This document shows, piece after piece, positions 1 to 63,530 of a DNA stretch of 63,530 nucleotides. Both the position numbers and the translations under genes were made by a program. How positions within the stretch are numbered: the first letter of the stretch is position 1; every line of letters begins with the position of its first letter. The notes beneath the pieces were generated by a model. It was not told where the DNA came from, made no database searches, and saw only the letters and a list, made by a program, of their open reading frames with translations. The stretch comes from an uncultured Clostridia bacterium (GTDB lineage: Bacteria > Bacillota > Limnochordia > DTU080 > RSA5), in contig CAYRIY010000001.1 in assembly GCA_964424335.1 (NCBI GenBank), forward strand, positions 60,340-123,869, written 5' to 3'.

Positions 1-193
1 GCTGTGGCTCGGGCTGGGGGCGTTCGAGCAAAAAGAGCATCGAATGGAACGCACTCATTCCGCCGCCGCCGCCGGGAGCGGTATGCACCACCTTCCACCC
101 TTCGTCCAACAGCGCCTGCAACTTTCGGTTTTGAATGTCCAGAACATTGGGCGAGTCGAACATGATCATGATCACGAGTTGGTCCATGTTCAC
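1..193 (-). CDS. Small protein, 5' part only (64 codons, runs off the left edge); DUF4177-like pattern
   Basis: Open minus-strand frame from GTG at 193 (ATG at 187) to position 1. AGGAGGA lies 10 nt upstream of the GTG. Translation: VNMDQLVIMIMFDSPNVLDIQNRKLQALLDEGWKVVHTAPGGGGGMSAFHSMLFLLERPQPEPQ. Not in the ORF track because it is truncated. Confidence 0.4.
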   Translation of the reverse strand, partial: MNMDQLVIMIMFDSPNVLDIQNRKLQALLDEGWKVVHTAPGGGGGMSAFHSMLFLLERPQPEPQ

Positions 194-482
194 GATGCCC
201 ACGTCCTCCTTATAGCGCGTCCGAGCATGAGTTCCCGCAATGGATGAAAATCCGTCTGCCATGCATCCCCACTTGCCGCCCCGGATTTTCATCCGCTCGT
301 GGGTTGGCCGGGTTGGCGGGGTTGACAAGGTTGGGTGGCCCTGGCTATTCCTTCGGAATAAAGGATCTGCAAAACGGCGGCTGGGCATTCGGTGACCGTG
401 TGCCAATGTCGTTCGACATCGACAGGGCGCACTTTTTTGTAACTTGGCAATGTAGTAGGGCAATGGGGACCGGGAGGATGAC

Positions 483-1508
483 ATGCTCAGGGATTTCACA
501 CGCGATCCCCTAACGGGCCTGTCCAATCTCATCAAGGCCGTCGAGCGTAAAGACGAGGTTTTTCGGGGCAGCACGGGGGCTCTCATCGTATTCGACCTCA
601 TCGATTTGGGCGAGGTAAACCGGCGCTGGGGGCGCGATGTCGGGGACCGGGTAATCAATGGCTTAAGCCATGCGATCCAAGTTTGCGCGTCGAGCATGCT
701 CGCGGACGCCGAAGCCTTTCGTCTTTCGGGCGATGACTTTTTGCTCTCGGCGCGGGACATGCGAAAAGAAGACGTGCATCCGTTCGTATTGTGCGTTGAA
801 AAGGAACTTGCAGCGTACACCGAGGGGCGTAGGCTGCCAATGATGACCTTTCGATACGCAAGCGTCAACTACCCCGATGACGTCCAAACGCTCCCGGCGG
901 CCTTTGTACACCTGTACCGCGACTTAAGCCGGACGCCGTCCGCGGGCGGAGCGGATTGGATGGAGGCCCTGGTCGAAAAGCTCTTTCAAGATTTCGCAGA
1001 GACGATCGATCAGTTGAAATTTGCGCACGACAAGGCGTTGACAGACGACATATCGGGACTTGCCAACCACCGTGCGGCAGAGCAACTCCTCGAAAGTCTC
1101 CTCGCAAGGTACTACAACGATCAGCACCCGTTTGCGATCCTTTTCGTCGACGGCGACAACCTCAAGCAATACAACGAGATGGGATACGACCGTGGAAATG
1201 AACTAATCAAGAGGTTGGGCGCAACGATTCGCGCTTCCATTCGAGCGGGAGATTCCGTATTTCGCTGGCTCTCGGGAGATGAGTTCCTCGTCGTGCTTCC
1301 CGGGGTCGATCGGAGCGCGGCGGAGCAGATTGGCGAGCGGGTTTGCCTCGCGGTCGCAAAGGCATTCTCGCACTGGACGATTCCCGTAACCGTCTCGGTC
1401 GGGGTAGCGGCGTGTCCACAGGACGCGCAGACGGTGGACGAGCTGATTCGGTGCGCTTCTCGGGCCAATGCGGAGGCCAAGCAGATGGGTAAGAATCGGG
1501 TCTCTTAG
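483..1508 (+). CDS. Tandem GGDEF-domain protein (diguanylate cyclase-like) with degenerate SGDDF and SGDEF motifs
   Basis: Two GGDEF-type modules. First: DPLTGLSN...DLIDLGEVNRRWGRDVGD...RLSGDDF. Second: ISGLANHR...VDGDNLKQYNEMGYDRGN...WLSGDEF. No obvious sensor domain or TM segment. Confidence 0.85.
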   Translation: MLRDFTRDPLTGLSNLIKAVERKDEVFRGSTGALIVFDLIDLGEVNRRWGRDVGDRVINGLSHAIQVCASSMLADAEAFRLSGDDFLLSARDMRKEDVHPFVLCVEKELAAYTEGRRLPMMTFRYASVNYPDDVQTLPAAFVHLYRDLSRTPSAGGADWMEALVEKLFQDFAETIDQLKFAHDKALTDDISGLANHRAAEQLLESLLARYYNDQHPFAILFVDGDNLKQYNEMGYDRGNELIKRLGATIRASIRAGDSVFRWLSGDEFLVVLPGVDRSAAEQIGERVCLAVAKAFSHWTIPVTVSVGVAACPQDAQTVDELIRCASRANAEAKQMGKNRVS

Positions 1509-1685
1509 GCAGCAACTTTTGAGCGCTCAGCCAGCATGTGGTCGAAATCGGGTCCAAACTGGAAATCAGACACAAGAATAGTCAGAAAGTGGCGCACAGC
1601 CTGGGAAGGCTGTGCCGCGGCCGGTCGCCAATCCCTACTACATCAGCGTTGACTGGGCGTTTAGGCGCGTAGGGAGGGACCGCTA

Positions 1686-2954
1686 TTGATCAACCGCATG
1701 TTTGCGATCATCCTTGCGACGGTGCTCTCATTTGCGATCACGGATGTCGGCTCCGCGGGCGGGGCCACCAAGATCACAATCGGACTGCCCGGCGGGAGCG
1801 CGGCTCACGACCCGAGGATCCTCGAACGATTCCTTGAGTCACATCCGGACATCGAAGTAGAAACCATCGTCTTCCCGTGGGAAGAGTTCTTTACGAAACT
1901 CTCGTTGATGCTCGTCACCGATACTGCCCCCGACGTTTGGTACGGCGAGGCGGGCAGGGCATTCGAATGGTACAAAGCCGGATTTACTGAAGACCTGGGC
2001 CCCCGGGCCGAGCGCGACCTGGCGCTCGAGGATTTCTTCATGCTCGACGCGGCGCAAGATCCCGCGACCGGAGCTTGGACCGGCGTGCCGAGCGACTTCC
2101 AAATCACCTCGCTCTACTACAACATCCAGCACCTCGCGTCGGCCGGCATTCCATTTCCTGATGAGACTTGGACCATTCGCCATCTCTTCGAGTCGGCGCG
2201 AAAATTGACGAAAAGAGACGGCGATGTGGCGGAGCGTTGGGGGTTTAACCTACAGCCTGAGTACATCACGTCGGGATGGATGCTATGGATCAAGCTGCTC
2301 GGCGGCCAAGTGCTCGATCCTTCGCGCACGGAGTCGAGGCTCGCGCACAGCGATACAGTCGCCGCATTGAGGACGATGGGCGAGATGATCCATGAAACCC
2401 ACATCACGCCGTCGCCGGCCGACGAGGCATTTCCTGCGTGGGCCGCAGTCTCAGGGTTTCAACAAGGCACGACCTCGATGATGTTCAACATCTACTCCTG
2501 GAACAACTTCCTGCACGCCTATGGCATGGACGAGTACGACGTCGCGGTCGTCCCAGCGTCCGACGACGGCAGGCGCGTGACCACCGCCGTGCCTAATGTA
2601 TGGGTGGTGAACGCCAAGTCATCTCCTGGGCGCCGTGATGCCGCCTGGGAATGGATCAAGTTTCAAGTCGGCGAAGAAGCGCAGCGGATCCGGATGTCCG
2701 GTGGGGCGGGCGTCCCGGTAAACCGCAACGTAGCGTTTGAGTTCATCGAGCTTCCAAACCCGCCCGACAATCGAATCGTTTACCTCGACAGCTTTGCGTT
2801 CGCCCAGACGCTCGAGGAAAACGCCGTCTGGGAACGGTACCGCCGCGCGGTGGAGGAGGAGCTCCTACCGTTTTGGGGCGGACAGATCTCGGCGGAGGAG
2901 GCCGCCCTTCGGGCAGACCATAAGGTCGGGTTGATCTTGAGTGAGCTGTCCTAG
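1686..2954 (+). CDS. Extracellular solute-binding protein, ABC family 1 (sugar type), orphan
   Basis: N-terminal hydrophobic signal (MINRMFAIILATVLSFAITDVGSAGG), no Cys. Overall length and pattern match CUT1 sugar SBPs. No adjacent permease genes. Confidence 0.8.
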   Translation: MINRMFAIILATVLSFAITDVGSAGGATKITIGLPGGSAAHDPRILERFLESHPDIEVETIVFPWEEFFTKLSLMLVTDTAPDVWYGEAGRAFEWYKAGFTEDLGPRAERDLALEDFFMLDAAQDPATGAWTGVPSDFQITSLYYNIQHLASAGIPFPDETWTIRHLFESARKLTKRDGDVAERWGFNLQPEYITSGWMLWIKLLGGQVLDPSRTESRLAHSDTVAALRTMGEMIHETHITPSPADEAFPAWAAVSGFQQGTTSMMFNIYSWNNFLHAYGMDEYDVAVVPASDDGRRVTTAVPNVWVVNAKSSPGRRDAAWEWIKFQVGEEAQRIRMSGGAGVPVNRNVAFEFIELPNPPDNRIVYLDSFAFAQTLEENAVWERYRRAVEEELLPFWGGQISAEEAALRADHKVGLILSELS

Positions 2955-4324
2955 TCTCTGACGGGTGGGCGCGGCGGAACATACCGCCAATCTAAGTCGT
3001 CGTCGATTCGAATCCATTCGTGAGCCGACAGGCGGGAGGCGATGAGGTACTGCGCCTCCCGCAAGTTTCTTCCGGGCGTTTCTTTGACGCACGTGTACGA
3101 TACGCCGTCGATGACAAATCCGTAAAAGTCGACTTGCGATACTTGGTGCACTCTGTATACGTAGCGGTCGTCGAAACTCTCGTTCCAAACGCGCCAGCGG
3201 CCCATGACGTCTCTTGCAAGCTGCGGACAGGCGTCCTTACTGTCACGGAGGTTGATCATGTAAAAGCGTGTGTCGACTCCGGTCTCCCTGGTCGGGTCGA
3301 GTCCCGCCTCCATTTGCCGGGCGCCTTGTCCGATCGACATGACCGCTGCTTCAAGCTGGGCCCCTCCCAAAGACCTCGGGGCGTCCACCGCAAATACGTA
3401 TCCGAAATAGAGCAGCGCTACGACGCCTCCGATCCAGATGAGCGGCGTGGGGAGGGTAAGCGGGGGCGGGATCGGCGGAGACTCATAACCGCTTGGGCCA
3501 AGCTCCTCTCGATAGGGACGCCAGTACTCGGTCGAACTCAAAGTCGTCGCGGTCGAAATCCGGTCGACGAGGTCGTAGAAGACGGCGCCCGCGAGGTCTG
3601 AAAGGCGTCGGTCATCTACGGCGTCAAAGGGTCCTTTAACGACTAGCGCTACCGGGAGCGAACGCACCGTCTCGTCTTCTCCAGCGTCCAATGTGACCTC
3701 GATTGAACTGGGACCTGAAAGGCGAAACTGGCGTGCCAGCAATACCTTTACGGTCCACGCGCACGCGGCTGTTGGCAGGCGCCTCGCCATGAGCGCGTAT
3801 GCCCGGAGTCGAACGCTCCACCAAAGCCGCAACCAAATGGGGCAGGAGACGATCATCACCAGGCTTTCCGCGCGGGATACGCCCGGCACAGACGAGCTTG
3901 CGACCATGACGACGCCTGTGGCGACCGCTCCGAGCACAGCAAAGAAGTGGCCTGGGTGAAAAGCGGCGGGTCCGACTCGAAAGAGCCACGACCTGCGCAC
4001 GCCGGCGCGGTGGAGGAGGACGTACCCGGCGCCGATCAGAGCAAACCAAATGAATGCCGCGGCCCATTGGCCGATTGAATACGGTGGGAGCGGCTGGCAC
4101 GCCGACAAGTCGACAGGCCAAAGAATTTGGTCGGTAAAGAGGCAGTTGACGACAAACCAAACAGGAATCCCAAGGGGCAGCAGAAGGAGGCCGCAAAGCG
4201 CGCCAATCCCGGCGATCATATAGCATGGGCCGTACGCCGTAACCCCTTCCATGAATGACGTGCGCAGTTCGGGGCGATTCCATAGGCTCGCGGGGGCCGA
4301 TCGATCCGATTCGGTTGTCATCAT
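2951..4324 (-). CDS. Polytopic membrane protein of unknown function
   Basis: Long ORF with several hydrophobic helices plus a C-terminal soluble domain. I prefer the ATG-ATG at 4324/4321 (GGGGA upstream) over the track start at 4399, which overlaps the upstream gene. Confidence 0.55.
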   Translation of the reverse strand: MMTTESDRSAPASLWNRPELRTSFMEGVTAYGPCYMIAGIGALCGLLLLPLGIPVWFVVNCLFTDQILWPVDLSACQPLPPYSIGQWAAAFIWFALIGAGYVLLHRAGVRRSWLFRVGPAAFHPGHFFAVLGAVATGVVMVASSSVPGVSRAESLVMIVSCPIWLRLWWSVRLRAYALMARRLPTAACAWTVKVLLARQFRLSGPSSIEVTLDAGEDETVRSLPVALVVKGPFDAVDDRRLSDLAGAVFYDLVDRISTATTLSSTEYWRPYREELGPSGYESPPIPPPLTLPTPLIWIGGVVALLYFGYVFAVDAPRSLGGAQLEAAVMSIGQGARQMEAGLDPTRETGVDTRFYMINLRDSKDACPQLARDVMGRWRVWNESFDDRYVYRVHQVSQVDFYGFVIDGVSYTCVKETPGRNLREAQYLIASRLSAHEWIRIDDDLDWRYVPPRPPVRD

Positions 4325-4355
4325 CGTTCCCCTACTTTCATCACGTAGAGACGGT

Positions 4356-5792
4356 TCAACGCGGGGCAAGGTGACGCTCGAGCGTGAAACCTCCGGCATA
4401 TGGCGACAAGCGGAGGATGTCGACGGCGATCACCCGTGAGCGAAAGTGCTCGGGCGCCCCTGAACCATGGCCTTCGTCACCCTTTTGTAAGCGCTCAAAG
4501 TAAACCACGGCGAGGGTAATGGGTACGCTCAAGTTTGCCTCAAGGCCCCTAAGTCCTGCTCCGCCGGTCGTTCCCGCATTGACGTACGCGGTTCCTGATC
4601 GAAACTGCACGCTTGCGGTGTGACTGTGGCCAAACAGGATGGCAGGGACGAGTCCCGGGTTCACGCCCTGAGCCGTACGAAAATTGTGCAACGCAAGAAT
4701 GTCAGGGACGTCCTCCATCGCGCCGAGTCTTTGATTGATCGCCTGAGCATGGCTCATGGCCTCGGTGGGAGACATGGCCTCGGCCGACTGGCGAAACGCG
4801 GCCGGGTCGGGAAGCCCTGCTACGGTGAGTCCGGCATGTTCCACCTGGCGACCGTCGATCAATGTGATGGAACCCAAAGACTCGATCTTGTCCAGGACGG
4901 CCGGCGTCTCGTGATTGCCGCTTACGAAAAGGTGTGGCACATCGATCGTCCAAAGTCCTTCGAGGAGTTCGGTCTCGAGGATCGTGCCGAAGTCCGTTAG
5001 GTCGCCCGTGTTTACAATGAAGTCGACGCCAAACGATCGCGCAATCTCGCTCACGACGGTCGCCGCGGACGGATGATTGTGAAAGTCCGTCACGTGGAGG
5101 ACCACGACGTCAGCCGCATCCAAGGAGGCAGAGGGCGGCAGCGATTCGACTCGTTGATACATTCGGTAAAGGCCCGACGAGAGCGCCCTGAGCCTTTGGT
5201 CGATCTCCTCGACTTTTACGATGGCATCATCGACTGTCTCGACAAGCCACGGCACGGCTTCGATCGCACCGCTGTAGACGGGACTTCGAAAGCCGTCGAG
5301 GTTGTATGTGACGCGGGCAAGGCCGATCACGGCGCCCATGGCGAGCGCTCCGGCCGCCGCGGCTGCCATCGTGCGCCGGGCGGAGGGGCGGCCCCGAAGC
5401 GCGAGGGATAGGCCCCACATGAGCGCTGCGCCCCCGAGCGCAGCCGTGACGAGCAACCGGGCGATGTACATCCCTAGGGCCTGCATTGCCCTTGCGGTCA
5501 CCGCATCGATCGTCTCGAGCCGGGATTCCTGTGAGACATCGAGGAAGGAGCGAAGCGACTCGAGGTTGATTCGTTCCAAGGTGATGAGCAATCGACTCGG
5601 GCCGGAGTGCGTGTAGGCCAAGACGTCGCCAAGTGGAGGAAATGCGAGCACGGTCGATCCGTTTGGCGCAATTTCCCACGCGACCAAGACCCCGACGAGC
5701 CCGAGGTCGACACTCATGCGACCAAAGAGAACGGCCGCGGCAAGGCCGCCCACGACTCCCAGGAGAGCTGCAGTGACGAGCTGCCGCTTCAA
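4356..5792 (-). CDS. Membrane-anchored metallophosphoesterase (calcineurin-like)
   Basis: Motifs VLHVTDFHNH, NTGDLTDFG, SGNHE and GHSH follow N-terminal TM segments. Confidence 0.8.
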   Translation of the reverse strand: MKRQLVTAALLGVVGGLAAAVLFGRMSVDLGLVGVLVAWEIAPNGSTVLAFPPLGDVLAYTHSGPSRLLITLERINLESLRSFLDVSQESRLETIDAVTARAMQALGMYIARLLVTAALGGAALMWGLSLALRGRPSARRTMAAAAAGALAMGAVIGLARVTYNLDGFRSPVYSGAIEAVPWLVETVDDAIVKVEEIDQRLRALSSGLYRMYQRVESLPPSASLDAADVVVLHVTDFHNHPSAATVVSEIARSFGVDFIVNTGDLTDFGTILETELLEGLWTIDVPHLFVSGNHETPAVLDKIESLGSITLIDGRQVEHAGLTVAGLPDPAAFRQSAEAMSPTEAMSHAQAINQRLGAMEDVPDILALHNFRTAQGVNPGLVPAILFGHSHTASVQFRSGTAYVNAGTTGGAGLRGLEANLSVPITLAVVYFERLQKGDEGHGSGAPEHFRSRVIAVDILRLSPYAGGFTLERHLAPR

Positions 5793-5840
5793 TCGAGGAC
5801 CCCCTTCTTGGTAGGTCGCTTTGGTACAAAGCGTACCCGA

Positions 5841-7751
5841 TCACGAAAGGGTTATCCGCCGCATTTCGCCGGAATTGGCGCCGGCGCTCGCATGGACCTG
5901 CGTTCGGTACAGGCTCGCATACCTTCCGTTGCTTGCAAGAAGCGTCGCGTGGTCGCCGCATTCCACGATTTCCCCTTGATCCAGCACGACGATCATGTCG
6001 GCTTTGCGGATGGTCGACAACCGGTGTGCGATCACCAGGTTGGTTCGGCCTTCAAAGAGCCGTTCGAGCGCCTCTTGGATGAGGTGCTCCGACTCGCTGT
6101 CCAATTGGCTGGTGGCCTCGTCGAGAACGAGTATGCGCGGATTTTTGAGCAGGGCTCGCGCGATCGCAATCCGCTGGCGCTGGCCGCCGGATAGCCGGAC
6201 GCCCCGCTCGCCGATCGGGGTCTGATACCCATTTGGAAACTCGACGATGAACTCGTGGGCGTTTGCCGCGCGCGCGGCGCGCTCGATCTCGCTTTGGCTC
6301 GCATCGGGCTTGCCGTACGCGATGTTTTCCGCGACCGTTCCGTGCAGCAGCGTGATGTCTTGAGACACGATCCCCATCTGATCCCGCAACGAGTGGAGGG
6401 TTACTTCCCGGACGTCGACGCCGTCGATCAATACGGCGCCTTCGTTTGGATCGTAAAAGCGGGCAAGTAGGTTGATCATCGTTGTCTTGCCGGCTCCCGA
6501 CGGGCCCACGAACGCGACCGTCGTTCCGGCGCGGATCTCCAGGTCGATGCCTCGCAAGGCCGGGCGGTCGCCGTCTTGGTTCGCATATGCGAACGTGACG
6601 TTTCGGTATTCAATCCGCTCTTTGAGGGCGCCAAGGTCCCGGGCGCCGGGTTTTTCGACCACGTCCGGCCGGGTGTCCAAGATCTCAAAGACGCGCTCGC
6701 CGGCCGCTGCGGCCTGCTGGATCACGTTCATGATGCGGCCAAATCGGCGGACGGGCCTGTGGAGCATTTGCAGGTAGCTCATGAAGGCGACGAGCGTCCC
6801 GATGCTCATGCGGCCAAGCATGACTTGCCGGGCTCCAAACCCCAGGATCACGACGGTGCCGAGGTTGTTCAAAATATCGAGGGAGGGAAAGAACACCGAC
6901 CATAGGCGAACGGCGCGGACGTTTGCCTCCATGTTGAGCCGGTTGCGCGCTGAGAAGCGCTCCACCTCGTAGTCTTCGTTTGCAAATGACTTGACGAGGC
7001 GGATGCTCGAGATTGTATCCTGCAGGTGCTCGTTGACGCCGGCCATCCGCTCTTGGACCTCCTTGTAGGCCGAGCGAATCCTGCGACCAAATAGCCTGGT
7101 CGTGACGATCATCAAAGGAAAGGTGAGGAGGAGGAGCGCGGTGAGTTGCCAGTCGGTCCATATGAGGACCGCCGCAATGACGACAAAGGTGAATGCGTCC
7201 GTGAAAATCTCCATGACGCCCGACGTTATCAGTTGTTGGAGCGAGTTCACGTCGTTCGTGACGCGTGACATCAGCTCCCCGGTTCTGCGGCTGTCGAAAA
7301 AGCTGAACGATAAGTTTTGGATGTGCCTGTAGAGTTGATTGCGCAGCGTGTAAATGACGCGTTGCCCGACGTACGACATCACGTAGCTTTGTCCGTAGGT
7401 GAGGAGGCCGGTCGAAAGGGACGTGGCAAAAATCGCTGCGATCACCCAAAGGATGAGATGGTAGTTTCCCGACGGTATGACGACGTCGATCGTGTACCTG
7501 GTAAGTTGGGGAATGACGAGGCTCAAGAGGGCGATCCCCGTCACACAAAGTCCGGCGATGGCAAGACCGCCCCGGTGTGCCCACGTGTACTTAAAGAGCC
7601 GCTTGAAAATAATCGACGCAGGCTGCGTAGGCTTTTGCACGTCGTGATCGCGCGTAAACTGGCGCAACTCCCAGCCGCGTGGTCCCATGCCCATTCGACC
7701 ATCTCCTTCTTTCACCAATCGCCCGTTCGCGAAAGTGTGACGAACGATCAC
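5841..7751 (-). CDS. ABC exporter, fused permease/ATPase (multidrug/lipid type)
   Basis: Six-TM N-terminal half. Walker A GPSGAGKTT, signature LSGGQRQRIAIARAL, Walker B ILVLDEATS. The ATG overlaps the marR stop (ATGA at 7748-7751). Confidence 0.9.
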   Translation of the reverse strand: MIVRHTFANGRLVKEGDGRMGMGPRGWELRQFTRDHDVQKPTQPASIIFKRLFKYTWAHRGGLAIAGLCVTGIALLSLVIPQLTRYTIDVVIPSGNYHLILWVIAAIFATSLSTGLLTYGQSYVMSYVGQRVIYTLRNQLYRHIQNLSFSFFDSRRTGELMSRVTNDVNSLQQLITSGVMEIFTDAFTFVVIAAVLIWTDWQLTALLLLTFPLMIVTTRLFGRRIRSAYKEVQERMAGVNEHLQDTISSIRLVKSFANEDYEVERFSARNRLNMEANVRAVRLWSVFFPSLDILNNLGTVVILGFGARQVMLGRMSIGTLVAFMSYLQMLHRPVRRFGRIMNVIQQAAAAGERVFEILDTRPDVVEKPGARDLGALKERIEYRNVTFAYANQDGDRPALRGIDLEIRAGTTVAFVGPSGAGKTTMINLLARFYDPNEGAVLIDGVDVREVTLHSLRDQMGIVSQDITLLHGTVAENIAYGKPDASQSEIERAARAANAHEFIVEFPNGYQTPIGERGVRLSGGQRQRIAIARALLKNPRILVLDEATSQLDSESEHLIQEALERLFEGRTNLVIAHRLSTIRKADMIVVLDQGEIVECGDHATLLASNGRYASLYRTQVHASAGANSGEMRRITLS

Positions 7752-8221
7752 TTCCCGTCCAAGCGCGATAGGTGGCCGTTTATTTTCTCGAGCAGTCGCC
7801 CAAGGAGGACTGTCTCCTCTTCCGACAATCCGGACATGATTTCTTGAACGGCCGCTCGGTGCCTCGGCTCCAGGTCATGGAGGACCCGTTGCCCTTTTTC
7901 GCTCAGAGTTATTCGCACCACCCGGCGGTCTTCGTCCGAGCGCGTGCGCTCCACCCAACCCTCGCGCACCAGCCGGTCCACGATGCCCGACGTATTGCCA
8001 GGGTCGACCATGGCCGTTTGCGCCAACTGGGTGAGCGTGATCCCTTCAGGCGGAATCCGCCTTAGGATCCCGAATTGAGATCCAGTTAGCCCGTAGGCGT
8101 CAAACAGGCCTTGCATCTCCCTCCTCAATCTGCGAGAGGTTCGCAAGATGCTCCGGTATACGTCGATCGTCATGTCCAGAGCCGTCCGCTCAGGCGTCGG
8201 CGCGGTCGGTTGAGTCAACAT
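7748..8221 (-). CDS. MarR-family transcriptional regulator
   Basis: Winged-HTH pattern (LTGSQFGILRRI...LTQLAQTAMVDPGNTSGIVDRLVREGWVER...DRRVV). First gene of the operon with the ABC exporter. Confidence 0.9.
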   Translation of the reverse strand: MLTQPTAPTPERTALDMTIDVYRSILRTSRRLRREMQGLFDAYGLTGSQFGILRRIPPEGITLTQLAQTAMVDPGNTSGIVDRLVREGWVERTRSDEDRRVVRITLSEKGQRVLHDLEPRHRAAVQEIMSGLSEEETVLLGRLLEKINGHLSRLDGK

Positions 8222-8256
8222 TCACAACTCCTCAACAGCGTCTATCTATAACTATA

Positions 8257-8279
8257 GTAATCACAATATTTGTAGTTAC
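8257..8279. promoter_or_regulatory. Imperfect inverted repeat, candidate MarR operator
   Basis: GTAATCACAATATTTGTAGTTAC (8 of 11 arm positions pair) in an AT-rich stretch 36 nt upstream of the marR start. Confidence 0.3.
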
Positions 8280-8336
8280 AATTATTTTAACCCATAGGTG
8301 GCGAGATGCGCAATGCGTCAGGACGCGATTAACGAA

Positions 8337-8372
8337 GAAGCGTGACTTCGCACATTGGCGATGTCACGCTTC
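8337..8372 (-). terminator. 10-bp perfect hairpin downstream of the nagB-like gene
   Basis: GAAGCGTGAC-N16-GTCACGCTTC. On the minus strand it is followed by TTCGTT, a weak U tract. Confidence 0.35.
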
Positions 8373-8448
8373 GCTGTCGATCGTCTCTTGGCAGGACCGG
8401 TCATCGGTCTTCACAGTCGGCGTGGGCCGAATGTAAGGGAAAAACGCG

Positions 8449-9222
8449 TCAAAGCAGTGAGGCCGATGACAGGTCGAGGAAGAGCGTTGCGTTTGGATGG
8501 GTGCGGAGAATCGAGGCAGGGCAGCTCTCGGCCAACGGCCCCGTAAGCGCGTCCTTTACGGCCTGGGCTTTTCGCTGGTCTGGAACGACGGAAATGATCT
8601 CCTTCGATTTCATGATCGTCGGAACGGTTAGCGTGATGGCGTATTTTGGCACGTCGTCGACGGTCGGAAACCAGCCTTCTCCGACCTGTTGCATTCTGCA
8701 CGCGTGGTCGAGTTCGACGATTTTCACGCCTCGCTCGTCGTTGAAGTCGGCGACGGGGGGATCGTTGAACGCGATGTGGCCGTTCTCGCCGATGCCGATG
8801 AAACCAAGGTCGATCGGGTTTCGCGCAAGCAACTCTTCATACCTGCGGCACTCCGCCTCACCGTCGCCGGTATCTCCGTGGATGTAGTGAAACTTTCGAG
8901 GTCCATAGGGGCGCTCGATACGCTCCGTGAGCCAAAGGCGAAAGCTCGCGGGGTGGTTGGCGTCGATGCCCAGGTATTCGTCGAGGTGGAACGCCTCGAT
9001 GCGGTCCCATTCGAGGTCGAATTCTTTGAGTGCCGCCACAAATTCAAACTGCGATGCGCCGGTCGAGAAGAGGAGGTTAGCCGTCTCTTTTTGAGACAAC
9101 ACGCTGCGAATCCGGTCCGCCGCCAAGGCGGCCGCGGCCCTGCCGAGCTCTACCTTATTCTCGTACACTTCGACGCTCAACTTCTCGTATGTTCGCACAT
9201 CTACTCTAGCCATGAATTGCAC
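8449..9222 (-). CDS. nagB: Glucosamine-6-phosphate deaminase/isomerase family protein
   Basis: STGASQ, HLDEY and GIGENGHIAFNDPP motifs typical of NagB/Pgl-family sugar-phosphate isomerases. Confidence 0.8.
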   Translation of the reverse strand: MQFMARVDVRTYEKLSVEVYENKVELGRAAAALAADRIRSVLSQKETANLLFSTGASQFEFVAALKEFDLEWDRIEAFHLDEYLGIDANHPASFRLWLTERIERPYGPRKFHYIHGDTGDGEAECRRYEELLARNPIDLGFIGIGENGHIAFNDPPVADFNDERGVKIVELDHACRMQQVGEGWFPTVDDVPKYAITLTVPTIMKSKEIISVVPDQRKAQAVKDALTGPLAESCPASILRTHPNATLFLDLSSASLL

Positions 9223-9233
9223 TCCCTCACTGG

Positions 9234-10331
9234 TTATACATTAAACCGAAAGCTCATGACGTCACCGTCTTGCACGATGTAATCACGCCCTTCAAGCCGG
9301 ACGCGCCCTTTCGCCTTGAGCGAATTCCACCCGCCGGCCTCGACCAATTCGTCGTACGAGGCGACCTCAGCCCTGATGAACCCTCGGGAAATGTCGCTGT
9401 GTATTGCGCCGGCAGCCTCTTTTGCGTTTGAACCATTCCGAATCGTCCACGCCCGCACTTCATCTTCGCCGACGGTGAAGTAGGAGATGAGTCCGAGGCG
9501 ATCGTAGACGGCGCGCGCCAGGCGCTCGACACCCGTCTCGGAGATTCCAAGATCGTTCATGAATGCGCGCCGGTCCTCAGGCTCGAGCTCGAGGATTTCC
9601 GACTCGACTTGGGCAGCAAACGTGACCACAGGAGCCCGAACCTTGTCGGCGATCTCCTTGATTCGACCAATCTCGGCGTCTGCGTCGGCAATCTGGTCGT
9701 CGCCGACATTAAGGCCAACAATGATTGGCTTTGACGTAAAAAAACCATACCCTTGCAAAGCCGTTGCCTCATCGGCAGATAGCTCGACGGAGAACACCGG
9801 CTCTTCGTCTTCGAGCGCGCTCGCAAGCTTTTCGAGCGCCGCGACCTCAACCTCGTGGTTTGGTTGGCGCTTCTTTGCTTGCTCGAGGCGCTCGAGGCGA
9901 GTTTGGACGAACTGCCAGTCGGTGAGGATCAGCTCCGACGTGAGCGTCTCAAAGTCCCTGACCGGGTCTGGCGCGCCAAAGATGTGAGGAATCGCGGGAT
10001 CGGAAAATGCTCGAACGACGTGGACCACGGCGTCGACGTCGCGCAAGTGGTCGACGAGGCCCTTGATGTCCACGCCCCGGACGGCATCGCTTCCTGAAGG
10101 GGCGTTCTGTTTTGGAACGAATCCCGGAATCTCGGTCACGACGATCGAGGCGTACGTCGTCTTGTTGGGCTTGTACATTTCCGAGAGGCGTTCGATTCTA
10201 GGGTCGGGAACGGGAGCCGTGCCGACAGGGAGTTTTTGTCTGTCGGCGAACGCAGGCGCCGTAACCCCCGTGAGCAACTGAAAGAGAGCGCTCTTGCCCA
10301 CGGTTGGCAATCCGATTAATCCCACTTTCAA
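9234..10331 (-). CDS. ychF: Ribosome-binding ATPase YchF
   Basis: VGLIGLPTVGKSALF P-loop at the N-terminus and a C-terminal ...DGDVMSFRFNV. The track ORF extends to 10454, but YchF proteins start just before the P-loop. In-frame TTG at 10331 with GGAG upstream. Confidence 0.9.
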   Translation of the reverse strand: MKVGLIGLPTVGKSALFQLLTGVTAPAFADRQKLPVGTAPVPDPRIERLSEMYKPNKTTYASIVVTEIPGFVPKQNAPSGSDAVRGVDIKGLVDHLRDVDAVVHVVRAFSDPAIPHIFGAPDPVRDFETLTSELILTDWQFVQTRLERLEQAKKRQPNHEVEVAALEKLASALEDEEPVFSVELSADEATALQGYGFFTSKPIIVGLNVGDDQIADADAEIGRIKEIADKVRAPVVTFAAQVESEILELEPEDRRAFMNDLGISETGVERLARAVYDRLGLISYFTVGEDEVRAWTIRNGSNAKEAAGAIHSDISRGFIRAEVASYDELVEAGGWNSLKAKGRVRLEGRDYIVQDGDVMSFRFNV

Positions 10332-10487
10332 GGAAGGAGGCAACTCCTTTTTCAAAAATACGTATGGCAATCCGTCGCCCGATTGAGGTCCATTGGGAGC
10401 TAAGTGGCCGCAAGAGGCCTTGACAACCTTGCCTTCGGGCAACGCCCTCATCATAGCACATTTCCAGCAGTGCGGTTAGATGCTAAA

Positions 10488-11792
10488 ATGGACTCCAAGC
10501 CTTTATTGGAGGGGTACTATGTGACCGACGATGAGACAAACGAGGCGTTTCGCACGCGGATCGGCGAGATGTACAAGTCATACGTCAATCCGGGACGGTT
10601 TCGACTGGCAAGCCTCATGAGCCTCGACAAGGTAGAGGGGGAGGCGCGCGGCTGCATCATCCGGACGACGGATGGCGACGAGTATTTGGACTGCCTGGGA
10701 AGTTTCGGTGTATTCAACGTCGGCCACAATCACCCTAAGGTGATCGAAGCGGTTGAAAGACAGTTGCGCCGCATGCCTCTTTCCACGCGCTTTCTCCTTT
10801 CGGAGTCCCTAGCCGAGCTCGCGATGCGCCTAGAATCGATCACACCTGATGGCATCACCTATGTTTTCCCCGTTCATAGCGGCGCTTCCGCCGTGGAGGG
10901 CGCTCTTAAACTGGCCAGAGCGGCCACAGGGCGCCAGGAGATCGTCGCCACCCACGGCGCGTTTCACGGAAAAACCTTCGGCGCGCTTTCCGCGTCGGGG
11001 CGAGACCACTTCAAGGAGCCGTTCCGCCCGCTCGTTCCAGAGTTTAAACACATTCCATATGGCGACAGCGCAGCAGCGGAAGCGGCGGTGACCGGCTCCA
11101 CGGCGGCGATGATTGTCGAGCCGATTCAGGGAGAGGCGGGCGTGATCATTCCGCCCGACGGGTACTTATCGGATTTGCGTGCCATTTGCGATCGCCACGG
11201 GGCCTTGTTGATCATGGACGAGGTGCAGACCGGCCTTGGGCGAACGGGCGCCATGTTCGGCTGCGATCATGACGGCGTAGCGCCGGATATCATGACGCTC
11301 GCAAAAGCGCTAGGAGGGGGCGTCATGCCCCTTGCGGCCTTCGTGGGGAACGAGCGGGCGTGGGAGCCGCTCATCGAAGACCCTTACCTCCATAGCACCA
11401 CGATCGAGAGCCATTGCGCGTTTGCCGCGGCGTGCGCGACGATCGACGTCATTCAGTCGGAAGGGCTCGTAGAGCGGTCTCGTGAAATGGGTGAGTACTT
11501 ATTAAATGAGATTCGAAGCGTGGCGAACTCGTACCAGGACGTCGTGACCGACGTGCGGGGGCGTGGCCTCATGATCGCGATGGACTTCGTCGAAATGGGC
11601 CACGGGGGCATCGTCCTAGCCGATATGATCGATCAAAAAATTCTCGTCGGCTTTTCGTTCAATAATCCACAGACGATTCGCCTCGAACCGCCTCTCGTGA
11701 TTTCAAAGGATGAGATTGACCGGGCCGTTTCTGGTCTTGCGCATGCATTCGAACAGGCGCGCCAGGTGATGAGCTACAGCGGAATGGAGTGA
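10488..11792 (+). CDS. Class-III PLP aminotransferase (putrescine/acetylornithine/GABA aminotransferase-like)
   Basis: GSFGVFNVGHNHP, SGASAVEGALKLAR, DEVQTGLGRTG and the catalytic Lys in TLAKALGGG. ATG at 10488 is preferred over the track start, which overlaps ychF. Confidence 0.9.
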   Translation: MDSKPLLEGYYVTDDETNEAFRTRIGEMYKSYVNPGRFRLASLMSLDKVEGEARGCIIRTTDGDEYLDCLGSFGVFNVGHNHPKVIEAVERQLRRMPLSTRFLLSESLAELAMRLESITPDGITYVFPVHSGASAVEGALKLARAATGRQEIVATHGAFHGKTFGALSASGRDHFKEPFRPLVPEFKHIPYGDSAAAEAAVTGSTAAMIVEPIQGEAGVIIPPDGYLSDLRAICDRHGALLIMDEVQTGLGRTGAMFGCDHDGVAPDIMTLAKALGGGVMPLAAFVGNERAWEPLIEDPYLHSTTIESHCAFAAACATIDVIQSEGLVERSREMGEYLLNEIRSVANSYQDVVTDVRGRGLMIAMDFVEMGHGGIVLADMIDQKILVGFSFNNPQTIRLEPPLVISKDEIDRAVSGLAHAFEQARQVMSYSGME

Positions 11793-11798
11793 TCGTGC

Positions 11799-12236
11799 TT
11801 GCCGTACGTCGAGCGATCGACGGTGATTTCAGCGGACGTGAACACCGTATATCAGTTGGCGAGGCGCATGGAGGACTTCCCCAAGTACATGCCCGACGTG
11901 AAGGACGTAACCGTGCTCGAACAAGATGGGAACGGGACGACGACACGCTGGCATGTCCATGTGATTGGGCGCGACTTGAAGTGGACTGAGCGAGATACGT
12001 TTGACGACGAGACGCCCAAAATAACGTACAAGCAGATCGAAGGAGACGTCAAGAAGTTCGAGGGCGAGTGGCGGTTCACCCCGGAGGCAGACGGCACTGT
12101 CCGGGTCGAGTTGACATGCGATGCGGAACTCGGCGTACCGATGCTCGATGCAATATTCAATCCGGTACTCAAGAAAGCCCTTGAAATCAACGTCGACAAG
12201 ATGTTGTCCGCGATCAAGGAGAAGGCCGAATCGTGA
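11799..12236 (+). CDS. SRPBCC (START/cyclase-dehydrase) family protein
   Basis: 145 aa. The pattern VERSTVISADVNTVYQLARRMEDFPKYMP...W...F.GEWRF is typical of polyketide-cyclase/dehydrase-like SRPBCC proteins. Confidence 0.7.
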   Translation: MPYVERSTVISADVNTVYQLARRMEDFPKYMPDVKDVTVLEQDGNGTTTRWHVHVIGRDLKWTERDTFDDETPKITYKQIEGDVKKFEGEWRFTPEADGTVRVELTCDAELGVPMLDAIFNPVLKKALEINVDKMLSAIKEKAES

Positions 12237-13711
12237 GGTTCCGCCCATTTTGCCGCCCGGGCGGCTCCGCCCGGAATGGCATTGCCGCCTTGCTCGTCAC
12301 TTTACTGGCCGTCTCGACGCTCGTGTGTTGGTTAAGCCAAACGCTGCTCGCGCAAGGCGTTTCGTTCGTATGGGTCGAGTCGTGGCAGCACCCGACGTCC
12401 GAACCCGTAGAGCAAGCAGCGGCCGGCGATGTGGACGGGGATGGCTCGCTCGACATTGCGGTGCTCGCAAAGGACGTAATCTCCGTTTATGCGGCAGAAC
12501 CAGAAGGCCCGCGCATGATCGGGAGGATTCGCCATCCGGCGGGAGCGATCAGCTCGATCGCAGTTGCGGATTACGACGGGGACGGAGCCGATGAGGTGTG
12601 GGCCGGATCGGCCGCGCCCGGCGTCGTAGCGATATTCGGATTTGACGGAGCATCGTTTCAACTCGTCGATCAGGTGCGGTATGCGTGGGACGACATTGTC
12701 CAACTCCTTCCGCTCGACCTCGACGGATGGGGAATGACGGACCTCGCGCTCCTCACGAATTCGGGGGAATTACAGGTATTCCGGTGGGATGGAACAGGGT
12801 ATGCCGCGGAGGAGCTTGGCGAGATTCGCCGCGGCGTGCGTTTCGCTGCTGCCGGGGACATCGATTCCGACGAGAGGGACGAGATCGTCGTCGCCCGCGA
12901 CCTGGACCACGTCGTCGTGTTGGACTGGGCTCAAGGTCAAGAGGACGCACCGGGCGCGCTCGTGCGCACGTGGGAGAATTATGTTTGGGGTGGCCACACG
13001 TTCCTAGCCGTCGGCGACTTTCGCGCAGGTCCCGGAGATGAAGTGTTCCTTTCGACCTCGAGAGGGCTCGTATATGTGTTCGAATCAGGGCAGGGCGGTA
13101 CGCTTGTTCCGCAAGGGGCGCCGCAAAATCGCCTCGTTTCAACGGATCAAGTGCTTGGAACGGGTGACCTTGACCTAGACGGTCAAATGGAGCTCTTGGT
13201 GAGCGTTGACCACGGAATCGAAGCGTGGGATGTCGCGCCCCTCCGGACGGTCGTCACGCTAAGGACCGCGTCACAACCCGTTGAGTTCGTCCATATCAAT
13301 GAAAGCAACGGAACGATGGTCACGGCCGGATCATGGGGATTCACACGTCACGATCGGCAAGGCGCCCAGTACGTCCGTGTCCTGCGCCATGGATCGACGG
13401 CAAGGCTGAAGCACGAACCCGTCGTCACGCTCGATACGATCTACCTGAGCGCCTCCGACTGGGAGGCCCTTACGGGCGCCCGGCTCCGCTGGGATGTCGG
13501 TACGGGTCGAGTGACGGGAATTCGAGGGTTTCACTTCCTTGTGGGCGAGACGGATGGCGTCGAATGGATCTACGACGGACGCCCCGTGAAATTGTCCCAT
13601 CCACCGTTGGTTCGCAGCGGAGAGCTGTACCTTCCGATCCAGTTCGCCGATCTTGTCGACCTAACGCTCCTGTGGGATCCGTTCACACGCACACTCCTCA
13701 TTGATCCGTAA
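12233..13711 (+). CDS. Secreted FG-GAP/VCBS-repeat protein with a C-terminal copper-amine-oxidase-N-like (stalk) domain
   Basis: Signal/anchor at the N-terminus. Repeated Ca-binding-like motifs GDVDGDGSLD, ADYDGDGADE, GDIDSDERDE and GDLDLDGQME. The C-terminus ...GELYLPIQFADLVDLTLLWDPFTRTLLI resembles Firmicute wall-associated stalk domains. Confidence 0.7.
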   Translation: MRFRPFCRPGGSARNGIAALLVTLLAVSTLVCWLSQTLLAQGVSFVWVESWQHPTSEPVEQAAAGDVDGDGSLDIAVLAKDVISVYAAEPEGPRMIGRIRHPAGAISSIAVADYDGDGADEVWAGSAAPGVVAIFGFDGASFQLVDQVRYAWDDIVQLLPLDLDGWGMTDLALLTNSGELQVFRWDGTGYAAEELGEIRRGVRFAAAGDIDSDERDEIVVARDLDHVVVLDWAQGQEDAPGALVRTWENYVWGGHTFLAVGDFRAGPGDEVFLSTSRGLVYVFESGQGGTLVPQGAPQNRLVSTDQVLGTGDLDLDGQMELLVSVDHGIEAWDVAPLRTVVTLRTASQPVEFVHINESNGTMVTAGSWGFTRHDRQGAQYVRVLRHGSTARLKHEPVVTLDTIYLSASDWEALTGARLRWDVGTGRVTGIRGFHFLVGETDGVEWIYDGRPVKLSHPPLVRSGELYLPIQFADLVDLTLLWDPFTRTLLIDP

Positions 13712-13732
13712 ATGAATAAGGAGTGAGGTAGA

Positions 13733-14008
13733 TTGGCCTCACAGCGTTGGCACATGTGTGTCGAAGGCCGCGTCCAAGGGGTCGGATACCGCTTGTTTGT
13801 ACAGCGCAAGGCCCGGGAGCTCGGGTTATACGGGTTCGTCCAAAACCTGCCGGACGGTCGGGTGGAGGTTGAGGCGGAAGGGGAGACGAGCAAATTGCAG
13901 CTCCTGCGGCGCTCGATGCTGCGCGGTCCCAAGCGAGCGCGCGTAAGAGCGATCGAGCTTGAAATCAAACCGGAGTCGGGCGCCTATTTTGACTTTTTGA
14001 TACGGTGA
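13733..14008 (+). CDS. acyP: Acylphosphatase
   Basis: 91 aa with VEGRVQGVGYRLFV...GLYGFVQNLPDGRVEVEAEG, the canonical acylphosphatase signature. Confidence 0.85.
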   Translation: MASQRWHMCVEGRVQGVGYRLFVQRKARELGLYGFVQNLPDGRVEVEAEGETSKLQLLRRSMLRGPKRARVRAIELEIKPESGAYFDFLIR

Positions 14009-14074
14009 TGGACATACTCGACGCTCTTCGTTGCATATAGACTTCCATAGCAACGTTCCACAGCAACGCTCAAT

Positions 14075-14497
14075 GTGAGACGACTGGAGGTACGCCAGAT
14101 GATTGGGCGCGGAGGTGCTGGTGAAAGTGGCTCGTCTGCCCGATTCTCGATCGGCGCCGTCCTTGGAGGTACGTTCCTTGGTTTTGCAATCACCTTCGCC
14201 GGAGCGGTCCTCATGGGTCTCGCGGTTTCGTTGACCGCTTGGGAAGGTTTTGACGCTGATGTGCCGTGGTTTGGCTATATCAGCATCGCCATAGGCGGCA
14301 TGCTTGCAGGCAAGAGGAGTGGGCGAGTGGGCTGGCTCCACGGAGGCCTTGTCGGACTAATATATTTTGCCGTGTCGGCGACCCTGTTCCAGAGCGGATT
14401 CTCGTGGGGGGACGTCGCTACGTCGTACTGGTTGACTAGGGCATTGTGGAGCTTCGGCGCCGGAGCGTTAGGCGGCGCCCTGGGCATCAATTTGTAA
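14075..14497 (+). CDS. Small Gly-rich integral membrane protein (TIGR04086/YrzE-like)
   Basis: Four hydrophobic segments; IGGMLAGKRSGRVGWLHGGLVGLIYF pattern. The family name is from memory only. Confidence 0.5.
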   Translation: MRRLEVRQMIGRGGAGESGSSARFSIGAVLGGTFLGFAITFAGAVLMGLAVSLTAWEGFDADVPWFGYISIAIGGMLAGKRSGRVGWLHGGLVGLIYFAVSATLFQSGFSWGDVATSYWLTRALWSFGAGALGGALGINL

Positions 14498-14505
14498 ACT
14501 TCAAA

Positions 14506-14552
14506 GGGCGCTTCGCCAAGCCGAAAGGCTTCGTCGAAGCGCTCTGTTTATT
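14506..14552 (+). terminator. Rho-independent terminator
   Basis: GCGCTTCG...(inner AAGCC-GAAA-GGCTT)...CGAAGCGC followed by TCTGTTTATT, 9 nt after the stop at 14497. Confidence 0.6.
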
Positions 14553-15189
14553 GTCGATCCATCATTGATATGGCGCTTTCCCCTCGGCGATCCAACCTTG
14601 CATGCACGTCAAATCACGAGCGTTCGAAAACAAAGCTGCTGAAAAACACACATGAATCTCGAAGAGAAGGCCCCTAGCCAGTCACCCGCCTACAATCTCA
14701 CGCATATTAAATAATTGAGAAGGAATCTCGGCATCGAGGTGTAAAGTAAAAGCTTAGCCTGAAGTGGGGTCCAAAGGTCGCATGTAGCATCACACTGATC
14801 GGAGACCTTGGAAGTGCGGGGGACCATCCACGTATCGCCATACCGTTCGACCCACCGACCAGGCACGCTGTTTGCAGTTGACAAATGCATCCTTAGATAG
14901 CAGAAGGTGTGGGAACGTCCTACGTTAGGCAGTCCCAACCGCTCACTTTTTGGAAACGTTAACGGCAAATGGCCAACTCGCCAAAAGTAACTCCGCCTTT
15001 AGCAGCCATTATCCCCGAATTCGGGGAGGACTGCATTCATATACGACGAAATGGTACATTCGTCGAAAGTTAAAACCGCTTTGCTCACTGTACATTCGTA
15101 TGATCACATTTGTGATAGGGCATGTCAGGTATGCCCACAAGGAAATCGCGCCCATTAAAAAATGCGATCGCCCGTGGGAGGAACCTGTT

Positions 15190-15258
15190 TAGCCCCGATG
15201 TAAGTCTTACGGGATGCCAAGGCGCCGCTTCGGCCGTCTCGAGGGGCTATTGTTTTCG
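15190..15258 (+). terminator. Terminator-like or attenuator hairpin in the leader of the 15.3-kb cluster
   Basis: TAGCCCC (15190-15196) pairs with GGGGCTA (15243-15249) across a 46-nt, internally pairing loop. It is followed by TTGTTTTCG and lies 54 nt upstream of the 15312 start. Confidence 0.35.
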
Positions 15259-15311
15259 TATAGAAAATAGAGCGCTTCAATGGATTCACGTCTAACGGGG
15301 GTGCGAATAGG

Positions 15312-17054
15312 ATGGTCGATGGACATCGAATTCTATCCATTTCAAAGCTGATTGCGGTCGTCATAGCGTTGGCTCTCGTCGTCTCGGCGCCGGCCGCCTT
15401 CGGCGCGTCGGGTCCTGACCTCCTCGGGCTAGCGGGCTTCGACGTTTCTCGCATCGAGATCGAACGCGAGAATCAAAGCGTTGTCCTGCAAAAGGACGGG
15501 GCTGAGTGGGATGTCGTGCTGCCGGTGCAGGATCGTGCGGATCAACAGGCGGTGACTAACCTCCTCAATCGGCTTGCCAATTTGACGATTGCAGACGAAC
15601 TCTCGGGCGATCATCCGGAGTTTGGATTTGATCCTCCGAGGGCGATCGTACGCTTGGTTGATCGAACGGAAGTATCAAAAGAGCTCTTGATCGGCAACCT
15701 CCGCTCTCCGGTGAGCCTTTTTGTCAAGGCCTCCGATTCGGACGTCGTATACGCCATCAGCAACGTATCGCTCGCCGGAATCGGCGAATACCCCATGGCG
15801 TTCGTCGACTCGAACCTGATGCGCGTCAACCCCGATGACGTATCGAGAATCCGGGTTGAGAGCGCCATTGCTACGGACGACGACGATCGCCCCGACGTGA
15901 TCCAAATTGAACGAGAAGGGGCGGCGTGGGTCTTCGAAAGCGGAGCCGTCGCCTTTGACGTCAACCACTTCTTGAGAAGCGTGCGCCTCATCCAAGCATC
16001 CGGACAAATCGAGTCCGGATACGCCGGTGCACAGTTTTACCCGGCGCCGGGCACGACCCGCCTCACCCTCGATTTTGAGGAAGGCACTCAGGTCGTGTTG
16101 GACGTTGGCACGGCGACCGACGACGGACATCACTATTATTTCCGCGTATCCGGCCGTGATGACATTTATGTGGTTCCGGCATTCCACGCACAGCATATCG
16201 TTCGCCAAGCGCTCGGCATCAACGACAGTCTTCTCTCATTCGATCCGGAGCGTGTCAAAGAGCTTTCGATCAGCGCAGGGCCTGAGGGCACTCGGACCGT
16301 GTTCACGCGCAACAGCTCCGGGGCGTGGGAGTCCAATCGCACCGTCGTCTTTAACTTCGAGCCGCTCCTCGATGCCGTCCGGTCCGTTGGGGCCAATCGT
16401 CGACTTCCCGAACAAGAAGGCGTCGATTACGGGTTTGGCACCGATCCAAACGCGATTGATGTGAACGTCGTCTTCACGGACGGCAATCGCCTCACACTTT
16501 CCTTGGGAGCGCCGGTACAAGATGGCTCTGAAGTTTACCTGAAGACTTCGTCCCGAGACGGCATCTACGTCGGACCTGCGTCCGCCGCCGATGAGTTGCT
16601 TGACGCTGCCTCGCGGGTCCGGTCAAGGCTCTTTCCTGCATCGCTTTCCGACGTGACCTATATCCGCATCCAGCGCGGATCGGGATCCCCTGAAGGGACC
16701 TTGATCGAGCGCAGCGGCGACGGCTGGGTACGAGCCGGCACGAGTGTCGACGCCTCCCGAGTGGAGACGCTGGTAAACGCGCTCGTGGGCCTTGGCGCCG
16801 ACTCGTTGCCTCCCTTGCCGGACGACCCGAATGAGCTAGGGTTTTATCCAAGCGCAAACTCGACGCGGATTACGGTGGGCTTCAGCGACGACACGGAGCG
16901 GTATCTAGATATCGGCGCAGCCGTCCAGGTCGGTTCGGGCTGGTTTGCGACGACGAGCTACTACGCGCACGTCTCCGACTTGGAAGATACCGTGGCGTTC
17001 GTCAGAGAACAGGTTATTCGAAACATCGTGAATGCAGCCGGAGCTTTGGAATAA
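15312..17054 (+). CDS. Secreted protein with four tandem ~130-140-aa repeats (DUF4340-like)
   Basis: Signal peptide ...ALALVVSAPAAFGA. Four modules each start V(S/T/K)xI.I and contain ...W..., a helix (LLNRLANL / LRSVRLI / LLDAVRSV / LVNALVGL), a GF.P.. motif and ...G..D.IY(V/A). Architecture as I remember for DUF4340. Confidence 0.7.
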   Translation: MVDGHRILSISKLIAVVIALALVVSAPAAFGASGPDLLGLAGFDVSRIEIERENQSVVLQKDGAEWDVVLPVQDRADQQAVTNLLNRLANLTIADELSGDHPEFGFDPPRAIVRLVDRTEVSKELLIGNLRSPVSLFVKASDSDVVYAISNVSLAGIGEYPMAFVDSNLMRVNPDDVSRIRVESAIATDDDDRPDVIQIEREGAAWVFESGAVAFDVNHFLRSVRLIQASGQIESGYAGAQFYPAPGTTRLTLDFEEGTQVVLDVGTATDDGHHYYFRVSGRDDIYVVPAFHAQHIVRQALGINDSLLSFDPERVKELSISAGPEGTRTVFTRNSSGAWESNRTVVFNFEPLLDAVRSVGANRRLPEQEGVDYGFGTDPNAIDVNVVFTDGNRLTLSLGAPVQDGSEVYLKTSSRDGIYVGPASAADELLDAASRVRSRLFPASLSDVTYIRIQRGSGSPEGTLIERSGDGWVRAGTSVDASRVETLVNALVGLGADSLPPLPDDPNELGFYPSANSTRITVGFSDDTERYLDIGAAVQVGSGWFATTSYYAHVSDLEDTVAFVREQVIRNIVNAAGALE

Positions 17055-17082
17055 AAAACTCGGCCGGCACTGACACGGAGGG

Positions 17083-20000
17083 ATGGTCATGGACAGTAAA
17101 GCGCTGAAAGGAAAGAGGTTCATCGGCATCGGCATCGCATTGATGTTGATGGCTCTCCTGGCGCCGACGATCGCGGGCGCACAGACTTCAAGCTCCGCCG
17201 CAGAGACTGCGGCGCCCGTTGTGGACGATTTCTTGGCGCAATTCGACATGTCGCGCTTACTAGAGCCGCTGTACGCCGAAGCCATGCCCGAGTGGGAGGC
17301 ACAAGGGCTTCGTCCCGTGTCAGACTTCTATCTGGAAGTAAACGGCGCCGACTTCGTCATGCACGAGGGTCAGACGGAGCCCCGGACTGTGAACGAGTTT
17401 GAGGGCCTTACGGGCGAGATCCTCCTGTGGGAGGAAGAGGACGACACGTACCATTGGGATATTGAGGTGCCCGAGACCGGCCTATATTGGATCGGCTTCG
17501 AGTATTATCCCCTCCCGGGCAAACGCGCCTCGGCGATGCGGGACGTGCGCGTGAATGGAGTCTATCCATTCAGTGAGGCCCGACGTCTAACCTTCGAGCG
17601 CGTCTGGCGCGACGCCGGGCTTCCCCAGCAAGACAACCAGGGTAACGATATCCGCCCACGCCAGATCGAAACTCCGGCGTGGCAATTCAAGTACTTCGAA
17701 GATCCCGAAGGCATGTACATCGATCCGTTTTACTTTCCGCTCGAGGCCGGTGTAAATAGGATTACGATCCACTCGATCCGTGAGCCGATGGCCATTCGGC
17801 GGATCGTAGTTCGGTCGGCAGAGCGCCTTCCAACGTATGCCGAAGTGGCTCGTACCTATGCTGAGAAAGGTTATCGAGAGGTCAAGGACGTCGCCATCAA
17901 GATTCAAGCAGAGACTCCTTACCTAAAGTCGGATCCGACCATTCGCGCCGAATTTGGGTTTGATCCTCTCTCCGATCCGCCTTCCGAAGGGTATTGGCGA
18001 CTGAATGAGTTTGGCGGTTGGCGATGGCGTAAAGGTGGACAGTGGGTCACTTGGAAGTTTACGGTCCCTGAGTCCGGTCTTTACAAAATCGGCATCAAGA
18101 GCATTCAAAACTGGCGTCACACGCCTTCAGCGCGCTCGGTTCTCATCGATGGCGAGTTCCCCTTCGAAGAGATGAAGCACGTTGTGTTTTCCTACGATCG
18201 ATACTGGGGCATCAACGCCATTGGCGATCGTGACGGCAATCCATACCTCTTTTACCTCGAAGAGGGCGAGCATACGATTACGATGAACGTCAAAGTCGGC
18301 GACAACGCCGAGACGATCCGCGTGCTCGACCTTACCACACGAGAGCTTTCATATATTGGACGCGCCATTACGTACATCACCGGCCCCGACCCAGATCCCT
18401 ACATGGAGTGGGAAGTTCACAAGCGGATTCCGGGCCTCTTGCCCAAGCTCGAGGAGATTCGGACGCGACTATTGGTCGAGGCGGATCGCATTCGCAGTTA
18501 TGCCGGAAAGAACGTCGACATTGCTGAAGTTTTCAACCTGACAGCCCATCAACTTAAGACGATGATCGACGACCCGTACAAGATCCACACGCGCATCAAC
18601 GAGTTCGGTGAGATGCAGAGCCGTCTGGGCTACTACGTGCTTGACATGCGTTACTCGCCGCTCTTGATCGACTACTTCTACATTGCGGGGCCCGATGAGA
18701 AGTTTCCGCAGGCCAAGGCGCCGTTGTTCGAGCGGATCAAGTATCAAGTATATGGCTTCCTCGAGTCCTTCACAAAGGATTACACCGGAGTCGGCAGCAT
18801 TTACGACGAGAAAGAGGCCTTGGAGTTGTGGGTGGCCTGGGGTCGTGAGTGGGCCATGGCGATCAAAGAAATGATCGAAGAAGACTTCACGCCAAATACG
18901 GGCATTCCGGTGAACGTCAACTTGGTGCCCGCAGGCTCTCTGACGGCGCAAGGCACGTCGGTCATCTTGCTCGCCGCCGCTTCCGGCAATGCGCCAGACA
19001 TCGTCTTTGGCGCTCAGCAAACGCTGCCTGTCGAGTTTGCCATCCGCGGCGCGGTCGTCGACTTGACGCAGTTTGACGACTTTGAAGAGGTCATCACGCG
19101 GTTCCGCCCGGGGATGTTGACGCCTTACACGTTCCGCGACGGCGTCTTCGCTCTGCCCGAGACTCAGTCGTTCAACATGATGTTCTACAGAATCGACATC
19201 ATCGAGCAGCAGATGGGACTCAAGCCGCCGGAGACATGGCAAGATGTGCTCGAGATGTTGCCTGAGCTTCAGCAAATGGGTATGAACTTCTACTACCCAA
19301 GTCCGGCCCAAGGACCCGCGGCCGCGCTCAGCCTGGCTCCGTTCCTATACCAATACGGATCGGATTTCTACACGGACGATGGCCTGCGTTCACGCCTGGA
19401 TACGCCCGAATCATTGCAGGCATTTAGATTCTGGACCGACCTTTGGGCTCAGTTCAAAATTCCAATCGAAGCCAACTTCTACAACCGGATGCGTACAGGT
19501 GAGATGCCGATCGGCATTGCCGACTACTTCACGTACGTCCTCCTGTCGACTGCAGCGCCGGAGCTTACCGGATGGTGGAAGATGGTCCCAATTCCGGGAA
19601 CGCGCACGGCCACCGGTGAAATCGACCGTTCCGCCGGCGGCAGCTCGACTGCGGTGACGATCTTTACTGACTCTGACCGTCAGGAAGACGCATGGGAACT
19701 CATGAAGTGGTGGACCAGTACGGAGATCCAGACGCGCTTCGCAGAGGAGATCGAAGCGTTGATCGGCGTAGAAGCCAAGTGGAATACAGCAAATATCGAA
19801 GCCTTCAACAACCTGCCTTGGCCGGTCAGCGACCTGGAATCCATTCAGGAGCAGTGGCGCTGGTTCCGTGAGAAGCCGGTGGTACTTGGCGACTACTTTA
19901 CGCCTCGTCACGTGGTGAACGCTTGGAACCGAGTCGTGCTCGAAGGGATCAATCCCCGAGAAGCGATCGAGCGGGCGGTTGAAGACATCAATCGCGAGCT

Positions 20001-20121
20001 CATTCGAAAACAGGAAGAGTTCGGCATCGAGATTCCGGAAGATATGAGACGAGAACTCTTCAGAGGCATCAACACGACCGGAATACGGGGAACGTTGCAA
20101 TCCCGACCGGGAGACGAATAG
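17083..20121 (+). CDS. Giant (1012 aa) extracellular solute-binding protein: two CBM-like modules plus a family-1 SBP domain
   Basis: Signal ...LLAPTIAGAQ (no Cys). aa ~85-245 and ~270-415 are paralogous (WDIEVPETGLYWIGFEYY..RDVRVNGVYPF vs WKFTVPESGLYKIGIKSI..RSVLIDGEFPF). aa ~560-1000 look like a typical sugar SBP. Confidence 0.85.
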   Translation: MVMDSKALKGKRFIGIGIALMLMALLAPTIAGAQTSSSAAETAAPVVDDFLAQFDMSRLLEPLYAEAMPEWEAQGLRPVSDFYLEVNGADFVMHEGQTEPRTVNEFEGLTGEILLWEEEDDTYHWDIEVPETGLYWIGFEYYPLPGKRASAMRDVRVNGVYPFSEARRLTFERVWRDAGLPQQDNQGNDIRPRQIETPAWQFKYFEDPEGMYIDPFYFPLEAGVNRITIHSIREPMAIRRIVVRSAERLPTYAEVARTYAEKGYREVKDVAIKIQAETPYLKSDPTIRAEFGFDPLSDPPSEGYWRLNEFGGWRWRKGGQWVTWKFTVPESGLYKIGIKSIQNWRHTPSARSVLIDGEFPFEEMKHVVFSYDRYWGINAIGDRDGNPYLFYLEEGEHTITMNVKVGDNAETIRVLDLTTRELSYIGRAITYITGPDPDPYMEWEVHKRIPGLLPKLEEIRTRLLVEADRIRSYAGKNVDIAEVFNLTAHQLKTMIDDPYKIHTRINEFGEMQSRLGYYVLDMRYSPLLIDYFYIAGPDEKFPQAKAPLFERIKYQVYGFLESFTKDYTGVGSIYDEKEALELWVAWGREWAMAIKEMIEEDFTPNTGIPVNVNLVPAGSLTAQGTSVILLAAASGNAPDIVFGAQQTLPVEFAIRGAVVDLTQFDDFEEVITRFRPGMLTPYTFRDGVFALPETQSFNMMFYRIDIIEQQMGLKPPETWQDVLEMLPELQQMGMNFYYPSPAQGPAAALSLAPFLYQYGSDFYTDDGLRSRLDTPESLQAFRFWTDLWAQFKIPIEANFYNRMRTGEMPIGIADYFTYVLLSTAAPELTGWWKMVPIPGTRTATGEIDRSAGGSSTAVTIFTDSDRQEDAWELMKWWTSTEIQTRFAEEIEALIGVEAKWNTANIEAFNNLPWPVSDLESIQEQWRWFREKPVVLGDYFTPRHVVNAWNRVVLEGINPREAIERAVEDINRELIRKQEEFGIEIPEDMRRELFRGINTTGIRGTLQSRPGDE

Positions 20122-20133
20122 AAACTTGGGGAG

Positions 20134-20172
20134 TGTCGGCTCCGTCCGCGTCGCGCACCGTCGGAGCCGACA
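20134..20172 (+). other. Intercistronic stem-loop (11-bp perfect stem) after the SBP gene
   Basis: TGTCGGCTCCG-N17-CGGAGCCGACA, 13 nt after the stop, with no U tract. This resembles mRNA-stabilising hairpins between SBP and permease genes. Confidence 0.5.
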
Positions 20173-20214
20173 GGTAGGATCTAGGCGAGTCAAGGTCAGC
20201 AGGAGGGATTCCAG

Positions 20215-21174
20215 ATGGCACAAGCAAACCCAACGGTCGTGTCAAGGACTGACGCGGATCGCTTGACGCTCTCGGCTCGGCTTGGTGAGCTATGGAGGCA
20301 AGTTAAGCGATACAAGGCCGGATACTTGTTCATGGCGCCGTTCATGATTTTCTTCATCGTGTTTACGGTCGCTCCGGTGCTCACCGCAATTTATTTGAGC
20401 TTCACGTATTTCAACGTGTTGCAACCGGCAAACTGGATCGGGCTTACGAACTACCGCCTTCTGTTTCTTGCGGATGACATCTTCCTTAAGTCACTACACG
20501 TAACGGTTGTCTTCGCGATCCTCACTGGTCCGGTCGGCTTTATGCTTTCGTTCATTATTGCGTGGCTGATCAACCAAGTGAAGGTGCGCCTCGTATACGT
20601 GGTTGCGTTTTTTGCTCCGTCGCTCAGCGGCGTCGGTATGGCGTTCATCATGAGGATCTTCTTCTCGAACGACCGGTATGGGTACCTAAACAACTGGCTG
20701 ATCAACCTCGGTATTTTAGACGAACCATTTCCTTGGCTGTCCGACATCGACACGATGTTGGGCGTCGTGATTGCCGTGCAATTGTGGATGAGCATGGGGC
20801 CGGCCTTCTTGGCGTTCCTTGCCGGGTTGCAGCAGATTGATGAAACGGTGTTTGAAGCAGGCAAGGTTGACGGCGTCAAGAATCGAATTCAGGAACTTTG
20901 GTTTCTCACTTTGCCGTTGGTTAAGCCGCAGTTGGTGTTCGGCGCAGTGATGGCCGTGGTAGGCGCGTTTTCGATGTTTGACATCGCGTCGGCGATGGTT
21001 GGCTTCCCCAGCCCTGAATATGCTGCGCACACGATCATGGCTCACCTGTATGACTATGCGTTTTTGCGATTTGAGATGGGCTATGCTTCCGCAGTCTCAG
21101 TCATCATGTTTCTCATGATGTTCGGTTTGAGCGGCATCTTCCGTAAGATGTTGTCCACGAAGGGCGAGTATTGA
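20215..21174 (+). CDS. CUT1 sugar ABC transporter permease (MalF-like), pair 1
   Basis: Six TM segments. EAA loop EAGKVDGVKNRIQELWFLTLPLVKP. Confidence 0.9.
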   Translation: MAQANPTVVSRTDADRLTLSARLGELWRQVKRYKAGYLFMAPFMIFFIVFTVAPVLTAIYLSFTYFNVLQPANWIGLTNYRLLFLADDIFLKSLHVTVVFAILTGPVGFMLSFIIAWLINQVKVRLVYVVAFFAPSLSGVGMAFIMRIFFSNDRYGYLNNWLINLGILDEPFPWLSDIDTMLGVVIAVQLWMSMGPAFLAFLAGLQQIDETVFEAGKVDGVKNRIQELWFLTLPLVKPQLVFGAVMAVVGAFSMFDIASAMVGFPSPEYAAHTIMAHLYDYAFLRFEMGYASAVSVIMFLMMFGLSGIFRKMLSTKGEY

Positions 21175-21237
21175 TAACGGCGGGAGCACCCGTGCGGATC
21201 GAAGTTCGCTAAAAGCTTAGTCGGGAGGGGATTTGGC

Positions 21238-22113
21238 ATGGGCACACTGGTGCCTAGTTTGCGGCGAAAGAACAAGGTTGAGCGTGAGCCAATATGGATC
21301 TATGTGTTCTTGACGATCGTCGGTACGGGGATGGCCTTGCCGATGTACTTGATGGTGGTTCAGTCCATCAAACCGATCGAAGAACTGTTCCTGTGGCCGC
21401 CTCGGTTTTATGTGATGAGGCCTACACTCGAAAACTACACCGACCTGGTGGTTGCCGCGTCGCGGGCCTGGGTCCCGTTCTCGAGGTACATCTTCAATAG
21501 TGTCTTCGTCACCGCGGCAAACGTGATCTCGTACGTGCTGATCTGCTGCATGGCGGCGTATCCGCTTGCGAAAATGAGGAAGATGCCGCTCGCGATGCCG
21601 ATCTTTAACGCATGCCTTGCGGCGCTCATGTTTGCCCCTCAGGTCACCGTCATTCCCAGGTACCTGCTCGTATCGAGCCTTGGACTGGTCGATACTTATT
21701 GGGCGCTCATCTTGCCGGGGCTCGGCGGATCGTTCGGAGTCTTCTTTATGAAGCAGTTCTTGGACCAGTACCCGGATGCGCTCCTGGAAGCCGCCCGAAT
21801 CGACGGCGCCTCCGAGTGGGGCCTATTCACGAAAGTGATTATCCCGCTCACGCGGCCGGCGTGGGCGACGCTGATCATCTGGCAAGCGATGCAGATTTGG
21901 CGAGACACGTGGTCGCCGATGGTCTTTACCCACAGTGAGGCGATGAAGACGCTTCCACTCGCAGTTCAGACCATGTTTTCCGGAGATTTGGTGGTAGCGC
22001 GGCAAGGCGCTCAAGCGGCTGCGACGTTTTTGGAATCCGCTCCGCTTATTCTCCTCTTCATCATCATGCAGGCGCGAATCATCAGCACCATGGCCCATGC
22101 GGGGATCAAATAA
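21238..22113 (+). CDS. CUT1 carbohydrate ABC transporter permease (MalG-like), pair 1
   Basis: Six TM segments. EAA loop EAARIDGASEWGLFTKVIIPLTRP. Confidence 0.9.
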   Translation: MGTLVPSLRRKNKVEREPIWIYVFLTIVGTGMALPMYLMVVQSIKPIEELFLWPPRFYVMRPTLENYTDLVVAASRAWVPFSRYIFNSVFVTAANVISYVLICCMAAYPLAKMRKMPLAMPIFNACLAALMFAPQVTVIPRYLLVSSLGLVDTYWALILPGLGGSFGVFFMKQFLDQYPDALLEAARIDGASEWGLFTKVIIPLTRPAWATLIIWQAMQIWRDTWSPMVFTHSEAMKTLPLAVQTMFSGDLVVARQGAQAAATFLESAPLILLFIIMQARIISTMAHAGIK

Positions 22114-24270
22114 ATGGGGGTGCCGAATATGAGACGTCGAATGCAGAGAGCACCAAGGAGGGGTATTGCGGAGATGGCCTTGTTCCGTTTGGCGATGACC
22201 GCCGCGATCGTTCTGTTGATGAGCGTTGGCGCCCTCGGAGCCGGGTATGGCTTTCACATTCAAGAGGGCGACCGCGTCATCACTGCAAATCGGAATGCGT
22301 CGAGGCTCGTCCCGTCGCCTAAGCCGTACGTCTTTGAGCGGTCCTTTGAGTTCCTTGGCTTCAACGGCCCTCAGGACATCTTTTACGACGAGGACCGCGC
22401 TGAGCTGTGGGTCGCCGACACCGGCAACAATCGCCTGGTTCGATTGACGAGAGACGGCGAGTTCATCAGCGAGATCAGGAGCATCGTCGGTGGCGATAAT
22501 GCGGAAGTTCAACGGCTTGGCGGCAGAAACTTTCGCAACCCTGAGGGTCTGTTCGTAAACCCGGAAGGCGAGGTGTTCATCGCTGACACCGGGAACAAGC
22601 GGATCGTGCAGCTTACTTCGTCCGGTGAATTGATTCGGATCTATCCACAGCCCGAAAACCAGTTGCTGGGCGAAGACTTTGATTATCGTCCGACCAAGGT
22701 AGTCCAGGATCAGCGGGATTACCTATACGTAGTCAATCGGAGCGACTACCGCGGCATGCTCCTCCTCGACACGCGAGGGGAGTTTCGAGGCTTCTTTGCT
22801 CCCAACAAGGTCGGCTTTAGCCTTCGGCGGGTCTTGATTCGGATGTTTGCGACCGAGGCTCAGCGGGAGAAGCTCAGTAAGGAACTGCCTGCGCCTCACT
22901 CCAACATCGTGATCAGCCCAAATGGTTACCTATACTCGTCGACCACCTACGCCCCGGACAACCAGATCAAGAAGTTGAACGGCGTGGGCACGGACGTGAT
23001 GAACCGCTCGGCAATCGGCAGCAAGCGATACGGTTTCCCAATCACCAGAGCCGGCCGGGCAGTGAACGCTAGTTTTATCGACTTGACGGTGAACGAGCAC
23101 GGGATTATTTCCGCCGTCGACTCGGCCAACGGCATCGTCTATCAGTACGACGACGACCGGAATCTCCTTACGATGTTTGGAGGCAAAGGGGAGGAGAACG
23201 GCAAGTTTGGGTTCCCTTCGAGCATTGCCACGGACCGTGAGGGACTCCTATACATCCTGGACAAGGACCGGAACAACATTCAGGTGTTCCGACCGACCGA
23301 TTTCGCTCAGCTCGTCCACACCGCAAGTGAGCTTTACGTAGAAGGCTTCTATCAAGACGCCGAAGAGCCTTGGCGCCAAGCGTTGATGCTCAACACCAAC
23401 TACAACCTTGCGCATAGTGGCATTGCAAAGGCTTTTGAGAAGGTTGGACGTTGGGAAGAAGCGCTCATGGAGTATCGGTTCGGTCAAGATCGTGACGGCT
23501 ACTCCGAGATTTTCGGGAAGCTTCGGCACGAGTGGATTCGGGAGCACTTCGGTTTGACCGTGTTCCTGGTCTTTGCAGGTTTGGGACTTGCGATCCTCGT
23601 CGGACGCTTCTTCAAGTGGCTCCTCAACAAACCGTATGAGTCGTGTGGGCCGGTAGGCCGGGCAGTGCAGATGGTTTGGACCACGATGATGCATCCGTGG
23701 GACGGATATTGGATGCTAAAGCGCGAGGGTAAGGGAAGTCTCGTAACGGCGCTGGTACTGGTCGCGATCATGTTCGGATTACGTGTGGCCGACATCATGT
23801 GGACCAGCTATCAGATCGCAGACATCGATCCTCGGGACGCGAGCTTAGTCCTTGAGTTTGCACGCTTGATCTTGCCGTGGATCCTGTTCTGCGTGTGTAG
23901 TTACGGTGTGACGGCGATCTTCGAAGGGGAAGGTTTCTTCAGAGATATTGTGATCGCCACCGGCTACTCCCTTGGGCCGTACATTATGGTCAAGCCCATC
24001 GGAATCGCGCTGAGTCACATCCTTACCCGTACGGAGAAGTCGTACGTTGAATCGCTCGATATGATTGCTGTCGTTTGGATTGCAATCCTGATCGTCATCC
24101 ACATCCAAACGACGCACAACTACACGCTGCGCAAGACGTTTGGGACGGCTGCGTTGTCGATCTTCGGGATGATCTGTTTCATCGCCGTTGCCGGCCTCAC
24201 GTATACGCTTACCGACCAGATCGTCACGTTTGTGCGTGAATTGACGATCGAGCTTACAATTCGGGGTTAG
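22114..24270 (+). CDS. Membrane protein: N-terminal anchor, six NHL repeats (beta-propeller), TPR-like helix pair and a C-terminal Yip1-like 5-TM domain
   Basis: NHL motifs FNGPQDIFYDEDRAELWVADTGNNRLVRL, FRNPEGLFVNPEGEVFIADTGNKRIVQL and FGFPSSIATDREGLLYILDKDRNNIQVF. Hydrophobic helices at aa 22-44 and 480-700. The ATG abuts the previous TAA. Confidence 0.8.
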   Translation: MGVPNMRRRMQRAPRRGIAEMALFRLAMTAAIVLLMSVGALGAGYGFHIQEGDRVITANRNASRLVPSPKPYVFERSFEFLGFNGPQDIFYDEDRAELWVADTGNNRLVRLTRDGEFISEIRSIVGGDNAEVQRLGGRNFRNPEGLFVNPEGEVFIADTGNKRIVQLTSSGELIRIYPQPENQLLGEDFDYRPTKVVQDQRDYLYVVNRSDYRGMLLLDTRGEFRGFFAPNKVGFSLRRVLIRMFATEAQREKLSKELPAPHSNIVISPNGYLYSSTTYAPDNQIKKLNGVGTDVMNRSAIGSKRYGFPITRAGRAVNASFIDLTVNEHGIISAVDSANGIVYQYDDDRNLLTMFGGKGEENGKFGFPSSIATDREGLLYILDKDRNNIQVFRPTDFAQLVHTASELYVEGFYQDAEEPWRQALMLNTNYNLAHSGIAKAFEKVGRWEEALMEYRFGQDRDGYSEIFGKLRHEWIREHFGLTVFLVFAGLGLAILVGRFFKWLLNKPYESCGPVGRAVQMVWTTMMHPWDGYWMLKREGKGSLVTALVLVAIMFGLRVADIMWTSYQIADIDPRDASLVLEFARLILPWILFCVCSYGVTAIFEGEGFFRDIVIATGYSLGPYIMVKPIGIALSHILTRTEKSYVESLDMIAVVWIAILIVIHIQTTHNYTLRKTFGTAALSIFGMICFIAVAGLTYTLTDQIVTFVRELTIELTIRG

Positions 24271-24281
24271 GGTGGTCGCCA

Positions 24282-26501
24282 ATGATGCAGAGACGTAGAG
24301 CAAACTGGATTTCGACATGTCTAGCACTGGTCTTCGTTGCACTTTTGGCGACGTTGGGTGCTGCGGCGCAGGAAATCGAGATTGGAGGCGGCACCCTCGA
24401 AGGAGGCGAGAGGCTCGTTCCCGATGGGTTCCTCCTCGTGGCTGAAAATGCCAATCTGCAGCTTTACATCGAGCCGGATGTGACGCAGTTCATCGTGTAC
24501 GACCGGAGGAATGGAAAGCTGTGGCGGACCAACCCACCGGGGCCGCACGATCGCATTCCGAGCGCTTTGTGGCGCACACACGCACAGTCGCAGATCACGT
24601 TCAGCTACACGGACGCCAAGCGGCGTCAGATCAAGCAGACTGACCCGCTGACGGAAGGCGCGACGGTGACGTACGAGCCGATCCGGGACGGGGTGCGCGT
24701 CGTGTACACGATGAACACACGCGGCTTCGTCATTACCACCGATTACATCCTCGGACCGGACTATCTGGAGGTTAGGATTCCGGACTCCGGACTGCAGGAG
24801 AACGACGAGTTCGTCATTGTGTACCTCGAGCTGTTGCCGTTCTTCGGCGCTGCTACCGACAACGACGAAGGCTACATGGTCTTCCCTGACAGCTCTGGTG
24901 CGATCGCTCCGTTCCATTCAGATCACGGTCGGTATGCGAAGCAGTTCGAAGAGTACGTATATGGGCCTGAGGACTACCCGTTTGTCGAGTACGATCCGAT
25001 GAGGCCGGTCAATCGGCAAGTGCCGATGCCGATCTTCGGACTAAAGCACCACGACGGAGCGTTTCTTGGGGTGATTACCCAAGGCGAGTACGATGCAAAG
25101 GTCGTGGCTGCGCCTTCCGGATACATCGTGGACTACTACCGGACGAATGCCAAATTCGTGGTGCGACGTGAGTACCTGGCGCCGCTAAGACGGAATGCCA
25201 ACGTCCAGACGGTTGAGTCGAGACGTATTGCCGTCGATCGTGCCGTGCGGTACTACCTGCTGCCGGAAGATCGAGCAAGCTACACGGGAATGGCGCTTCG
25301 CTATCGAGAGCACTTGATCGACACACTCAACCTGCAACCAGGTAGGGTAGCTGGGGACGATGGGATCGCGCCGATCCACATTCGGATTTTCCAAGCGGTG
25401 TCCCAGCAGCAGCTCGTCTTTGATACGCTGATTACGCTGACGACGTTTGCTCAGGCGAGGGAAATCGTGGAGACCCTGAAGGCAAACGGTGTCAAGGAGC
25501 TCGACGTGACGCTCGTAGGGTGGACGCACAAAGGTTATGCCGGCCGGTATCCGCGCAGGCTCCCGGTGTCCGGACCCCTTGGTGGCGAGGCGGGTCTGCG
25601 GGCGTTCGTACAGTGGGCAAATGAACAAGGCGTAAGGGTATACCTAGACGACAACTACGTGGATGCGTACGAGGACAACGGAGGATTTTCGACCCGCACC
25701 GACGTCGTGCGCAGTCCTGCAAAGCTTCCGATCAGCGGATTTGGGATCGGCTTTGCCGGCACGCGCTATATCTTGAGCCCCGGGATCGCTCTGCGCGACT
25801 ATGCGTCTCGGGACATCCCAAGGATCGCTAACTTTGGCGTGAACGGACTCGACTTTGAGCGGTTCGGGTGGACGTTGATCTCCGATCGAAACGCGCACTA
25901 CACGGCTGAGCGCTACCAGGTGGCCGAGACGTGGTCCGAGATCGTGAAGTTGGCCCGGAGCCACATGGGCGGAGCGATCATCCAAGGCGGGAACATCTAT
26001 ATGCTGCCGCTGGCGGATAAGGTGTTGCGGGCGCCGATGGAGGATACGACACACCTCTTTGCCAGCAGGAGCATCCCGTTCTACCAGATCGCCGTACACG
26101 GTATCGTTCCTTACCACGGCTGGCCCGGCAACCTGCGGTCCGAGCCTCGCAGGGAGTTCTTGAAGAACGTAGAGTACGGCTCGTTGCCGGTGTTTGAGCT
26201 AACGTACGAGGACTCGTCGAAGTTGAAAGACGCTGAGCGGTATAATGTGCTCTTCAGTTCCCAGTACGCCGTTTGGGAGGATACGGTCCTGGAGGAGTAC
26301 AGGATTCAGGGCGAACAGATGGGCTATCTGCAAGACGTTGCCATCGTTGACCACAACGAGCTTGACAACTTGGTCTACGAGACGGTTTACGAAGATGGCT
26401 CGAGGGTCGTCGTGAACTACCGCCGTACAGAGTGGACCGATGGAAATGTGGTTGTCGGTCCCCTCGACTTCGTCCATATCGGAGGAGGGATTCGGGATTG
26501 A
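24282..26501 (+). CDS. Secreted 739-aa protein of unknown function (DUF5696-like)
   Basis: Signal peptide ...ALLATLGAAAQE. No motif I can assign to a characterised enzyme family. Size and neighbourhood match what I remember of DUF5696 genes in Paenibacillus-type clusters. Confidence 0.65.
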   Translation: MMQRRRANWISTCLALVFVALLATLGAAAQEIEIGGGTLEGGERLVPDGFLLVAENANLQLYIEPDVTQFIVYDRRNGKLWRTNPPGPHDRIPSALWRTHAQSQITFSYTDAKRRQIKQTDPLTEGATVTYEPIRDGVRVVYTMNTRGFVITTDYILGPDYLEVRIPDSGLQENDEFVIVYLELLPFFGAATDNDEGYMVFPDSSGAIAPFHSDHGRYAKQFEEYVYGPEDYPFVEYDPMRPVNRQVPMPIFGLKHHDGAFLGVITQGEYDAKVVAAPSGYIVDYYRTNAKFVVRREYLAPLRRNANVQTVESRRIAVDRAVRYYLLPEDRASYTGMALRYREHLIDTLNLQPGRVAGDDGIAPIHIRIFQAVSQQQLVFDTLITLTTFAQAREIVETLKANGVKELDVTLVGWTHKGYAGRYPRRLPVSGPLGGEAGLRAFVQWANEQGVRVYLDDNYVDAYEDNGGFSTRTDVVRSPAKLPISGFGIGFAGTRYILSPGIALRDYASRDIPRIANFGVNGLDFERFGWTLISDRNAHYTAERYQVAETWSEIVKLARSHMGGAIIQGGNIYMLPLADKVLRAPMEDTTHLFASRSIPFYQIAVHGIVPYHGWPGNLRSEPRREFLKNVEYGSLPVFELTYEDSSKLKDAERYNVLFSSQYAVWEDTVLEEYRIQGEQMGYLQDVAIVDHNELDNLVYETVYEDGSRVVVNYRRTEWTDGNVVVGPLDFVHIGGGIRD

Positions 26502-27367
26502 AGCTCACACTTAGGCAGCGTCAGTCGATCAACGGGTTTCTGTTCATCCTGCCGTGGCTGATCGGATTCCTGGTCTTCGTGGCAAGGCCGTTCACGCACT
26601 CGCTCCGCCTAGCATTCAGCAAAGTCGATATGATGGCGGGTTTCAGCCTTAGCTTCGTGGGCTGGGACAACTTCAACGAGGCGTTCTTTATCGACGAGCG
26701 GTTTGTGCCAATCTTGGTGACGGTAATTCAAAGAAACCTCGTGGACGTGCCGATCATCCTGACATTCGCACTGTTCACGGCGTTCTTGGTTCACCAAAAG
26801 ATCCGGGGCGTCGCCCTATTTCGGGCGATCTTCTTCCTACCGGTCGTGATTGCGTCCGGCCTTGTGGTCGAGCGACTCTTCCAGCAGGAGGTCGGATCTC
26901 TCGAAGCGGTGGTCGGCCTCGACGTACCGACGCTGGTATACATGTACTTGCCGGCGCAGTTTGCCGATATCGTCATCGACGTGATGACGCGCTTGACGCT
27001 GATACTGTGGCGCTCGGGAATCCAGATCCTGCTCTTCATCGCAGGTTTCCAAGGAATTTCCGGATCGCTCTACGAAGCTTCCAGGATCGACGGCGCTACC
27101 GACTGGGAGATATTCTGGAAGATTACGTTGCCGATGTTGTCGCCGATCATTATCGTCAATACGATTTACACGATCGTCGACGGCTTTACGGATATCTTCA
27201 ACCCGATGGTCAACTTCCTGAGGACCGTAGCGTTCTCCGGTTCGTTCCGATTGGGTTACGCTGCGGCGTTAGGGTGGATTTACTTCCTGTTGATCTTCCT
27301 TTTGATCGGCGCGGTGTTTATCTCCTCAAGGAAGTGGGTGTATTACGGTGGCGAACGCGACAGTTGA
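26498..27367 (+). CDS. CUT1 sugar ABC transporter permease (MalF-like), pair 2
   Basis: EAA loop EASRIDGATDWEIFWKITLPMLSP. The preferred TTG start at 26498 overlaps the upstream TGA (ATTGA), with GGAGGAGGG 9 nt upstream. Confidence 0.9.
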   Translation: MKLTLRQRQSINGFLFILPWLIGFLVFVARPFTHSLRLAFSKVDMMAGFSLSFVGWDNFNEAFFIDERFVPILVTVIQRNLVDVPIILTFALFTAFLVHQKIRGVALFRAIFFLPVVIASGLVVERLFQQEVGSLEAVVGLDVPTLVYMYLPAQFADIVIDVMTRLTLILWRSGIQILLFIAGFQGISGSLYEASRIDGATDWEIFWKITLPMLSPIIIVNTIYTIVDGFTDIFNPMVNFLRTVAFSGSFRLGYAAALGWIYFLLIFLLIGAVFISSRKWVYYGGERDS

Positions 27368-28316
27368 GCCCCGCCGGGGTATGGAGACGAGGGAGAAGCA
27401 TCGGCTTTCAGCGACCGGCATACCTTGGACCCTCGTGGTGCTGAGGAAGGTCCAGCGCTACTTCTTCCTGGGCCTGGTCTACTTGCTCTTGATCGACATT
27501 GCCTTCGCATTCCTGCTGCCGGTGATCTACATGGCCTCATCGTCGCTCATGACGGTGCAGGACTTCCTCGATCCGGGCGTCTATTGGATTCCGAGGGCGG
27601 TGTACTGGGATAACATCGTCTTGGCCTTTCAGAGCATGAACTACCTCGTGGGGCTCAAGAACAGCGCAACGATCGTGCTGTTCGCCACCGCGGGTCAGAT
27701 CATCTCCTGTTCGCTTGCGGGATACGGCTTTGCAAGGTTCAAGTTTCCCGGGCGGGACCTCCTGTTCATGTTGGTCTTGTTCACGTTCATCGTGCCGCCG
27801 CAGACGATCATTGTGCCGCTGTTCATTTTGTACAGGCAGCTTGGATGGATCGACACGTTCATGCCCTTTACGGTGCCGGCATTCCTGGCGCACGGCTTGC
27901 GGGGATCACTGCTCGTGTTGATCTTCCGGCAGTTCTTCAAGAGACAGCCCTATGAGTTGGAGGAAGCGGCATACATCGACGGCTGTAGCCCTGTGCGCAC
28001 GTATGCGCAGATCATGCTGCCGCTCGCCCGTCCTGCGTTGCTCGTTGGATTCCTCTTCTCGCTCGTATGGCATTGGAACGACTACTACGAGCCGATGATG
28101 TACCTGATGAAGCCGCAGAACTTTACGGTGCCGCTGCGCCTGCAGATCCTGCAGCAAGGGTTGCAGGAGATCACCGGCGGCGCGGCAGGGGAGATCTTCA
28201 ACGAACCCCTGGTCATGGCGGCGTGCTTCCTGGTCGTCATTCCGCCGCTTGTGCTTTACTTGTTTGCTCAGCGGTTCTTCGTCGAGTCGATCGATCGTAC
28301 CGGCCTCGTCGACTGA
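27348..28316 (+). CDS. CUT1 carbohydrate ABC transporter permease (MalG-like), pair 2
   Basis: EAA loop EAAYIDGCSPVRTYAQIMLPLARP. The start is uncertain (GTG 27348 or ATG 27381). Confidence 0.9.
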   Translation: MANATVEPRRGMETREKHRLSATGIPWTLVVLRKVQRYFFLGLVYLLLIDIAFAFLLPVIYMASSSLMTVQDFLDPGVYWIPRAVYWDNIVLAFQSMNYLVGLKNSATIVLFATAGQIISCSLAGYGFARFKFPGRDLLFMLVLFTFIVPPQTIIVPLFILYRQLGWIDTFMPFTVPAFLAHGLRGSLLVLIFRQFFKRQPYELEEAAYIDGCSPVRTYAQIMLPLARPALLVGFLFSLVWHWNDYYEPMMYLMKPQNFTVPLRLQILQQGLQEITGGAAGEIFNEPLVMAACFLVVIPPLVLYLFAQRFFVESIDRTGLVD

Positions 28317-28467
28317 TCGAGAAGTCGCTCGAGGTGGCAGGATTTTTGCGCTCGACAATGTAATGTTCTATCTCCGAAGCGATTCGCCCCGCGGGTCCAC
28401 CGGCAACCGCCGGAGGAGCGTGGGGCGTTTTACTACACCATACGGTATTACGAGGAGTTGATGGACA

Positions 28468-29550
28468 TTGAGTAAGTTGAAGGTCGGCATCATTGGCAGT
28501 GGCGGCATCGCTAGGGGACATGCCCGCGCATATAAGGAGGTCCCGTACGTCGACGTGGTCGGCGTCTGCGATATCGTTCCGGGTAAGGCGAGGGAGTTTA
28601 TCGAGGCCGAAGGATTGGAAGGCGCCCAGGCCTTTGAAAATCACGAGGATCTTTTTGCACTCGGCGTCGATGCCGTGAGCGTCTGCACTCCGAACGTAGC
28701 ACACCACAGCATGTCGGTTGCGGCCTTGAATGCAGGCGTCCACGTGTTGGTCGAAAAGCCAATGGCGGTAACCCTCGACCAGGCTGTCGACATGGCTCGT
28801 GCGGCGAAAAAAGCGGACCGCATCCTCTCGATCGGGTTTCAGCCGCGCTATGATCCGAATACCAAGGTAATCAAGGACATTGTGCAATCCGGGGAACTAG
28901 GCAATATCTATTATGTCGAGACCGGAGGAGGACGCCGGCGGGGAATGCCCGGCGGCACCTTTATCAAACAGGAGATTGCGGGAGCGGGAGCGATGGCGGA
29001 CATCGGGTGTTACTCGCTCGATCTGGTTTTGAATGCGCTCGGTTATCCGAAGCCGCTCACGGTCTCCGCGGCGACATACAACTTCTTCGGCACGTCACCG
29101 AAGTACCATCCGCAGGCCGACCAGTTCGACGTGGAAGACTTCGGCGCCGCGCTTGTCAGGCTGGAGGGCGGGATCACGCTTCACTTCAAGATTTCTTGGG
29201 CCATGCACATGGATACGCTCGGCGCCACGTTTTTCTTGGGCTCTGAAGCAGGTCTGAAGTTGACGCCTGCAGGCTCCGGTCCGTGGAGCGGCGTTTGGGA
29301 CGGTGGTGTCGGCTCGATCACGTTGTACTACGACAAGCTTGGTCACATGACCGAGAGCCCGATCCCAGTGAAATCGCACCGGATCAACATCTTTGCCGAG
29401 AAGGTGAAGGACTTCGCTCGTGCGGTTCGTGAGGGTGATAAGGCGCCGATCCCGCCTGATGAGATCTTGAAGAATCAAGCGATCATCGACGGGGTGCTTC
29501 GGTCCGCGAAACTTGGCAAAGAAGTCGAGATCGTAATCCCCGAGATCTAG
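28468..29550 (+). CDS. Gfo/Idh/MocA-family NAD(P)-dependent oxidoreductase
   Basis: N-terminal Rossmann KVGIIGSGGIARGH; EKPMA motif (VLVEKPMAV). TTG start with GAGGAG upstream. Confidence 0.9.
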   Translation: MSKLKVGIIGSGGIARGHARAYKEVPYVDVVGVCDIVPGKAREFIEAEGLEGAQAFENHEDLFALGVDAVSVCTPNVAHHSMSVAALNAGVHVLVEKPMAVTLDQAVDMARAAKKADRILSIGFQPRYDPNTKVIKDIVQSGELGNIYYVETGGGRRRGMPGGTFIKQEIAGAGAMADIGCYSLDLVLNALGYPKPLTVSAATYNFFGTSPKYHPQADQFDVEDFGAALVRLEGGITLHFKISWAMHMDTLGATFFLGSEAGLKLTPAGSGPWSGVWDGGVGSITLYYDKLGHMTESPIPVKSHRINIFAEKVKDFARAVREGDKAPIPPDEILKNQAIIDGVLRSAKLGKEVEIVIPEI

Positions 29551-29590
29551 TCCCTGGCTTAGCCAAGGTGGTCTCATCGTCATAATCTCA

Positions 29591-29639
29591 AATAGCCCTT
29601 CGGTTGCGGTTTCGTTATAAACCGCGCTGGAGGGCTATT
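29591..29639 (+). terminator. Compound hairpin terminating the cluster
   Basis: AATAGCCCT...(inner GCGGTTT-N6-AAACCGC)...AGGGCTATT, 41 nt after the stop. The U tract is weak (TCTCCTT). Confidence 0.45.
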
Positions 29640-29732
29640 CTCCTTGTGGCACCGGGGCTTGATGGCTGGCATACCTTGATTTGAATCCCGGTGGGAGGAG
29701 GGGGGACCGCTCCAGAAGGGCGGTTAACTCTT

Positions 29733-32261
29733 ATGGCAGAAGACCACGAAGTGAGTAATCGCGACAGTTTAGAAGCTCCGGATCGCCAGACGGTTGCGGT
29801 TGAGGTTCGCGAGGCGATACTCTCTGGCGACTCGCACGTGAGCCGAGGTCGGTTTAGAGCTGCGATAAAGATTTGGCGGGATCTGCTCGACCGATACGAT
29901 CCCTTCCTTGAGGAGAAGGAGCGCGAGCAGGTTCGCAGTCGTATTGCGAGCGCATATTTCGAACGAAGTCAGATTACGCTCAAAGGTTCCTCGCCCAATC
30001 GAAAGCTCGTGGGCAAGGGTATGTTACGTCTTGAGCAGGCTTTGAGATGGGATCCGAGCAATAAGGATTACCTGTTTGAGATGGGGCGTTGCCACTGGAT
30101 CCTCGGCGACGTCGAAAAGGCGGCCAAATGGTTTGGTGAAGCCGCTGAGGCTGCGCCCGACGACGTTCGGATCATTTACGCCTTTGCACTTTGCAAGCTG
30201 TTGCTTGGCCGGCCACAATTGACGCTGGAGCTGTTGGAATCGTCTGCCTACCGCCCGACCGGCTCCAGGGTGCCTGGGTACCCGTCGGAAGGGGCGTGGC
30301 AACGTCTCATCGTGCTCGCTACGGCAGCGACCGGCAATGCGGAAAAGGCCTTGCGCATGCTGCTCGAACGTCCCCGAGGGACGCCTTCTGGACAATGGGT
30401 TGCAGATGTTGTCTCGATCGCACTCGCGGGCACTCCGTCACGGGGCGTGTGCGAGTCCCTCGAAGCGATCCGCGATAGTTTGGTCAAGGCGGGCGATACG
30501 GGCGAAGGCGCTCAAATAAGCCGAATTTTGGGCGACTTGTACCACGCGCTCGGGGACTACGAGAAGGCGGTAAATGCCTGGGTGGGGTCGCGCGGTCGAA
30601 CTACGGAACCCGTCCAAGATCTGACCAAAGTGATCAGCGCTTGTGAACGCCAGGCGCTAAGTGCACTCGCGGACCAAAGCTTTGACGAGGCAGAGAAATG
30701 GTGTATGCTCTGTCAGAGTATACAAGATGGCGAGCCCGTGACGCGTCGGATCCTCGCCGCGGCACACACGCTCCGAGGAAACTCGCAGTGGCGAGCCAAT
30801 CGGCGGGATGAGGCTGTTTTGGCGTGGGAGAAGTCGCTTCAAGTGGCATCCGGCATCGCCGCTTCCTGGAATTTGGCTGTCTCTAACGAGTTGTCGGGCA
30901 AGTGGAGCAAGGCCGCCGAACAGTGGAAGGCGGTAATAAAGATCGCAGAGGAGCGAGGCGATCGAGCCCTTGCACGCTCCGCAGCTCGGCGCATGACATT
31001 GGCGCACCTTAGGGCGGAAGACCTGGAAGAGGCAATTCGGGGATTGCGGTACGCACTACAGCTTGGCGATGATCTAAACGATCGCAAAGCGCTCGGATTT
31101 CTTGCGGCGGCCGCAAACCAAGCCGACGAGGCAGCAAACATTTTTCAGGGTTTGATTGGACTTTCCGAGGACGGAGATACCCTGCTCGGGCTGGCCATCG
31201 CCTGTGAGGCAGGTAACAAAGGGATCCAGGTTCGGGCAGACCAATGGCGCAAGGTGCTCGGGGTGACTGATGATCCTGACGCACGTGCCATGTGGCGCCG
31301 CCATACGATCGCCCTTGGGATGCAGGCTTGGAAAGGCAACGATTTTCAAGGCGCGATGCGACGATTTGCGGAGTTGCTGCTCGAGGATCGGCTCGACGTC
31401 GACGGCTGGATCTGGTGTGGGGCGCTCCACCTGGATCAAGGTAGGGAAGATCGAGCCAAAGATTGCTTTGACCAGGCTCTCATCGCCGGTGGGGAGGAGA
31501 GTGCCGAGACCTTTGTGAAGCTTGGCGGCCGGTATCTCGCGGCAGGGCGTCAGCAGTCGGCGACTCAACTCTTCTCGAAAGCTCTGAAGGCGTCCGCGTC
31601 GCCGCGCACGCACCGATTGATTGCCGAGTCTTGTTTCGACGCGGATCGCCCCGACATCGCATACGAGCATTTGCGAGAGGGCGTGCGCCGCTCAGAGCCG
31701 CACGATAGAGAGCTCTTCGCGCTCCTGCGGCTCGCGGCGATGCATCTGCCGGAGAAGGGAGACACGCTATCGCTTTGCCAAGAGGCCCTGGCCGTTACGA
31801 GCGAACCCACCAAAGTAAAGTTGCTCGTAGCAGCCCATTACCTACGCAATCAGGAGTGGCGAAACGCACAGGACGTCCTTGAGGAACTGACGCAAGTGGC
31901 GAAGGAAGAAGGCGATCGCATGCTGCAAGAAGAGGTAGAGACCTTTTTCCGAGCGCTTATCTTGCCGCTTACGATTGGCAAGGCGGACAGTTCGTTCGAT
32001 GTGGACGCGCACATTGCCCGCCTTTTGGAGCTTTGGGCCTTCGCCGGCGAGGGCGACCCCGACGAGTCCAACGCCTCGATAAGCGCTTGGCTCGAGCGGG
32101 CGGTCGGGATCGCTCGATCGATCCTCGAGGGCGCCGTGCATGATGTCGACTTGCGCGAACCCGAAATCGACCTTTCAAAGCCCAGGCTTGCCATCGAGAC
32201 GCCTCGCTTTGAGAGAGGGCTCAACCTGGCGGAACTTGTGGCACGCGAACGTGTCTTTTAA
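29733..32261 (+). CDS. Large TPR-repeat protein
   Basis: Helical repeat pattern throughout (A..W.....LG......A...F..AL). ATG at 29733 is preferred over the GTG at 29691. The 3' end overlaps the convergent gene by 41 nt. Confidence 0.7.
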   Translation: MAEDHEVSNRDSLEAPDRQTVAVEVREAILSGDSHVSRGRFRAAIKIWRDLLDRYDPFLEEKEREQVRSRIASAYFERSQITLKGSSPNRKLVGKGMLRLEQALRWDPSNKDYLFEMGRCHWILGDVEKAAKWFGEAAEAAPDDVRIIYAFALCKLLLGRPQLTLELLESSAYRPTGSRVPGYPSEGAWQRLIVLATAATGNAEKALRMLLERPRGTPSGQWVADVVSIALAGTPSRGVCESLEAIRDSLVKAGDTGEGAQISRILGDLYHALGDYEKAVNAWVGSRGRTTEPVQDLTKVISACERQALSALADQSFDEAEKWCMLCQSIQDGEPVTRRILAAAHTLRGNSQWRANRRDEAVLAWEKSLQVASGIAASWNLAVSNELSGKWSKAAEQWKAVIKIAEERGDRALARSAARRMTLAHLRAEDLEEAIRGLRYALQLGDDLNDRKALGFLAAAANQADEAANIFQGLIGLSEDGDTLLGLAIACEAGNKGIQVRADQWRKVLGVTDDPDARAMWRRHTIALGMQAWKGNDFQGAMRRFAELLLEDRLDVDGWIWCGALHLDQGREDRAKDCFDQALIAGGEESAETFVKLGGRYLAAGRQQSATQLFSKALKASASPRTHRLIAESCFDADRPDIAYEHLREGVRRSEPHDRELFALLRLAAMHLPEKGDTLSLCQEALAVTSEPTKVKLLVAAHYLRNQEWRNAQDVLEELTQVAKEEGDRMLQEEVETFFRALILPLTIGKADSSFDVDAHIARLLELWAFAGEGDPDESNASISAWLERAVGIARSILEGAVHDVDLREPEIDLSKPRLAIETPRFERGLNLAELVARERVF

Positions 32262-33624
32262 ATCGATCAAAGAACTCCCGTTGATTGGCCCTAAGTACGC
32301 GGCGGGCGACATCGATCGCCTGCCGCTCGCTCATGTAACCTTCGTCCACCTCTTGCCACATGGCCCTGGCAAACCAGGAGCGACATTGCGCAGCAAAGGC
32401 CGCCGCGGCGGTGGGCCACACTGTATCTCCGCCAAATCCAAAAACCTTGTTTGTCGGGACAGCATGGATGAGACTTCGCACGCAATGAGTCGTCGCAATC
32501 GGGTCGATCGACCAAGCCCAACAAAGGTCTGCATACACGTTGGGAAAGTGCTTCACAAGGCTCACGAACTCGTAGAAGTGCGGGTAGCCCGTGTGCATGA
32601 GGACAAAGCGGGTCTTTGGGTGGCGTTTGAAGAGCGGGGCAAGGTGTGCCGGATTGACGGCGGCGGGATGAAATCCGTCGTTGCCCGCGAGTATTCCTGT
32701 GTGAATCTTCACAGGCAAATCCCACTCGCCTGCAAGGCGCAGGCCGTAATCGAGACACCAATCTCCGATGCAAAGTCGATCGCTCGTGGATTCGGGGTAG
32801 GCGTTTCCGGTTGACGACCGAGTTGACGGCCGAGTCGAACGAGCGCGCCCGTTTACGAGCAACCGCTCGAGTGCATGGCGTGCCTCGATGTCGGAACGGG
32901 GCTGCCACTCGAGCGAGCGCTGGTAGGCATGTTGCGTCTTGATGGCGACCGCACGCGGACCGTGTCTTTCCAGCACCGCTTCCATCGCTCTTTTCAGGCT
33001 GTGTAGGTCGACGATCTCGACACCGGTCTCTCGCTGGATGTAACCGTGATTGAAACTTCCGTTGCTAAACTGGGTCCATGTCACGTCTTTTAGAAAAAAG
33101 TCGGGGCTCTCGTCGTCGGGCGCCGTCGAGAATGTGAAATCGTCGATTTGGACGTGATCAAGTCCAGCGATGTCCTGCAAGATCCTCAGTCGGCCACCCG
33201 GCTGACGGTAGGAAAGAAGGGTCTCCTCCGAACCAGCGATCGAGCTTGGGGTAAGTTCGTCGATTCCGTAGATGAGCTTTGCCTGGAGCCGGACCGCTTC
33301 ACCGTATCCGGTCCATCGAATAGCTTCCCAGTACGGCTTTAACCTTTTAAATCGCGCCTCGATGTCCAGATTGGCGGCGTCGAATATGAAAGCGAGGTCG
33401 TCTTGGGAGGCTCCGGCGCTTGCAAGGTCCGCTCTTGCATAGTTGGTAAATAGGTCTTGCAATACGTCCGGTCCGTGCTCGACCCAATCCGCAGATTTGC
33501 GCAGGTGCTCATGGGTGTCACACATCCTGATCGAGGCGATCGCATGGGTAAGATCCGACTCAGGGCGAACAGCACTCGGCAATTGGACGGGCGCGGCCAG
33601 AAACGGAGCCGAGTCGTGAGACAT
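32221..33624 (-). CDS. Amidohydrolase-2 / metal-dependent TIM-barrel hydrolase family protein
   Basis: CDTHEHL (HxH) near the N-terminus, then KIHTG and MHTGYP motifs. ATG at 33624 has GGAGG 10 nt upstream. Confidence 0.75.
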   Translation of the reverse strand: MSHDSAPFLAAPVQLPSAVRPESDLTHAIASIRMCDTHEHLRKSADWVEHGPDVLQDLFTNYARADLASAGASQDDLAFIFDAANLDIEARFKRLKPYWEAIRWTGYGEAVRLQAKLIYGIDELTPSSIAGSEETLLSYRQPGGRLRILQDIAGLDHVQIDDFTFSTAPDDESPDFFLKDVTWTQFSNGSFNHGYIQRETGVEIVDLHSLKRAMEAVLERHGPRAVAIKTQHAYQRSLEWQPRSDIEARHALERLLVNGRARSTRPSTRSSTGNAYPESTSDRLCIGDWCLDYGLRLAGEWDLPVKIHTGILAGNDGFHPAAVNPAHLAPLFKRHPKTRFVLMHTGYPHFYEFVSLVKHFPNVYADLCWAWSIDPIATTHCVRSLIHAVPTNKVFGFGGDTVWPTAAAAFAAQCRSWFARAMWQEVDEGYMSERQAIDVARRVLRANQREFFDRFKRHVRVPQVPPG

Positions 33625-33670
33625 GAACGACGAACCTCCAGTCGCAGCACGCTGGTTTCGCAAAGCAGGT

Positions 33671-33711
33671 AAAAAAAGAACCGGTTCCTCGTTGGAGGAA
33701 ATACCGGTTCT
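33671..33711 (-). terminator. Rho-independent terminator after tRNA-Trp
   Basis: Minus strand: AGAACCGGT-N17-ACCGGTTCT followed by TTTTTTT. Confidence 0.7.
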
Positions 33712-33724
33712 CGAAGTTCATAAC

Positions 33725-33800
33725 TGGCAGGGGAGACAGGACTTGAACCCGCAACCTTCGGCTTTGGAGGCCGCTGCTCTACCGATTGAGCTACTCCCCT
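33725..33800 (-). tRNA. trnW: tRNA-Trp (anticodon CCA), CCA end encoded
   Basis: Reverse complement AGGGGAGTAGCTCAATCGGTAGAGCAGCGGCCTCCAAAGCCGAAGGTTGCGGGTTCAAGTCCTGTCTCCCCTGCCA folds as a cloverleaf: 7-bp acceptor stem, GCTC/GAGC D stem, anticodon loop CUCCAAA. Confidence 0.95.
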
Positions 33801-33896
33801 ACGGTGCTTCAGATCAATGACAACGACTACGCTGACTGAAGATAAGTATACCATCTGGGAGAGGACTCGGTCAACCCGACACTCAGCCGAAAGCAC

Positions 33897-34325
33897 TCAC
33901 TCTTTAGCGTCGTCGAGAAACGCCTCGTACCGTTCCATCAAGTCCTGATTGGCTTGAAAAAACTCAACGAGTAGGATCAGGCGCTCGAGTGTATTTGAGC
34001 TCAAGTGGTGCTCGATTCCTTCGATATCCTTTTCGACCGTGGCCTGGTCGTTTACCCCGAGCAAATGAAGAAAATCTTCGAGGGCCTTGTGCCGGCGACG
34101 AATCGAACGGCCGACTCGCTCGCCCTCTTGGGTAAGGGTGAGACCGCGGTACCGCTCGTACTCCAGCAGATTTTGCTCGCCAAGTTTTTGCACCATGCGC
34201 GTCACTGTGGACGGGCGCACCTGCAACGCTTCAGCGATGTCGCTCACCCTGGCATACCCCTTCTCCTGAATGAGCGAGTAAATACGTTCGAGGTAGTCCT
34301 CGGCGGTTGACGTCGGCGTTGGCAT
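33897..34325 (-). CDS. mntR: Manganese transport regulator MntR (DtxR family)
   Basis: Strong similarity by eye to B. subtilis MntR: [26 protein letters not shown]...VTRMVQKL...YRGLTLT..G...RRH..LE.FL...GIEHHLS. Confidence 0.9.
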
Positions 34326-34355
34326 GCTTGACTCCTTTTATGAAAGTGCTGGCCT

Positions 34356-35255
34356 TCATTGTACCACACTTTGTCCCTCCGGCCCAATTCGCTGAAGCCA
34401 TCGCTTGGTAATGACGCCTTGCGAAGGAGAGAAAAGCATCGCCAGAAGGAAAAGCACCCCGGATACGCCCGCCATGGCGCCGGCGATCGAGCAGTCAATG
34501 AGGTAAGCGACGGCATACCCTCCAACGGAGCTCGCCACCCCGAACAGAACGCTCAAGGCGAGCATTCTCTTTAGGTTTTCGGTGAGGAGGTACGCTGTTG
34601 CCCCAGGTACAATCAGCATCGCGACTGATAGGATGGCGCCCACGCTTTCAAACGCCGCCACGGTCGTGAGCGAGACGAGCCCCATCAGAAGATAGTGGAA
34701 AAGTGCGACGTTGATGCCTACGGCAGCGGCCATCCCGGCATCGAACGCACACAACTTGAATTCCTTAAAGAATACGCCGATCACGATCAAGTTGACGGCG
34801 AACACTGCGCCCATGGTCCACATCGCTCTCGGTCCGAGCACTACTTCACCGATCATGAACACATCCCAAGGAGCGTACGCAATCTCGCCGTACAGGACGT
34901 GCTCGAGATCCAGATGAACTCGACTGGCGAAGGCGGTTAGCAGCACGACGCCAAGGGCGAAAAACGAGGTGAAGGTAACACCGATCGCCGCATCCGACGC
35001 CACACCCGATCCTTCGAGCGCTTGCACCATGACCGCCGTAAGCAGGCCGAACACTGCAGCCCCCACGAACATGCTAACGATGCCCATATCGCCCGTGACG
35101 AGGAATGCCAGCACAATCCCTAAGAGCACTGAATGACTGATTGCGTCCCCGAGCATCGCCATTCGGCGGAGGATGAGGAAGCATCCCACAAAGGCACAGG
35201 CCCCGGCTACCACGGCCCCCGTGCCCATGATCAACAATCCGTATGTGTCAATCAC
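34356..35255 (-). CDS. mntD: Metal (Mn/Zn) ABC transporter permease, ABC-3 family
   Basis: Polytopic. DAISHSVLLGIV motif typical of the MntD/ZnuB/TroD family. Confidence 0.85.
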   Translation of the reverse strand: MIDTYGLLIMGTGAVVAGACAFVGCFLILRRMAMLGDAISHSVLLGIVLAFLVTGDMGIVSMFVGAAVFGLLTAVMVQALEGSGVASDAAIGVTFTSFFALGVVLLTAFASRVHLDLEHVLYGEIAYAPWDVFMIGEVVLGPRAMWTMGAVFAVNLIVIGVFFKEFKLCAFDAGMAAAVGINVALFHYLLMGLVSLTTVAAFESVGAILSVAMLIVPGATAYLLTENLKRMLALSVLFGVASSVGGYAVAYLIDCSIAGAMAGVSGVLFLLAMLFSPSQGVITKRWLQRIGPEGQSVVQ

Positions 35256-35318
35256 CGCTGTACCGCCTTTCCAACTCGCATCGGCAACCGTCCGTCGATA
35301 AACTTAGGTCGCCACAAA

Positions 35319-36653
35319 CTAGTGGCCCGACGCCTTGGCGATCGGATGCACTGAAGGGAGGATGCGGGGCTCACGACGGTGGACCTTGAGGTATCGCTCG
35401 AGGGCAGCGACCATCTCGGGGGTGAGAAAATGCTCGATGTCGTCAGCGTCTCGGTCGACGTGGTCCGCCTTGATGTCCGCCTCGTGCATCAGGTACATTT
35501 CCCAGAGGCGGTGCCGGTGCACGACGTTCCATGCTTCTTCGATTCCGTTTTGGGTCAGCGTGCAAATGGAATCTGATCCGCGCTCGTATATGCGAATCAA
35601 TCCCTTGCTCTGCAGGCGGCGCGCCATCCGCTTCAACTCGCCGACACTCTTGCCGGATTTAGCGACAATGGCCTCCATAGGGATTCCTTTGGAAAGCAGT
35701 CCGGTATCCGCAACGGACGGCTGATCGACGCTCAATTCATAGAGCTCATACACATTGCGGAGAAAGTTCTCCCGAGCGACTTTTCGCCGGAGCTTGAGGA
35801 AACGGTAACTCTTTGCCGCAAGGCCGCGCTCGGGTGCGCATATGAGCGACAGGACGAAAAGCGCGGTAGCGCTCAAGACCACCAGCGGCCCTGTCGGCAG
35901 CCGAACGCCCAGCGTGCTGAAGAACGTGCCCGAGGCGCCGCTCATGCCGCCGAAAACACCAGCGAGCAGGAGCATGATGCCGAGCCTCTCGGTCCAGTAA
36001 CGCGCAGCGATCGCCGGGATAATGAGCATCGCTGCCATGAGCACGACGCCAACCGCCTGCAGGCCGATGACGACCGCCATCACAAGCAACGTCATGAGCA
36101 GGCCGTCAATCGCCCTCATCGGCAAACCGATCCCATTGCCAAATCCGGGATCAAAGCAGAGCACCTTGAACTCCTTATAGAACAGGAGTACCGACGCGAT
36201 CATGATCAGTGCGACGGCGCCCATAACAACGACGTCTGAGCGTACGAGCGCGGCCGCTTGCCCAAAGAGAAAGTCGTCTAGGCCCGCTTGGTTTCCTGCT
36301 CCCATGTGTTGAATCATCGTCAGCAACACGATTCCAACGCCGAAAAAAACCGTCAAGACGACGCCGAGCGCGGTATCTTCTTTGAGTTTGGTCCATCTTG
36401 TGATGGCGTCGATGCTTCGAGTTGCCACGATCCCGACGAGCCCTGCGCCGACGAGGAGGGGGAGGATCTCCTTGCTGCCGGTCATCAAGAATGCGAGGCA
36501 TACGCCCGGAAGGGCCGCGTGCGCGAGGACGTCTCCAAGTAGACTTCTACCTCGAAGGAGCGCAAACGTCCCGATTACGCCTCCGCTCACGCCAAGGAGG
36601 AGCGAACCCGCGAATACCCACTGAAAGTTTGGATCGAGAAAAAGCTGCCACAT
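35319..36653 (-). CDS. mntC: Metal ABC transporter permease (ABC-3) fused to a C-terminal DtxR/MntR-like metalloregulator domain
   Basis: aa 1-~285 are a permease (DVLAHAALPGV). aa ~290-444 have wHTH-like and dimerisation/metal-site motifs: ...KGLIRIYERG...LTQNGIEEAWNVVHRHRLWEMYLMHEADI...DADDIEHFLTPEMV. Confidence 0.85.
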   Translation of the reverse strand: MWQLFLDPNFQWVFAGSLLLGVSGGVIGTFALLRGRSLLGDVLAHAALPGVCLAFLMTGSKEILPLLVGAGLVGIVATRSIDAITRWTKLKEDTALGVVLTVFFGVGIVLLTMIQHMGAGNQAGLDDFLFGQAAALVRSDVVVMGAVALIMIASVLLFYKEFKVLCFDPGFGNGIGLPMRAIDGLLMTLLVMAVVIGLQAVGVVLMAAMLIIPAIAARYWTERLGIMLLLAGVFGGMSGASGTFFSTLGVRLPTGPLVVLSATALFVLSLICAPERGLAAKSYRFLKLRRKVARENFLRNVYELYELSVDQPSVADTGLLSKGIPMEAIVAKSGKSVGELKRMARRLQSKGLIRIYERGSDSICTLTQNGIEEAWNVVHRHRLWEMYLMHEADIKADHVDRDADDIEHFLTPEMVAALERYLKVHRREPRILPSVHPIAKASGH

Positions 36654-36692
36654 TGCGCCTTGGCCTCCGGTCGCTATTGGACGAATTTCTGC

Positions 36693-37538
36693 TTATCGAG
36701 TTTCACTTGCCACCGTGTGCGCTGCATCCGCCAGTACGGTGAGCCTACCTCCGTACGCTTTTTGCAGGTTCTCCACGGTAAAGACTTCCCGGGTCGGCCC
36801 GACCGCGACCAATCTCATATTCAGTAGGAGCACCCAGTCAAAGTACTCAGAGACCGTCTGCAAGTCGTGGTGGACCACAATCACGGTCTTGCCATCCTTG
36901 CGCAGGTCGCTGAGGAGCTGCAAGATGGCCGATTCCGTAGCTGCATCGACACCTGCGAACGGTTCATCCATAAAGTAGACGTGTGCGTCCTGAGCGAGCG
37001 CCCGAGCAAGAAACACGCGCTGTTGCTGTCCGCCTGAGAGTTGACTGATCTGGCGATGCGCGAAGTCGGCCATTCCGACGCGCTCTAAACACTCCCACGC
37101 GATCTCTTTATCGCGCTTTCTTGGGCGTTTGACGAGCCCGAGATGCCCATAACGTCCCATGAGGACCACGTCAAACGCATTGGTGGGGAAATCCCAGTCA
37201 ACCGACTCGCGTTGGGGAACATACCCCACCATCTTGCGTTGGGCCCGGTACGGTTTGCCGTAGATCTTAACCCATCCCGAGGTGGGGGGGACGAGCCCGA
37301 GAATGCCTTTGAGCAGTGTCGACTTGCCCGCTCCGTTTGGCCCCACGATTCCGACGAGGAGGCCCTGCGGAAGTTTGAAATCGATTCCCCAGATGACAGG
37401 GCGCCTTCGATAGGCGACCGAAAAGTCATGCACCTCCACGGCAGGTGGCGAGTTTGCGCCGGATATTCCGATTACGCCGTTTTGGGCGCTGACATCGGCG
37501 ACGTGATCAGCGCCGGATCGTACAGCTTGACTTGCCAT
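36693..37538 (-). CDS. mntB: Metal ABC transporter ATP-binding protein
   Basis: [28 protein letters not shown] and [15 protein letters not shown] at 37538 with GAGGAGG upstream; the track start at 37745 overlaps mntA. Confidence 0.9.
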
Positions 37539-37668
37539 CGTGGTGTGGCCTCCTCGAGAGTGTTGTTGACTCAAAGTAGCGTCATTGTCGAGAATTGCAT
37601 CGAGCATCGGCAATTGCGTCGAGCATCGAAAAATTGTTGCCTTGGAGATTCGATCCGTCTCTAACGAT

Positions 37669-38658
37669 TCATCTGAGGGCAGAGACGATCGTATCCACGT
37701 TGTGGCGAAACATGCCGATGTACGTTCCTTCGGGCGTGCCCGCATTGCCCAGGGCGTCGGAGAACAGTTCGCCGCCGACCTTTACTGAGTGACCCTGCCG
37801 GAGCGCGCCTTCAACCACAGCCTCGATGGATCGCCGCGGGACGCTCGACTCGATAAAGACAGCTTTGATGCCTCGTTCGACGATGAAGCTGACGAGTTGT
37901 TGAATGTCTCGCAGTCCAACCTCGGTGTCCGTGCTGATCCCTTGAAGCCCGACGACCTCGATCCCGTACGCTCGACCAAAGTATCCGAAGGCGTCGTGCG
38001 CTGTGATCAATACTCGACTCTCAGGAGGAATCTGGGCGATTTGCTCTTTGGCGTACTGATGAAGGTCGTCGAGGAGCGCGAGGTAGGCATCGGCGTTTGC
38101 TCTGTAATCCTCTTCGTGAATCGGATCGACTTCAATAAGCGCGTCTTGGATCCGCAATACCGCCATTTTCCACATCGAGACATCGAACCAAACGTGAGGA
38201 TCATAAAGACCGCCAAAGGCATCAGGTTCGGTAAGGTCATCTTCCGGAATGTACTCCGTTACGGCGACGGTCGGCTTGGTGCGGGCCATGCGGACCAATA
38301 CGTCGGCCATTCGGCCCTCGAGGCTAAGTCCGTTGTAAAAGATCAAGTCAGCGTTTGCGAGCGTTCGAACATCACCTTGAGACGCCCGATAGAGGTGTGG
38401 GTCGACGCCGGGGCCCATCAATCCAGTGACCTGGGCGTGGCTTCCGGCTACGTTTCGAGCAGCATCTGCGATCATGCCGGTAGTGGCGACGACATTGAGT
38501 CGGTTCGCGCCATGCGCCAAGTCGATGAACGGGCCAAACCAGGCAATGGCAAGCATTATCAGAAAAAACGGCAGCGTGACATTGATCGGCGCGTTGCGAC
38601 GCCATTTCGGTCTCGTGATATGGTCTTGATTAGCACTCTTTAACGTCGATTCTGTCAT
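37669..38658 (-). CDS. mntA: Metal ABC transporter substrate-binding protein (PsaA/MntA/ZnuA family)
   Basis: Cluster-9 SBP pattern ([16 protein letters not shown]...DPHLY...DPHVWFD...[10 protein letters not shown]...). N-terminal TM anchor without a lipobox Cys. Confidence 0.9.
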
Positions 38659-38729
38659 GATTGCTTTCAGAGCCTCCTAGGGGTGGAATTTGATCACGTC
38701 TTGATGCTCCATGCAATGTCGGGTGTCCC

Positions 38730-38751
38730 AAAGTTGTATCGATACAACTTT
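38730..38751. promoter_or_regulatory. 22-bp perfect palindrome, candidate operator of the mnt operon
   Basis: AAAGTTGTATCGATACAACTTT, 72 nt upstream of the mntA start. Core GTTGTA-N4-TACAAC. Confidence 0.45.
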
Positions 38752-38967
38752 TTGGCCTAAGAGGACACGGACCTTTGGTCCGTGCTCGTAAGGAGAATGC
38801 ACATCTTGATCGGCGCTTAGCGCCCCAATTCGGGTGGAATCGCCCAAGACCTCATCATGACCGGGTCATGATCCGTCATGGAGGAAGGTCTCTAGGCGGT
38901 TTCGGCAGTCCCAAGTTCAAAGGACCAACCGGACTTCGCACCACGAAAGTTACGGCCGTCACAAATT

Positions 38968-38983
38968 GTTGTACCCATACAAC
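38968..38983. promoter_or_regulatory. Second GTTGTA-N4-TACAAC inverted repeat
   Basis: GTTGTACCCATACAAC, 235 bp from the first copy in the same 627-bp intergenic region. Confidence 0.35.
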
Positions 38984-39033
38984 TCTGATGGTCTTAGTAT
39001 ACGAATCGCATTTACCGGCGTCAATACCCACTT

Positions 39034-39060
39034 AAGAAAAAAGTTTGCAGCGGCTGCAAA
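39034..39060 (-). terminator. Orphan rho-independent terminator (minus-strand orientation)
   Basis: Minus strand: TTTGCAG-CCG-CTGCAAA followed by CTTTTTTCTT. No annotated minus-strand gene lies upstream of it. Confidence 0.4.
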
Positions 39061-39286
39061 GCCTCAAGAGATCGAGTGCGCCGCCTTGAGTTCCAGCCAT
39101 TCTATCCCGGTCAGGCGTAGGATGTGCCGCCGCGCCGTCCAAAAATGCGATCCACCAACCACAAATGTGACTTACCAAATAACTGAACCGTGGAGGAACC
39201 AGAGCTGCAGGAGATCAACCTAGTAGCGGGGAACGCTTAAACCGGAATAACAAATTCACGATAATGTTGATTTCCGTGAATTTTGG

Positions 39287-40366
39287 ATGGAGGCGGCCGC
39301 ACTGAACGCGACTTCGTTTAACATAGGCTGCGACTACTTTTTGGCCTCGCTCACAGGTCGTTCGGAACGAACCAAGGTGGCGTACGACAAGGACTTGCTA
39401 CAATTTAAGCTGTACCTCGTCTTGTTTCGGGGTCACCTGATCACCTCCGGAGATCGAGCCCTTATTCCTAAGCTCGAGGAGCACCTCGAGAAGGCAAACG
39501 GCAAGCTGGTCGACACACGCTTTTCGACCAGGCGCCACCGACAAGAGTCCCAATCAAGAACGATCCTCGATCAATTTGACGTGGCGCTGGACGAGATTCG
39601 CAAGGAAGACATCGTCGGCTACTTTGGTTATTTGGAGTCTGGCAAAGGTCTCACGCGAAGTACGCTCCTTCGCCGACTGGCATCGTTACGCCGGTTCTTT
39701 TCGCTTTTGTCCAAGGAAGGCTATCCGATCGCCCCGGAGGTCGTCGAAAAACTCGACGATATGGAGATCCGGCGCGATCGGCGTCTTCCAATCGCACTTG
39801 ATCGCGATGAAGCGTTGGCGTTCCTCGACGTCATCGACAACCCGCGAGATCGTGCCATGGTCCTGGTGATGCTCTTTATGGGCCTGAGGATTTCTGAGGT
39901 GGTCCAACTCAACGTGGACGACATCGGACGGCATACCGATGGCATCACGTTTGTTGGCAAAGGAGGCAAGGAACGATATGTACCCGTGCATCCCGTGGTC
40001 CGAGACGCGATCGCAGACTACAAACTCGTACGGCCTGAAGTGATGAGCGATTCCGAGGGCGAACCTTTGTTCGTCAGTCAGCATCGCCGACGAATCGACC
40101 CCTCCACCGTCCGCCGTTTCATCAAGCGTTACGCTGAAAAAGTGGAACAAATGGAGAGTCGCAAACGGCAAAAGTTGAGCCCTCACAAGCTGCGACACAC
40201 ATTTGCCACCCTCCTGCTGCAAGGTGACGTCGACATCCGTCACATTCAGGAACTGCTTGGTCATGAAAACCTGTCGACGACAGAGATTTACACGAGCGTC
40301 CATAAAAGAGATCTCGAGCGAGCCATCGATCGCCACCCATTGGACATGGTGACCGGTCGAGAATGA
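39287..40366 (+). CDS. Tyrosine recombinase, XerC/XerD/phage-integrase family
   Basis: N-terminal SAM-like domain (YFLASLTGRSERTKVAYDKDL). Catalytic RHRY elements: GLRISEV, HKLRHTFAT, LLGHENLSTTEIY. Confidence 0.9.
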   Translation: MEAAALNATSFNIGCDYFLASLTGRSERTKVAYDKDLLQFKLYLVLFRGHLITSGDRALIPKLEEHLEKANGKLVDTRFSTRRHRQESQSRTILDQFDVALDEIRKEDIVGYFGYLESGKGLTRSTLLRRLASLRRFFSLLSKEGYPIAPEVVEKLDDMEIRRDRRLPIALDRDEALAFLDVIDNPRDRAMVLVMLFMGLRISEVVQLNVDDIGRHTDGITFVGKGGKERYVPVHPVVRDAIADYKLVRPEVMSDSEGEPLFVSQHRRRIDPSTVRRFIKRYAEKVEQMESRKRQKLSPHKLRHTFATLLLQGDVDIRHIQELLGHENLSTTEIYTSVHKRDLERAIDRHPLDMVTGRE

Positions 40367-40408
40367 TAAAAACAAGGGCGACACCGCGAATCGGCGTCGC
40401 CCTCCCCT

Positions 40409-40882
40409 CTATTTAGGCATCGCGGGAACGATCAGCACTTGTCCCGGATACACTGTCGCATCGCTCAGCCCGTTGTTTCGTCTGATCCAGTCGACCGTCT
40501 CTCGAACATCGATTCCCGTGGGCCCATGCTCCCGTGCGATGCCCCAAAGCGTATCTCCCGAGCGTACAACGATCTCCCGGGAGTCGAACCGACCATCGCT
40601 CTGAGAAGTCAGCCACGCCGACACGCCCTCCGCATGACTCGCGGCGACGTTAACTCCGACATATCCCAACCAAAGTAGTGCGGCCGCAACGGCGCCCACC
40701 ACAACGTAGCGCGCAACGGCAGCGATCTCCCGCATACTAATGCTTTGCGAACGTTCGTTCGCAATATTTGGCGCCGCGATCGCGCGCAGGCTCGTGCTGC
40801 GGTCGTAAGTATCGCGGCGCGTCATCATGTGACGGCGTTGATTGCGGGCCTTCTGCAGATCGAGCACGACGTTGCTTGCCAT
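40409..40882 (-). CDS. LysM-domain membrane protein, YneA-like SOS cell-division inhibitor candidate
   Basis: Cytoplasmic N-terminus, one TM (VVVGAVAAALLWLGYVGV), C-terminal LysM (VVRSGDTLWGIAREH...VYPGQVLIVP). Divergent from lexA, with two Cheo boxes upstream. Confidence 0.75.
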   Translation of the reverse strand: MASNVVLDLQKARNQRRHMMTRRDTYDRSTSLRAIAAPNIANERSQSISMREIAAVARYVVVGAVAAALLWLGYVGVNVAASHAEGVSAWLTSQSDGRFDSREIVVRSGDTLWGIAREHGPTGIDVRETVDWIRRNNGLSDATVYPGQVLIVPAMPK

Positions 40883-40942
40883 CCAAAACTACCTCCAGTT
40901 TAGGACGTTTCGTTCCGGGGTGTCGCAAACATCCCGCGCCCG

Positions 40943-40956
40943 GGAACGTGTGTTCG
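40943..40956. promoter_or_regulatory. LexA (Cheo) box
   Basis: GGAACGTGTGTTCG matches GAAC-N4-GTTC. Confidence 0.75.
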
Positions 40957-40979
40957 GTTTGCGTGAGTACACAGTAACA

Positions 40980-40993
40980 CGAACGTGTGTTCG
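40980..40993. promoter_or_regulatory. LexA (Cheo) box, perfect
   Basis: CGAACGTGTGTTCG matches CGAAC-N4-GTTCG. Confidence 0.8.
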
Positions 40994-41321
40994 TCGTCAA
41001 GTGTTTTCGCGCATTTTTTGACTCCCACATCTTCACCCGCACCGTTACCCGCATCAAAGTGGCGCCTAATGATGCCTGCAGAGGCAGATTCCACGAGTCG
41101 CCCACTGATCGCCCGACCGTGGCATCCTAATCCGGGCCGTGAACGAATGAAGGTTCGAAGCAAGCCTTCGGTGCTGGCCCTATTCAAGCGGTACTTAGAG
41201 AATAAAAACCAATCGGGTTGTCGAAGGATGTGGCGAACGGAATTGACGAGCGGGCGCAGCCGGTCGCCAAGTGTCTGATCTTGCGGCCTTGCTGTTTTCG
41301 GGGAATGTGTTTGGTCCAATG

Positions 41322-41335
41322 CGAACTTATGTTTG
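41322..41335. promoter_or_regulatory. LexA box (imperfect) in the lexA promoter
   Basis: CGAACTTATGTTTG overlaps a -35-like TTTGCG. Confidence 0.6.
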
Positions 41336-41343
41336 CGTCAGAC

Positions 41344-41357
41344 CGAACATATGTGTT
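41344..41357. promoter_or_regulatory. LexA box (imperfect) in the lexA promoter
   Basis: CGAACATATGTGTT lies immediately upstream of a -10-like TATGAT. Confidence 0.5.
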
Positions 41358-41411
41358 ATGATACTCACAACGTGGGTTTGCAAAGTTTGGCATGTGAGGG
41401 AGTGCGGTGGG

Positions 41412-42020
41412 TTGGACGGATTGACGCCCCGACAAAAGGAGATATTGGGCTACATAAAGCGCGAAGTGTTACAGCGTGGGTATCCCCCGTCGGTTCGGGA
41501 GATCGGACAGGCAGTCGGACTCAATTCAAGCTCGACGGTGCATGGCCACCTTGGCCGGCTCGAGGAGAAGGGTTATATCCGTCGAGATCCCACAAAGCCA
41601 AGGGCGATCGAATTGGTCAACGATCCCGACGTCATACGTAAGGACATCATCAACGTTCCGATCGTTGGTCGGGTCACCGCCGGTGAGCCCATTCTGGCCG
41701 TAGAGAACATCGAAGACTTCTTTCCGATGCCGAAGGATTTTGCAAACTATGAGGACGTGTTCATGCTTCGGGTTCGCGGGGACAGCATGATCAACGCAGG
41801 CATCTTGGACGGAGACTTCGTCGTAGTACGTCAGCAGGCGCACGCGGATAACGGTGACATCGTCGTCGCGCTAATCGACGACGAGGCTACGGTGAAGCGC
41901 TTTTACAGCGAGGCAGATCATGTGCGGCTACAACCCGAAAATCCAACGATGTCTCCGATAAGGGTTGTAGAAGTCCAGATTCTCGGCAAAGTGGTTGGTG
42001 TGTTCCGAAAGGTTCGGTGA
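41412..42020 (+). CDS. lexA: LexA repressor
   Basis: [13 protein letters not shown]...[10 protein letters not shown], cleavage-site region [13 protein letters not shown]24 peptidase motifs GDSM and [17 protein letters not shown] at 41412 with GAGGGAG 9 nt upstream. The track start at 41271 would bury the LexA boxes inside the CDS. Confidence 0.9.
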
Positions 42021-42101
42021 AACCCGATTTCGGCCATGCGTGTGTAGGGGCTAGTACGCACGCGGTTTCGCTTGCGCAGCGCAAACTGGATTGGGCGGCG
42101 G

Positions 42102-42422
42102 CTATGGTGAAATGAGCCGCCCACCCTTGGCGTCGCACCGGATCAGGCGGTATCGCGCATCCATTTCGAGTCGGAGATCGATGCGGTTGAAGCATTTCGT
42201 TCCGACGACGGTCTTTTGCACGAAAAATTCGAAAGGGTCGTCCTCTGTGCCCCTCGGTATGTCGCTCGATTTTCGTAGCCGTACCTCGATACGTTCACCA
42301 CATCGATCGCATTCAACCGATGCGACGATTGCGTCGCCGACATCTTTTAAAGCCCCACTCTCGCCCTTCGCCTTGGGGGCCCCTCCGCCCAGCAGTCCCT
42401 TCGTAAGTTTCTTTAGCCACAC
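42102..42422 (-). CDS. Hypothetical small protein with a CxxC...C motif
   Basis: GTG at 42422 preceded by GGAGG (9-nt spacing) gives MWLKKLTKGLLGGG...VECDRCGERIEVRL...GTKCFNRIDL.... No family recognised. Confidence 0.5.
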   Translation of the reverse strand: MWLKKLTKGLLGGGAPKAKGESGALKDVGDAIVASVECDRCGERIEVRLRKSSDIPRGTEDDPFEFFVQKTVVGTKCFNRIDLRLEMDARYRLIRCDAKGGRLISP

Positions 42423-42762
42423 ATCAATTGACCTCCAAGCCCGACCGTGACTCCTCGAGAAAAATCCGAGCGACACCTACGACTCCTTGATGAGCCGCAC
42501 GTTTCCCACCGGGCCTCATCGCGCCAGGCACTCATACCACCGGACATGATGACACGCCAACGGCAACGGGACGGCCGCAAGTTGCTCCAAAAGCACAGTT
42601 CAAGGAGATGCGCTCTTTGACCTGCCCTGGTTCATCCCGAAGTGGAGATTGAGGCCGCTCCAATCGTTAGCGTTCATTTGCTGATGAATCGGAGCGGCCG
42701 TTTTGCGACGAAACTCGATGCCTGGTGGACGACGTCGATGCCTGGCGATGGTAAAGAAGCGG

Positions 42763-43218
42763 CTAGCTAGATGGTAGAGAGGCGTCGAGTTTGATGGAGA
42801 GCCTCGCCTTTGCCTTGTCGTCTCGAGCGCTTCTTGCCCCGATGTGATTGTCCGGCCGAACGCGGCGCCTAGCGTTTTTTAGGTGAGCGCGTTTCATCGG
42901 GGAAACGCCAAGTATGGAAAAGAACATCTCAAACGCACGCTCCTGCCCGGAGATGACCGGATCGGGGCGTTGATCCTCGCCGTGGGAATGAAAAAGGGGT
43001 AGCGCAGCATACGATCGGCTTGCTCGCCGATACGCCGCTTCTACCCCGTTCTCGTGTACATCTTTTGTGAGCAAGAGGTATATCTGCCGTCTTGCCTCCG
43101 CCTGTGCCGTCCAATACGGCGGGTCTTCAGCTTTGGCGCCGGCCAAGAAGTCTTGCTTGGCCAGGCGCATGGATTTCTTGAGCGCCTTTAGAACGTCGTC
43201 CTGACTGATCGAAAACAT
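42763..43218 (-). CDS. Hypothetical protein (151 aa)
   Basis: Clean ORF with a protein-like, helical composition (MFSISQDDVLKALKKSMRLAKQDFLAG...). No family recognised. Confidence 0.5.
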   Translation of the reverse strand: MFSISQDDVLKALKKSMRLAKQDFLAGAKAEDPPYWTAQAEARRQIYLLLTKDVHENGVEAAYRRASRSYAALPLFHSHGEDQRPDPVISGQERAFEMFFSILGVSPMKRAHLKNARRRVRPDNHIGARSARDDKAKARLSIKLDASLPSS

Positions 43219-43304
43219 GCGACATACCCCTTTCGAGTTGGGACGTCGACACCTTCAGAAAGACACGTTCGGAACCTGGTCTCGCTTTTTCGTCGATTCT
43301 CTCG

Positions 43305-43577
43305 TTAGATTCTCCTTTCGTCGGTGATCTCGGTCACGAGGTTTTGCGTCAGGCTTCCGATCCGAATTTGGCGAACGCGTTTTTGCCGCCCCAAAGGATC
43401 ACGGTAGACGCCAATCTCCTCGGCGGATCCAAGAATGCAGTGGTCGAGCGCTTCCCTGGTCAATAGTTCGTCTGTGTTGCGTGCAATGGCTATTCGCTTC
43501 GATTTTACCGATCTTCGAGCCGATCTCAAGTGATTTCTATCGCTCCAAACGAGTCGGAGTCGCTTCTCGCTCCCCAT
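43305..43577 (-). CDS. Hypothetical protein (90 aa)
   Basis: ORF only. Basic N-terminus. No family recognised. Confidence 0.35.
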   Translation of the reverse strand: MGSEKRLRLVWSDRNHLRSARRSVKSKRIAIARNTDELLTREALDHCILGSAEEIGVYRDPLGRQKRVRQIRIGSLTQNLVTEITDERRI

Positions 43578-43670
43578 TCCCCAACCCCTTTAGAGATCCA
43601 AAGTTCCTCCCTAGCATACGTCCTTTCGGGCTCACCAATTCACGAGAGAGAGCCTAAATCTCCCCTTCAT

Positions 43671-43940
43671 TCACTGAGATCGATCCGCCGTCGTCTGATA
43701 CACGGTCACTTGGATTCCGTCGGGATGCTTGCTCATGCCAAAGGTGAACCCTTTCTCCTTGAGCGTTTGGTTGAGAAACGTGACGAGCTTGTACACGTCT
43801 CCCTCGATCCCAAACGCTCCCGAGGCCAGCACTTGAAGTCCCTCTGTAGCATTACGTTCCATCGACGAATCGGCCTTCCCTTCGGTAGCGTTTATAAACT
43901 GCAGACGGACAGACGCACTGTACATACCGGCGTCCGGCAT
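43671..43940 (-). CDS. YpmA-like (DUF4264-like) small protein
   Basis: C-terminal ...GDVYKLVTFLNQTLKEKGFTFGMSKHPDGIQVTVYQT resembles B. subtilis YpmA as I remember it. ATG at 43940 with GGAAGGA upstream. Confidence 0.5.
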   Translation of the reverse strand: MPDAGMYSASVRLQFINATEGKADSSMERNATEGLQVLASGAFGIEGDVYKLVTFLNQTLKEKGFTFGMSKHPDGIQVTVYQTTADRSQ

Positions 43941-43953
43941 CCTGTTCCTTCCG

Positions 43954-44163
43954 TTATCTGAGTGCAACCATGACTTCAGCAAGGAGATGGATCAAGACGG
44001 AGAAGCCGAACACGGCCATCGCCCCGAATCCGCCTCGCGCATACAGCCGGACGAGCAGGGCGCGCTCGGACCGTTCATCTTCGCGGGCGATGCTTGCGGC
44101 GCTTGTAAGGAGTGCCAGGGACGCAAGTCCCGAAATGATGGCGAGCAGGCTTCCCCAACCCAA
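43954..44163 (-). CDS. Small two-TM membrane protein
   Basis: 69 aa with two hydrophobic helices separated by REDERSERALLVRLYARG. Confidence 0.4.
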   Translation of the reverse strand: MGWGSLLAIISGLASLALLTSAASIAREDERSERALLVRLYARGGFGAMAVFGFSVLIHLLAEVMVALR

Positions 44164-44248
44164 TCTGCGATCCCCTTTCGGTTAGGGTTCCTGCTATGTT
44201 ATTCGCCTCGGGGTTTGTGGGTGTTAGGCGTCCCTTGGGTCTGTGCGC

Positions 44249-44602
44249 CTAAAGTGGTGCGCCGCACTCAGGGCAGCGATCGGACTTGATTGGCACGGCC
44301 GCGTGACAGCGATGGCAATCTTTCTTTAGGCGATTTTCACACTTGGGGCATTCCGCCAACCAATGGAGATACGCCACTCCACAGTTTGGGCACCGGTCGA
44401 GTCGCCCTTTGGGGCGGACGAACAAATACACGATGAGCCCCAATGGCACCAGGAATACATGGACAAACAGGGCGAACAAGGCGAGGCATGCCACCCATAG
44501 TGTCGGATTCGCATCCCGCGCCCTAGCGTCGCGATAGAGCCAAAACAGGATGAGCGCGACTGCAAAAGCGGTCGCGCCCATGATCACGTCGGATGGAGAC
44601 AT
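44249..44602 (-). CDS. Membrane protein with a PLD-N-like two-TM domain and a C-terminal double zinc ribbon
   Basis: LFWLYRDARARDANP...two TM segments...then CPNCG..x..CPKC..x..CHRC..x..CPECG. Confidence 0.6.
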   Translation of the reverse strand: MSPSDVIMGATAFAVALILFWLYRDARARDANPTLWVACLALFALFVHVFLVPLGLIVYLFVRPKGRLDRCPNCGVAYLHWLAECPKCENRLKKDCHRCHAAVPIKSDRCPECGAPL

Positions 44603-44635
44603 CGAGCTCCCCCTAAATGCTTGAGGCTGCCGTCT

Positions 44636-45280
44636 TTAAAACTGGTTTTCGATTTTATTCTTGATCCGGCAGAGGGCATTGTCGATCGATTTCGTATGAG
44701 TACCCAGCTTTTCCGCCATCTCTTTATATGATAACCCATTTATGTAGAGGCGAAACACCTTATATTCAAATTCGCTGAGCACTTCTTGGATGTGACGTTG
44801 GGTGTTGTAGAGTCGTTCTCGATCGATCACCAAGGCCTCGGGATCGTCGACCTTATTGTTGGTCAACACTTCCATGAGGGTGCGGTCGCCCTCGACGTCA
44901 TAAATGGGTTTGTGTAGTGATGTGTACGAATTAAGAGGGATGTGCTTTTGACGTGTGGTCCCTTTGATCGCACTGATGATGTTGCGCGTGATGCAGAGCT
45001 TGGCGAATGACCAAAAAGACGATGAACCCGGCGCGAAATCCCGCACTGCTTTGTATAGCCCGATCATTCCCTCCTGAAGCAGGTCGTCGTCTTCGGCGCC
45101 TTGAAGGAAGTAGGGTCTGGTCCAAATGTATACGAGCTTTTGATATTTGTGCAGGAGGTAATCTACGGCTTCTTCGTTTCCGGCTTGCGCGGACGCGACG
45201 ATCTCCTCGTCCGCCATGCTGGAAAAATCGACCCGCCCAGCCTGGGTGTACTCTCCAAGAGGCAGGGCTCCACCACTCAT
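44636..45280 (-). CDS. sigH: RNA polymerase sigma factor SigH (Spo0H)
   Basis: Near-identical blocks to B. subtilis SigH: QEGMIGLYKAVRDF...F..FA.LCITR.II.AIK..TRQKHIPLNSY.SL.KPI...E.DRTL..V. Confidence 0.9.
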   Translation of the reverse strand: MSGGALPLGEYTQAGRVDFSSMADEEIVASAQAGNEEAVDYLLHKYQKLVYIWTRPYFLQGAEDDDLLQEGMIGLYKAVRDFAPGSSSFWSFAKLCITRNIISAIKGTTRQKHIPLNSYTSLHKPIYDVEGDRTLMEVLTNNKVDDPEALVIDRERLYNTQRHIQEVLSEFEYKVFRLYINGLSYKEMAEKLGTHTKSIDNALCRIKNKIENQF

Positions 45281-45423
45281 CCACCACCACTCCCGTCACG
45301 TGAGCTCTGAATACTTCCAACTTCTACAATTCACCGGACTTGGAAAGTCTCCTTCCCCTGCATGGAAATGCGACCAGGTGAGCACGTATAACTTGTTACG
45401 CAACTCAAGATTGCAAATAAAAA

Positions 45424-45487
45424 AGCTCGAATCTCTAGGAACCCCAGAGTTTCGAGCTCTAAAATTGACCTTTCCCGGCCGGGAAAG
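45424..45487 (-). terminator. Tandem terminators downstream of speH
   Basis: Minus strand: CTTTCCCGGCCGGGAAAG (45470-45487), then AGCTCGAA-N19-TTCGAGCT (45424-45458) followed by TTTTTATTT. Confidence 0.65.
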
Positions 45488-45504
45488 CGACTTTATACGG
45501 CTAG

Positions 45505-45891
45505 TCAAGTCTCTCCGGACCGGCTTGCAACCGGTTCGTGTCGCAGGACGCCTCGCTTTACCTCGGTGGTCGTCGCGTTTTGCGCGCGAAAGGTTTCGAT
45601 CAAGTAGTTGCACGCTTGCCATGGGTCGACCTTGTCACCACAGGTGAACACGTCGATCGCTGCGTATCCGATCTCGGGCCATGTGTGTATCGCAAGGTGA
45701 GACTCGGAAATGACGACGACACCGCTCACGCCTTGTGGGCTGAACTGATGAAATGCAACTTCGCGAACCTCGGCGCCTGCCTCGAGTGCAGCTTGCACCA
45801 TTGTCGCTTCGACCCTTTGGCGATCATTGAGCAGATCCGAATCGCAACCAAACGCTTCACACAAAATATGCCGCCCGAGCGCAGCTTTCAA
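45505..45891 (-). CDS. speH: S-adenosylmethionine decarboxylase proenzyme (small bacterial type)
   Basis: [12 protein letters not shown]..., self-cleavage site [25 protein letters not shown] at 45891 with GGAGGGGG 10 nt upstream gives 128 aa. Longer track starts overlap the promoter. Confidence 0.9.
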
Positions 45892-45958
45892 CTTATCAAG
45901 GCCCCCTCCACGCGAGCTGGTTGGATAGCTCGTCGATTGACGGATGATAGCAACGATC

Positions 45959-45987
45959 ATTTTAGCTAGATTGATATGCAATGTCAA
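45959..45987 (-). promoter_or_regulatory. Consensus sigma-A promoter of speH
   Basis: Minus strand TTGACA-N17-TAAAAT, just after a hairpin (GGGCCCCATGCGGGGACC + T-rich) that follows the ynbB stop. Confidence 0.65.
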
Positions 45988-46023
45988 GAAAAAGTATGGT
46001 CCCCGCATGGGGCCCTGAGTGCG

Positions 46024-47274
46024 CTATCTAGGGAATAATTCCAAGTCGAAAACGAGCCGCTCCAGTGCGATTCCGATCTGCTCGCGGCTGATTCCTCCCT
46101 GCATGTATGCCGCAAAGGGATCCCGCATGGGCCCGTCGGCCGTAAGCTCGCTCGACGCCCCTTGCACGAACGTACCCGCGGCCATCACGACCGGGTCGGA
46201 GTACCCCGGAAGGGGGGCGCTCTCGAGGTAGACGTCGGAGTCGATCGGCGACGAGGACTGTACCGAACGGCAAAAAGCAAGGAGGCGCTCCGGATCGCCG
46301 AGCCTGATCGCCTGGACGGCGTCGGAGCGGGCGTCATTCCAGCGGGGCAGCGCGGCTAGGCCCGCCCGCTCAAAGATCCACGCCGCAAGCGTAAGTCCCT
46401 GAAGCGACTCGCTTACTAAGTGAGGGGACATGAAGAGTCCCTGCATTACGCTGCGAGCGATGCCAAGGGTCGGCCCGATTCTTAGTCCCAATCCGGGGGC
46501 GGTGACCCGGTCGGCGACGCGCTCGACCAGGCCTTTTGTGCCGACGATGTACCCTCCCGATGGAGCCAGGGTGCCTCCAGGGTTTTTGATCAGTGAGCCG
46601 ACCGCAAGGTCGGCGCCGACTGCCGGCGGTTCTGCTTCTTCCACAAACTCACCGTAGCAATTGTCGACGAGGATGATCGCCTGAGGCGCATGTTTTCTTC
46701 GCCAGGAAGCGATCCTTTCGATTTCGTTGATCGAAGTCGCCCGCCTCCAGGTGTAACCCTTCGAACGTTGCACGTAGATCATCCGCGTCTTAGGCGTAAC
46801 CAAGCGCTCCATGCCGTCGAAGTCGATTGAATCCTGGTCCGTGAGTGCGACTTCGTGGAACGTGACGCCCTTTGACGCGAGCGAGTGTGGAAACGCCCCG
46901 AAAATACTGGATCTCAGCGTGTCGTAGGGGGCGCCCGTGGCGGAAATGACCTCGTCCCCAGGGTCCAGTAGGCCGTCTAGGCAGATCCAAAGGGCATGGG
47001 TTCCCGACGCGACTTGCGGCCGGACAATGGCGCGCTCGGCTTGGAAGCTTAGTGCATATACCGACTCGAGCTTTTCCCTCGAGTGGTCGTCGTAGCCGTA
47101 CCCCGTGGTCCCCTGTAGGTTGTGCGCTCCCACTCTAGCGGTTTGGAACGCTTTGAGCACCCGCCGCTGCGTGACACGTTCGACTGACCGGATTCGGTCC
47201 CACAAAGGCGCGAGCGGGGATTTGGATTCGTCGAGAAGACTTTGAAACACATCGTTTGAACCCAACCCATTCAC
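46024..47274 (-). CDS. ynbB: Methionine gamma-lyase-family PLP protein (YnbB / aluminium-resistance family)
   Basis: QRRVLKAFQ...TGYGYDD.SREKLE.VYA motif block as in B. subtilis YnbB. The GTG at 47274 overlaps the trpA stop (GTGA). Confidence 0.8.
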   Translation of the reverse strand: MNGLGSNDVFQSLLDESKSPLAPLWDRIRSVERVTQRRVLKAFQTARVGAHNLQGTTGYGYDDHSREKLESVYALSFQAERAIVRPQVASGTHALWICLDGLLDPGDEVISATGAPYDTLRSSIFGAFPHSLASKGVTFHEVALTDQDSIDFDGMERLVTPKTRMIYVQRSKGYTWRRATSINEIERIASWRRKHAPQAIILVDNCYGEFVEEAEPPAVGADLAVGSLIKNPGGTLAPSGGYIVGTKGLVERVADRVTAPGLGLRIGPTLGIARSVMQGLFMSPHLVSESLQGLTLAAWIFERAGLAALPRWNDARSDAVQAIRLGDPERLLAFCRSVQSSSPIDSDVYLESAPLPGYSDPVVMAAGTFVQGASSELTADGPMRDPFAAYMQGGISREQIGIALERLVFDLELFPR

Positions 47275-48089
47275 CCTCGACCAATTGCGGCGCGCATCGT
47301 TCGAATGAGCTCGGAGCATCGCTCGACGCCTTCTTGAGGAGACGGAGCGGTCGCCAGCCGGTCGATCAACGCGCTTCCGACGATGACGCCGTCGGCGATC
47401 TGGCTCACTTCTTTTGCGTGTTCGGCGGTGGAAATCCCAAAACCGACGGCGAGCGGGACGCTCCGTCCAGCCGATTCCAGGCCCCTGCGGACGTTTTGCA
47501 TGAATGGTGCAAGCTGGTTCGAGAGGTTTTGCCGCGCACCGGTCACGCCCGTTAGCGAGACGCAGTAGATAAACCCGCGGGAACGTTTGGTCACCGTGTC
47601 GATCCGGTCCGGCGTGCTCGTTGGCGCCAAGAGGTAGATGAGGTCAAGGCCGTGATCCTCCGAGGTCTGTTCGAGGCTCTCCGCCTCTTCGGGAGGAAGG
47701 TCGGGGACGATGAGACCGTCAACCCCGCATTCCCCGGCGGCGCGCACAAACCGCTCCTCGCCCCAGCGGAAGATACAGTTGTAGTAGACCAAAAGGGCAA
47801 TCGGCACGTCGGGGTGGCGCGATCGAATTCTACCGACCGCGTCAAAGACGCCTTGGATGGTTGCGCCGTTGTTAAGAGCCCTTTGCCCTGCCGCCTGGAC
47901 GGTCGGGCCGTCCGCGAGCGGATCGGAGTACGGAATGCCGAGTTCGAGCATGTCGGCGCCGCTTTCAATGATTGCGTCCACGAGCCGCTCCGTCCACTCG
48001 AGCGTCGGATCTCCGGCCGTGGCATAGGGCATGAGCGCCGCGCGGCCCTCGCGCCTACATCGATCAAAGGTTGATTGAAAGCGACTCAT
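47271..48089 (-). CDS. trpA: Tryptophan synthase alpha chain
   Basis: [25 protein letters not shown] and GFGIS motifs. ATG at 48089 with GGAGAGGAG upstream. Confidence 0.95.
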
Positions 48090-49275
48090 GGTCGATCTCC
48101 TCTCCGAGAATGTCGGCAACCTGCTGCACGTCCTTGTCGCCCCGGCCCGACACGTTGATGATTACGGTCTTGTCCGGGCCGAGCTCGCGAGCGACTTTGA
48201 CTCCGTGTGCAACCGCATGAGCGCTTTCAAGCGCCGGGATGATTCCTTCCGTGCGTGAAAGCATGACGAAGCCTTGCAGGGCCTCACTGTCCGTAATCGG
48301 CGCATAGGTGGCACGGCCCGAGTCCTTGAGGTAACTGTGTTCCGGTCCTACGCCGGGATAATCGAGCCCCGCAGAGATGGAATGCGCCGGCAGAATCTGA
48401 CCGTCATCATCTTGCAAAATGTAACTCATCGATCCGTGCAACACGCCGACCGTGCCGCGGTTCAAGGAAGCTGCGTGCAGACCGTCAAGGCCTTCGCCTG
48501 CCGCCTCGACACCGATCAATTGGACCTGGGTATCCTCGACGAAGGGATGGAAGATCCCCATGGCGTTGCTTCCCCCGCCCACACAGGCGACGACCGCATC
48601 GGGGAGCCTTCCCGTCTGCTCGAGAATCTGGGCCCGAGCCTCCCGCCCGATCACAGATTGAAAGTCCCGCACCATGGTCGGGTACGGGTGCATTCCGACC
48701 ACGGATCCGATCAGGTAGTAGGTGTTTTGCACGTTGGTGACCCAGTCGCGGATGGCCTCGTTGGTCGCGTCCTTCAAGGTGCGCGTCCCCGATGAAACCG
48801 GCCGGACTTCGGCTCCGAGCAGCCTCATGCGAAAGACGTTCAGCGCTTGTCTTTTGGTGTCTTCTTCGCCCATGTACACGACGCAATCCAGGCCGTACCT
48901 CGCGCAGACGGTCGCGGTGGCGACGCCGTGCTGCCCTGCGCCGGTCTCGGCGATGATCCGCCGCTTGCCCATCTTGCGGGCAAGGAGGATTTGACCGAGG
49001 GTGTTGTTGATCTTGTGGGCCCCTGTGTGGTTTAGGTCCTCGCGCTTGAGAAAGATGCGCGCCCCGCCCACTTCTCGTGTGAGGCGTTCTGCATAGTAAA
49101 GAGGCGTCGGCCTCCCAGAGTACTCGCGAAACTGCTTGTCCAATTCATCTTGAAACGCTCGGTCCGATCTTGCCTCTTCGTACGCCGCCGTCAACTCTTC
49201 GACTGCGGGAATCAGGCTTTCCGGGACGTACCTACCGCCGAACCGCCCAAAGCGTCCCACGCTCTCCACGTTCAA
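48064..49275 (-). CDS. trpB: Tryptophan synthase beta chain
   Basis: [30 protein letters not shown]. Confidence 0.95.
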
Positions 49276-49900
49276 ATCCCCTCACTCTTGCTACAAATTC
49301 GCGCACTCGCTTCTCGTCCTTTTGGCCGGGCGACGCCTCCACGCCGCTGCTCACATCGACGGCATACGGATAACAAGACTCCAACGCATCTTCGACGTTC
49401 TCGGGGCTTAGCCCCCCGGCGAGGATCCATGGCCTTGCAAAGGAGCGCTGCTCCTCGATCGACGGCAGCAATTCCCGCTCGATCGACTTGCCGGTCCCCC
49501 CCGCAATGCCTTTGACGTAGGCATCGAAAAGGTACGCCGAAGCCGCCTCATAGCGGCTTGCGGCCTCATAAGCCGAGCGATCGCGCACGCGAAATGCCTT
49601 GATCACGCTCACCGCCTCAGCGATCTTCTCGATTTCCTCAGGCGGCCTGTCGTCGTGAACTTGAACGGCCGCAAGCCCGACGAACCTGGCGATCTGCACA
49701 ATGACATCGGCCGGCTCGTCGACAAAGACCCCTACCTTGGCAACAAAGGGCGGCAAAGCCGCCGCGATCGCACGCGCCTGCTCTTTCGTTACCTTTCTCG
49801 GACTCTTGGCGAATACGAGTCCGATCGCGTCCGCTCCGGCTTTGGCCGCGGCCGCGGCGTCCGACGTCGATGTGATCCCGCAAATCTTTACCCGGACCAC
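49232..49900 (-). CDS. trpF: Phosphoribosylanthranilate isomerase
   Basis: [10 protein letters not shown]..., LAGGL..ENV. Operon position between trpC and trpB. Confidence 0.9.
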
Positions 49901-49901
49901 C

Positions 49902-50693
49902 TCACGCAGTCCTTCCCACGAGTTCTTGCACCTTCGCCTTCACGTTTTCCTCGCGGGCCAGCGCCTCTCCGACCAAAACAGCATGTACGCCGATCGCTTC
50001 CACCGCCTCGACGTCCTCCCAACAAGCGATTCCACTCTCGCTCACGATTGCGGGACCGGGCGGAATCTGGGGAACGAGGCGTCGGCTCACGTCGAGCGTC
50101 GTATGAAACGTCTTTAGGTCTCGGTTGTTGATGCCGATCAGGTCGGCCCCTAGATCGAGCGCGACCTTGAGCTCTTCCTCTGTGTGCACCTCAACCAGGG
50201 CATCCATCTCGAGCGCCAGGATCAGCGCGTGCAGTTCTTTCAAGAGTTCGGGCTCGAGCGCCGCCACGATGAGCAACACGGCGTCGGCGCCATGGGCCTT
50301 TGCCTCATACACTTGGTATGGATCGATGACAAACTCTTTGCGCAGCATGGCAAGGCTGGTCGAGCGGCGGACCTCGTCAAAATGGTCGAGGCCGCCTTGA
50401 AAGAAGCGCTCGTCCGTGAGGACGCTGAGAGCGGCGGCCCCGCCTTCCTCGTACCACCTTGCGAGCTGCACGGGATCGAAGTCGGCCCGGATTACACCCT
50501 TTGACGGCGATGCCTTCTTTACCTCTGCAATCAGCGCGACGCCCTGGGCTTTGAGGAGGCTGGCGCGAAATTTGCGCGGGCCGCCTAGGGCGAGCGCCCG
50601 CTCGGCCTGCTCGCGCACCGCTTCCAGCGGCAAAGCCTCTTTGGCCTGCGCCACTTCAAACCGTTTGTGATTGATGATCGTGTCCAGAATCAT
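49902..50693 (-). CDS. trpC: Indole-3-glycerol-phosphate synthase
   Basis: IAEVKKASPSKG, GINNRDL, ESGI motifs. Confidence 0.95.
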   Translation of the reverse strand: MILDTIINHKRFEVAQAKEALPLEAVREQAERALALGGPRKFRASLLKAQGVALIAEVKKASPSKGVIRADFDPVQLARWYEEGGAAALSVLTDERFFQGGLDHFDEVRRSTSLAMLRKEFVIDPYQVYEAKAHGADAVLLIVAALEPELLKELHALILALEMDALVEVHTEEELKVALDLGADLIGINNRDLKTFHTTLDVSRRLVPQIPPGPAIVSESGIACWEDVEAVEAIGVHAVLVGEALAREENVKAKVQELVGRTA

Positions 50694-51712
50694 TACGCAG
50701 CCGCACCTTGCGTGTATGAAATCAGAGCTTCCAGTTTTTTGGCCGCACTGCCGCTGTCGATCGACGCTGCGGCAAGCGCAACGCCTTCGGAAAGGTCCGC
50801 GGCCAGGCCGGATACAGCGATTGCGGCGCCGGCGTTCAAAAGCACGATGTCCCGCCGTGGCCCGTCGGCTCCGCTCAGGACGCTTCTGATCAATTCCGCG
50901 TTGTACGAGGCGTCCCCACCGCTGATGGAACTCCGGTCAGCCGCTTTTATTCCAAGGTCGCTCGGATGAACGAGATATGTGTCGACCGAGCCGTCCTTTA
51001 GGCGCGAGATTTGCGTTTCGCCGCAAAGGGAGATCTCATCGAGGCGGTCGAGGCCGTGTACGACAAGGGCCTCTCTTAGACCGAGACGGCCCAAAACTTC
51101 GGCGATCGGTTCGGTCAGGTGCCGCGCGTAAACACCTACGACTTGGGCGTTGGCCGAGGCGGGATTGGTGAGCGGTCCAAGCAAGTTGAAAATCGTCCGC
51201 ACACCAAGTTCTTTTCTAGGGCCGGCGGCATGTTTCATGCTTGCGTGAAACTGCGGCGCAAACAGGAAACCGATCCCCACCTCGTCGATGCACGCTTCGA
51301 CTTGGGACGGCGAGAGATCGATGCGAACGCCGAGCGCCTCGAGAACGTCCGCGCTGCCGCATCGACTGGAGACCGAGCGATTGCCGTGCTTGGCGATCGA
51401 AACGCCGGCGCCGGCGGCCACGAACGCAGCCGCCGTCGAGATGTTGAAGGTGTTCGCGCCGTCCCCTCCCGTGCCGCACGTGTCTACGAGGATTGGGGGC
51501 CTTGGCTTGATGCGGGCTGCATTCGCTCGCATCGCCTCGGCACAGCCCGTTATTTCGTCCACGGTCTCACCTTTGACCCGCAAACCCATGATGAAGCCGG
51601 AGATCTGAGCGGGCGTCGCCTCGCCTGCCATGATCGCCTGCATTGCGCCCCGCGCCTCGTCTTGACTTAGATTGTGGCCGTCCGCTATCTTTTGAATCGC
51701 TAGGTGAATCAT
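50693..51712 (-). CDS. trpD: Anthranilate phosphoribosyltransferase
   Basis: DTCGTGGDG, KHGNRSVSS.CGSADVLEALG. Confidence 0.95.
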   Translation of the reverse strand: MIHLAIQKIADGHNLSQDEARGAMQAIMAGEATPAQISGFIMGLRVKGETVDEITGCAEAMRANAARIKPRPPILVDTCGTGGDGANTFNISTAAAFVAAGAGVSIAKHGNRSVSSRCGSADVLEALGVRIDLSPSQVEACIDEVGIGFLFAPQFHASMKHAAGPRKELGVRTIFNLLGPLTNPASANAQVVGVYARHLTEPIAEVLGRLGLREALVVHGLDRLDEISLCGETQISRLKDGSVDTYLVHPSDLGIKAADRSSISGGDASYNAELIRSVLSGADGPRRDIVLLNAGAAIAVSGLAADLSEGVALAAASIDSGSAAKKLEALISYTQGAAA

Positions 51713-51743
51713 GAGGACTCTCCTTTCGAGCCTATAGCGTATT

Positions 51744-52322
51744 TCATGCCGCCTTTCGCATCCGCTTGACGAAGTTGCCTAGTAGCCTCATGCCTTCGCC
51801 GGTGAGGATCGATTCGGGATGAAATTGCACGCCTTCCACGTCAAACTCGCGGTGGCGCACGCCCATGATCTCGCCCTCTTTCGTTTCGGCCGTGATTTCA
51901 AGGCACGAAGGGAGACTTTCTCGTTCAATGATCAACGAGTGGTACCGAGTCGCCGTGAACGGAGACGAAATCCCTTCGTAAAGGGGGCCGCCCTTGTGAT
52001 AGACCGGGGACGTCTTTCCGTGCATCAACCGCTCGGCCCGCACGACGCGCCCGCCGAAGACCTGCCCGATGCACTGGTGGCCCAGGCACACGCCTAGGAT
52101 GGGCGTGTGCCCTGCAAAGCGCCTGATCACATCGTTCGACACACCTGCCTCTGCAGGTGTGCAGGGACCAGGCGAAATGACGATCGCATCGGGGCCCATC
52201 CGCTCGATTTCATCGCACGTAATCTGGTCGTTTCGGTAGACGGTTGGCCCATGCCCGAGCTCTCCGAAGTACTGGACCAAGTTGTACGTAAACGAGTCGT
52301 AATTGTCGATCATCAAGATCAT
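51744..52322 (-). CDS. trpG: Anthranilate synthase component II (glutamine amidotransferase)
   Basis: [21 protein letters not shown] and HPES catalytic triad motifs. Confidence 0.95.
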
Positions 52323-53842
52323 GAGATCGCCTCCTCGGCCATACTGATCGCTTTGAGCATCGCTCTTGCTTTGTTTACCGTCTCTTCGTATTCAAGCTCG
52401 GGCACCGAGTCTGCCACGATGCCGGCTCCCGCCTGGATGTAGGCCACTCCGTCCTTGATGATGACCGTTCGAATCGTGATGCACGAGTCCATGTTTCCAG
52501 AGAATCCGAAGTACCCGATCACGCCCGAATAGGGACCCCGACGTACGGGCTCGAGTTCGTCTATGATCTCCATCGCTCGGATCTTGGGCGCGCCCGACAC
52601 CGTTCCTGCTGGAAACGTTGCCTTCAGCAGGTCAAACGGGTCGCACGACGCCGCAAGTCGCCCCACGACGTTGGACACGATGTGCATGACGTGGGAGTAT
52701 CGCTCGATCACCATCAACTCACTGACGCGGACGCTGCCGTATTCGCAGACTCTTCCAAGGTCATTTCGGCCCAGGTCGACCAGCATAACGTGTTCGGCGC
52801 GCTCTTTCGCGTCCGCGAGCAGTTCCTCTGCGAGCGCTCGGTCTTCCTCGTCGGACCTGCCTCGGGGCCGAGTCCCTGCGATCGGCCTCAGTTCCGCGAC
52901 GCCGTCTTCGACGCGGACCATTACTTCGGGACTCGATCCCACGACCGCCATATCGGGAAACTGCAGACAGTACATGTAAGGCGAAGGGTTTACCGTGCGC
53001 AAGATGCGGTACAGGCCGATCGGGTCGGTGTTGACGGCCGCTTTGAAGCGTTGCGAGAGCACTACTTGAAAGATGTCGCCGGCCCGAATGTACTCTTGGC
53101 ATTTTCGCACCGCATCTTCGAACGCGCGCTTTTCAAAATTGGATTGTACGGCGATCTCGGGCAAGTCCTCCAGGGCGAGTCCGTCTAGGGCAGGAACGCT
53201 CGTGGTCTGACGCAATCTTTCGATCACGCCGGCGATGGCCCGGACCGCTCGTTCGTAAGACGCAATCGGGTCGCGTTCGTCGACGTGCGCGTTCACGACG
53301 ATCTTCAGCTTGCGCTGGGCGTGGTCAAAAATGAGCACGGTGTCGCTGATGATGAAGTACGATTCGGGAACGTCGAGTTCATCGGGGTTTTGATCTGGGA
53401 TCCTCTCGATGTGTCGGATCATGTCGTAGCTCATGTATCCGACGGCGCCGCCGTAAAACCTCGGGAGACCCTCGACCTTTGCAGGTCGATACCTGCTCAT
53501 CAAATCCCGCAGCGCGTCGATCGGGTCATCGACCTCGCGCGATTCAAAGGAGAATCCCTCCCCTGAGGGCGTCCCGATCTCCACGCGTGTGCCGCGGCTG
53601 CGAAAAACGATTGATGCGGTATTGCCTACAAACGAGTAGCGGCCGAGCTTGTCGCCGCCCTCGACGCTTTCGAGGAGGTAACGATAGGGGGCGTCGCCCA
53701 GTTTGAGCATTGCGGAGACCGGCGTCTCAACGTCGGCAATGATCTCTTTGTAGACGGGGATGAGGTTGGCTTCGCGGGCGAGTTCGACGAATCGATCACG
53801 AGAAGGGTAGATGCCGCGATACAGCGGGTCGATCGTTGACAT
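52319..53842 (-). CDS. trpE: Anthranilate synthase component I
   Basis: [16 protein letters not shown] and GAGIVADS motifs. ATG at 53842 with AAAGGAGGAG upstream. The longer track ORF runs into the leader. Confidence 0.95.
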
Positions 53843-53919
53843 TTTGGGAAAGCTCCTCCTTTGATGTTGCCGAAAGAAGCCTCCCAAGTAGAGCGGGCGA
53901 AAAAGGGCACGGGCCCAAT

Positions 53920-53961
53920 AAAAAAACGGACCCTCGATTTTTAAAAGCAACCGTGAGCCCG
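53920..53961 (-). terminator. Candidate trp attenuator terminator
   Basis: Minus strand CGGGCTC-N21-GGGTCCG (7 bp including two G-U pairs) followed by TTTTTTTATT, 78 nt upstream of the trpE ATG. Confidence 0.5.
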
Positions 53962-54024
53962 AATCTCTCAAATCCAAAAGGAAGAGATCGTAAAGGATGC
54001 CTGTAGCGCCAGATTGAAAAACGA

Positions 54025-54114
54025 CTCGGCGCTCGGGCCTAGGCTCAGCTCTGCTCTTCTCGGCTTTTCTCTGCTCTGCTCGGGCTGGCTACACTACAAA
54101 CTTTCGCTCGTCTC
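54025..54114 (-). promoter_or_regulatory. TRAP-type binding array: 14 (G/U)AG triplets in the trp leader
   Basis: Minus strand: GAG-ac-GAG-N10-TAG-tg-TAG-N7-GAG-ca-GAG-ca-GAG-N7-GAG-aa-GAG-ca-GAG-ct-GAG-cc-TAG-N4-GAG-N4-GAG. Confidence 0.8.
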
Positions 54115-54199
54115 AAGCTTCGTACGCAATCCGCACACGCACACGGCTTCGCTTGCAAGTTCCGAAAGCTTCGCAACAAGGGACCTTGCAGGTAGTACG

Positions 54200-54229
54200 A
54201 TTTTACTCGTCAACAATAGGTCTTGTCAA
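54200..54229 (-). promoter_or_regulatory. Candidate sigma-A promoter of the trp operon
   Basis: Minus strand TTGACA-N18-TAAAAT. The -35 overlaps the dapF stop codon. Confidence 0.5.
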
Positions 54230-55110
54230 GCAGAATGTGACAGCGCGCGTCCCCCTGACAACCACTCGTCTGAGAGTTCGCCCTGGCACACAAGGGTTGC
54301 GGGGCCGGTCATGTAGACCGGGCCACCGGATTGCCGCCATTCGACGTCGAGTTCTCCTCCTAGAAGGCGCACCGTCGTCTTTTCGCCGGCAAATCCGTTC
54401 AAAGCAGCGGCGACGCTAGCAGCGCACGCCCCGGTGCCGCACGCCATCGTCTCACCCGAGCCCCGCTCCCATACGCGCATCTCGAGGATGCCCTCTCCAA
54501 CGACTTTGATGAACTCCACGTTGGCTCGGTTTGGAAAGGCAGGGTGTCTTTCGAGTTTCGGACCAATCTCATTAACGAGCCGGTCGGTGATTTCGTCGGC
54601 GAATACCACACAGTGTGGGTTTCCCATCGAGACGGCTGTCACCAAGAAGGTGACGCCGTCCACCTCGAGCGGCGCCTGCACGGCATTTGCAGCCGGATCT
54701 CCGATCATTGGAATCTCCGATCGCGACAGGCGGGGCGCTCCCATGTCGACGCGGACTCGGTCCACCTTTCCACCCGAAGTCGAAAGTTGCAGTTTTCGCA
54801 AGCCGGCGCCCGTCTCGATCATGAGCTCGGTCTTTCGCGTCAAACCCGCATCATAAACGTATTTTCCGACGCACCGAATCCCGTTGCCGCACATCTCGGA
54901 CTCGCTTCCGTCGGAGTTGAACATGCGCATCCGAAAGTCGCCAAGCTCACTTGGAAGGATCGCAATGAGCCCGTCGGAACCGACGCCGAAATGAGGATCG
55001 CTCACCCGGCGCGCCAGCGCCGGAAAATCGATGCGGTCGGTCCCGGAGGTGAGGTCCAGGTAGATGTAGGCGTTGCCGAGTCCATGCATCTTGACGAACG
55101 GCAGGGACAT
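54226..55110 (-). CDS. dapF: Diaminopimelate epimerase
   Basis: FVKMHGLGNAY, NSDGSE..MCGNG and ACGTGA motifs (two catalytic Cys). Confidence 0.95.
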   Translation of the reverse strand: MSLPFVKMHGLGNAYIYLDLTSGTDRIDFPALARRVSDPHFGVGSDGLIAILPSELGDFRMRMFNSDGSESEMCGNGIRCVGKYVYDAGLTRKTELMIETGAGLRKLQLSTSGGKVDRVRVDMGAPRLSRSEIPMIGDPAANAVQAPLEVDGVTFLVTAVSMGNPHCVVFADEITDRLVNEIGPKLERHPAFPNRANVEFIKVVGEGILEMRVWERGSGETMACGTGACAASVAAALNGFAGEKTTVRLLGGELDVEWRQSGGPVYMTGPATLVCQGELSDEWLSGGRALSHSA

Positions 55111-55172
55111 GTAAGCGCTCCTCGTATGGTCTGATGGCGTGGTTTAATCATATTCGCAGTCGTCGCATTGAT

Positions 55173-55424
55173 TCAAGAAATCGTGTCAGCTTTTTGCGTG
55201 AACTCCGCATGGGCCGAGTGGTTCGCATCGCCTGCCGCCGATCCACAAATGACGCAATAGCCTTTCTCCCACGTTTGCCTGCGCATCTCCAGCGGCGCGT
55301 AGCGGGCGCCTTCGAGTGAGCCTTCCCTTTTTCCCTGTCTGCGCCCAATCGCGTATCCGAAGAAAAATGCGAGAAACGCGACGAGCAATATGAGGCTCGG
55401 GGCGTTCCACAATCGTTCGACCAA
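55173..55424 (-). CDS. Possible small single-TM protein (83 aa)
   Basis: In-frame TTG at 55424, 5 nt after the upstream TAG. TM segment SLILLVAFLAFFFGYAI followed by a charged tail with CVIC. The longer track ORF (to 55598) overlaps the upstream gene in another frame. Confidence 0.35.
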   Translation of the reverse strand: MVERLWNAPSLILLVAFLAFFFGYAIGRRQGKREGSLEGARYAPLEMRRQTWEKGYCVICGSAAGDANHSAHAEFTQKADTIS

Positions 55425-55429
55425 CTGTT

Positions 55430-56053
55430 CTACCAGCGGACCCACCCCCGGGTTTTCACGATTGGCCTTGCGATCGCGTGGCACGACCATGAGACGACGG
55501 GGACCGCAACGAAGACCACCGCTGTTTCGACGGGCAAGATGAGACAGCTTGCAACGAGCGCGGCGAGCGCCGCCATGCGCGCCTCCATGATTCCCCACCT
55601 TCGTGCGATGTTGGGGTTGCCTGTCCTTTGATCGACGATCAAGTCGTCGAGATCGTCAAATACTTGGACGGAAAACATGACGAAAAGTGACCACAAGACC
55701 GTTGGAAGCGGCAAGAACAAGAGCGCGACAAGGAGCGTGATCCCGCCCTCCTGGTATCCGACGAGCCCTGAAGGGAGCTGTCTGTCGAAGTCGCCGGCCA
55801 TCCCCACGGCATATGCGCCGACCATGAGAGCAGCCGCGGTTTGGGCGTCCAACATCACGGCGAGCGCAAATCCGATCAACGAATAGGGCAACGTGCCCTC
55901 GCCCAGCCGAGTCGCAAGGGTTTCGACTCCCTCAAACACGTCGTAACGCAGGTCCAGGAAATCGTCCATCAGGCGGATGACGCCGCCCATCAGCAAGATG
56001 CATGTGATGGTCCGAGCAAGGTCGGCCAAGTGCTCAAATCCAGCGCCAGACAA
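55430..56053 (-). CDS. Polytopic membrane protein with two DDxxDxxxD motifs (UbiA-like?)
   Basis: 207 aa, about 6-7 TM. MDDFLDLRYD and FDDLDDLIVDQRTGNPN motifs, one in each half. The TTG start overlaps the GTPase gene by 20 nt. Confidence 0.6.
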   Translation of the reverse strand: MSGAGFEHLADLARTITCILLMGGVIRLMDDFLDLRYDVFEGVETLATRLGEGTLPYSLIGFALAVMLDAQTAAALMVGAYAVGMAGDFDRQLPSGLVGYQEGGITLLVALLFLPLPTVLWSLFVMFSVQVFDDLDDLIVDQRTGNPNIARRWGIMEARMAALAALVASCLILPVETAVVFVAVPVVSWSCHAIARPIVKTRGWVRW

Positions 56054-56642
56054 AGCGCTTCACCTCTCTGAATCCCTGGCGGTTGAGAGCGGAGATCGCC
56101 ACGACGGGATGACCCGAAAACTCCATCTTGATTCGTTCTAGACCGCGTTCAGCGCCCGGAAGGTCTACTTTGTTGGCGAGGATCAGGTAGCCGTCTCTGA
56201 TCTGGGCGAACTGCGCCACCTGATAGTCGACTTCGCCGACGGCTCGGAGCACACCGGCCTCTCCCGCTCGGGAGGCGTCGACCAGATGTAAGATGAGGTC
56301 GGCGTCGCGCACGGCCGCGAGTGTCTGCGCCATGGCCCGGCGCACTGAGGCGTCGGTGTGGATCCCTTCCATCAATCCGCTCGTGTCGATGATGTCGAAG
56401 CGCTTCACGCCTTTTCCGACGGGCAGTTCGAGCCGGATCGACTGCAGGCGCCGGGTTTGGTGCGGTTCGGAGCTCGAGAGCTCCTTGATGGCGGTCTTAA
56501 GGTCATAGGTACGGACGGACCGCTCTCCCGAAGGCTCTTCAAACGCCACTTCGAGGGAATTGATGCCAAGGTAGTCGGCGAACTGGAGCGTGAACAGGGT
56601 TTTTCCCACATTCGTCTTGCCGATCACGATGCACCGCTTCAT
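56034..56642 (-). CDS. Small stand-alone GTPase (MMR_HSR1/Era-like G domain)
   Basis: G1 GKTNVGKT, G3 DTSG, G4 NKVD. The ATG overlaps the spoVK stop (ATGA). Confidence 0.8.
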   Translation of the reverse strand: MKRCIVIGKTNVGKTLFTLQFADYLGINSLEVAFEEPSGERSVRTYDLKTAIKELSSSEPHQTRRLQSIRLELPVGKGVKRFDIIDTSGLMEGIHTDASVRRAMAQTLAAVRDADLILHLVDASRAGEAGVLRAVGEVDYQVAQFAQIRDGYLILANKVDLPGAERGLERIKMEFSGHPVVAISALNRQGFREVKRFVWRWI

Positions 56643-57640
56643 GCGCCGTTCACCTCTTCAAAGTCGGCCTCGGTGATCAGCACGAGGTCGTCTCGAGTGA
56701 CGGACGGCTGCTTGACGAGGCGAACGGCCTGGCGGCGAATGGCGCGCTCGATCACGTTTCGCACGTGGCGGGCATTGCCGAAGTTGGGATCGTCCGACTC
56801 GAGTCGTCCTTTGAGCAGCGCCGTCAACCGTTTGCGAGCGGCGCTCGTCAAGCGGTACTCCCGGGCTTTCAGCATGTCGGCGCCGATTTGGAGCAGTTCA
56901 TCGGCCTTGTAATCGGGAAAGTCGATGTGGATGGGAAACCGAGACCGGAGCCCCGGATTGGTCTGCAGGAAGTACTCCATCTCCCTGCGGTAACCGGCAA
57001 GAATGAGCACCAACTGGTCCTTGTAATCCTCCATCGCCTTGACGAGCGTATCGATAGCCTCTTTGCCAAAGTCCTTTTCCCCGCCCCGCGCCAGCGAATA
57101 CGCTTCGTCGACGAAGAGAATGCCGCCCATTGCCTTTTTCACTTGCTCGCGAGTTTTTTGGGCGGTGTGACCGATGTACTCCCCAACCAGGTCTGCCCGC
57201 TCACATTCGACGAGGTGTCCTTTGGGAAGCACCTCCATCGCCTCGAACATCCTCCCGAATATTCGCGCCACGGTGGTCTTTCCGGTCCCTGGGTTTCCTT
57301 TGAAGATCATGTGCAGGGCGAGCGGTTCGGTTGCAAGGCGCGCCCTAGCGCGCCGTTGCTGGATCTCTACAAAGGCTTGGACTTCCTTTACGAGGTCCTT
57401 GACGCTGCCAAGACCGGTAAGTCCCTCAAGCTCTTCCATCACCCGGCGCAGCCGCTCTTTGCGCGCCTCTTGGTCGTCGGCTTCCGTCCGAACGCGCGGC
57501 TTTGTCGCCGGCTGGGGAGCGCGCTCGAGCCGTCGAAACAGCGCGAAGGCCTCGGCCGGCGAGACGCGTCCCTCCTCCAACCAGTCGAGGATTTCGTCTG
57601 CGGTGCGGGGTGGCTGAACGGCTTCTGCCATCCTCGGCAC
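56639..57640 (-). CDS. spoVK: AAA+ ATPase, stage V sporulation protein K family
   Basis: CbxX/SpoVK-type AAA: LHMIFKGNPGTGKTTVAR, ILFVDEAY, LILAGY, SRF. Confidence 0.85.
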   Translation of the reverse strand: MPRMAEAVQPPRTADEILDWLEEGRVSPAEAFALFRRLERAPQPATKPRVRTEADDQEARKERLRRVMEELEGLTGLGSVKDLVKEVQAFVEIQQRRARARLATEPLALHMIFKGNPGTGKTTVARIFGRMFEAMEVLPKGHLVECERADLVGEYIGHTAQKTREQVKKAMGGILFVDEAYSLARGGEKDFGKEAIDTLVKAMEDYKDQLVLILAGYRREMEYFLQTNPGLRSRFPIHIDFPDYKADELLQIGADMLKAREYRLTSAARKRLTALLKGRLESDDPNFGNARHVRNVIERAIRRQAVRLVKQPSVTRDDLVLITEADFEEVNGA

Positions 57641-57806
57641 ACCTGCCTTAACAAAGTGGTAGGTTCGTTTGGTGGACTTTTTCGTATATATACGCCCGGG
57701 GTTGCGGCGTTACGCATCGGAAGTCGCTGGAGCAAATCGGCTCGGCATTTTCTAATCATCAACGGGATTCCCACAGAGGCCGCCGATTTGGTAGAATAGG
57801 TCGTGA

Positions 57807-59039
57807 TTGACGAAAAGAGGCGCATTGGGATTGCCTTACTACCGGAGCAATCTGCTGGTGCTCTGGGTCACGACCTTCCTCGCTGCCGCGAGTTGGACCC
57901 AGGTTGTTCCCTTTCTCCCCATATTCCTCGCCGAACTTGGCGTCGAGGACAACCTAAACCAGTGGGCGGGAATCGTTTTCGGCGTGCAGTACGCCGCCGG
58001 AATCATGATGGGGCCCTTGTGGGGACGACTTGCCGACCATCGCGGCCGCAAATTGATGACGCTGCGGGCCGGCGTCTGCCTGAGCGCCATCTACTTTCTC
58101 ACAGGGCTTGCCACCGAGGCTTGGCACGTCGCCGTGTTGCGATTCCTCAATGGCGCCTTGACCGGGTTTATTCCATCCTCGATCGCCTTGGTTGCGGCGA
58201 ACACCCCAAAGGAGCTCGCGCCAAGGTATGTCGCTTCGATTCAAACGTCCGTTGCCGCCGGCACAGTAGTCGGTCCAATGATTGGGGGCATTTTTGCCGG
58301 AGTCTTCGGCATTCGCGGCGCCCTCTTTACTTCGGGCTCTGTGGTGGGATTTGCGACGCTGCTCGTGCTCTTGATCGTGAAAGAGAAGCACGCGGGCAAA
58401 CCCAAGGAACGAACGACGCTCCTTCAAGACTTCTCGACGGCCTTGCATTCACCGACGCTCCTTGTGGTGATGATCGTCACGGTCGTCGCCATGTTTGGAA
58501 GCATTGCCGTCCAACCGATGCTTGCGCTTTACGTCCAAGAGCTCTCAGGAAGTTCGTCTACGGCTTTGAGCGGGGTTATTTTCTCTCTCCCCGGACTTGC
58601 TCTCGTGATCTCCGCGAGCGCGTGGGTGCGCATCGGCGAGCGCATCGGCTTTCGCATCGTCATGCGGCGCGCACTCGCGATTGCGGCCATCATTGCGCTC
58701 GCCATGCCGTTCATCCATTCGATCGTCTGGTTCGGCGTGGCATACTTCCTGCAGGGACTCTTCATCGCAGCGCTGCGGCCCTCTTCGTCAGCCATGATCT
58801 CGACCGAGGTAGACAGCTCCTTTCATGGAAGGGCGTTTGGCATGCAACAGTCCGCTACGACGCTCGGCGGCATGTTTGGCCCGATACTTGCAGGTCTGAT
58901 AGGCGGCATGTTCGGCTTAGGCTCGGTGTTTTGGTTGGTAGGGGTCGTCATGGCGGCAGGCGTCGCCGTGATGTACTTCCTCGAGCGGGAACGCTCCAAA
59001 GGCGCCACTTCCCTAGAGTCCAACGCGACGTTTCAATAG
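57807..59039 (+). CDS. MFS transporter (12 TM)
   Basis: GPLWGRLADHRGRK (MFS motif A) and hydrophobic periodicity. The overlapping Arg-rich frame 57803..59071 is rejected. Confidence 0.85.
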   Translation: MTKRGALGLPYYRSNLLVLWVTTFLAAASWTQVVPFLPIFLAELGVEDNLNQWAGIVFGVQYAAGIMMGPLWGRLADHRGRKLMTLRAGVCLSAIYFLTGLATEAWHVAVLRFLNGALTGFIPSSIALVAANTPKELAPRYVASIQTSVAAGTVVGPMIGGIFAGVFGIRGALFTSGSVVGFATLLVLLIVKEKHAGKPKERTTLLQDFSTALHSPTLLVVMIVTVVAMFGSIAVQPMLALYVQELSGSSSTALSGVIFSLPGLALVISASAWVRIGERIGFRIVMRRALAIAAIIALAMPFIHSIVWFGVAYFLQGLFIAALRPSSSAMISTEVDSSFHGRAFGMQQSATTLGGMFGPILAGLIGGMFGLGSVFWLVGVVMAAGVAVMYFLERERSKGATSLESNATFQ

Positions 59040-59102
59040 GATACAAGGGCTTACGCGCGCGCCGTCCGTGATCAATGGGTCTATGGAGGTTCGAAAATAT
59101 AG

Positions 59103-59909
59103 ATGGCTCCCCGATCGAAAGAAGCCCGAGAGGCGCTGAAGTCCATCATCGTCGAGGACAAGCCGGGATACGTCCGATCCATGTTTGATTCGATCGCTCA
59201 AAACTACGACAGGATGAACTGGATCATGACCGGGGGGTTGCTTGCCCTTTGGCACAGGGCGTTCTTGAAGCTGACGAACCTTCGCGAGGGCGAATCGGCC
59301 CTCGACGTTTGCTGCGGAACCGGCGACCTTTCATTCCTGATGGCAAGTCGGGTCGGTCCCAAGGGAAGCGTGACCGGCCTCGATTTCTCGGAAAAAATGC
59401 TCGAAATCGCGAAGGCTCGGCACGAAAGCAAGGCGCGCGAGAAAGGCGCGTCCCTCGCCGAGATCACGTGGACCCATGGAGATGCGCTCGACCTGCCTTT
59501 CGAGGACGGAGGGGATGACCGAGGGTTTGCGTGTGTGACAATGGGATTTGCCTTGCGCAACGTTGCGGACGTGGCAAGGAGCATCAGCGAGATGGCACGA
59601 GTTGCCCGTGTCGGCGGTCGCGTGATCTGTCTTGAGGTGTCGCGCCCCAACAACCCAGTCTTTCGGGCTGGATTCAACTTATACTTCTTTCGGCTCGTTC
59701 CGATCATCGGACGCTGGGCCGAGCGGAGAGCTAGGCGATCCAACCAGCTCTCGAAGCTGCCGCCGTACACGTACCTGCCCTACTCGCTCGAGCATTTGCC
59801 TCCTTCGGAGCGAATCCTCGAGATGATGCGCGAGGCTGGTCTTTCCGACGTGAAGCAGGTGCCGCTCACCGGGGGCGCCGTCTCCCTTTACGTAGGTGTA
59901 AAGAGCTAA
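59103..59909 (+). CDS. ubiE: Demethylmenaquinone/ubiquinone methyltransferase (UbiE/MenG)
   Basis: MFDSIAQNYDRMN, LDVCCGTGD, FGLRN-like GFALRNV. Confidence 0.9.
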   Translation: MAPRSKEAREALKSIIVEDKPGYVRSMFDSIAQNYDRMNWIMTGGLLALWHRAFLKLTNLREGESALDVCCGTGDLSFLMASRVGPKGSVTGLDFSEKMLEIAKARHESKAREKGASLAEITWTHGDALDLPFEDGGDDRGFACVTMGFALRNVADVARSISEMARVARVGGRVICLEVSRPNNPVFRAGFNLYFFRLVPIIGRWAERRARRSNQLSKLPPYTYLPYSLEHLPPSERILEMMREAGLSDVKQVPLTGGAVSLYVGVKS

Positions 59910-60014
59910 GTTTGCACGGGCGTTGGTTAAACGTCGCAGGATGATGATGCACCCTCGAAATGTTGTGTTATAATATGAAACCAATAGCTTTTAGAAAGCG
60001 GTGTTAATCCTGAC

Positions 60015-61016
60015 ATGACGCCCGAACGGGTTTTAGTTGGAGCGACGAGCGGCAGCTCGGCGGTCGATTCCCAGATGAGTCGTGAGGATCTGATATCCGA
60101 GATCAACAGGCTTCGAAAAGAGCGAAACGCGGTCATCTTGGCTCACAACTACCAGTTGCCAGAGATCCAGGATCTCGCGGACTTTACCGGCGACTCACTC
60201 GGCCTTTCGCGGCAGGCCGCCAAGACGGACGCGGACGTCATTGTCTTTTGTGGTGTCCACTTCATGGCCGAGACAGCGGCCGTCCTCTCGCCGGACAAGA
60301 AAGTGTTGCTTCCGGATATCGAAGCCGGCTGTTCGCTTGCGGACACGATTACGGCCGATCAGTTGCGGGCCTGGAAAAAAGAGCACCCGGACGCGGTGGT
60401 CGTAAGCTACGTCAATACGACGGCCGAGGTCAAGGCGGAGACAGACATCTGTTGCACGTCCTCAAACGCGGTGGAAGTGGTGCAGTCCATTCCCGAGGAC
60501 AAGGAGATCCTCTTCCTCCCCGACATGTTCCTTGGAAGCTACGTAGAAAAGATGACCGGCAGAAAGATGCACATCTGGATGGGTGAGTGTCACGTGCACG
60601 CCGGCATCCACTCCGACGACCTCTCTCAGCTTACCAATCGATTTCCCGACGCGGAGATCCTGATTCACCCCGAGTGCGGGTGCAGCACTTCGTCGATGTA
60701 CGACCTCGCTGTGGGTCAGCTTCCCGCCAACACGTCGCTGCTCTCGACAGGCAAGATGCTGGAACACGCGCGCAAGTCAAGCTCTGAGAGCTTTATCGTT
60801 GCGACCGAGGTTGGAATCCTCCACAAGTTGACGCAGGAAAATCCGGACAAGACCTTTATCCCTGCTGCGGAGCACGCGGTCTGCCCCTTCATGAAAAAGA
60901 TCACGCTCGAAAAGGTGCTTCGCTCTTTAGAGAGCGATGTCTACCACATCACGGTGGAGCCCGAGATTGCAGACCGGGCCCGACGAGCGATCGAGCGCAT
61001 GATTGAGATCGGATAA
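60015..61016 (+). CDS. nadA: Quinolinate synthase A
   Basis: NAVILAHNYQ, GVHFMAETA, two HPECGC-type motifs. The start may instead be the ATG at 60075. An extended -10 (TGTTATAAT) lies at about 59966-59974. Confidence 0.9.
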   Translation: MTPERVLVGATSGSSAVDSQMSREDLISEINRLRKERNAVILAHNYQLPEIQDLADFTGDSLGLSRQAAKTDADVIVFCGVHFMAETAAVLSPDKKVLLPDIEAGCSLADTITADQLRAWKKEHPDAVVVSYVNTTAEVKAETDICCTSSNAVEVVQSIPEDKEILFLPDMFLGSYVEKMTGRKMHIWMGECHVHAGIHSDDLSQLTNRFPDAEILIHPECGCSTSSMYDLAVGQLPANTSLLSTGKMLEHARKSSSESFIVATEVGILHKLTQENPDKTFIPAAEHAVCPFMKKITLEKVLRSLESDVYHITVEPEIADRARRAIERMIEIG

Positions 61017-61020
61017 GGCG

Positions 61021-61983
61021 TCACACGTAAAATGCTGCTCGTATATCGGCCTCGACGAGATCGACCGCACGTTCGATTGACCCGATCTCGTCGAGGTCGA
61101 TCCATTTGATGCGGTCCTCTCTTCGAAACCAAGTGTATTGCCGCTTGGCAAAGCGGCGCGTGTCCCGCTTCAAAATCTCAACAGCCTCTTCGAGCGTGCG
61201 CTCTCCCTTCAAATAGCTCGCGATCTCCTTAAATCCCAGGGCTTGCCTTGCAATTTTAGGCTCACCGTACTTGGCCAACACCTCTTTGATCTCGCCTACC
61301 AAACCCATTCGTATTTGCTCGTCGACCCGCTCGTCGATCCGGCGGTAGAGCTCTTCTCTAGGACGAGTGAGCCCAAACATGAGCGTTTCGTATGGCGGCG
61401 CGGGAGCGGTCTTGGACTTGAGGTGTTCGGAGAAGGGAACGCCTGTTCGAGCATGCACTTCAAGGGCGCGAACGACCCGCCGCACGTCATTTGGATGGAT
61501 GCGGGCCGCCGCGGCCGGATCGACGGCGCGCAGCCGGTCGTGCAGCGCATCCGGGCCGAGGAGCTCTGCTTCTTGCTCGAGCTCGCGCCGTAAAATCGGA
61601 TCGGCGCCTTCGTCTGGAAAGAGAAACTCATCGAGGACGGCTTTTACGTAAAGCCCCGTGCCGCCCGAAAGAATGGGCAGTCGCCCTCGGGAATGCACGG
61701 ATGCGATCGCCTGGTGCGCGAGGGTGCGGTATTCGGCCACATTGAACGCTTCATCGGGGTCGACGATGTCGATCAAGTGGTGAGCGACGCCCCGCCGCTC
61801 CTTTATCGTTGGCTTGGCGGACGCGATGTCGAGCCCGCGATAGACCTGCATGGAGTCTGCCGTTACGATCTCGCCATTGGTTTTGAGCGCCAAGCGGATG
61901 GAGAACTCCGTCTTTCCCACCGCAGTAGGCCCTACGATGACCACCAATGGCTGCTTTGATTTGAGATCGGATCCACTCGTCAC
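61021..61983 (-). CDS. miaA: tRNA dimethylallyltransferase
   Basis: VIVGPTAVGKT P-loop, SADSMQVYRGLDI, GGTGLY. Confidence 0.95.
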   Translation of the reverse strand: MTSGSDLKSKQPLVVIVGPTAVGKTEFSIRLALKTNGEIVTADSMQVYRGLDIASAKPTIKERRGVAHHLIDIVDPDEAFNVAEYRTLAHQAIASVHSRGRLPILSGGTGLYVKAVLDEFLFPDEGADPILRRELEQEAELLGPDALHDRLRAVDPAAAARIHPNDVRRVVRALEVHARTGVPFSEHLKSKTAPAPPYETLMFGLTRPREELYRRIDERVDEQIRMGLVGEIKEVLAKYGEPKIARQALGFKEIASYLKGERTLEEAVEILKRDTRRFAKRQYTWFRREDRIKWIDLDEIGSIERAVDLVEADIRAAFYV

Positions 61984-61998
61984 GGCACTGCTCCTCTG

Positions 61999-62826
61999 TC
62001 ACGCGTCGAGCACACAGTAGCATATCCGACTCTTGGGCCCGCCGACGACCCTGTCGAACCAACCTGTGCTTGCGTATGGGCCTTCTTTTCGGTCCTTTAC
62101 GACCACGCACCGCCTGGCGACACGCCTTGCCAGTTCCAAAGAGCGCTTCTCCAAAGGTGCGCTGTTGCCAATGGCTCGCAAAGGGATCATGTGCCGGCTT
62201 TCTTCAACCGGGTCTTCAAAGAGCGGGTCGAAGTAGACGACGTCGACCGACTTTGCCCTTGCATCATGCTCGAGGTACTGCTCGTAGTCTGCGTGGACGA
62301 CCTCGATGCGGCGCAGCGCTTCGGTCACCGCCGGAACGTCGTGGACGTAGCGCTTCATGCCTTCGCGCACCACGATTGCGACCAGAGCCTGGGATTCGAG
62401 GCCAACGGCCCGCCCGCGCGCTCCTACGATATAACTTGCCACCAACAGGTCACTGCCGATTCCGAGGGTGGCGTCGAGGACCCAGTCGCCTTGATCAAGG
62501 CCCATGGCCTTGATCATCCAGTCCTCCCCGCCCTTTCTCATGGAGCGGATTCGGTTGACGCCCATCCCCGGGTGGTAGCGGAAGACGATGTCGCCCCAAT
62601 ATAGGGTGAGACCATCCTCGCCGGTTACGATGACCGGGATGTGTCGGTTTCCTTCGGAGCGCTCAGCTTGAAGGGCCTGGATCGCGAGCCCTCTCCTGGG
62701 GACGAAGCTGAGTCCGTACTCCTCGGCAAGTGCCAAGGCCTTCGCTTCATCGAGCGCACTGGGCTTGCGTGAGGTCGTTATCACCGCATCGACCTTTAGG
62801 TCCTGGAGTGAGCGATCTTGGCTCAC
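61999..62826 (-). CDS. Class I SAM-dependent methyltransferase (RsmJ/DUF548-like)
   Basis: VLDATLGIGSD (motif I) and VVYFDPLF (DPMF-like motif IV). Confidence 0.75.
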   Translation of the reverse strand: MSQDRSLQDLKVDAVITTSRKPSALDEAKALALAEEYGLSFVPRRGLAIQALQAERSEGNRHIPVIVTGEDGLTLYWGDIVFRYHPGMGVNRIRSMRKGGEDWMIKAMGLDQGDWVLDATLGIGSDLLVASYIVGARGRAVGLESQALVAIVVREGMKRYVHDVPAVTEALRRIEVVHADYEQYLEHDARAKSVDVVYFDPLFEDPVEESRHMIPLRAIGNSAPLEKRSLELARRVARRCVVVKDRKEGPYASTGWFDRVVGGPKSRICYCVLDA

Positions 62827-63530
62827 GACCTGCCAAACCTCCGCTCAAACTCTCGAAGCGAGAGCTCGATGATGACGGGGCGCCCGTGCGGGCAGGCAAA
62901 AGGGTTTTGGACGTCCGCAAGGTCGCGCACGAGCCGCTCGGCAGCGGGAATCGACAGCCACTCGCCCGCCTTGATCGCAGCTCGGCAGGCGACGGTCGCC
63001 GCCGATCGTTCGGCAAGGGAAGGACCGCCCTCATGCATCACGCCGATCAGCTCTTCGAGGAGCCCTTCAAACTGGGTCCCGGCGCCCTTCGCGATCGTCG
63101 AGGGCACGCCCCGCAGCGCGTAATCCCTCGGACCGAAGCGCTCGACTACAAACCCAAATTCGGCCAGATCAGAAAGTACGTCCTCGATCGCCGCCGCCTG
63201 GCGCGGGGACAGGGACAATGGGTGCGGAACGAGCAACTCTTGGATCGCCGGGCGTGCGGACATCTTTGAAGCGAGCACCCTTTCGAACAGGATGCGCTCG
63301 TGGGCGACGTGTTGATCGATCACCCACAGCCCGGTTGGAGCAGGGACCAAAAGGTACGTGAGGGCGATCTGACCGAGCACCCTCGCCGACCTGAGGAGCT
63401 GTCTTATGTCGACGCCCTCCCGCTCGTACATCGCGGCTCGTTCGGCGTATGCGGCGTCTGCTTCTTTCAATGCGATGCGCTCCCCGGCGTGGGCCGCTTT
63501 GGTGGGCTCATCCAAACTTACGAGCGCATC
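62823..63530 (-). CDS. mutL: DNA mismatch repair protein MutL, C-terminal part (continues past the right edge)
   Basis: C-terminal dimerisation/endonuclease domain: DQHVAHERILFE, ACRAAIKAG, FACPHGRP. The frame is open to the window end. Confidence 0.9.
   Translation of the reverse strand, partial: DALVSLDEPTKAAHAGERIALKEADAAYAERAAMYEREGVDIRQLLRSARVLGQIALTYLLVPAPTGLWVIDQHVAHERILFERVLASKMSARPAIQELLVPHPLSLSPRQAAAIEDVLSDLAEFGFVVERFGPRDYALRGVPSTIAKGAGTQFEGLLEELIGVMHEGGPSLAERSAATVACRAAIKAGEWLSIPAAERLVRDLADVQNPFACPHGRPVIIELSLREFERRFGRS

Follow-up and report, generated by a model that had tools for sequence, protein, structure and literature searches.

A run of nine ORFs in a 63,530-nucleotide stretch of DNA (hereafter the window) raises the question of whether its genes, which include two pairs of permease genes, form a single system, and what that system would handle. 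A sequence-only reading had described the run as a nine-gene 'double CUT1' cluster that may capture, process and import a polymeric glycan. All nine ORFs were found on the plus strand at the coordinates reported earlier (ORF list), and their domains were confirmed with Pfam and NCBIfam. The tight spacing was also borne out, with consecutive gaps of 28, 93, 63, 0, 11, -4, -20 and 151 nt. The features of the locus are:

14498..15311, + strand: non-coding leader of ~800 nt without a long ORF, 5' of the first gene (DUF4340)
15312..17054, + strand: DUF4340 x4 protein, secreted or anchored (Pfam DUF4340 and an N-terminal hydrophobic segment)
17083..20121, + strand: giant solute-binding protein (SBP) of 1012 aa (Pfam SBP_bac_1/8, AlphaFold2, Foldseek)
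20215..21174, + strand: P1, MalF/UgpA-type permease of the first translocator (BPD_transp_1; UgpA-like)
21238..22113, + strand: P2, MalG/UgpE-type permease of the first translocator (BPD_transp_1; GlcU/UgpE/MalG-like)
22114..24270, + strand: NHL-Yip1 membrane protein (Pfam NHL and Yip1)
24282..26501, + strand: DUF5696 protein, putative glycoside hydrolase (Pfam DUF5696; profile and fold similarity to GH129)
26498..27367, + strand: P3, MalF/UgpA-type permease of the second translocator (BPD_transp_1; UgpA/MalF-like)
27348..28316, + strand: P4, MalG/UgpE-type permease of the second translocator (BPD_transp_1, E=2e-16; UgpE-like)
28468..29550, + strand: Gfo/Idh/MocA oxidoreductase, cytoplasmic (Pfam GFO_IDH_MocA and C-terminal domains)
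29591..29639, + strand: stem-loop followed by a U-rich tract (RNA fold)

A profile search of the nine products returned DUF4340, SBP_bac_1, four BPD_transp_1 permeases, NHL with Yip1, DUF5696 (562 bits) and Gfo/Idh/MocA. As predicted, an N-terminal hydrophobic segment was found in every non-permease product except the oxidoreductase. The leader is presumably the site of the promoter and of any regulatory element; an Rfam search assigned it to no family, its plus strand gave no good sigma-70 match, and it contains a single weak terminator-like match (15228-15244). At the other end, the segment holding the hairpin noted before (29545-29700) folds at -64.2 kcal/mol (z = -3.67; 0 of 200 shuffles as stable), and the stem-loop is a probable intrinsic terminator of the operon. 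The TTG start of P3, which overlaps the TGA stop codon of the DUF5696 gene (26498-26501), is supported by a preceding ribosome-binding site (GGAGGAGGGA). Two of the junctions, the TAA/ATG abutment (22111-22116) and the overlap of 20 nt (27348-27367), hold only with the most upstream starts: gene calls in an 84%-identical relative (L173) are 20 codons shorter for NHL-Yip1 and 27 codons shorter for P4, and the true start codon of P4 is uncertain. On its 5' side, the cluster adjoins genes for an aminotransferase, an FG-GAP protein, an acylphosphatase-like ORF and DUF3792. We found no transcription factor inside or beside the cluster, nor a suitable one anywhere in the window, in agreement with the sequence-only reading.

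Conservation of the gene neighborhood was the key check of that reading, and it proved very strong, although for seven genes and not for nine. Using the giant SBP as anchor, we collected 80 genome loci, and 68 of these carry the complete set of giant SBP, P1, P2, NHL-Yip1, DUF5696, P3 and P4 (60 in the canonical order and 8 circularly permuted). Nine of the 12 incomplete loci are cut by contig ends, while the other three, all from Chloroflexota, hold SBP-P1-P2 only. The median intergenic gap within the module is 5 nt. Because the same seven-gene order recurs across two phyla, Bacillota and Chloroflexota, the arrangement is far beyond chance. When DUF5696 was used as the anchor instead, the module was present in 9 of 9 loci with enough upstream DNA, down to 23% identity; one MAG has a single permease gene after DUF5696. 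Full-length homologues of the giant SBP occur in at least 285 species genomes, and the module itself recurs, with very little change, in hundreds of bacteria from soil, compost and gut. The seven-gene module appears never to have been studied before.

The two outer genes of the run lie outside this core. The DUF4340 gene (Pfam match in four stretches, 140 bits, E=1.5e-40) is a lineage-specific accessory, which, like a downstream TPR gene, was found only in the closest relatives (L007, L008 and L173). DUF4340 proteins usually adjoin GldG/ABC-2 'uncharacterised transport' systems. Here, in contrast, the downstream neighbor is the giant SBP and no GldG/ABC-2 genes lie nearby, consistent with the earlier remark that this gene stands away from its usual GldF/GldG-type setting. 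The oxidoreductase often accompanies the module but is a variable, non-obligate neighbor, with its homologue cluster present in 17 of the loci analyzed. This NAD(P)-dependent enzyme has no N-terminal hydrophobic segment and probably acts on the imported sugar.

The four permeases (Pfam BPD_transp_1) were assigned by NCBIfam to UgpA/MalF-like (P1 and P3) and UgpE/MalG-like (P2 and P4) types, and all four keep the ATPase-coupling EAA motif. This motif is canonical in P2 (residue 184) and lies at residue 193 of P3 (TTG-start form) and residue 206 of P4. P1, which has six hydrophobic segments and is the most conserved component of the module (mean 59% identity between loci), carries a conserved variant of it, YEAGxxDG...ITLP. 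The module therefore has twice the MalF-like and MalG-like permeases found in CUT1 importers (MalEFGK2 type and MsmX-dependent Firmicute systems). However, it departs from the canon of one SBP and two permease genes, since its four permeases form two anciently diverged pairs, with 27% identity between P1 and P3 and 26% between P2 and P4. The description as 'double CUT1' does not hold in the sense of a duplication; the module consists instead of two anciently diverged sub-modules held together. No ABC ATPase for the system was found in or beside the cluster, as had been noted, and none suitable within the window; an adjacent ATPase gene is also missing from all 86 related loci (0/86). In this respect the operon resembles those of MsmX-dependent systems, which have no ATPase gene either.

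These sequence comparisons bear on the possibility that the locus holds two independent, ordinary CUT1 importers lying side by side, with the second SBP encoded elsewhere and NHL-Yip1 and DUF5696 as unrelated passengers. Each permease pair does resemble a complete MalF/MalG-type heterodimer, and SBP-P1-P2 stands alone in the three Chloroflexota loci; however, of the 71 loci that are not truncated at a contig end, 68 keep the seven genes adjacent, as does every DUF5696-anchored locus. The gene order can be permuted at the sub-module junction, but the permuted loci still keep both sub-modules side by side. Moreover, the seven proteins diverge in step, as one unit (their distance matrices correlate with r=0.86-0.97), and this extends to paralogous copies within one genome, as a Paenibacillus strain has three, each in a different subfamily that is consistent across components. 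A second conventional SBP, which would fit independent importers, is found in many Bacillota loci: an ordinary small SBP lies directly upstream of the giant SBP in 22 of 31 Paenibacillaceae loci and in several Clostridia-type loci. In contrast, none of the 48 Limnochordia and Chloroflexota loci has a second SBP beside the module. Taken together, we consider two unconnected importers quite unlikely and favor one system made of two sub-modules. The same counts qualify the proposal that both translocators share one binding protein, which fits Limnochordia and Chloroflexota but not most Paenibacillaceae; the second ordinary SBP of many Bacillota modules implies that the giant SBP need not deliver to both translocators.

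The giant SBP itself matches Pfam SBP_bac_1/SBP_bac_8 only over residues ~590-890 of 1012. Its AlphaFold2 model (pLDDT 86) places, after an N-terminal signal or anchor, two β-sandwiches (83-244 and 271-404), a helical bundle (408-523) and an SBP fold (528-990), so that the two extra β-sandwich modules anticipated from the sequence are visible in the model. A Foldseek search matched the model to oligosaccharide SBPs (E~1e-22), with target-normalised TM values of 0.75-0.85 for the C-terminal half. According to the model, the C-terminal fold is of the CUT1 oligosaccharide-binding type, sharing the family-1 fold of the SBPs of CUT1 importers. The N-terminal part gave sub-threshold Golvesin_C and CBM35 matches, and the likeness of the modeled β-sandwiches to CBM6/35 is weak. 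Unlike the SBPs of CUT1 importers, this protein carries two β-sandwiches and a helical stalk on the N-terminal side of its SBP fold, for a total of ~1000 aa. A further difference from these importers is the obligatory presence of NHL-Yip1 and DUF5696 between the two permease pairs.

In the NHL-Yip1 protein, an NHL β-propeller and a helical, TPR-like region are combined with a Yip1 domain that spans the membrane several times; one hydrophobic segment lies at 17-35 and five more within 477-692. The propeller is positioned on the outside of the cytoplasmic membrane, flanked by the N-terminal helix and the Yip1 helices. The solved structures nearest to it are ligand-binding NHL domains (TRIM and the PknD sensor). 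A single fused gene encodes NHL and Yip1 in 36 loci, and two adjacent genes do so in 32, which implies that they work together. A role as scaffold or sensor is pure inference, and gene order suggests that NHL-Yip1 may be physically linked to DUF5696 and P3/P4.

The DUF5696 protein scores 561.8 bits with its Pfam family (PF18952; gathering cut-off 25.6), in a match that extends over profile positions 3-612 of 612; other Pfam families gave no match. We found no paper on DUF5696 in the literature. The earlier statement that the cluster lacks any motif of a known glycosidase family is thus correct at the Pfam level; however, profile and fold comparisons revealed homology to GH129. The DUF5696 profile retrieved GH129 NagBb (E=1.5e-14) and ZgGH129 (1e-9) from the PDB, and an hhalign comparison with a GH129 alignment gave a full-length match with a probability of 99.8% (E=5.7e-27). 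Identity to GH129 members is about 15-22%, and about 15-17% in the comparison with NagBb and ZgGH129. Foldseek searches with the AlphaFold2 model (pLDDT 89.5) returned 5opq (E=7.6e-33; TM 0.63/0.70) and 5wzn (E=9.5e-30; TM 0.63/0.74), followed by GH101, GH31 and GH36 structures. The model contains an N-terminal β-sandwich (~50-330), a (β/α)8 barrel (~365-660) and a C-terminal β domain (688-733), and its fold agrees with GH129 over all three domains. By profile and model, DUF5696 is a remote homologue of the GH129 retaining α-glycosidases, which supports its earlier proposal as a candidate depolymerase. Among these, NagBb (5WZN) is an α-N-acetylgalactosaminidase of Bifidobacterium bifidum (PMC5698469), DagB/ZgGH129 (5OPQ) is a 3,6-anhydro-D-galactosidase of Zobellia galactanivorans, and GH101 is more distant. 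Unlike GH129, DUF5696 forms a separate Pfam family, has an anchor or signal at its N-terminus and is always encoded within an ABC-transporter module. The N-terminus is hydrophobic in nearly all orthologues, pointing to an extracytoplasmic putative glycoside hydrolase.

Four acids of the DUF5696 barrel, D474, D535, D579 and E631, are kept in 30-35 of 36 diverse members. The acid/base of NagBb, E478, aligns with D579 (D in 30/36; posterior confidence ~0.5), a plausible candidate for the acid/base equivalent, and NagBb R454 aligns with R544. With NagBb Asp435 and DagB Asp486 taken as the reference nucleophile positions, NagBb D435 falls on the non-conserved T531 (posterior confidence ~0.1), four residues from the conserved D535 (32/36), which is the candidate nucleophile. 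NagBb H320, D322 and H366, which were altered in the quadruple mutant 5WZQ and which we take to be metal ligands, are not conserved and align with T410, V412 and D456, within a segment (407-485) that aligns to NagBb with high confidence. NagBb Trp398, a stacking platform in the substrate site (PMC8106489), is likewise not conserved and aligns with G488. Since these substrate-site residues are missing, we file DUF5696 as a sister family and not as part of GH129.

Alternatively, DUF5696 might stand in for an SBP and pass substrate on to P3/P4 without being a hydrolase: it would then either bind or dock glycans without catalytic activity, or act as a transglycosylase or lyase-like enzyme. The missing NagBb residues and the lack of a conserved acid at the aligned nucleophile position would fit such a role, as would the absence of a dedicated SBP from sub-module 2 in Limnochordia and Chloroflexota. 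We nevertheless regard it as unlikely, as the retention of the four acids is hard to explain without chemistry, one of them aligns with the NagBb acid/base, and the whole three-domain GH129 architecture is retained.

Based on sequence, gene order and models, we consider it moderately probable that the cluster is a conserved envelope machine for carbohydrate capture, trimming and uptake, built from two co-inherited sub-modules; the homology to GH129 and the conserved gene order support the glycan-import role first proposed. Sub-module 1 would comprise the giant SBP and the P1/P2 translocator, and sub-module 2 the NHL-Yip1 protein, the DUF5696 enzyme and the P3/P4 translocator. The β-sandwich modules of the giant SBP would retain a glycan chain at the face of the membrane, where DUF5696 would cleave or debranch it, most likely at an α-linkage because of its relatives. 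The products would then reach two different translocators, which would draw their energy from one common MsmX/MalK-type ATPase whose gene lies elsewhere, and NHL-Yip1 may place the enzyme, the substrate or both beside P3/P4. In this lineage, the Gfo/Idh/MocA enzyme would carry out the first catabolic step in the cytoplasm and the DUF4340 protein would be an added envelope accessory. The closest named relatives of this organism are Limnochordia, and since cultured Limnochordia are diderm, the module probably faces the periplasm here. This makes the expression 'monoderm counterpart of a PUL' imprecise. It should be noted that monoderm Paenibacillaceae carry the module too.

The genomic context also speaks to the origin of the glycan. 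Other CAZymes are absent from the surroundings of most modules, an unusual situation for a polysaccharide locus. The module is self-contained, with one candidate enzyme, and no regulator is attached to it in this window; its core proteins, P1 above all, are unusually conserved, which suggests a conserved substrate. The module could accordingly recycle or remodel a glycan of the cell itself, in its envelope or matrix, be it an exopolysaccharide, an S-layer glycan or a secondary cell-wall polymer, and not serve in foraging for an external nutrient polymer. In Paenibacillaceae, however, a sugar-type two-component system (histidine kinase and AraC-type response regulator), typical of inducible catabolic loci, precedes the operon, and in two Clostridia-type contigs the module lies amid GH26 mannanases, GH2 and an esterase, in a mannan-type locus. 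In addition, several genomes have multiple divergent copies of the module, and a cytoplasmic sugar oxidoreductase often adjoins it. A role in the cell's own glycans is unlikely in view of these loci, and uptake of carbohydrate for catabolism remains our preferred reading, with a substrate that probably differs between module subfamilies.

Like PULs (Sus-like loci of Bacteroidota and 'Gram-positive PULs' with ABC transporters), the module co-localises a binding protein, a candidate carbohydrate-active enzyme and a transporter, and in some lineages, although not in this window, a regulator is attached to it. It differs from PULs in a composition fixed at seven genes across phyla in place of a variable CAZyme mix, in its single candidate enzyme, in the absence of SusC/SusD, and in the NHL-Yip1 protein, which has no PUL counterpart.

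Finally, the system could work in the opposite direction and export or assemble a surface glycan, which we hold to be highly improbable. MalF/MalG-type BPD_transp_1 permeases with an SBP (type I ABC transporters) are importers, and neither the module nor its surroundings contain a glycosyltransferase, flippase or polymerase. In favor of export or assembly, every core protein other than the permeases is membrane-bound or extracytoplasmic, and in Bacillus YknWXYZ the Yip1-family protein YknW is encoded with, and partners, an ABC exporter (PMC4887032). YknYZ, however, exports a peptide toxin and is of the MacB type, whereas Yip1 in the module has a type I importer as its partner; the Yip1 domain of the module, unlike YknW, is also fused to or paired with an extracytoplasmic NHL propeller.

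Our analysis of the cluster at 15312-29550 (+) confirmed nine ORFs on the same strand, with gaps of 28, 93, 63, 0, 11, -4, -20, and 151 nt. Pfam also bore out every domain that the sequence-only reading had proposed, and NCBIfam further divided the permeases into two types. The products encoded between 15312 and 29550 (+) are, in order:

Gene 1 (+), DUF4340 protein with four DUF4340 stretches (Pfam)
Gene 2 (+), giant solute-binding protein (SBP) of 1012 aa, with the SBP_bac_1/8 match restricted to residues ~590-890 (Pfam)
Gene 3 (+), permease P1, BPD_transp_1 (Pfam), UgpA/MalF-like
Gene 4 (+), permease P2, BPD_transp_1 (Pfam), UgpE/MalG-like
Gene 5 (+), NHL-Yip1 protein with NHL and Yip1 domains (Pfam)
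Gene 6 (+), DUF5696 protein, full-length DUF5696 match of 562 bits (Pfam)
Gene 7 (+), permease P3, BPD_transp_1 (Pfam), UgpA/MalF-like
Gene 8 (+), permease P4, BPD_transp_1 (Pfam), UgpE/MalG-like
Gene 9 (+), Gfo/Idh/MocA oxidoreductase (Pfam)

Every non-permease product, with the exception of the oxidoreductase, has an N-terminal hydrophobic segment. The TTG start at 26498 is preceded by a strong ribosome-binding site, and a hairpin that convincingly resembles a terminator lies at 29591-29639 (RNA fold, z = -3.7). Two of the proposed gene junctions, the abutment at 22111-22116 and the 20-nt overlap at 27348-27367, hold only if the most upstream start codons are taken; in a relative with 84% identity, the corresponding gene calls (NHL-Yip1 and P4) are 20 and 27 codons shorter. 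The flanks are unrelated to the cluster, with an aminotransferase, an FG-GAP protein, an acylphosphatase-like ORF, and DUF3792 upstream and a TPR protein downstream, and the upstream genes thus ruled out a GldG/ABC-2 setting for DUF4340. The FG-GAP protein (12233-13711), which lies just upstream of the cluster region, is secreted-looking and has both FG-GAP repeats and a copper amine oxidase N-terminal-like domain, a pairing typical of Firmicute envelope proteins; it is not conserved together with the cluster. Between these genes and the cluster lies a leader of ~800 nt without a convincing ORF (14498-15311), in which we found no riboswitch or other known RNA (Rfam) and no clear promoter match, and which could harbor an unrecognised regulatory element. 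No suitable ATPase and no regulator is encoded anywhere in the 63-kb window, the sole ABC ATPases being those of one exporter and of a Zn/Mn ABC-3 system.

Analysis of gene order in other genomes supported a conserved core of seven genes (giant SBP, P1, P2, NHL-Yip1, DUF5696, P3, and P4), not the nine-gene unit initially proposed. The same order (giant SBP, two permeases, NHL/TPR plus Yip1, DUF5696, two permeases) was found at DUF5696 homologues of 47%, 31%, and 28% identity. One genome per species was scanned with an alignment of the giant SBP as seed; a relative was detected in 285 genomes, and the ORFs of 80 fetched loci were labelled by comparison with the proteins of the window. The canonical order was present in 60/80 loci, and a circular permutation (NHL-Yip1, DUF5696, P3, and P4, followed by SBP, P1, and P2) in another eight; nine were cut by contig ends, the remainder of each being consistent with the module. 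Gaps between module genes are short (median 5 nt; ≤100 nt in 94%), and NHL and Yip1 are encoded by one fused gene in 36 loci and by two adjacent genes in 32. DUF5696-anchored loci with enough upstream DNA carried the module in 9/9 cases, including the most divergent member (23% identity, 1251 aa). This layout spans Limnochordia, Paenibacillaceae, and Chloroflexota. The DUF4340 and TPR genes occur solely in the closest relatives (L007, L008, and L173; L numbers designate related loci in other genomes or metagenome contigs), and the Gfo/Idh/MocA cluster in 17 of the loci analyzed.

The pairwise-distance matrices of the seven proteins are strongly correlated (r = 0.86-0.97). Paenibacillus thermotolerans harbors three complete copies of the module in one genome (L061, L066, and L075), with NHL-Yip1 fused in one and split in two, and each copy belongs to a different subfamily, consistently across components. 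Taken together, the correlation and this consistent grouping indicate that the module evolves as a unit with old paralogous subfamilies, and the different subfamilies of the three copies suggest a different substrate for each. In 3/80 loci, all in Chloroflexota chromosomes (L034, L036, and L039), the giant SBP, P1, and P2 were found alone, with no NHL-Yip1, DUF5696, P3, or P4 within 10 kb; sub-module 1 (SBP plus P1/P2) can therefore stand alone, at least locally. The alternative that the cluster encodes two independent transporters is favored by these stand-alone loci, the joint evolution of all seven components speaks against it, and we regard it as unlikely. Two further deviations were observed: one Chloroflexota MAG has a single permease gene after DUF5696, and in the most divergent module (L087:2524-5940) the giant-SBP position encodes a protein of 1138 aa without any Pfam SBP match: an SBP that has diverged to an extreme degree, or else a replacement for it.

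All ORFs near the module were clustered and annotated with Pfam, and only three neighbors were recurrent: ordinary SBPs of ~470 aa, a Cache/HAMP histidine kinase with an AraC-type response regulator (in Paenibacillaceae), and Gfo/Idh/MocA. A small SBP lies directly upstream of the giant SBP in 22/31 Paenibacillaceae loci, whereas this was seen in 0/48 Limnochordia and Chloroflexota loci; these small SBPs are heterogeneous and belong to several unrelated subfamilies. An ABC-ATPase-like ORF was present within 10 kb in 6/86 loci and adjoined the module in none of the 86. At several Chloroflexota loci and two Paenibacillus loci (L013, L016, L018, L019, L024, L025, L059, and L076), some with a small SBP further upstream, an additional MalF/MalG-type permease pair lies immediately upstream of the module, giving three translocators in a row.

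Flanking CAZymes did not serve to assign the substrate, as they are sporadic (GH3, GH51-like, GH43, GH88, and GH38) and provide no universal partner. On two Clostridia-type metagenome contigs (L088:14621-21010 and L003:711-2216), the module is located among GH26 mannanases with CBM35 and a GH2 beta-mannosidase-like gene, together with a GDSL esterase and a LacI regulator; in layout, this corresponds to a beta-mannan utilisation locus without an obvious alpha-galactosidase. Genes of ~590 aa downstream of distant modules were considered as cryptic DUF4340 equivalents and ruled out by their domain content: SBP_bac_8 (L089), a weak DUF3502 match only (L002), and a CBM65 protein (L003). Also directly downstream of distant modules are a DUF6259 protein of 699 aa (L172:14036-16135) and proteins of 593-997 aa for which no Pfam family is recorded (L089:16493-21087 and L171:16408-19401), and these large proteins may be further uncharacterised carbohydrate-active proteins.

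A profile of 36 DUF5696 members matched the solved GH129 enzymes NagBb of Bifidobacterium bifidum (5WZN; E = 1.5e-14) and DagB/ZgGH129 of Zobellia galactanivorans (5OPQ; ~1e-9), and an alignment of NagBb and its metagenomic homologues, set against the DUF5696 alignment with hhalign, matched over the full length (probability 99.8%, E = 5.7e-27). The AlphaFold2 model (pLDDT 89.5, pTM 0.89) shows an N-terminal helix, a beta-sandwich, a (beta/alpha)8 barrel, and a C-terminal beta domain, and its best Foldseek matches were 5opq (7.6e-33) and 5wzn (9.5e-30), followed by GH101, GH31, and GH36. The three-domain layout is the same as that described for DagB (PMC5698469). A profile of the C-terminal fragment gave no GH129 match in the PDB, and permissive Pfam scans of the 36 members detected no family besides DUF5696.

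At the residue level, NagBb R454 corresponds to DUF5696 R544 with high confidence (posterior decoding), and the acid/base E478 corresponds with moderate confidence to D579, which is D in 30/36 members. The nucleophile D435 falls on a non-conserved position in a very low-confidence stretch, with the conserved D535 (32/36) four residues off. The acids conserved in the family are D203, D474, D535, D579, D/E621, and E631, and the alignment is without a conserved stretch of 7-10 residues. Neither the NagBb W398 stacking platform nor the residues changed in the quadruple mutant of that enzyme are conserved in DUF5696. The alternative that DUF5696 is non-hydrolytic is favored by these differences and by the nucleophile position, at which the alignment shows no conserved acid; the conserved acids of the barrel speak against it, and we regard it as unlikely. 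These comparisons place DUF5696 as a sister family of GH129, which is probably catalytic with a different specificity. The family comprises 4,209 clusters at 50% identity (E ≤ 1e-30) and is not mentioned in the literature searched. Its position beside GH129 and GH101 gives a defined hypothesis of enzymatic function that can be tested, and could be the basis of a new CAZy family.

The model of the giant SBP (pLDDT 86) begins with a signal or anchor, continues through two beta-sandwiches and a three-helix stalk, and ends in an SBP fold that resembles oligosaccharide-binding CUT1 proteins (Foldseek), including those for cycloisomalto-oligosaccharides, sophoro-oligosaccharides, maltodextrin, and cellobiose. 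Its N-terminal part gave consistent sub-threshold matches to Golvesin_C (9/9 members) and to CBM35/CBM6 structures, from which we infer that these modules are CBM-like. Among orthologues, lipoboxes are rare and a plain hydrophobic N-terminus is the rule. The EAA motif is kept in all four permeases, as a conserved variant in P1, and the low identity between P1 and P3 (27%) and between P2 and P4 (26%) indicates that the pairs are old and did not arise by recent duplication. The NHL domain lies between transmembrane helices and resembles ligand-binding propellers such as those of TRIM-NHL proteins and the PknD sensor domain; an enzymatic role (lactonase/lyase) was rejected, given that SGL similarity is weak and the best structural relatives are binding domains. 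Among bacteria, the one precedent found for an ABC transporter with a Yip1-family partner is the YknWXYZ exporter with its YknW (PMC4887032). This precedent favors the alternative that the module exports; MalF/MalG-type permeases with an SBP are importers and speak against it, and we regard it as very unlikely.

The best-supported reading of these observations, which cover the composition and conservation of the module, the co-evolution of its components, their topology indicators, and their family relationships, is a machine for the capture, trimming, and import of a glycan that depends on an orphan MsmX-type ATPase and comprises two co-inherited sub-modules. The observations behind the initial glycan-import proposal stand, and its interpretation does so in part. 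The N-terminal modules of the giant SBP would bind the glycan and DUF5696, by analogy with its relatives, would hydrolyze it, probably at an alpha-linkage; the two translocators would divide the labor, NHL-Yip1 would act as a scaffold, and Gfo/Idh/MocA would perform the first catabolic step. The three large proteins have their closest named relatives in Limnochordia MAGs, and judged by these best hits the window most likely belongs to that class or close to it. Limnochordia in culture are diderm (PMC11456536), so that the 'extracytoplasmic' proteins of the cluster probably face a periplasm in this organism and not the cell surface. An alternative that we regard as unlikely is that the module recycles a glycan of the cell itself; the usual lack of other CAZymes nearby favors it, and the mannanase-rich surroundings on two contigs speak against it.

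A more far-reaching version of the import reading, which we regard as unlikely, is that the seven proteins are joined in a supercomplex coupling import to extracytoplasmic processing, with sub-module 2 (NHL-Yip1, DUF5696, and P3/P4) as an ABC importer without a classical binding protein. The first translocator would be served by the giant CBM-bearing SBP, which would also hold the polymer, and the membrane-tethered GH129-like enzyme, positioned by the propeller/Yip1 scaffold, would feed its product straight to the translocator of sub-module 2. If true, substrate would reach a type I ABC importer in a way that is new, and a further family of glycoside hydrolases, with >4,000 sequence clusters, would be founded.

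A CUT1 importer and a GH129-like fold, the kinds to which the parts of the module belong, are known; the DUF5696 family and the fixed arrangement of seven genes appear undescribed, and no description of the module was found in the literature searched. The layout does not fit the textbook importer of one SBP and two permeases, which raises the question of how a giant multi-module SBP and a Yip1-anchored propeller work together with two translocators. The carriers detected by the scan include cultured strains such as Paenibacillus favisporus DSM 17253, P. montanisoli RA17, and Cohnella nanjingensis DSM 28246, making genetics and biochemistry feasible. Compost, digesters, soil, and some gut communities are rich in organisms carrying the module, and identification of the substrate would improve carbohydrate-utilisation predictions from their genomes.

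Elsewhere in the window, ORFs 2951-4399 (-), of 482 aa, and 57803-59071 (+), of 422 aa, matched no Pfam family at E ≤ 1e-5. An orphan family-1 SBP gene (1686-2954), without adjoining permease genes, comes after one for a GGDEF diguanylate cyclase (483-1508); this SBP was rejected as the missing small SBP, its similarity to the small SBPs beside modules elsewhere being generic (~22%). Finally, a tRNA-Trp gene (33725-33800, -) lies within ~6 kb of a tyrosine-recombinase/phage-integrase gene (39287-40366), which is followed by a LexA-type S24 repressor (41271-42020), with the Zn/Mn ABC-3 operon located between the tRNA gene and the integrase/repressor genes; the region 33725-42020 may be the border of a mobile element.

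Follow-up and report, generated by a model that had tools for sequence, protein, structure and literature searches.

The trp leader and its triplet array

The window, meaning the whole stretch of DNA analysed here (63,530 nucleotides), contains the trp operon of an uncultured Clostridia bacterium, and the question raised by this locus is what controls it. The leader of trpEGDCFBA-ynbB is very probably a protein-dependent transcription attenuator of the TRAP type. The cis evidence for this is strong, and the limit of the reading is the unlocated TRAP gene. The host organism is seen in manure, compost, and gut metagenomes. Matches to its TrpE at 84-62% identity form its lineage, and named sequences occur only at about 61% and below. 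The operon, its leader, and the gene before it comprise the following features:

dapF, minus strand: gene upstream of the trp leader, ending at 54226, with its stop TGA (54228-54226) inside the -35 box
54200-54229, minus strand: sigma-70-type promoter TTGACA-N18-TAAAAT, with TTGACA at 54229-54224 and TAAAAT at 54205-54200
54115-54190, minus strand: 5' part of the leader, upstream of the triplets, with two predicted hairpins at 54190-54154 and 54149-54115 (RNAfold, -23.7 kcal/mol)
54025-54114, minus strand: putative TRAP-binding site of 14 (G/U)AG triplets, from the sequence
54039-54096, minus strand: array core of twelve slots at an exact 5-nt step, 11/12 filled (10 (G/U)AG and 1 AAG)
53842-46024, minus strand: trp operon, trpEGDCFBA-ynbB
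53842-52319, minus strand: trpE, start ATG at 53842-53840
52322-51744, minus strand: trpG
51712-50693, minus strand: trpD
50693-49902, minus strand: trpC
to 47271, minus strand: trpF, trpB, and trpA in this order after trpC, 47271 being the end of trpA
47274-46024, minus strand: ynbB, whose GTG start overlaps the TGA of trpA

The promoter claimed in the original prediction is borne out, as it agrees with the consensus at 11/12 positions and is the sole promoter-like site found by a promoter scan of 53700-54400. From promoter to trpE the leader measures about 350 nt. The presence of trpG within the operon also holds, as does the overlap of ynbB with trpA, where the GTG of the GTGA at 47274-47271 is in frame with ynbB. 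The Pfam families of the operon genes are taken from syntenic relatives. A metatranscriptome contig covers 54234-53384, from the leader into trpE; it consists of either read-through RNA or contaminating DNA and is silent on regulation.

The array matches the earlier description exactly, with 14 triplets at 54114-54025 and eight spacers of exactly 2 nt. Its RNA reads GAG-ac-GAG-N10-UAG-ug-UAG-N7-GAG-ca-GAG-ca-GAG-N7-GAG-aa-GAG-ca-GAG-cu-GAG-cc-UAG-N4-GAG-N4-GAG. The triplets start at 54114, 54109, 54096, 54091, 54081, 54076, 54071, 54061, 54056, 54051, 54046, 54041, 54034, and 54027 (minus strand), and the spacers in the same order are 2, 10, 2, 7, 2, 2, 7, 2, 2, 2, 2, 4, and 4 nt. Because of the spacers of 10, 7, 7, 4, and 4 nt, one ring cannot bind all 14 triplets. 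An AAG lies in register within the 7-nt spacer at 54068-54062, so that 54081-54039 is an unbroken series of nine NAG triplets with a strict step of 5 nt.

Fourteen triplets in 90 nt is the maximum for both strands of the window, where the background is 2.2 per 90 nt and the next best count is 10. The largest count in 100 dinucleotide shuffles of the whole window is 12. The pattern (GAGNN)3GAG, with at most one mismatch, has six matches in the window, all of them within 54081-54039; the shuffles contain 0.53 on average, and none of the 100 reaches six. Chains of at least four (G/U)AG triplets with 2-3 nt spacers occur in the 63.5 kb only in the trpE leader. Other GAG-rich spots (9148-9228, 58542-58612, 42764-42827, and 61346-61432) were considered as arrays and rejected as irregular. 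A TRAP-regulated leader is recognised by a run of about 9-11 or more triplets, mostly 2-3 nt apart, and by an intrinsic terminator between the array and trpE, and the window contains both. When the 90-nt segment alone is shuffled, the count is kept (mean 13.3 triplets) since GA/AG dinucleotides make up the segment. The signal therefore consists of the local composition and the 5-nt register, together with the location, and not of the count given that composition.

Conservation of the array and other regulator types

The trpE surroundings of seven relatives were compared, with TrpE identities to the window of 82% (L001/L002), 84% (L003), 75% (L004 and L101), 73% (L005), 70% (L184), and 66% (L187). 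The closest of them, L003, has an incomplete leader and was for this reason left out of the array comparison. The gene order is kept and comprises a spoVK-like AAA protein, a GTPase, membrane proteins, dapF (in some), trpEGDCFBA, ynbB, speD, and an ECF sigma factor. The GC content of the window and the related loci is 53-65%.

A small conserved protein lacking a Pfam match is encoded upstream of dapF or the trp leader, at 55173-55598 (minus strand) in the window, 6430-6765 in L001, 8365-8631 in L004, and 9393-9641 in L005. Its one membrane helix precedes GYAIGRRQGKREG...RYAPLEMRRQTWE.G.C.ICG, and the protein was rejected as a regulator candidate on account of being a membrane protein. In the window, L001, and L004, dapF separates the gene of this protein from the trp leader, which is not the case in L005, L184, and L187.

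The original prediction had proposed a comparison of relatives' leaders, and the array is kept in every complete one, namely 6/6 relatives with TrpE 66-82% identical. The array of L001 consists of 13 GAGs in succession, 2-3 nt apart; L005 has 9 triplets in a row, L187 has 3 plus 7, and L184 has 4 plus 3, while L004 and L101 have about 17 triplets in blocks. In loci of 3.5-21 kb searched on both strands, the sole chain of at least four triplets with 2-3 nt spacers in L001, L004, L101, L005, L184, and L187 belongs to the coding strand of the trpE leader. The array as such is therefore kept, although its length and grouping change between relatives, with the number of triplets drifting freely from about 7 to 17. 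Strain variants of the window in other metagenomes and the metatranscriptome differ at leader positions 54027, 54024, 54063, 54102-54103, and 54177. Four of the five changes in or beside the array fall outside triplets, and the fifth converts the 14th GAG to AAG; the core triplets are spared.

The array might instead be a purine-rich chance or compositional feature lacking any regulatory role, with the hairpin and U7 tract being part of something else. The shuffled 90-nt segment keeps about 13 triplets, so part of the count is indeed GA-rich composition. Such an origin is nevertheless highly improbable, since the window and each related locus have a single such array, which invariably lies on the coding strand ahead of trpE and persists across TrpE identities of 66-84% although the sequence around it diverges. 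The pattern test and the exact register of 5 nt also argue against it.

The tRNA-Trp T-box leaders of other Firmicutes occupy the equivalent position, as terminator-bearing leaders before trp genes, but a T-box match is absent here. At the gathering score, the T-box model (Rfam RF00230) matches nowhere in the window, and at E<=10 nowhere in 53700-54400. No other Rfam family matches 53700-54400 even at E<=10, the Trp_leader family being among those lacking a match in the window leader, and the five related loci examined have no match to any Rfam family, T-box included. The claimed lack of a T-box thus agrees with the covariance models in the window leader and in the five relatives, and the lack of Rfam matches rules out a T-box, the Trp leader family, and the known riboswitches. 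The leader has two ORFs of at least 40 codons (40 and 44 codons, with TTG starts), and neither contains a Trp codon. Among ORFs of this size there is thus no candidate for the leader peptide of a ribosome-mediated trp attenuator, which would have tandem Trp codons overlapping alternative hairpins.

Terminator, with the predicted antiterminator and Shine-Dalgarno hairpin

The 3' part of the leader and its predicted pairing partners in the array comprise the following features:

54081-54090, minus strand: AGCCAGCCCG, upstream strand of the antiterminator predicted for the nascent RNA, overlapping triplets 4 and 5
54041-54058, minus strand: AAGAGCAG...UGAGCCU, upstream strand of an alternative antiterminator, pairing with 53960-53943 in the minimum-energy fold of the full leader
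53927-53961, minus strand: terminator hairpin CGGGCUC-A-CGGUU...AAUCG-A-GGGUCCG, folded at -13.7 kcal/mol
53920-53926, minus strand: U7 tract of the terminator, from the sequence
53900-53916, minus strand: second small hairpin GGGC-CCGU-GCCC followed by U5, predicted
53844-53887, minus strand: predicted hairpin burying the trpE Shine-Dalgarno sequence
53860-53853, minus strand: trpE Shine-Dalgarno sequence AGGAGGAG

The hairpin and U7 tract said to lie downstream of the array are confirmed at 53961-53920. The hairpin contains G-U pairs and an internal loop. A simple terminator scan missed it at 53961-53927, probably because the internal loop and the nine-base end loop fall outside a definition based on plain stems and loops of 3-8 bases. 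The hairpin at 53900-53916, just past the main terminator, is possibly a back-up or tandem terminator. Clearer terminators are found in the equivalent place in L004, L005, L184, and L187 (-11.6 to -18.3 kcal/mol), and L001 has no convincing terminator before trpE. With the exception of L001, every leader with a readable 3' part has a hairpin and U-run before trpE.

Two pairings of the terminator 5' arm with the array are predicted. In the nascent RNA, AGCCAGCCCG (54090-54081) pairs with CGGGCU..GGUU (53961-53949). In the minimum-energy fold of the full leader, UGAGCCU (54047-54041) pairs with GGGCUCA (53960-53954), and this helix is extended by AAGAGCAG/UUGCUUUU; the GAGCCU/GGGCUC antiterminator of the original prediction is present in this fold. 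When the 3' arm of the terminator is withheld, the 5' arm pairs with an array segment in all five leaders tested.

The window RNA up to the U tract folds freely at -85.6 kcal/mol with 0/12 terminator pairs; folds with the terminator are at least 4.5 kcal/mol less stable. If only the triplet bases are barred from pairing, 12/12 terminator pairs form; random masks of equal size give the full 12 pairs in 27/100 trials. The folding with and without triplet masking that had been suggested for this leader therefore turns the antiterminator of the window into the terminator. In L004, L005, L184, and L187, the terminator is present in the equilibrium fold with or without masking. By these folds, an antiterminator in the four relatives would be kinetic at best, or absent as reported for B. 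halodurans. The window is therefore the one leader that carries the antiterminator half of the model.

In the proposed mechanism, transcription would start a few bases past the -10 box at 54205-54200. With plentiful tryptophan, a TRAP-like ring activated by tryptophan, the product of an mtrB gene elsewhere in the genome, would wrap the triplets at 54114-54025. The bound ring would occupy 54090-54081 and 54058-54041, which are otherwise partners of the terminator 5' arm. The hairpin at 53961-53927 with its U7 tract could then form, and transcription would stop before trpE. With scarce tryptophan, the free array would form the antiterminator, and RNA polymerase would read through. From the leader it can be inferred that TRAP is present in the host genome, that it binds the array, and that the binding depends on tryptophan.

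A variant of this model, in which TRAP acts without a true antiterminator and 53961-53927 is a weak terminator that needs bound TRAP, is unlikely. It would suit the four relatives, whose terminator is in the equilibrium fold whether the array is masked or not, and also the window hairpin, with its G-U pairs, internal loop, and -13.7 kcal/mol. In B. halodurans, TRAP-dependent termination is reported to take place at a weak terminator with no antiterminator, which in part also applies to B. subtilis (PMC3064811). Yet the free fold of the window favours the antiterminator by 4.5 kcal/mol, masking the triplets flips the fold, and the 5' arm pairs with the array in 5/5 leaders while the 3' arm is unmade. 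The strong terminators of the relatives (-15 to -18 kcal/mol), moreover, would terminate constitutively without some form of anti-termination.

Translation may be controlled as well. In the attenuator model, the conserved hairpin over the trpE Shine-Dalgarno sequence may add translational control, as in B. subtilis, whose TRAP-dependent block of trpE translation the predicted hairpin resembles. An equivalent hairpin is predicted in 5/6 of the relatives folded (L001, L003, L004, L005, and L184), at -16 to -35 kcal/mol for the whole folded segment; that of L001 is at 7948-7983. The sequences of these hairpins differ, for example UUGGGAGGCUUC.../...GGAGCUUUCCCAA vs UUGGGUGCUC.../...GAGUCACCCAA. 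L187 is the exception, as its U-rich tail pairs with the stretch just before the Shine-Dalgarno sequence. Pair counting over this region was dropped because the alignment is too poorly registered.

Comparable leaders and the TRAP gene

The leader of B. subtilis trpEDCFBA likewise has (G/U)AG triplets mostly 2 nt apart in the 5' leader (PMC3064811). In both leaders, the array overlaps an antiterminator (predicted in the window) that competes with a modest downstream terminator, a hairpin can hide the trpE Shine-Dalgarno sequence (also predicted in the window), and there is no T-box. B. subtilis has 11 triplets with 2-3 nt spacers, whereas the window has 14 in blocks, with spacers that include 10, 7, 7, 4, and 4 nt. 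The window leader is also longer, with some 80 nt between the predicted start and the first triplet and about 230-270 nt between that start and the terminator. Its antiterminator is predicted as a long-range helix enclosing most of the array. The operon of the window has trpG and ynbB and follows dapF, while the trp operon of B. subtilis follows aroH. A further difference is that neither the window nor the flanks of the relatives yield a TRAP gene.

B. halodurans resembles the window in having more triplets than TRAP subunits, with 19 NAG triplets in its trp leader and a 12-subunit TRAP (PMC3184956). The 14 triplets had been flagged as unusual and left as an open question, to which this leader already provides the answer. 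It differs in reportedly having no overlapping antiterminator and a very weak terminator (PMC3064811), whereas antiterminators are predicted in the window.

Four uncultured Bacillota genomes (L031, L067, L073, and L074) serve as a positive control, since mtrB is directly upstream of trpE in them. Their mtrB-trpE intergenic regions have a block-wise (G/U)AG array followed by a hairpin and a U-run. The array of L074 comprises 11 triplets in a row, and that of L031 packs 17 into 83 nt; the weak case, with only three in a row, is L067. The block-split arrays of variable length and the terminator before trpE are features shared with the window. The TRAP gene is the immediate upstream neighbour of trpE in these loci, whereas in the window this neighbour is dapF. 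The TrpE of L067 and L073 is 48-49% identical to that of the window. Further GAG-NN repeats in the mtrB-trpE loci (~3000-3560) overlap the trpE Shine-Dalgarno sequence and the first codons, an arrangement that suggests combined transcriptional and translational control there.

The G. stearothermophilus TRAP sequence used here is identical to PDB 1C9S. No mtrB gene (PF02081) is found in the 63.5 kb window by tblastn and two TRAP HMMs on six-frame ORFs, nor by HMM and tblastn within +-10 kb of the trp operon in L001, L004, L005, L184, and L187. In B. subtilis, mtrB lies in a separate mtrAB operon, outside the trp operon, and the absence of TRAP from a 63 kb window is therefore expected.

The TRAP family comprises 4559 clusters at 90% identity, and the best 120 of these 4559 in a word-index protein search are from Bacillaceae only. 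A search of representatives gave 127 clusters at 50% identity. Beyond Bacillaceae, TRAP is found in Limnochordia, Moorellales, Desulfotomaculia, Syntrophomonadaceae, Heliorestis, Carboxydothermus, and many Bacillota MAGs. DNA identity between the TRAP genes of different lineages is about 70%. A genome scan with a high-GC TRAP alignment gave Dormibacterota and assorted Bacillota, none from the lineage of the window. Among the matches listed in a metagenome scan that used a TrpE alignment, the relatives are all at <=57% identity.

Candidates for a TRAP of this lineage were P0370/P0371 (dnaE-mtrB-pyk, 58.5% GC) and P0325 (mtrB-pfkA). Both were rejected, as they belong to other assemblies than the trpE genes of the relatives. 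The candidate loci are in GCA_018436755.1 and others, and the relatives' trpE genes are in GCA_041685055.1 and GCA_041686855.1. Tetranucleotide correlation was rejected as a link of relatedness because an unrelated locus scores 0.90 and a true relative 0.79.

In the dnaE-mtrB-pyk context (L087-L100), the TRAP gene is between dnaE and pyruvate kinase, and the organism, with 58.5% GC, is widespread in public runs. In the mtrB-pfkA context (L090/L091), it is just before pfkA. Both contexts are unlike the folE-mtrB of Bacillus. The TRAP homologues closest to query P0267 (L007-L030) belong to MAGs of Candidatus Dormibacterota, of which some carry the label Chloroflexi or Actinomycetes, and TRAP thus appears to exist outside Bacillota. 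Some Dormibacterota TRAP genes start in GAG-rich sequence, where no regular array is seen.

Since no TRAP gene is found in the window or the relatives' flanks and none is linked to the lineage, the array might be bound by a different, non-TRAP protein, such as an oligomeric ring or repeat reader, in a lineage that has no mtrB and has arrived at the 5-nt GAG periodicity by convergence. The triplet numbers of 7-17, with 13 in a row in L001, give no exact fit to an 11-mer and could be read in the same way. This explanation is quite improbable. The specific code by which TRAP recognises RNA consists of GAG/UAG triplets spaced by 2 nt (PMC3064811, PMC3184956), and TRAP sites with variable, redundant numbers of triplets are already on record. 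Uncultured Bacillota commonly carry TRAP genes, and TRAP-linked trp operons among them show such arrays; the location of mtrB outside the trp operon in B. subtilis also speaks against it. There is similarly little probability that the lineage lacks a canonical TRAP or has a TRAP ring with a different subunit number, the array being read by an undescribed protein or a larger ring. The larger ring is considered because one relative (L001) has 13 perfectly spaced GAGs.

The TRAP-type attenuator of the original prediction thus stands as regards the significant and conserved array, the terminator, and the lack of a T-box. The antiterminator is not general in the folds of the relatives, and the window and flanks contain no TRAP gene. 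A row of GAG/UAG triplets with a terminator is the known signature of TRAP control, and the locus is in all likelihood a new example of a well-understood switch. With it, the range of the recognisable TRAP-type trp attenuator grows to include a Bacillota lineage of compost and manure that is uncultured and has a fairly high GC content (53-65%). The differences from B. subtilis are matters of degree, and the understanding of the TRAP mechanism is unchanged. The example is of use in annotating trp regulation in metagenome-assembled genomes and in designing a detector of such cis elements, since, to our knowledge, Rfam has no model for TRAP sites.

The window contains a few other genes of note. 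An ABC-3 family metal-transporter permease at 35319-36653 (minus strand) is fused to the C-terminal metal-binding/dimerisation domain of an iron-dependent repressor and sits in a ZnuA / ABC-3 / ATPase operon. A tRNA gene is present at 33728-33800 (minus strand) and a tyrosine recombinase gene at 39287-40366. A LysM protein gene at 40409-40882 (minus strand) is divergent from lexA at 41271-42020, a yneA-lexA-like arrangement that is typical of Bacilli.
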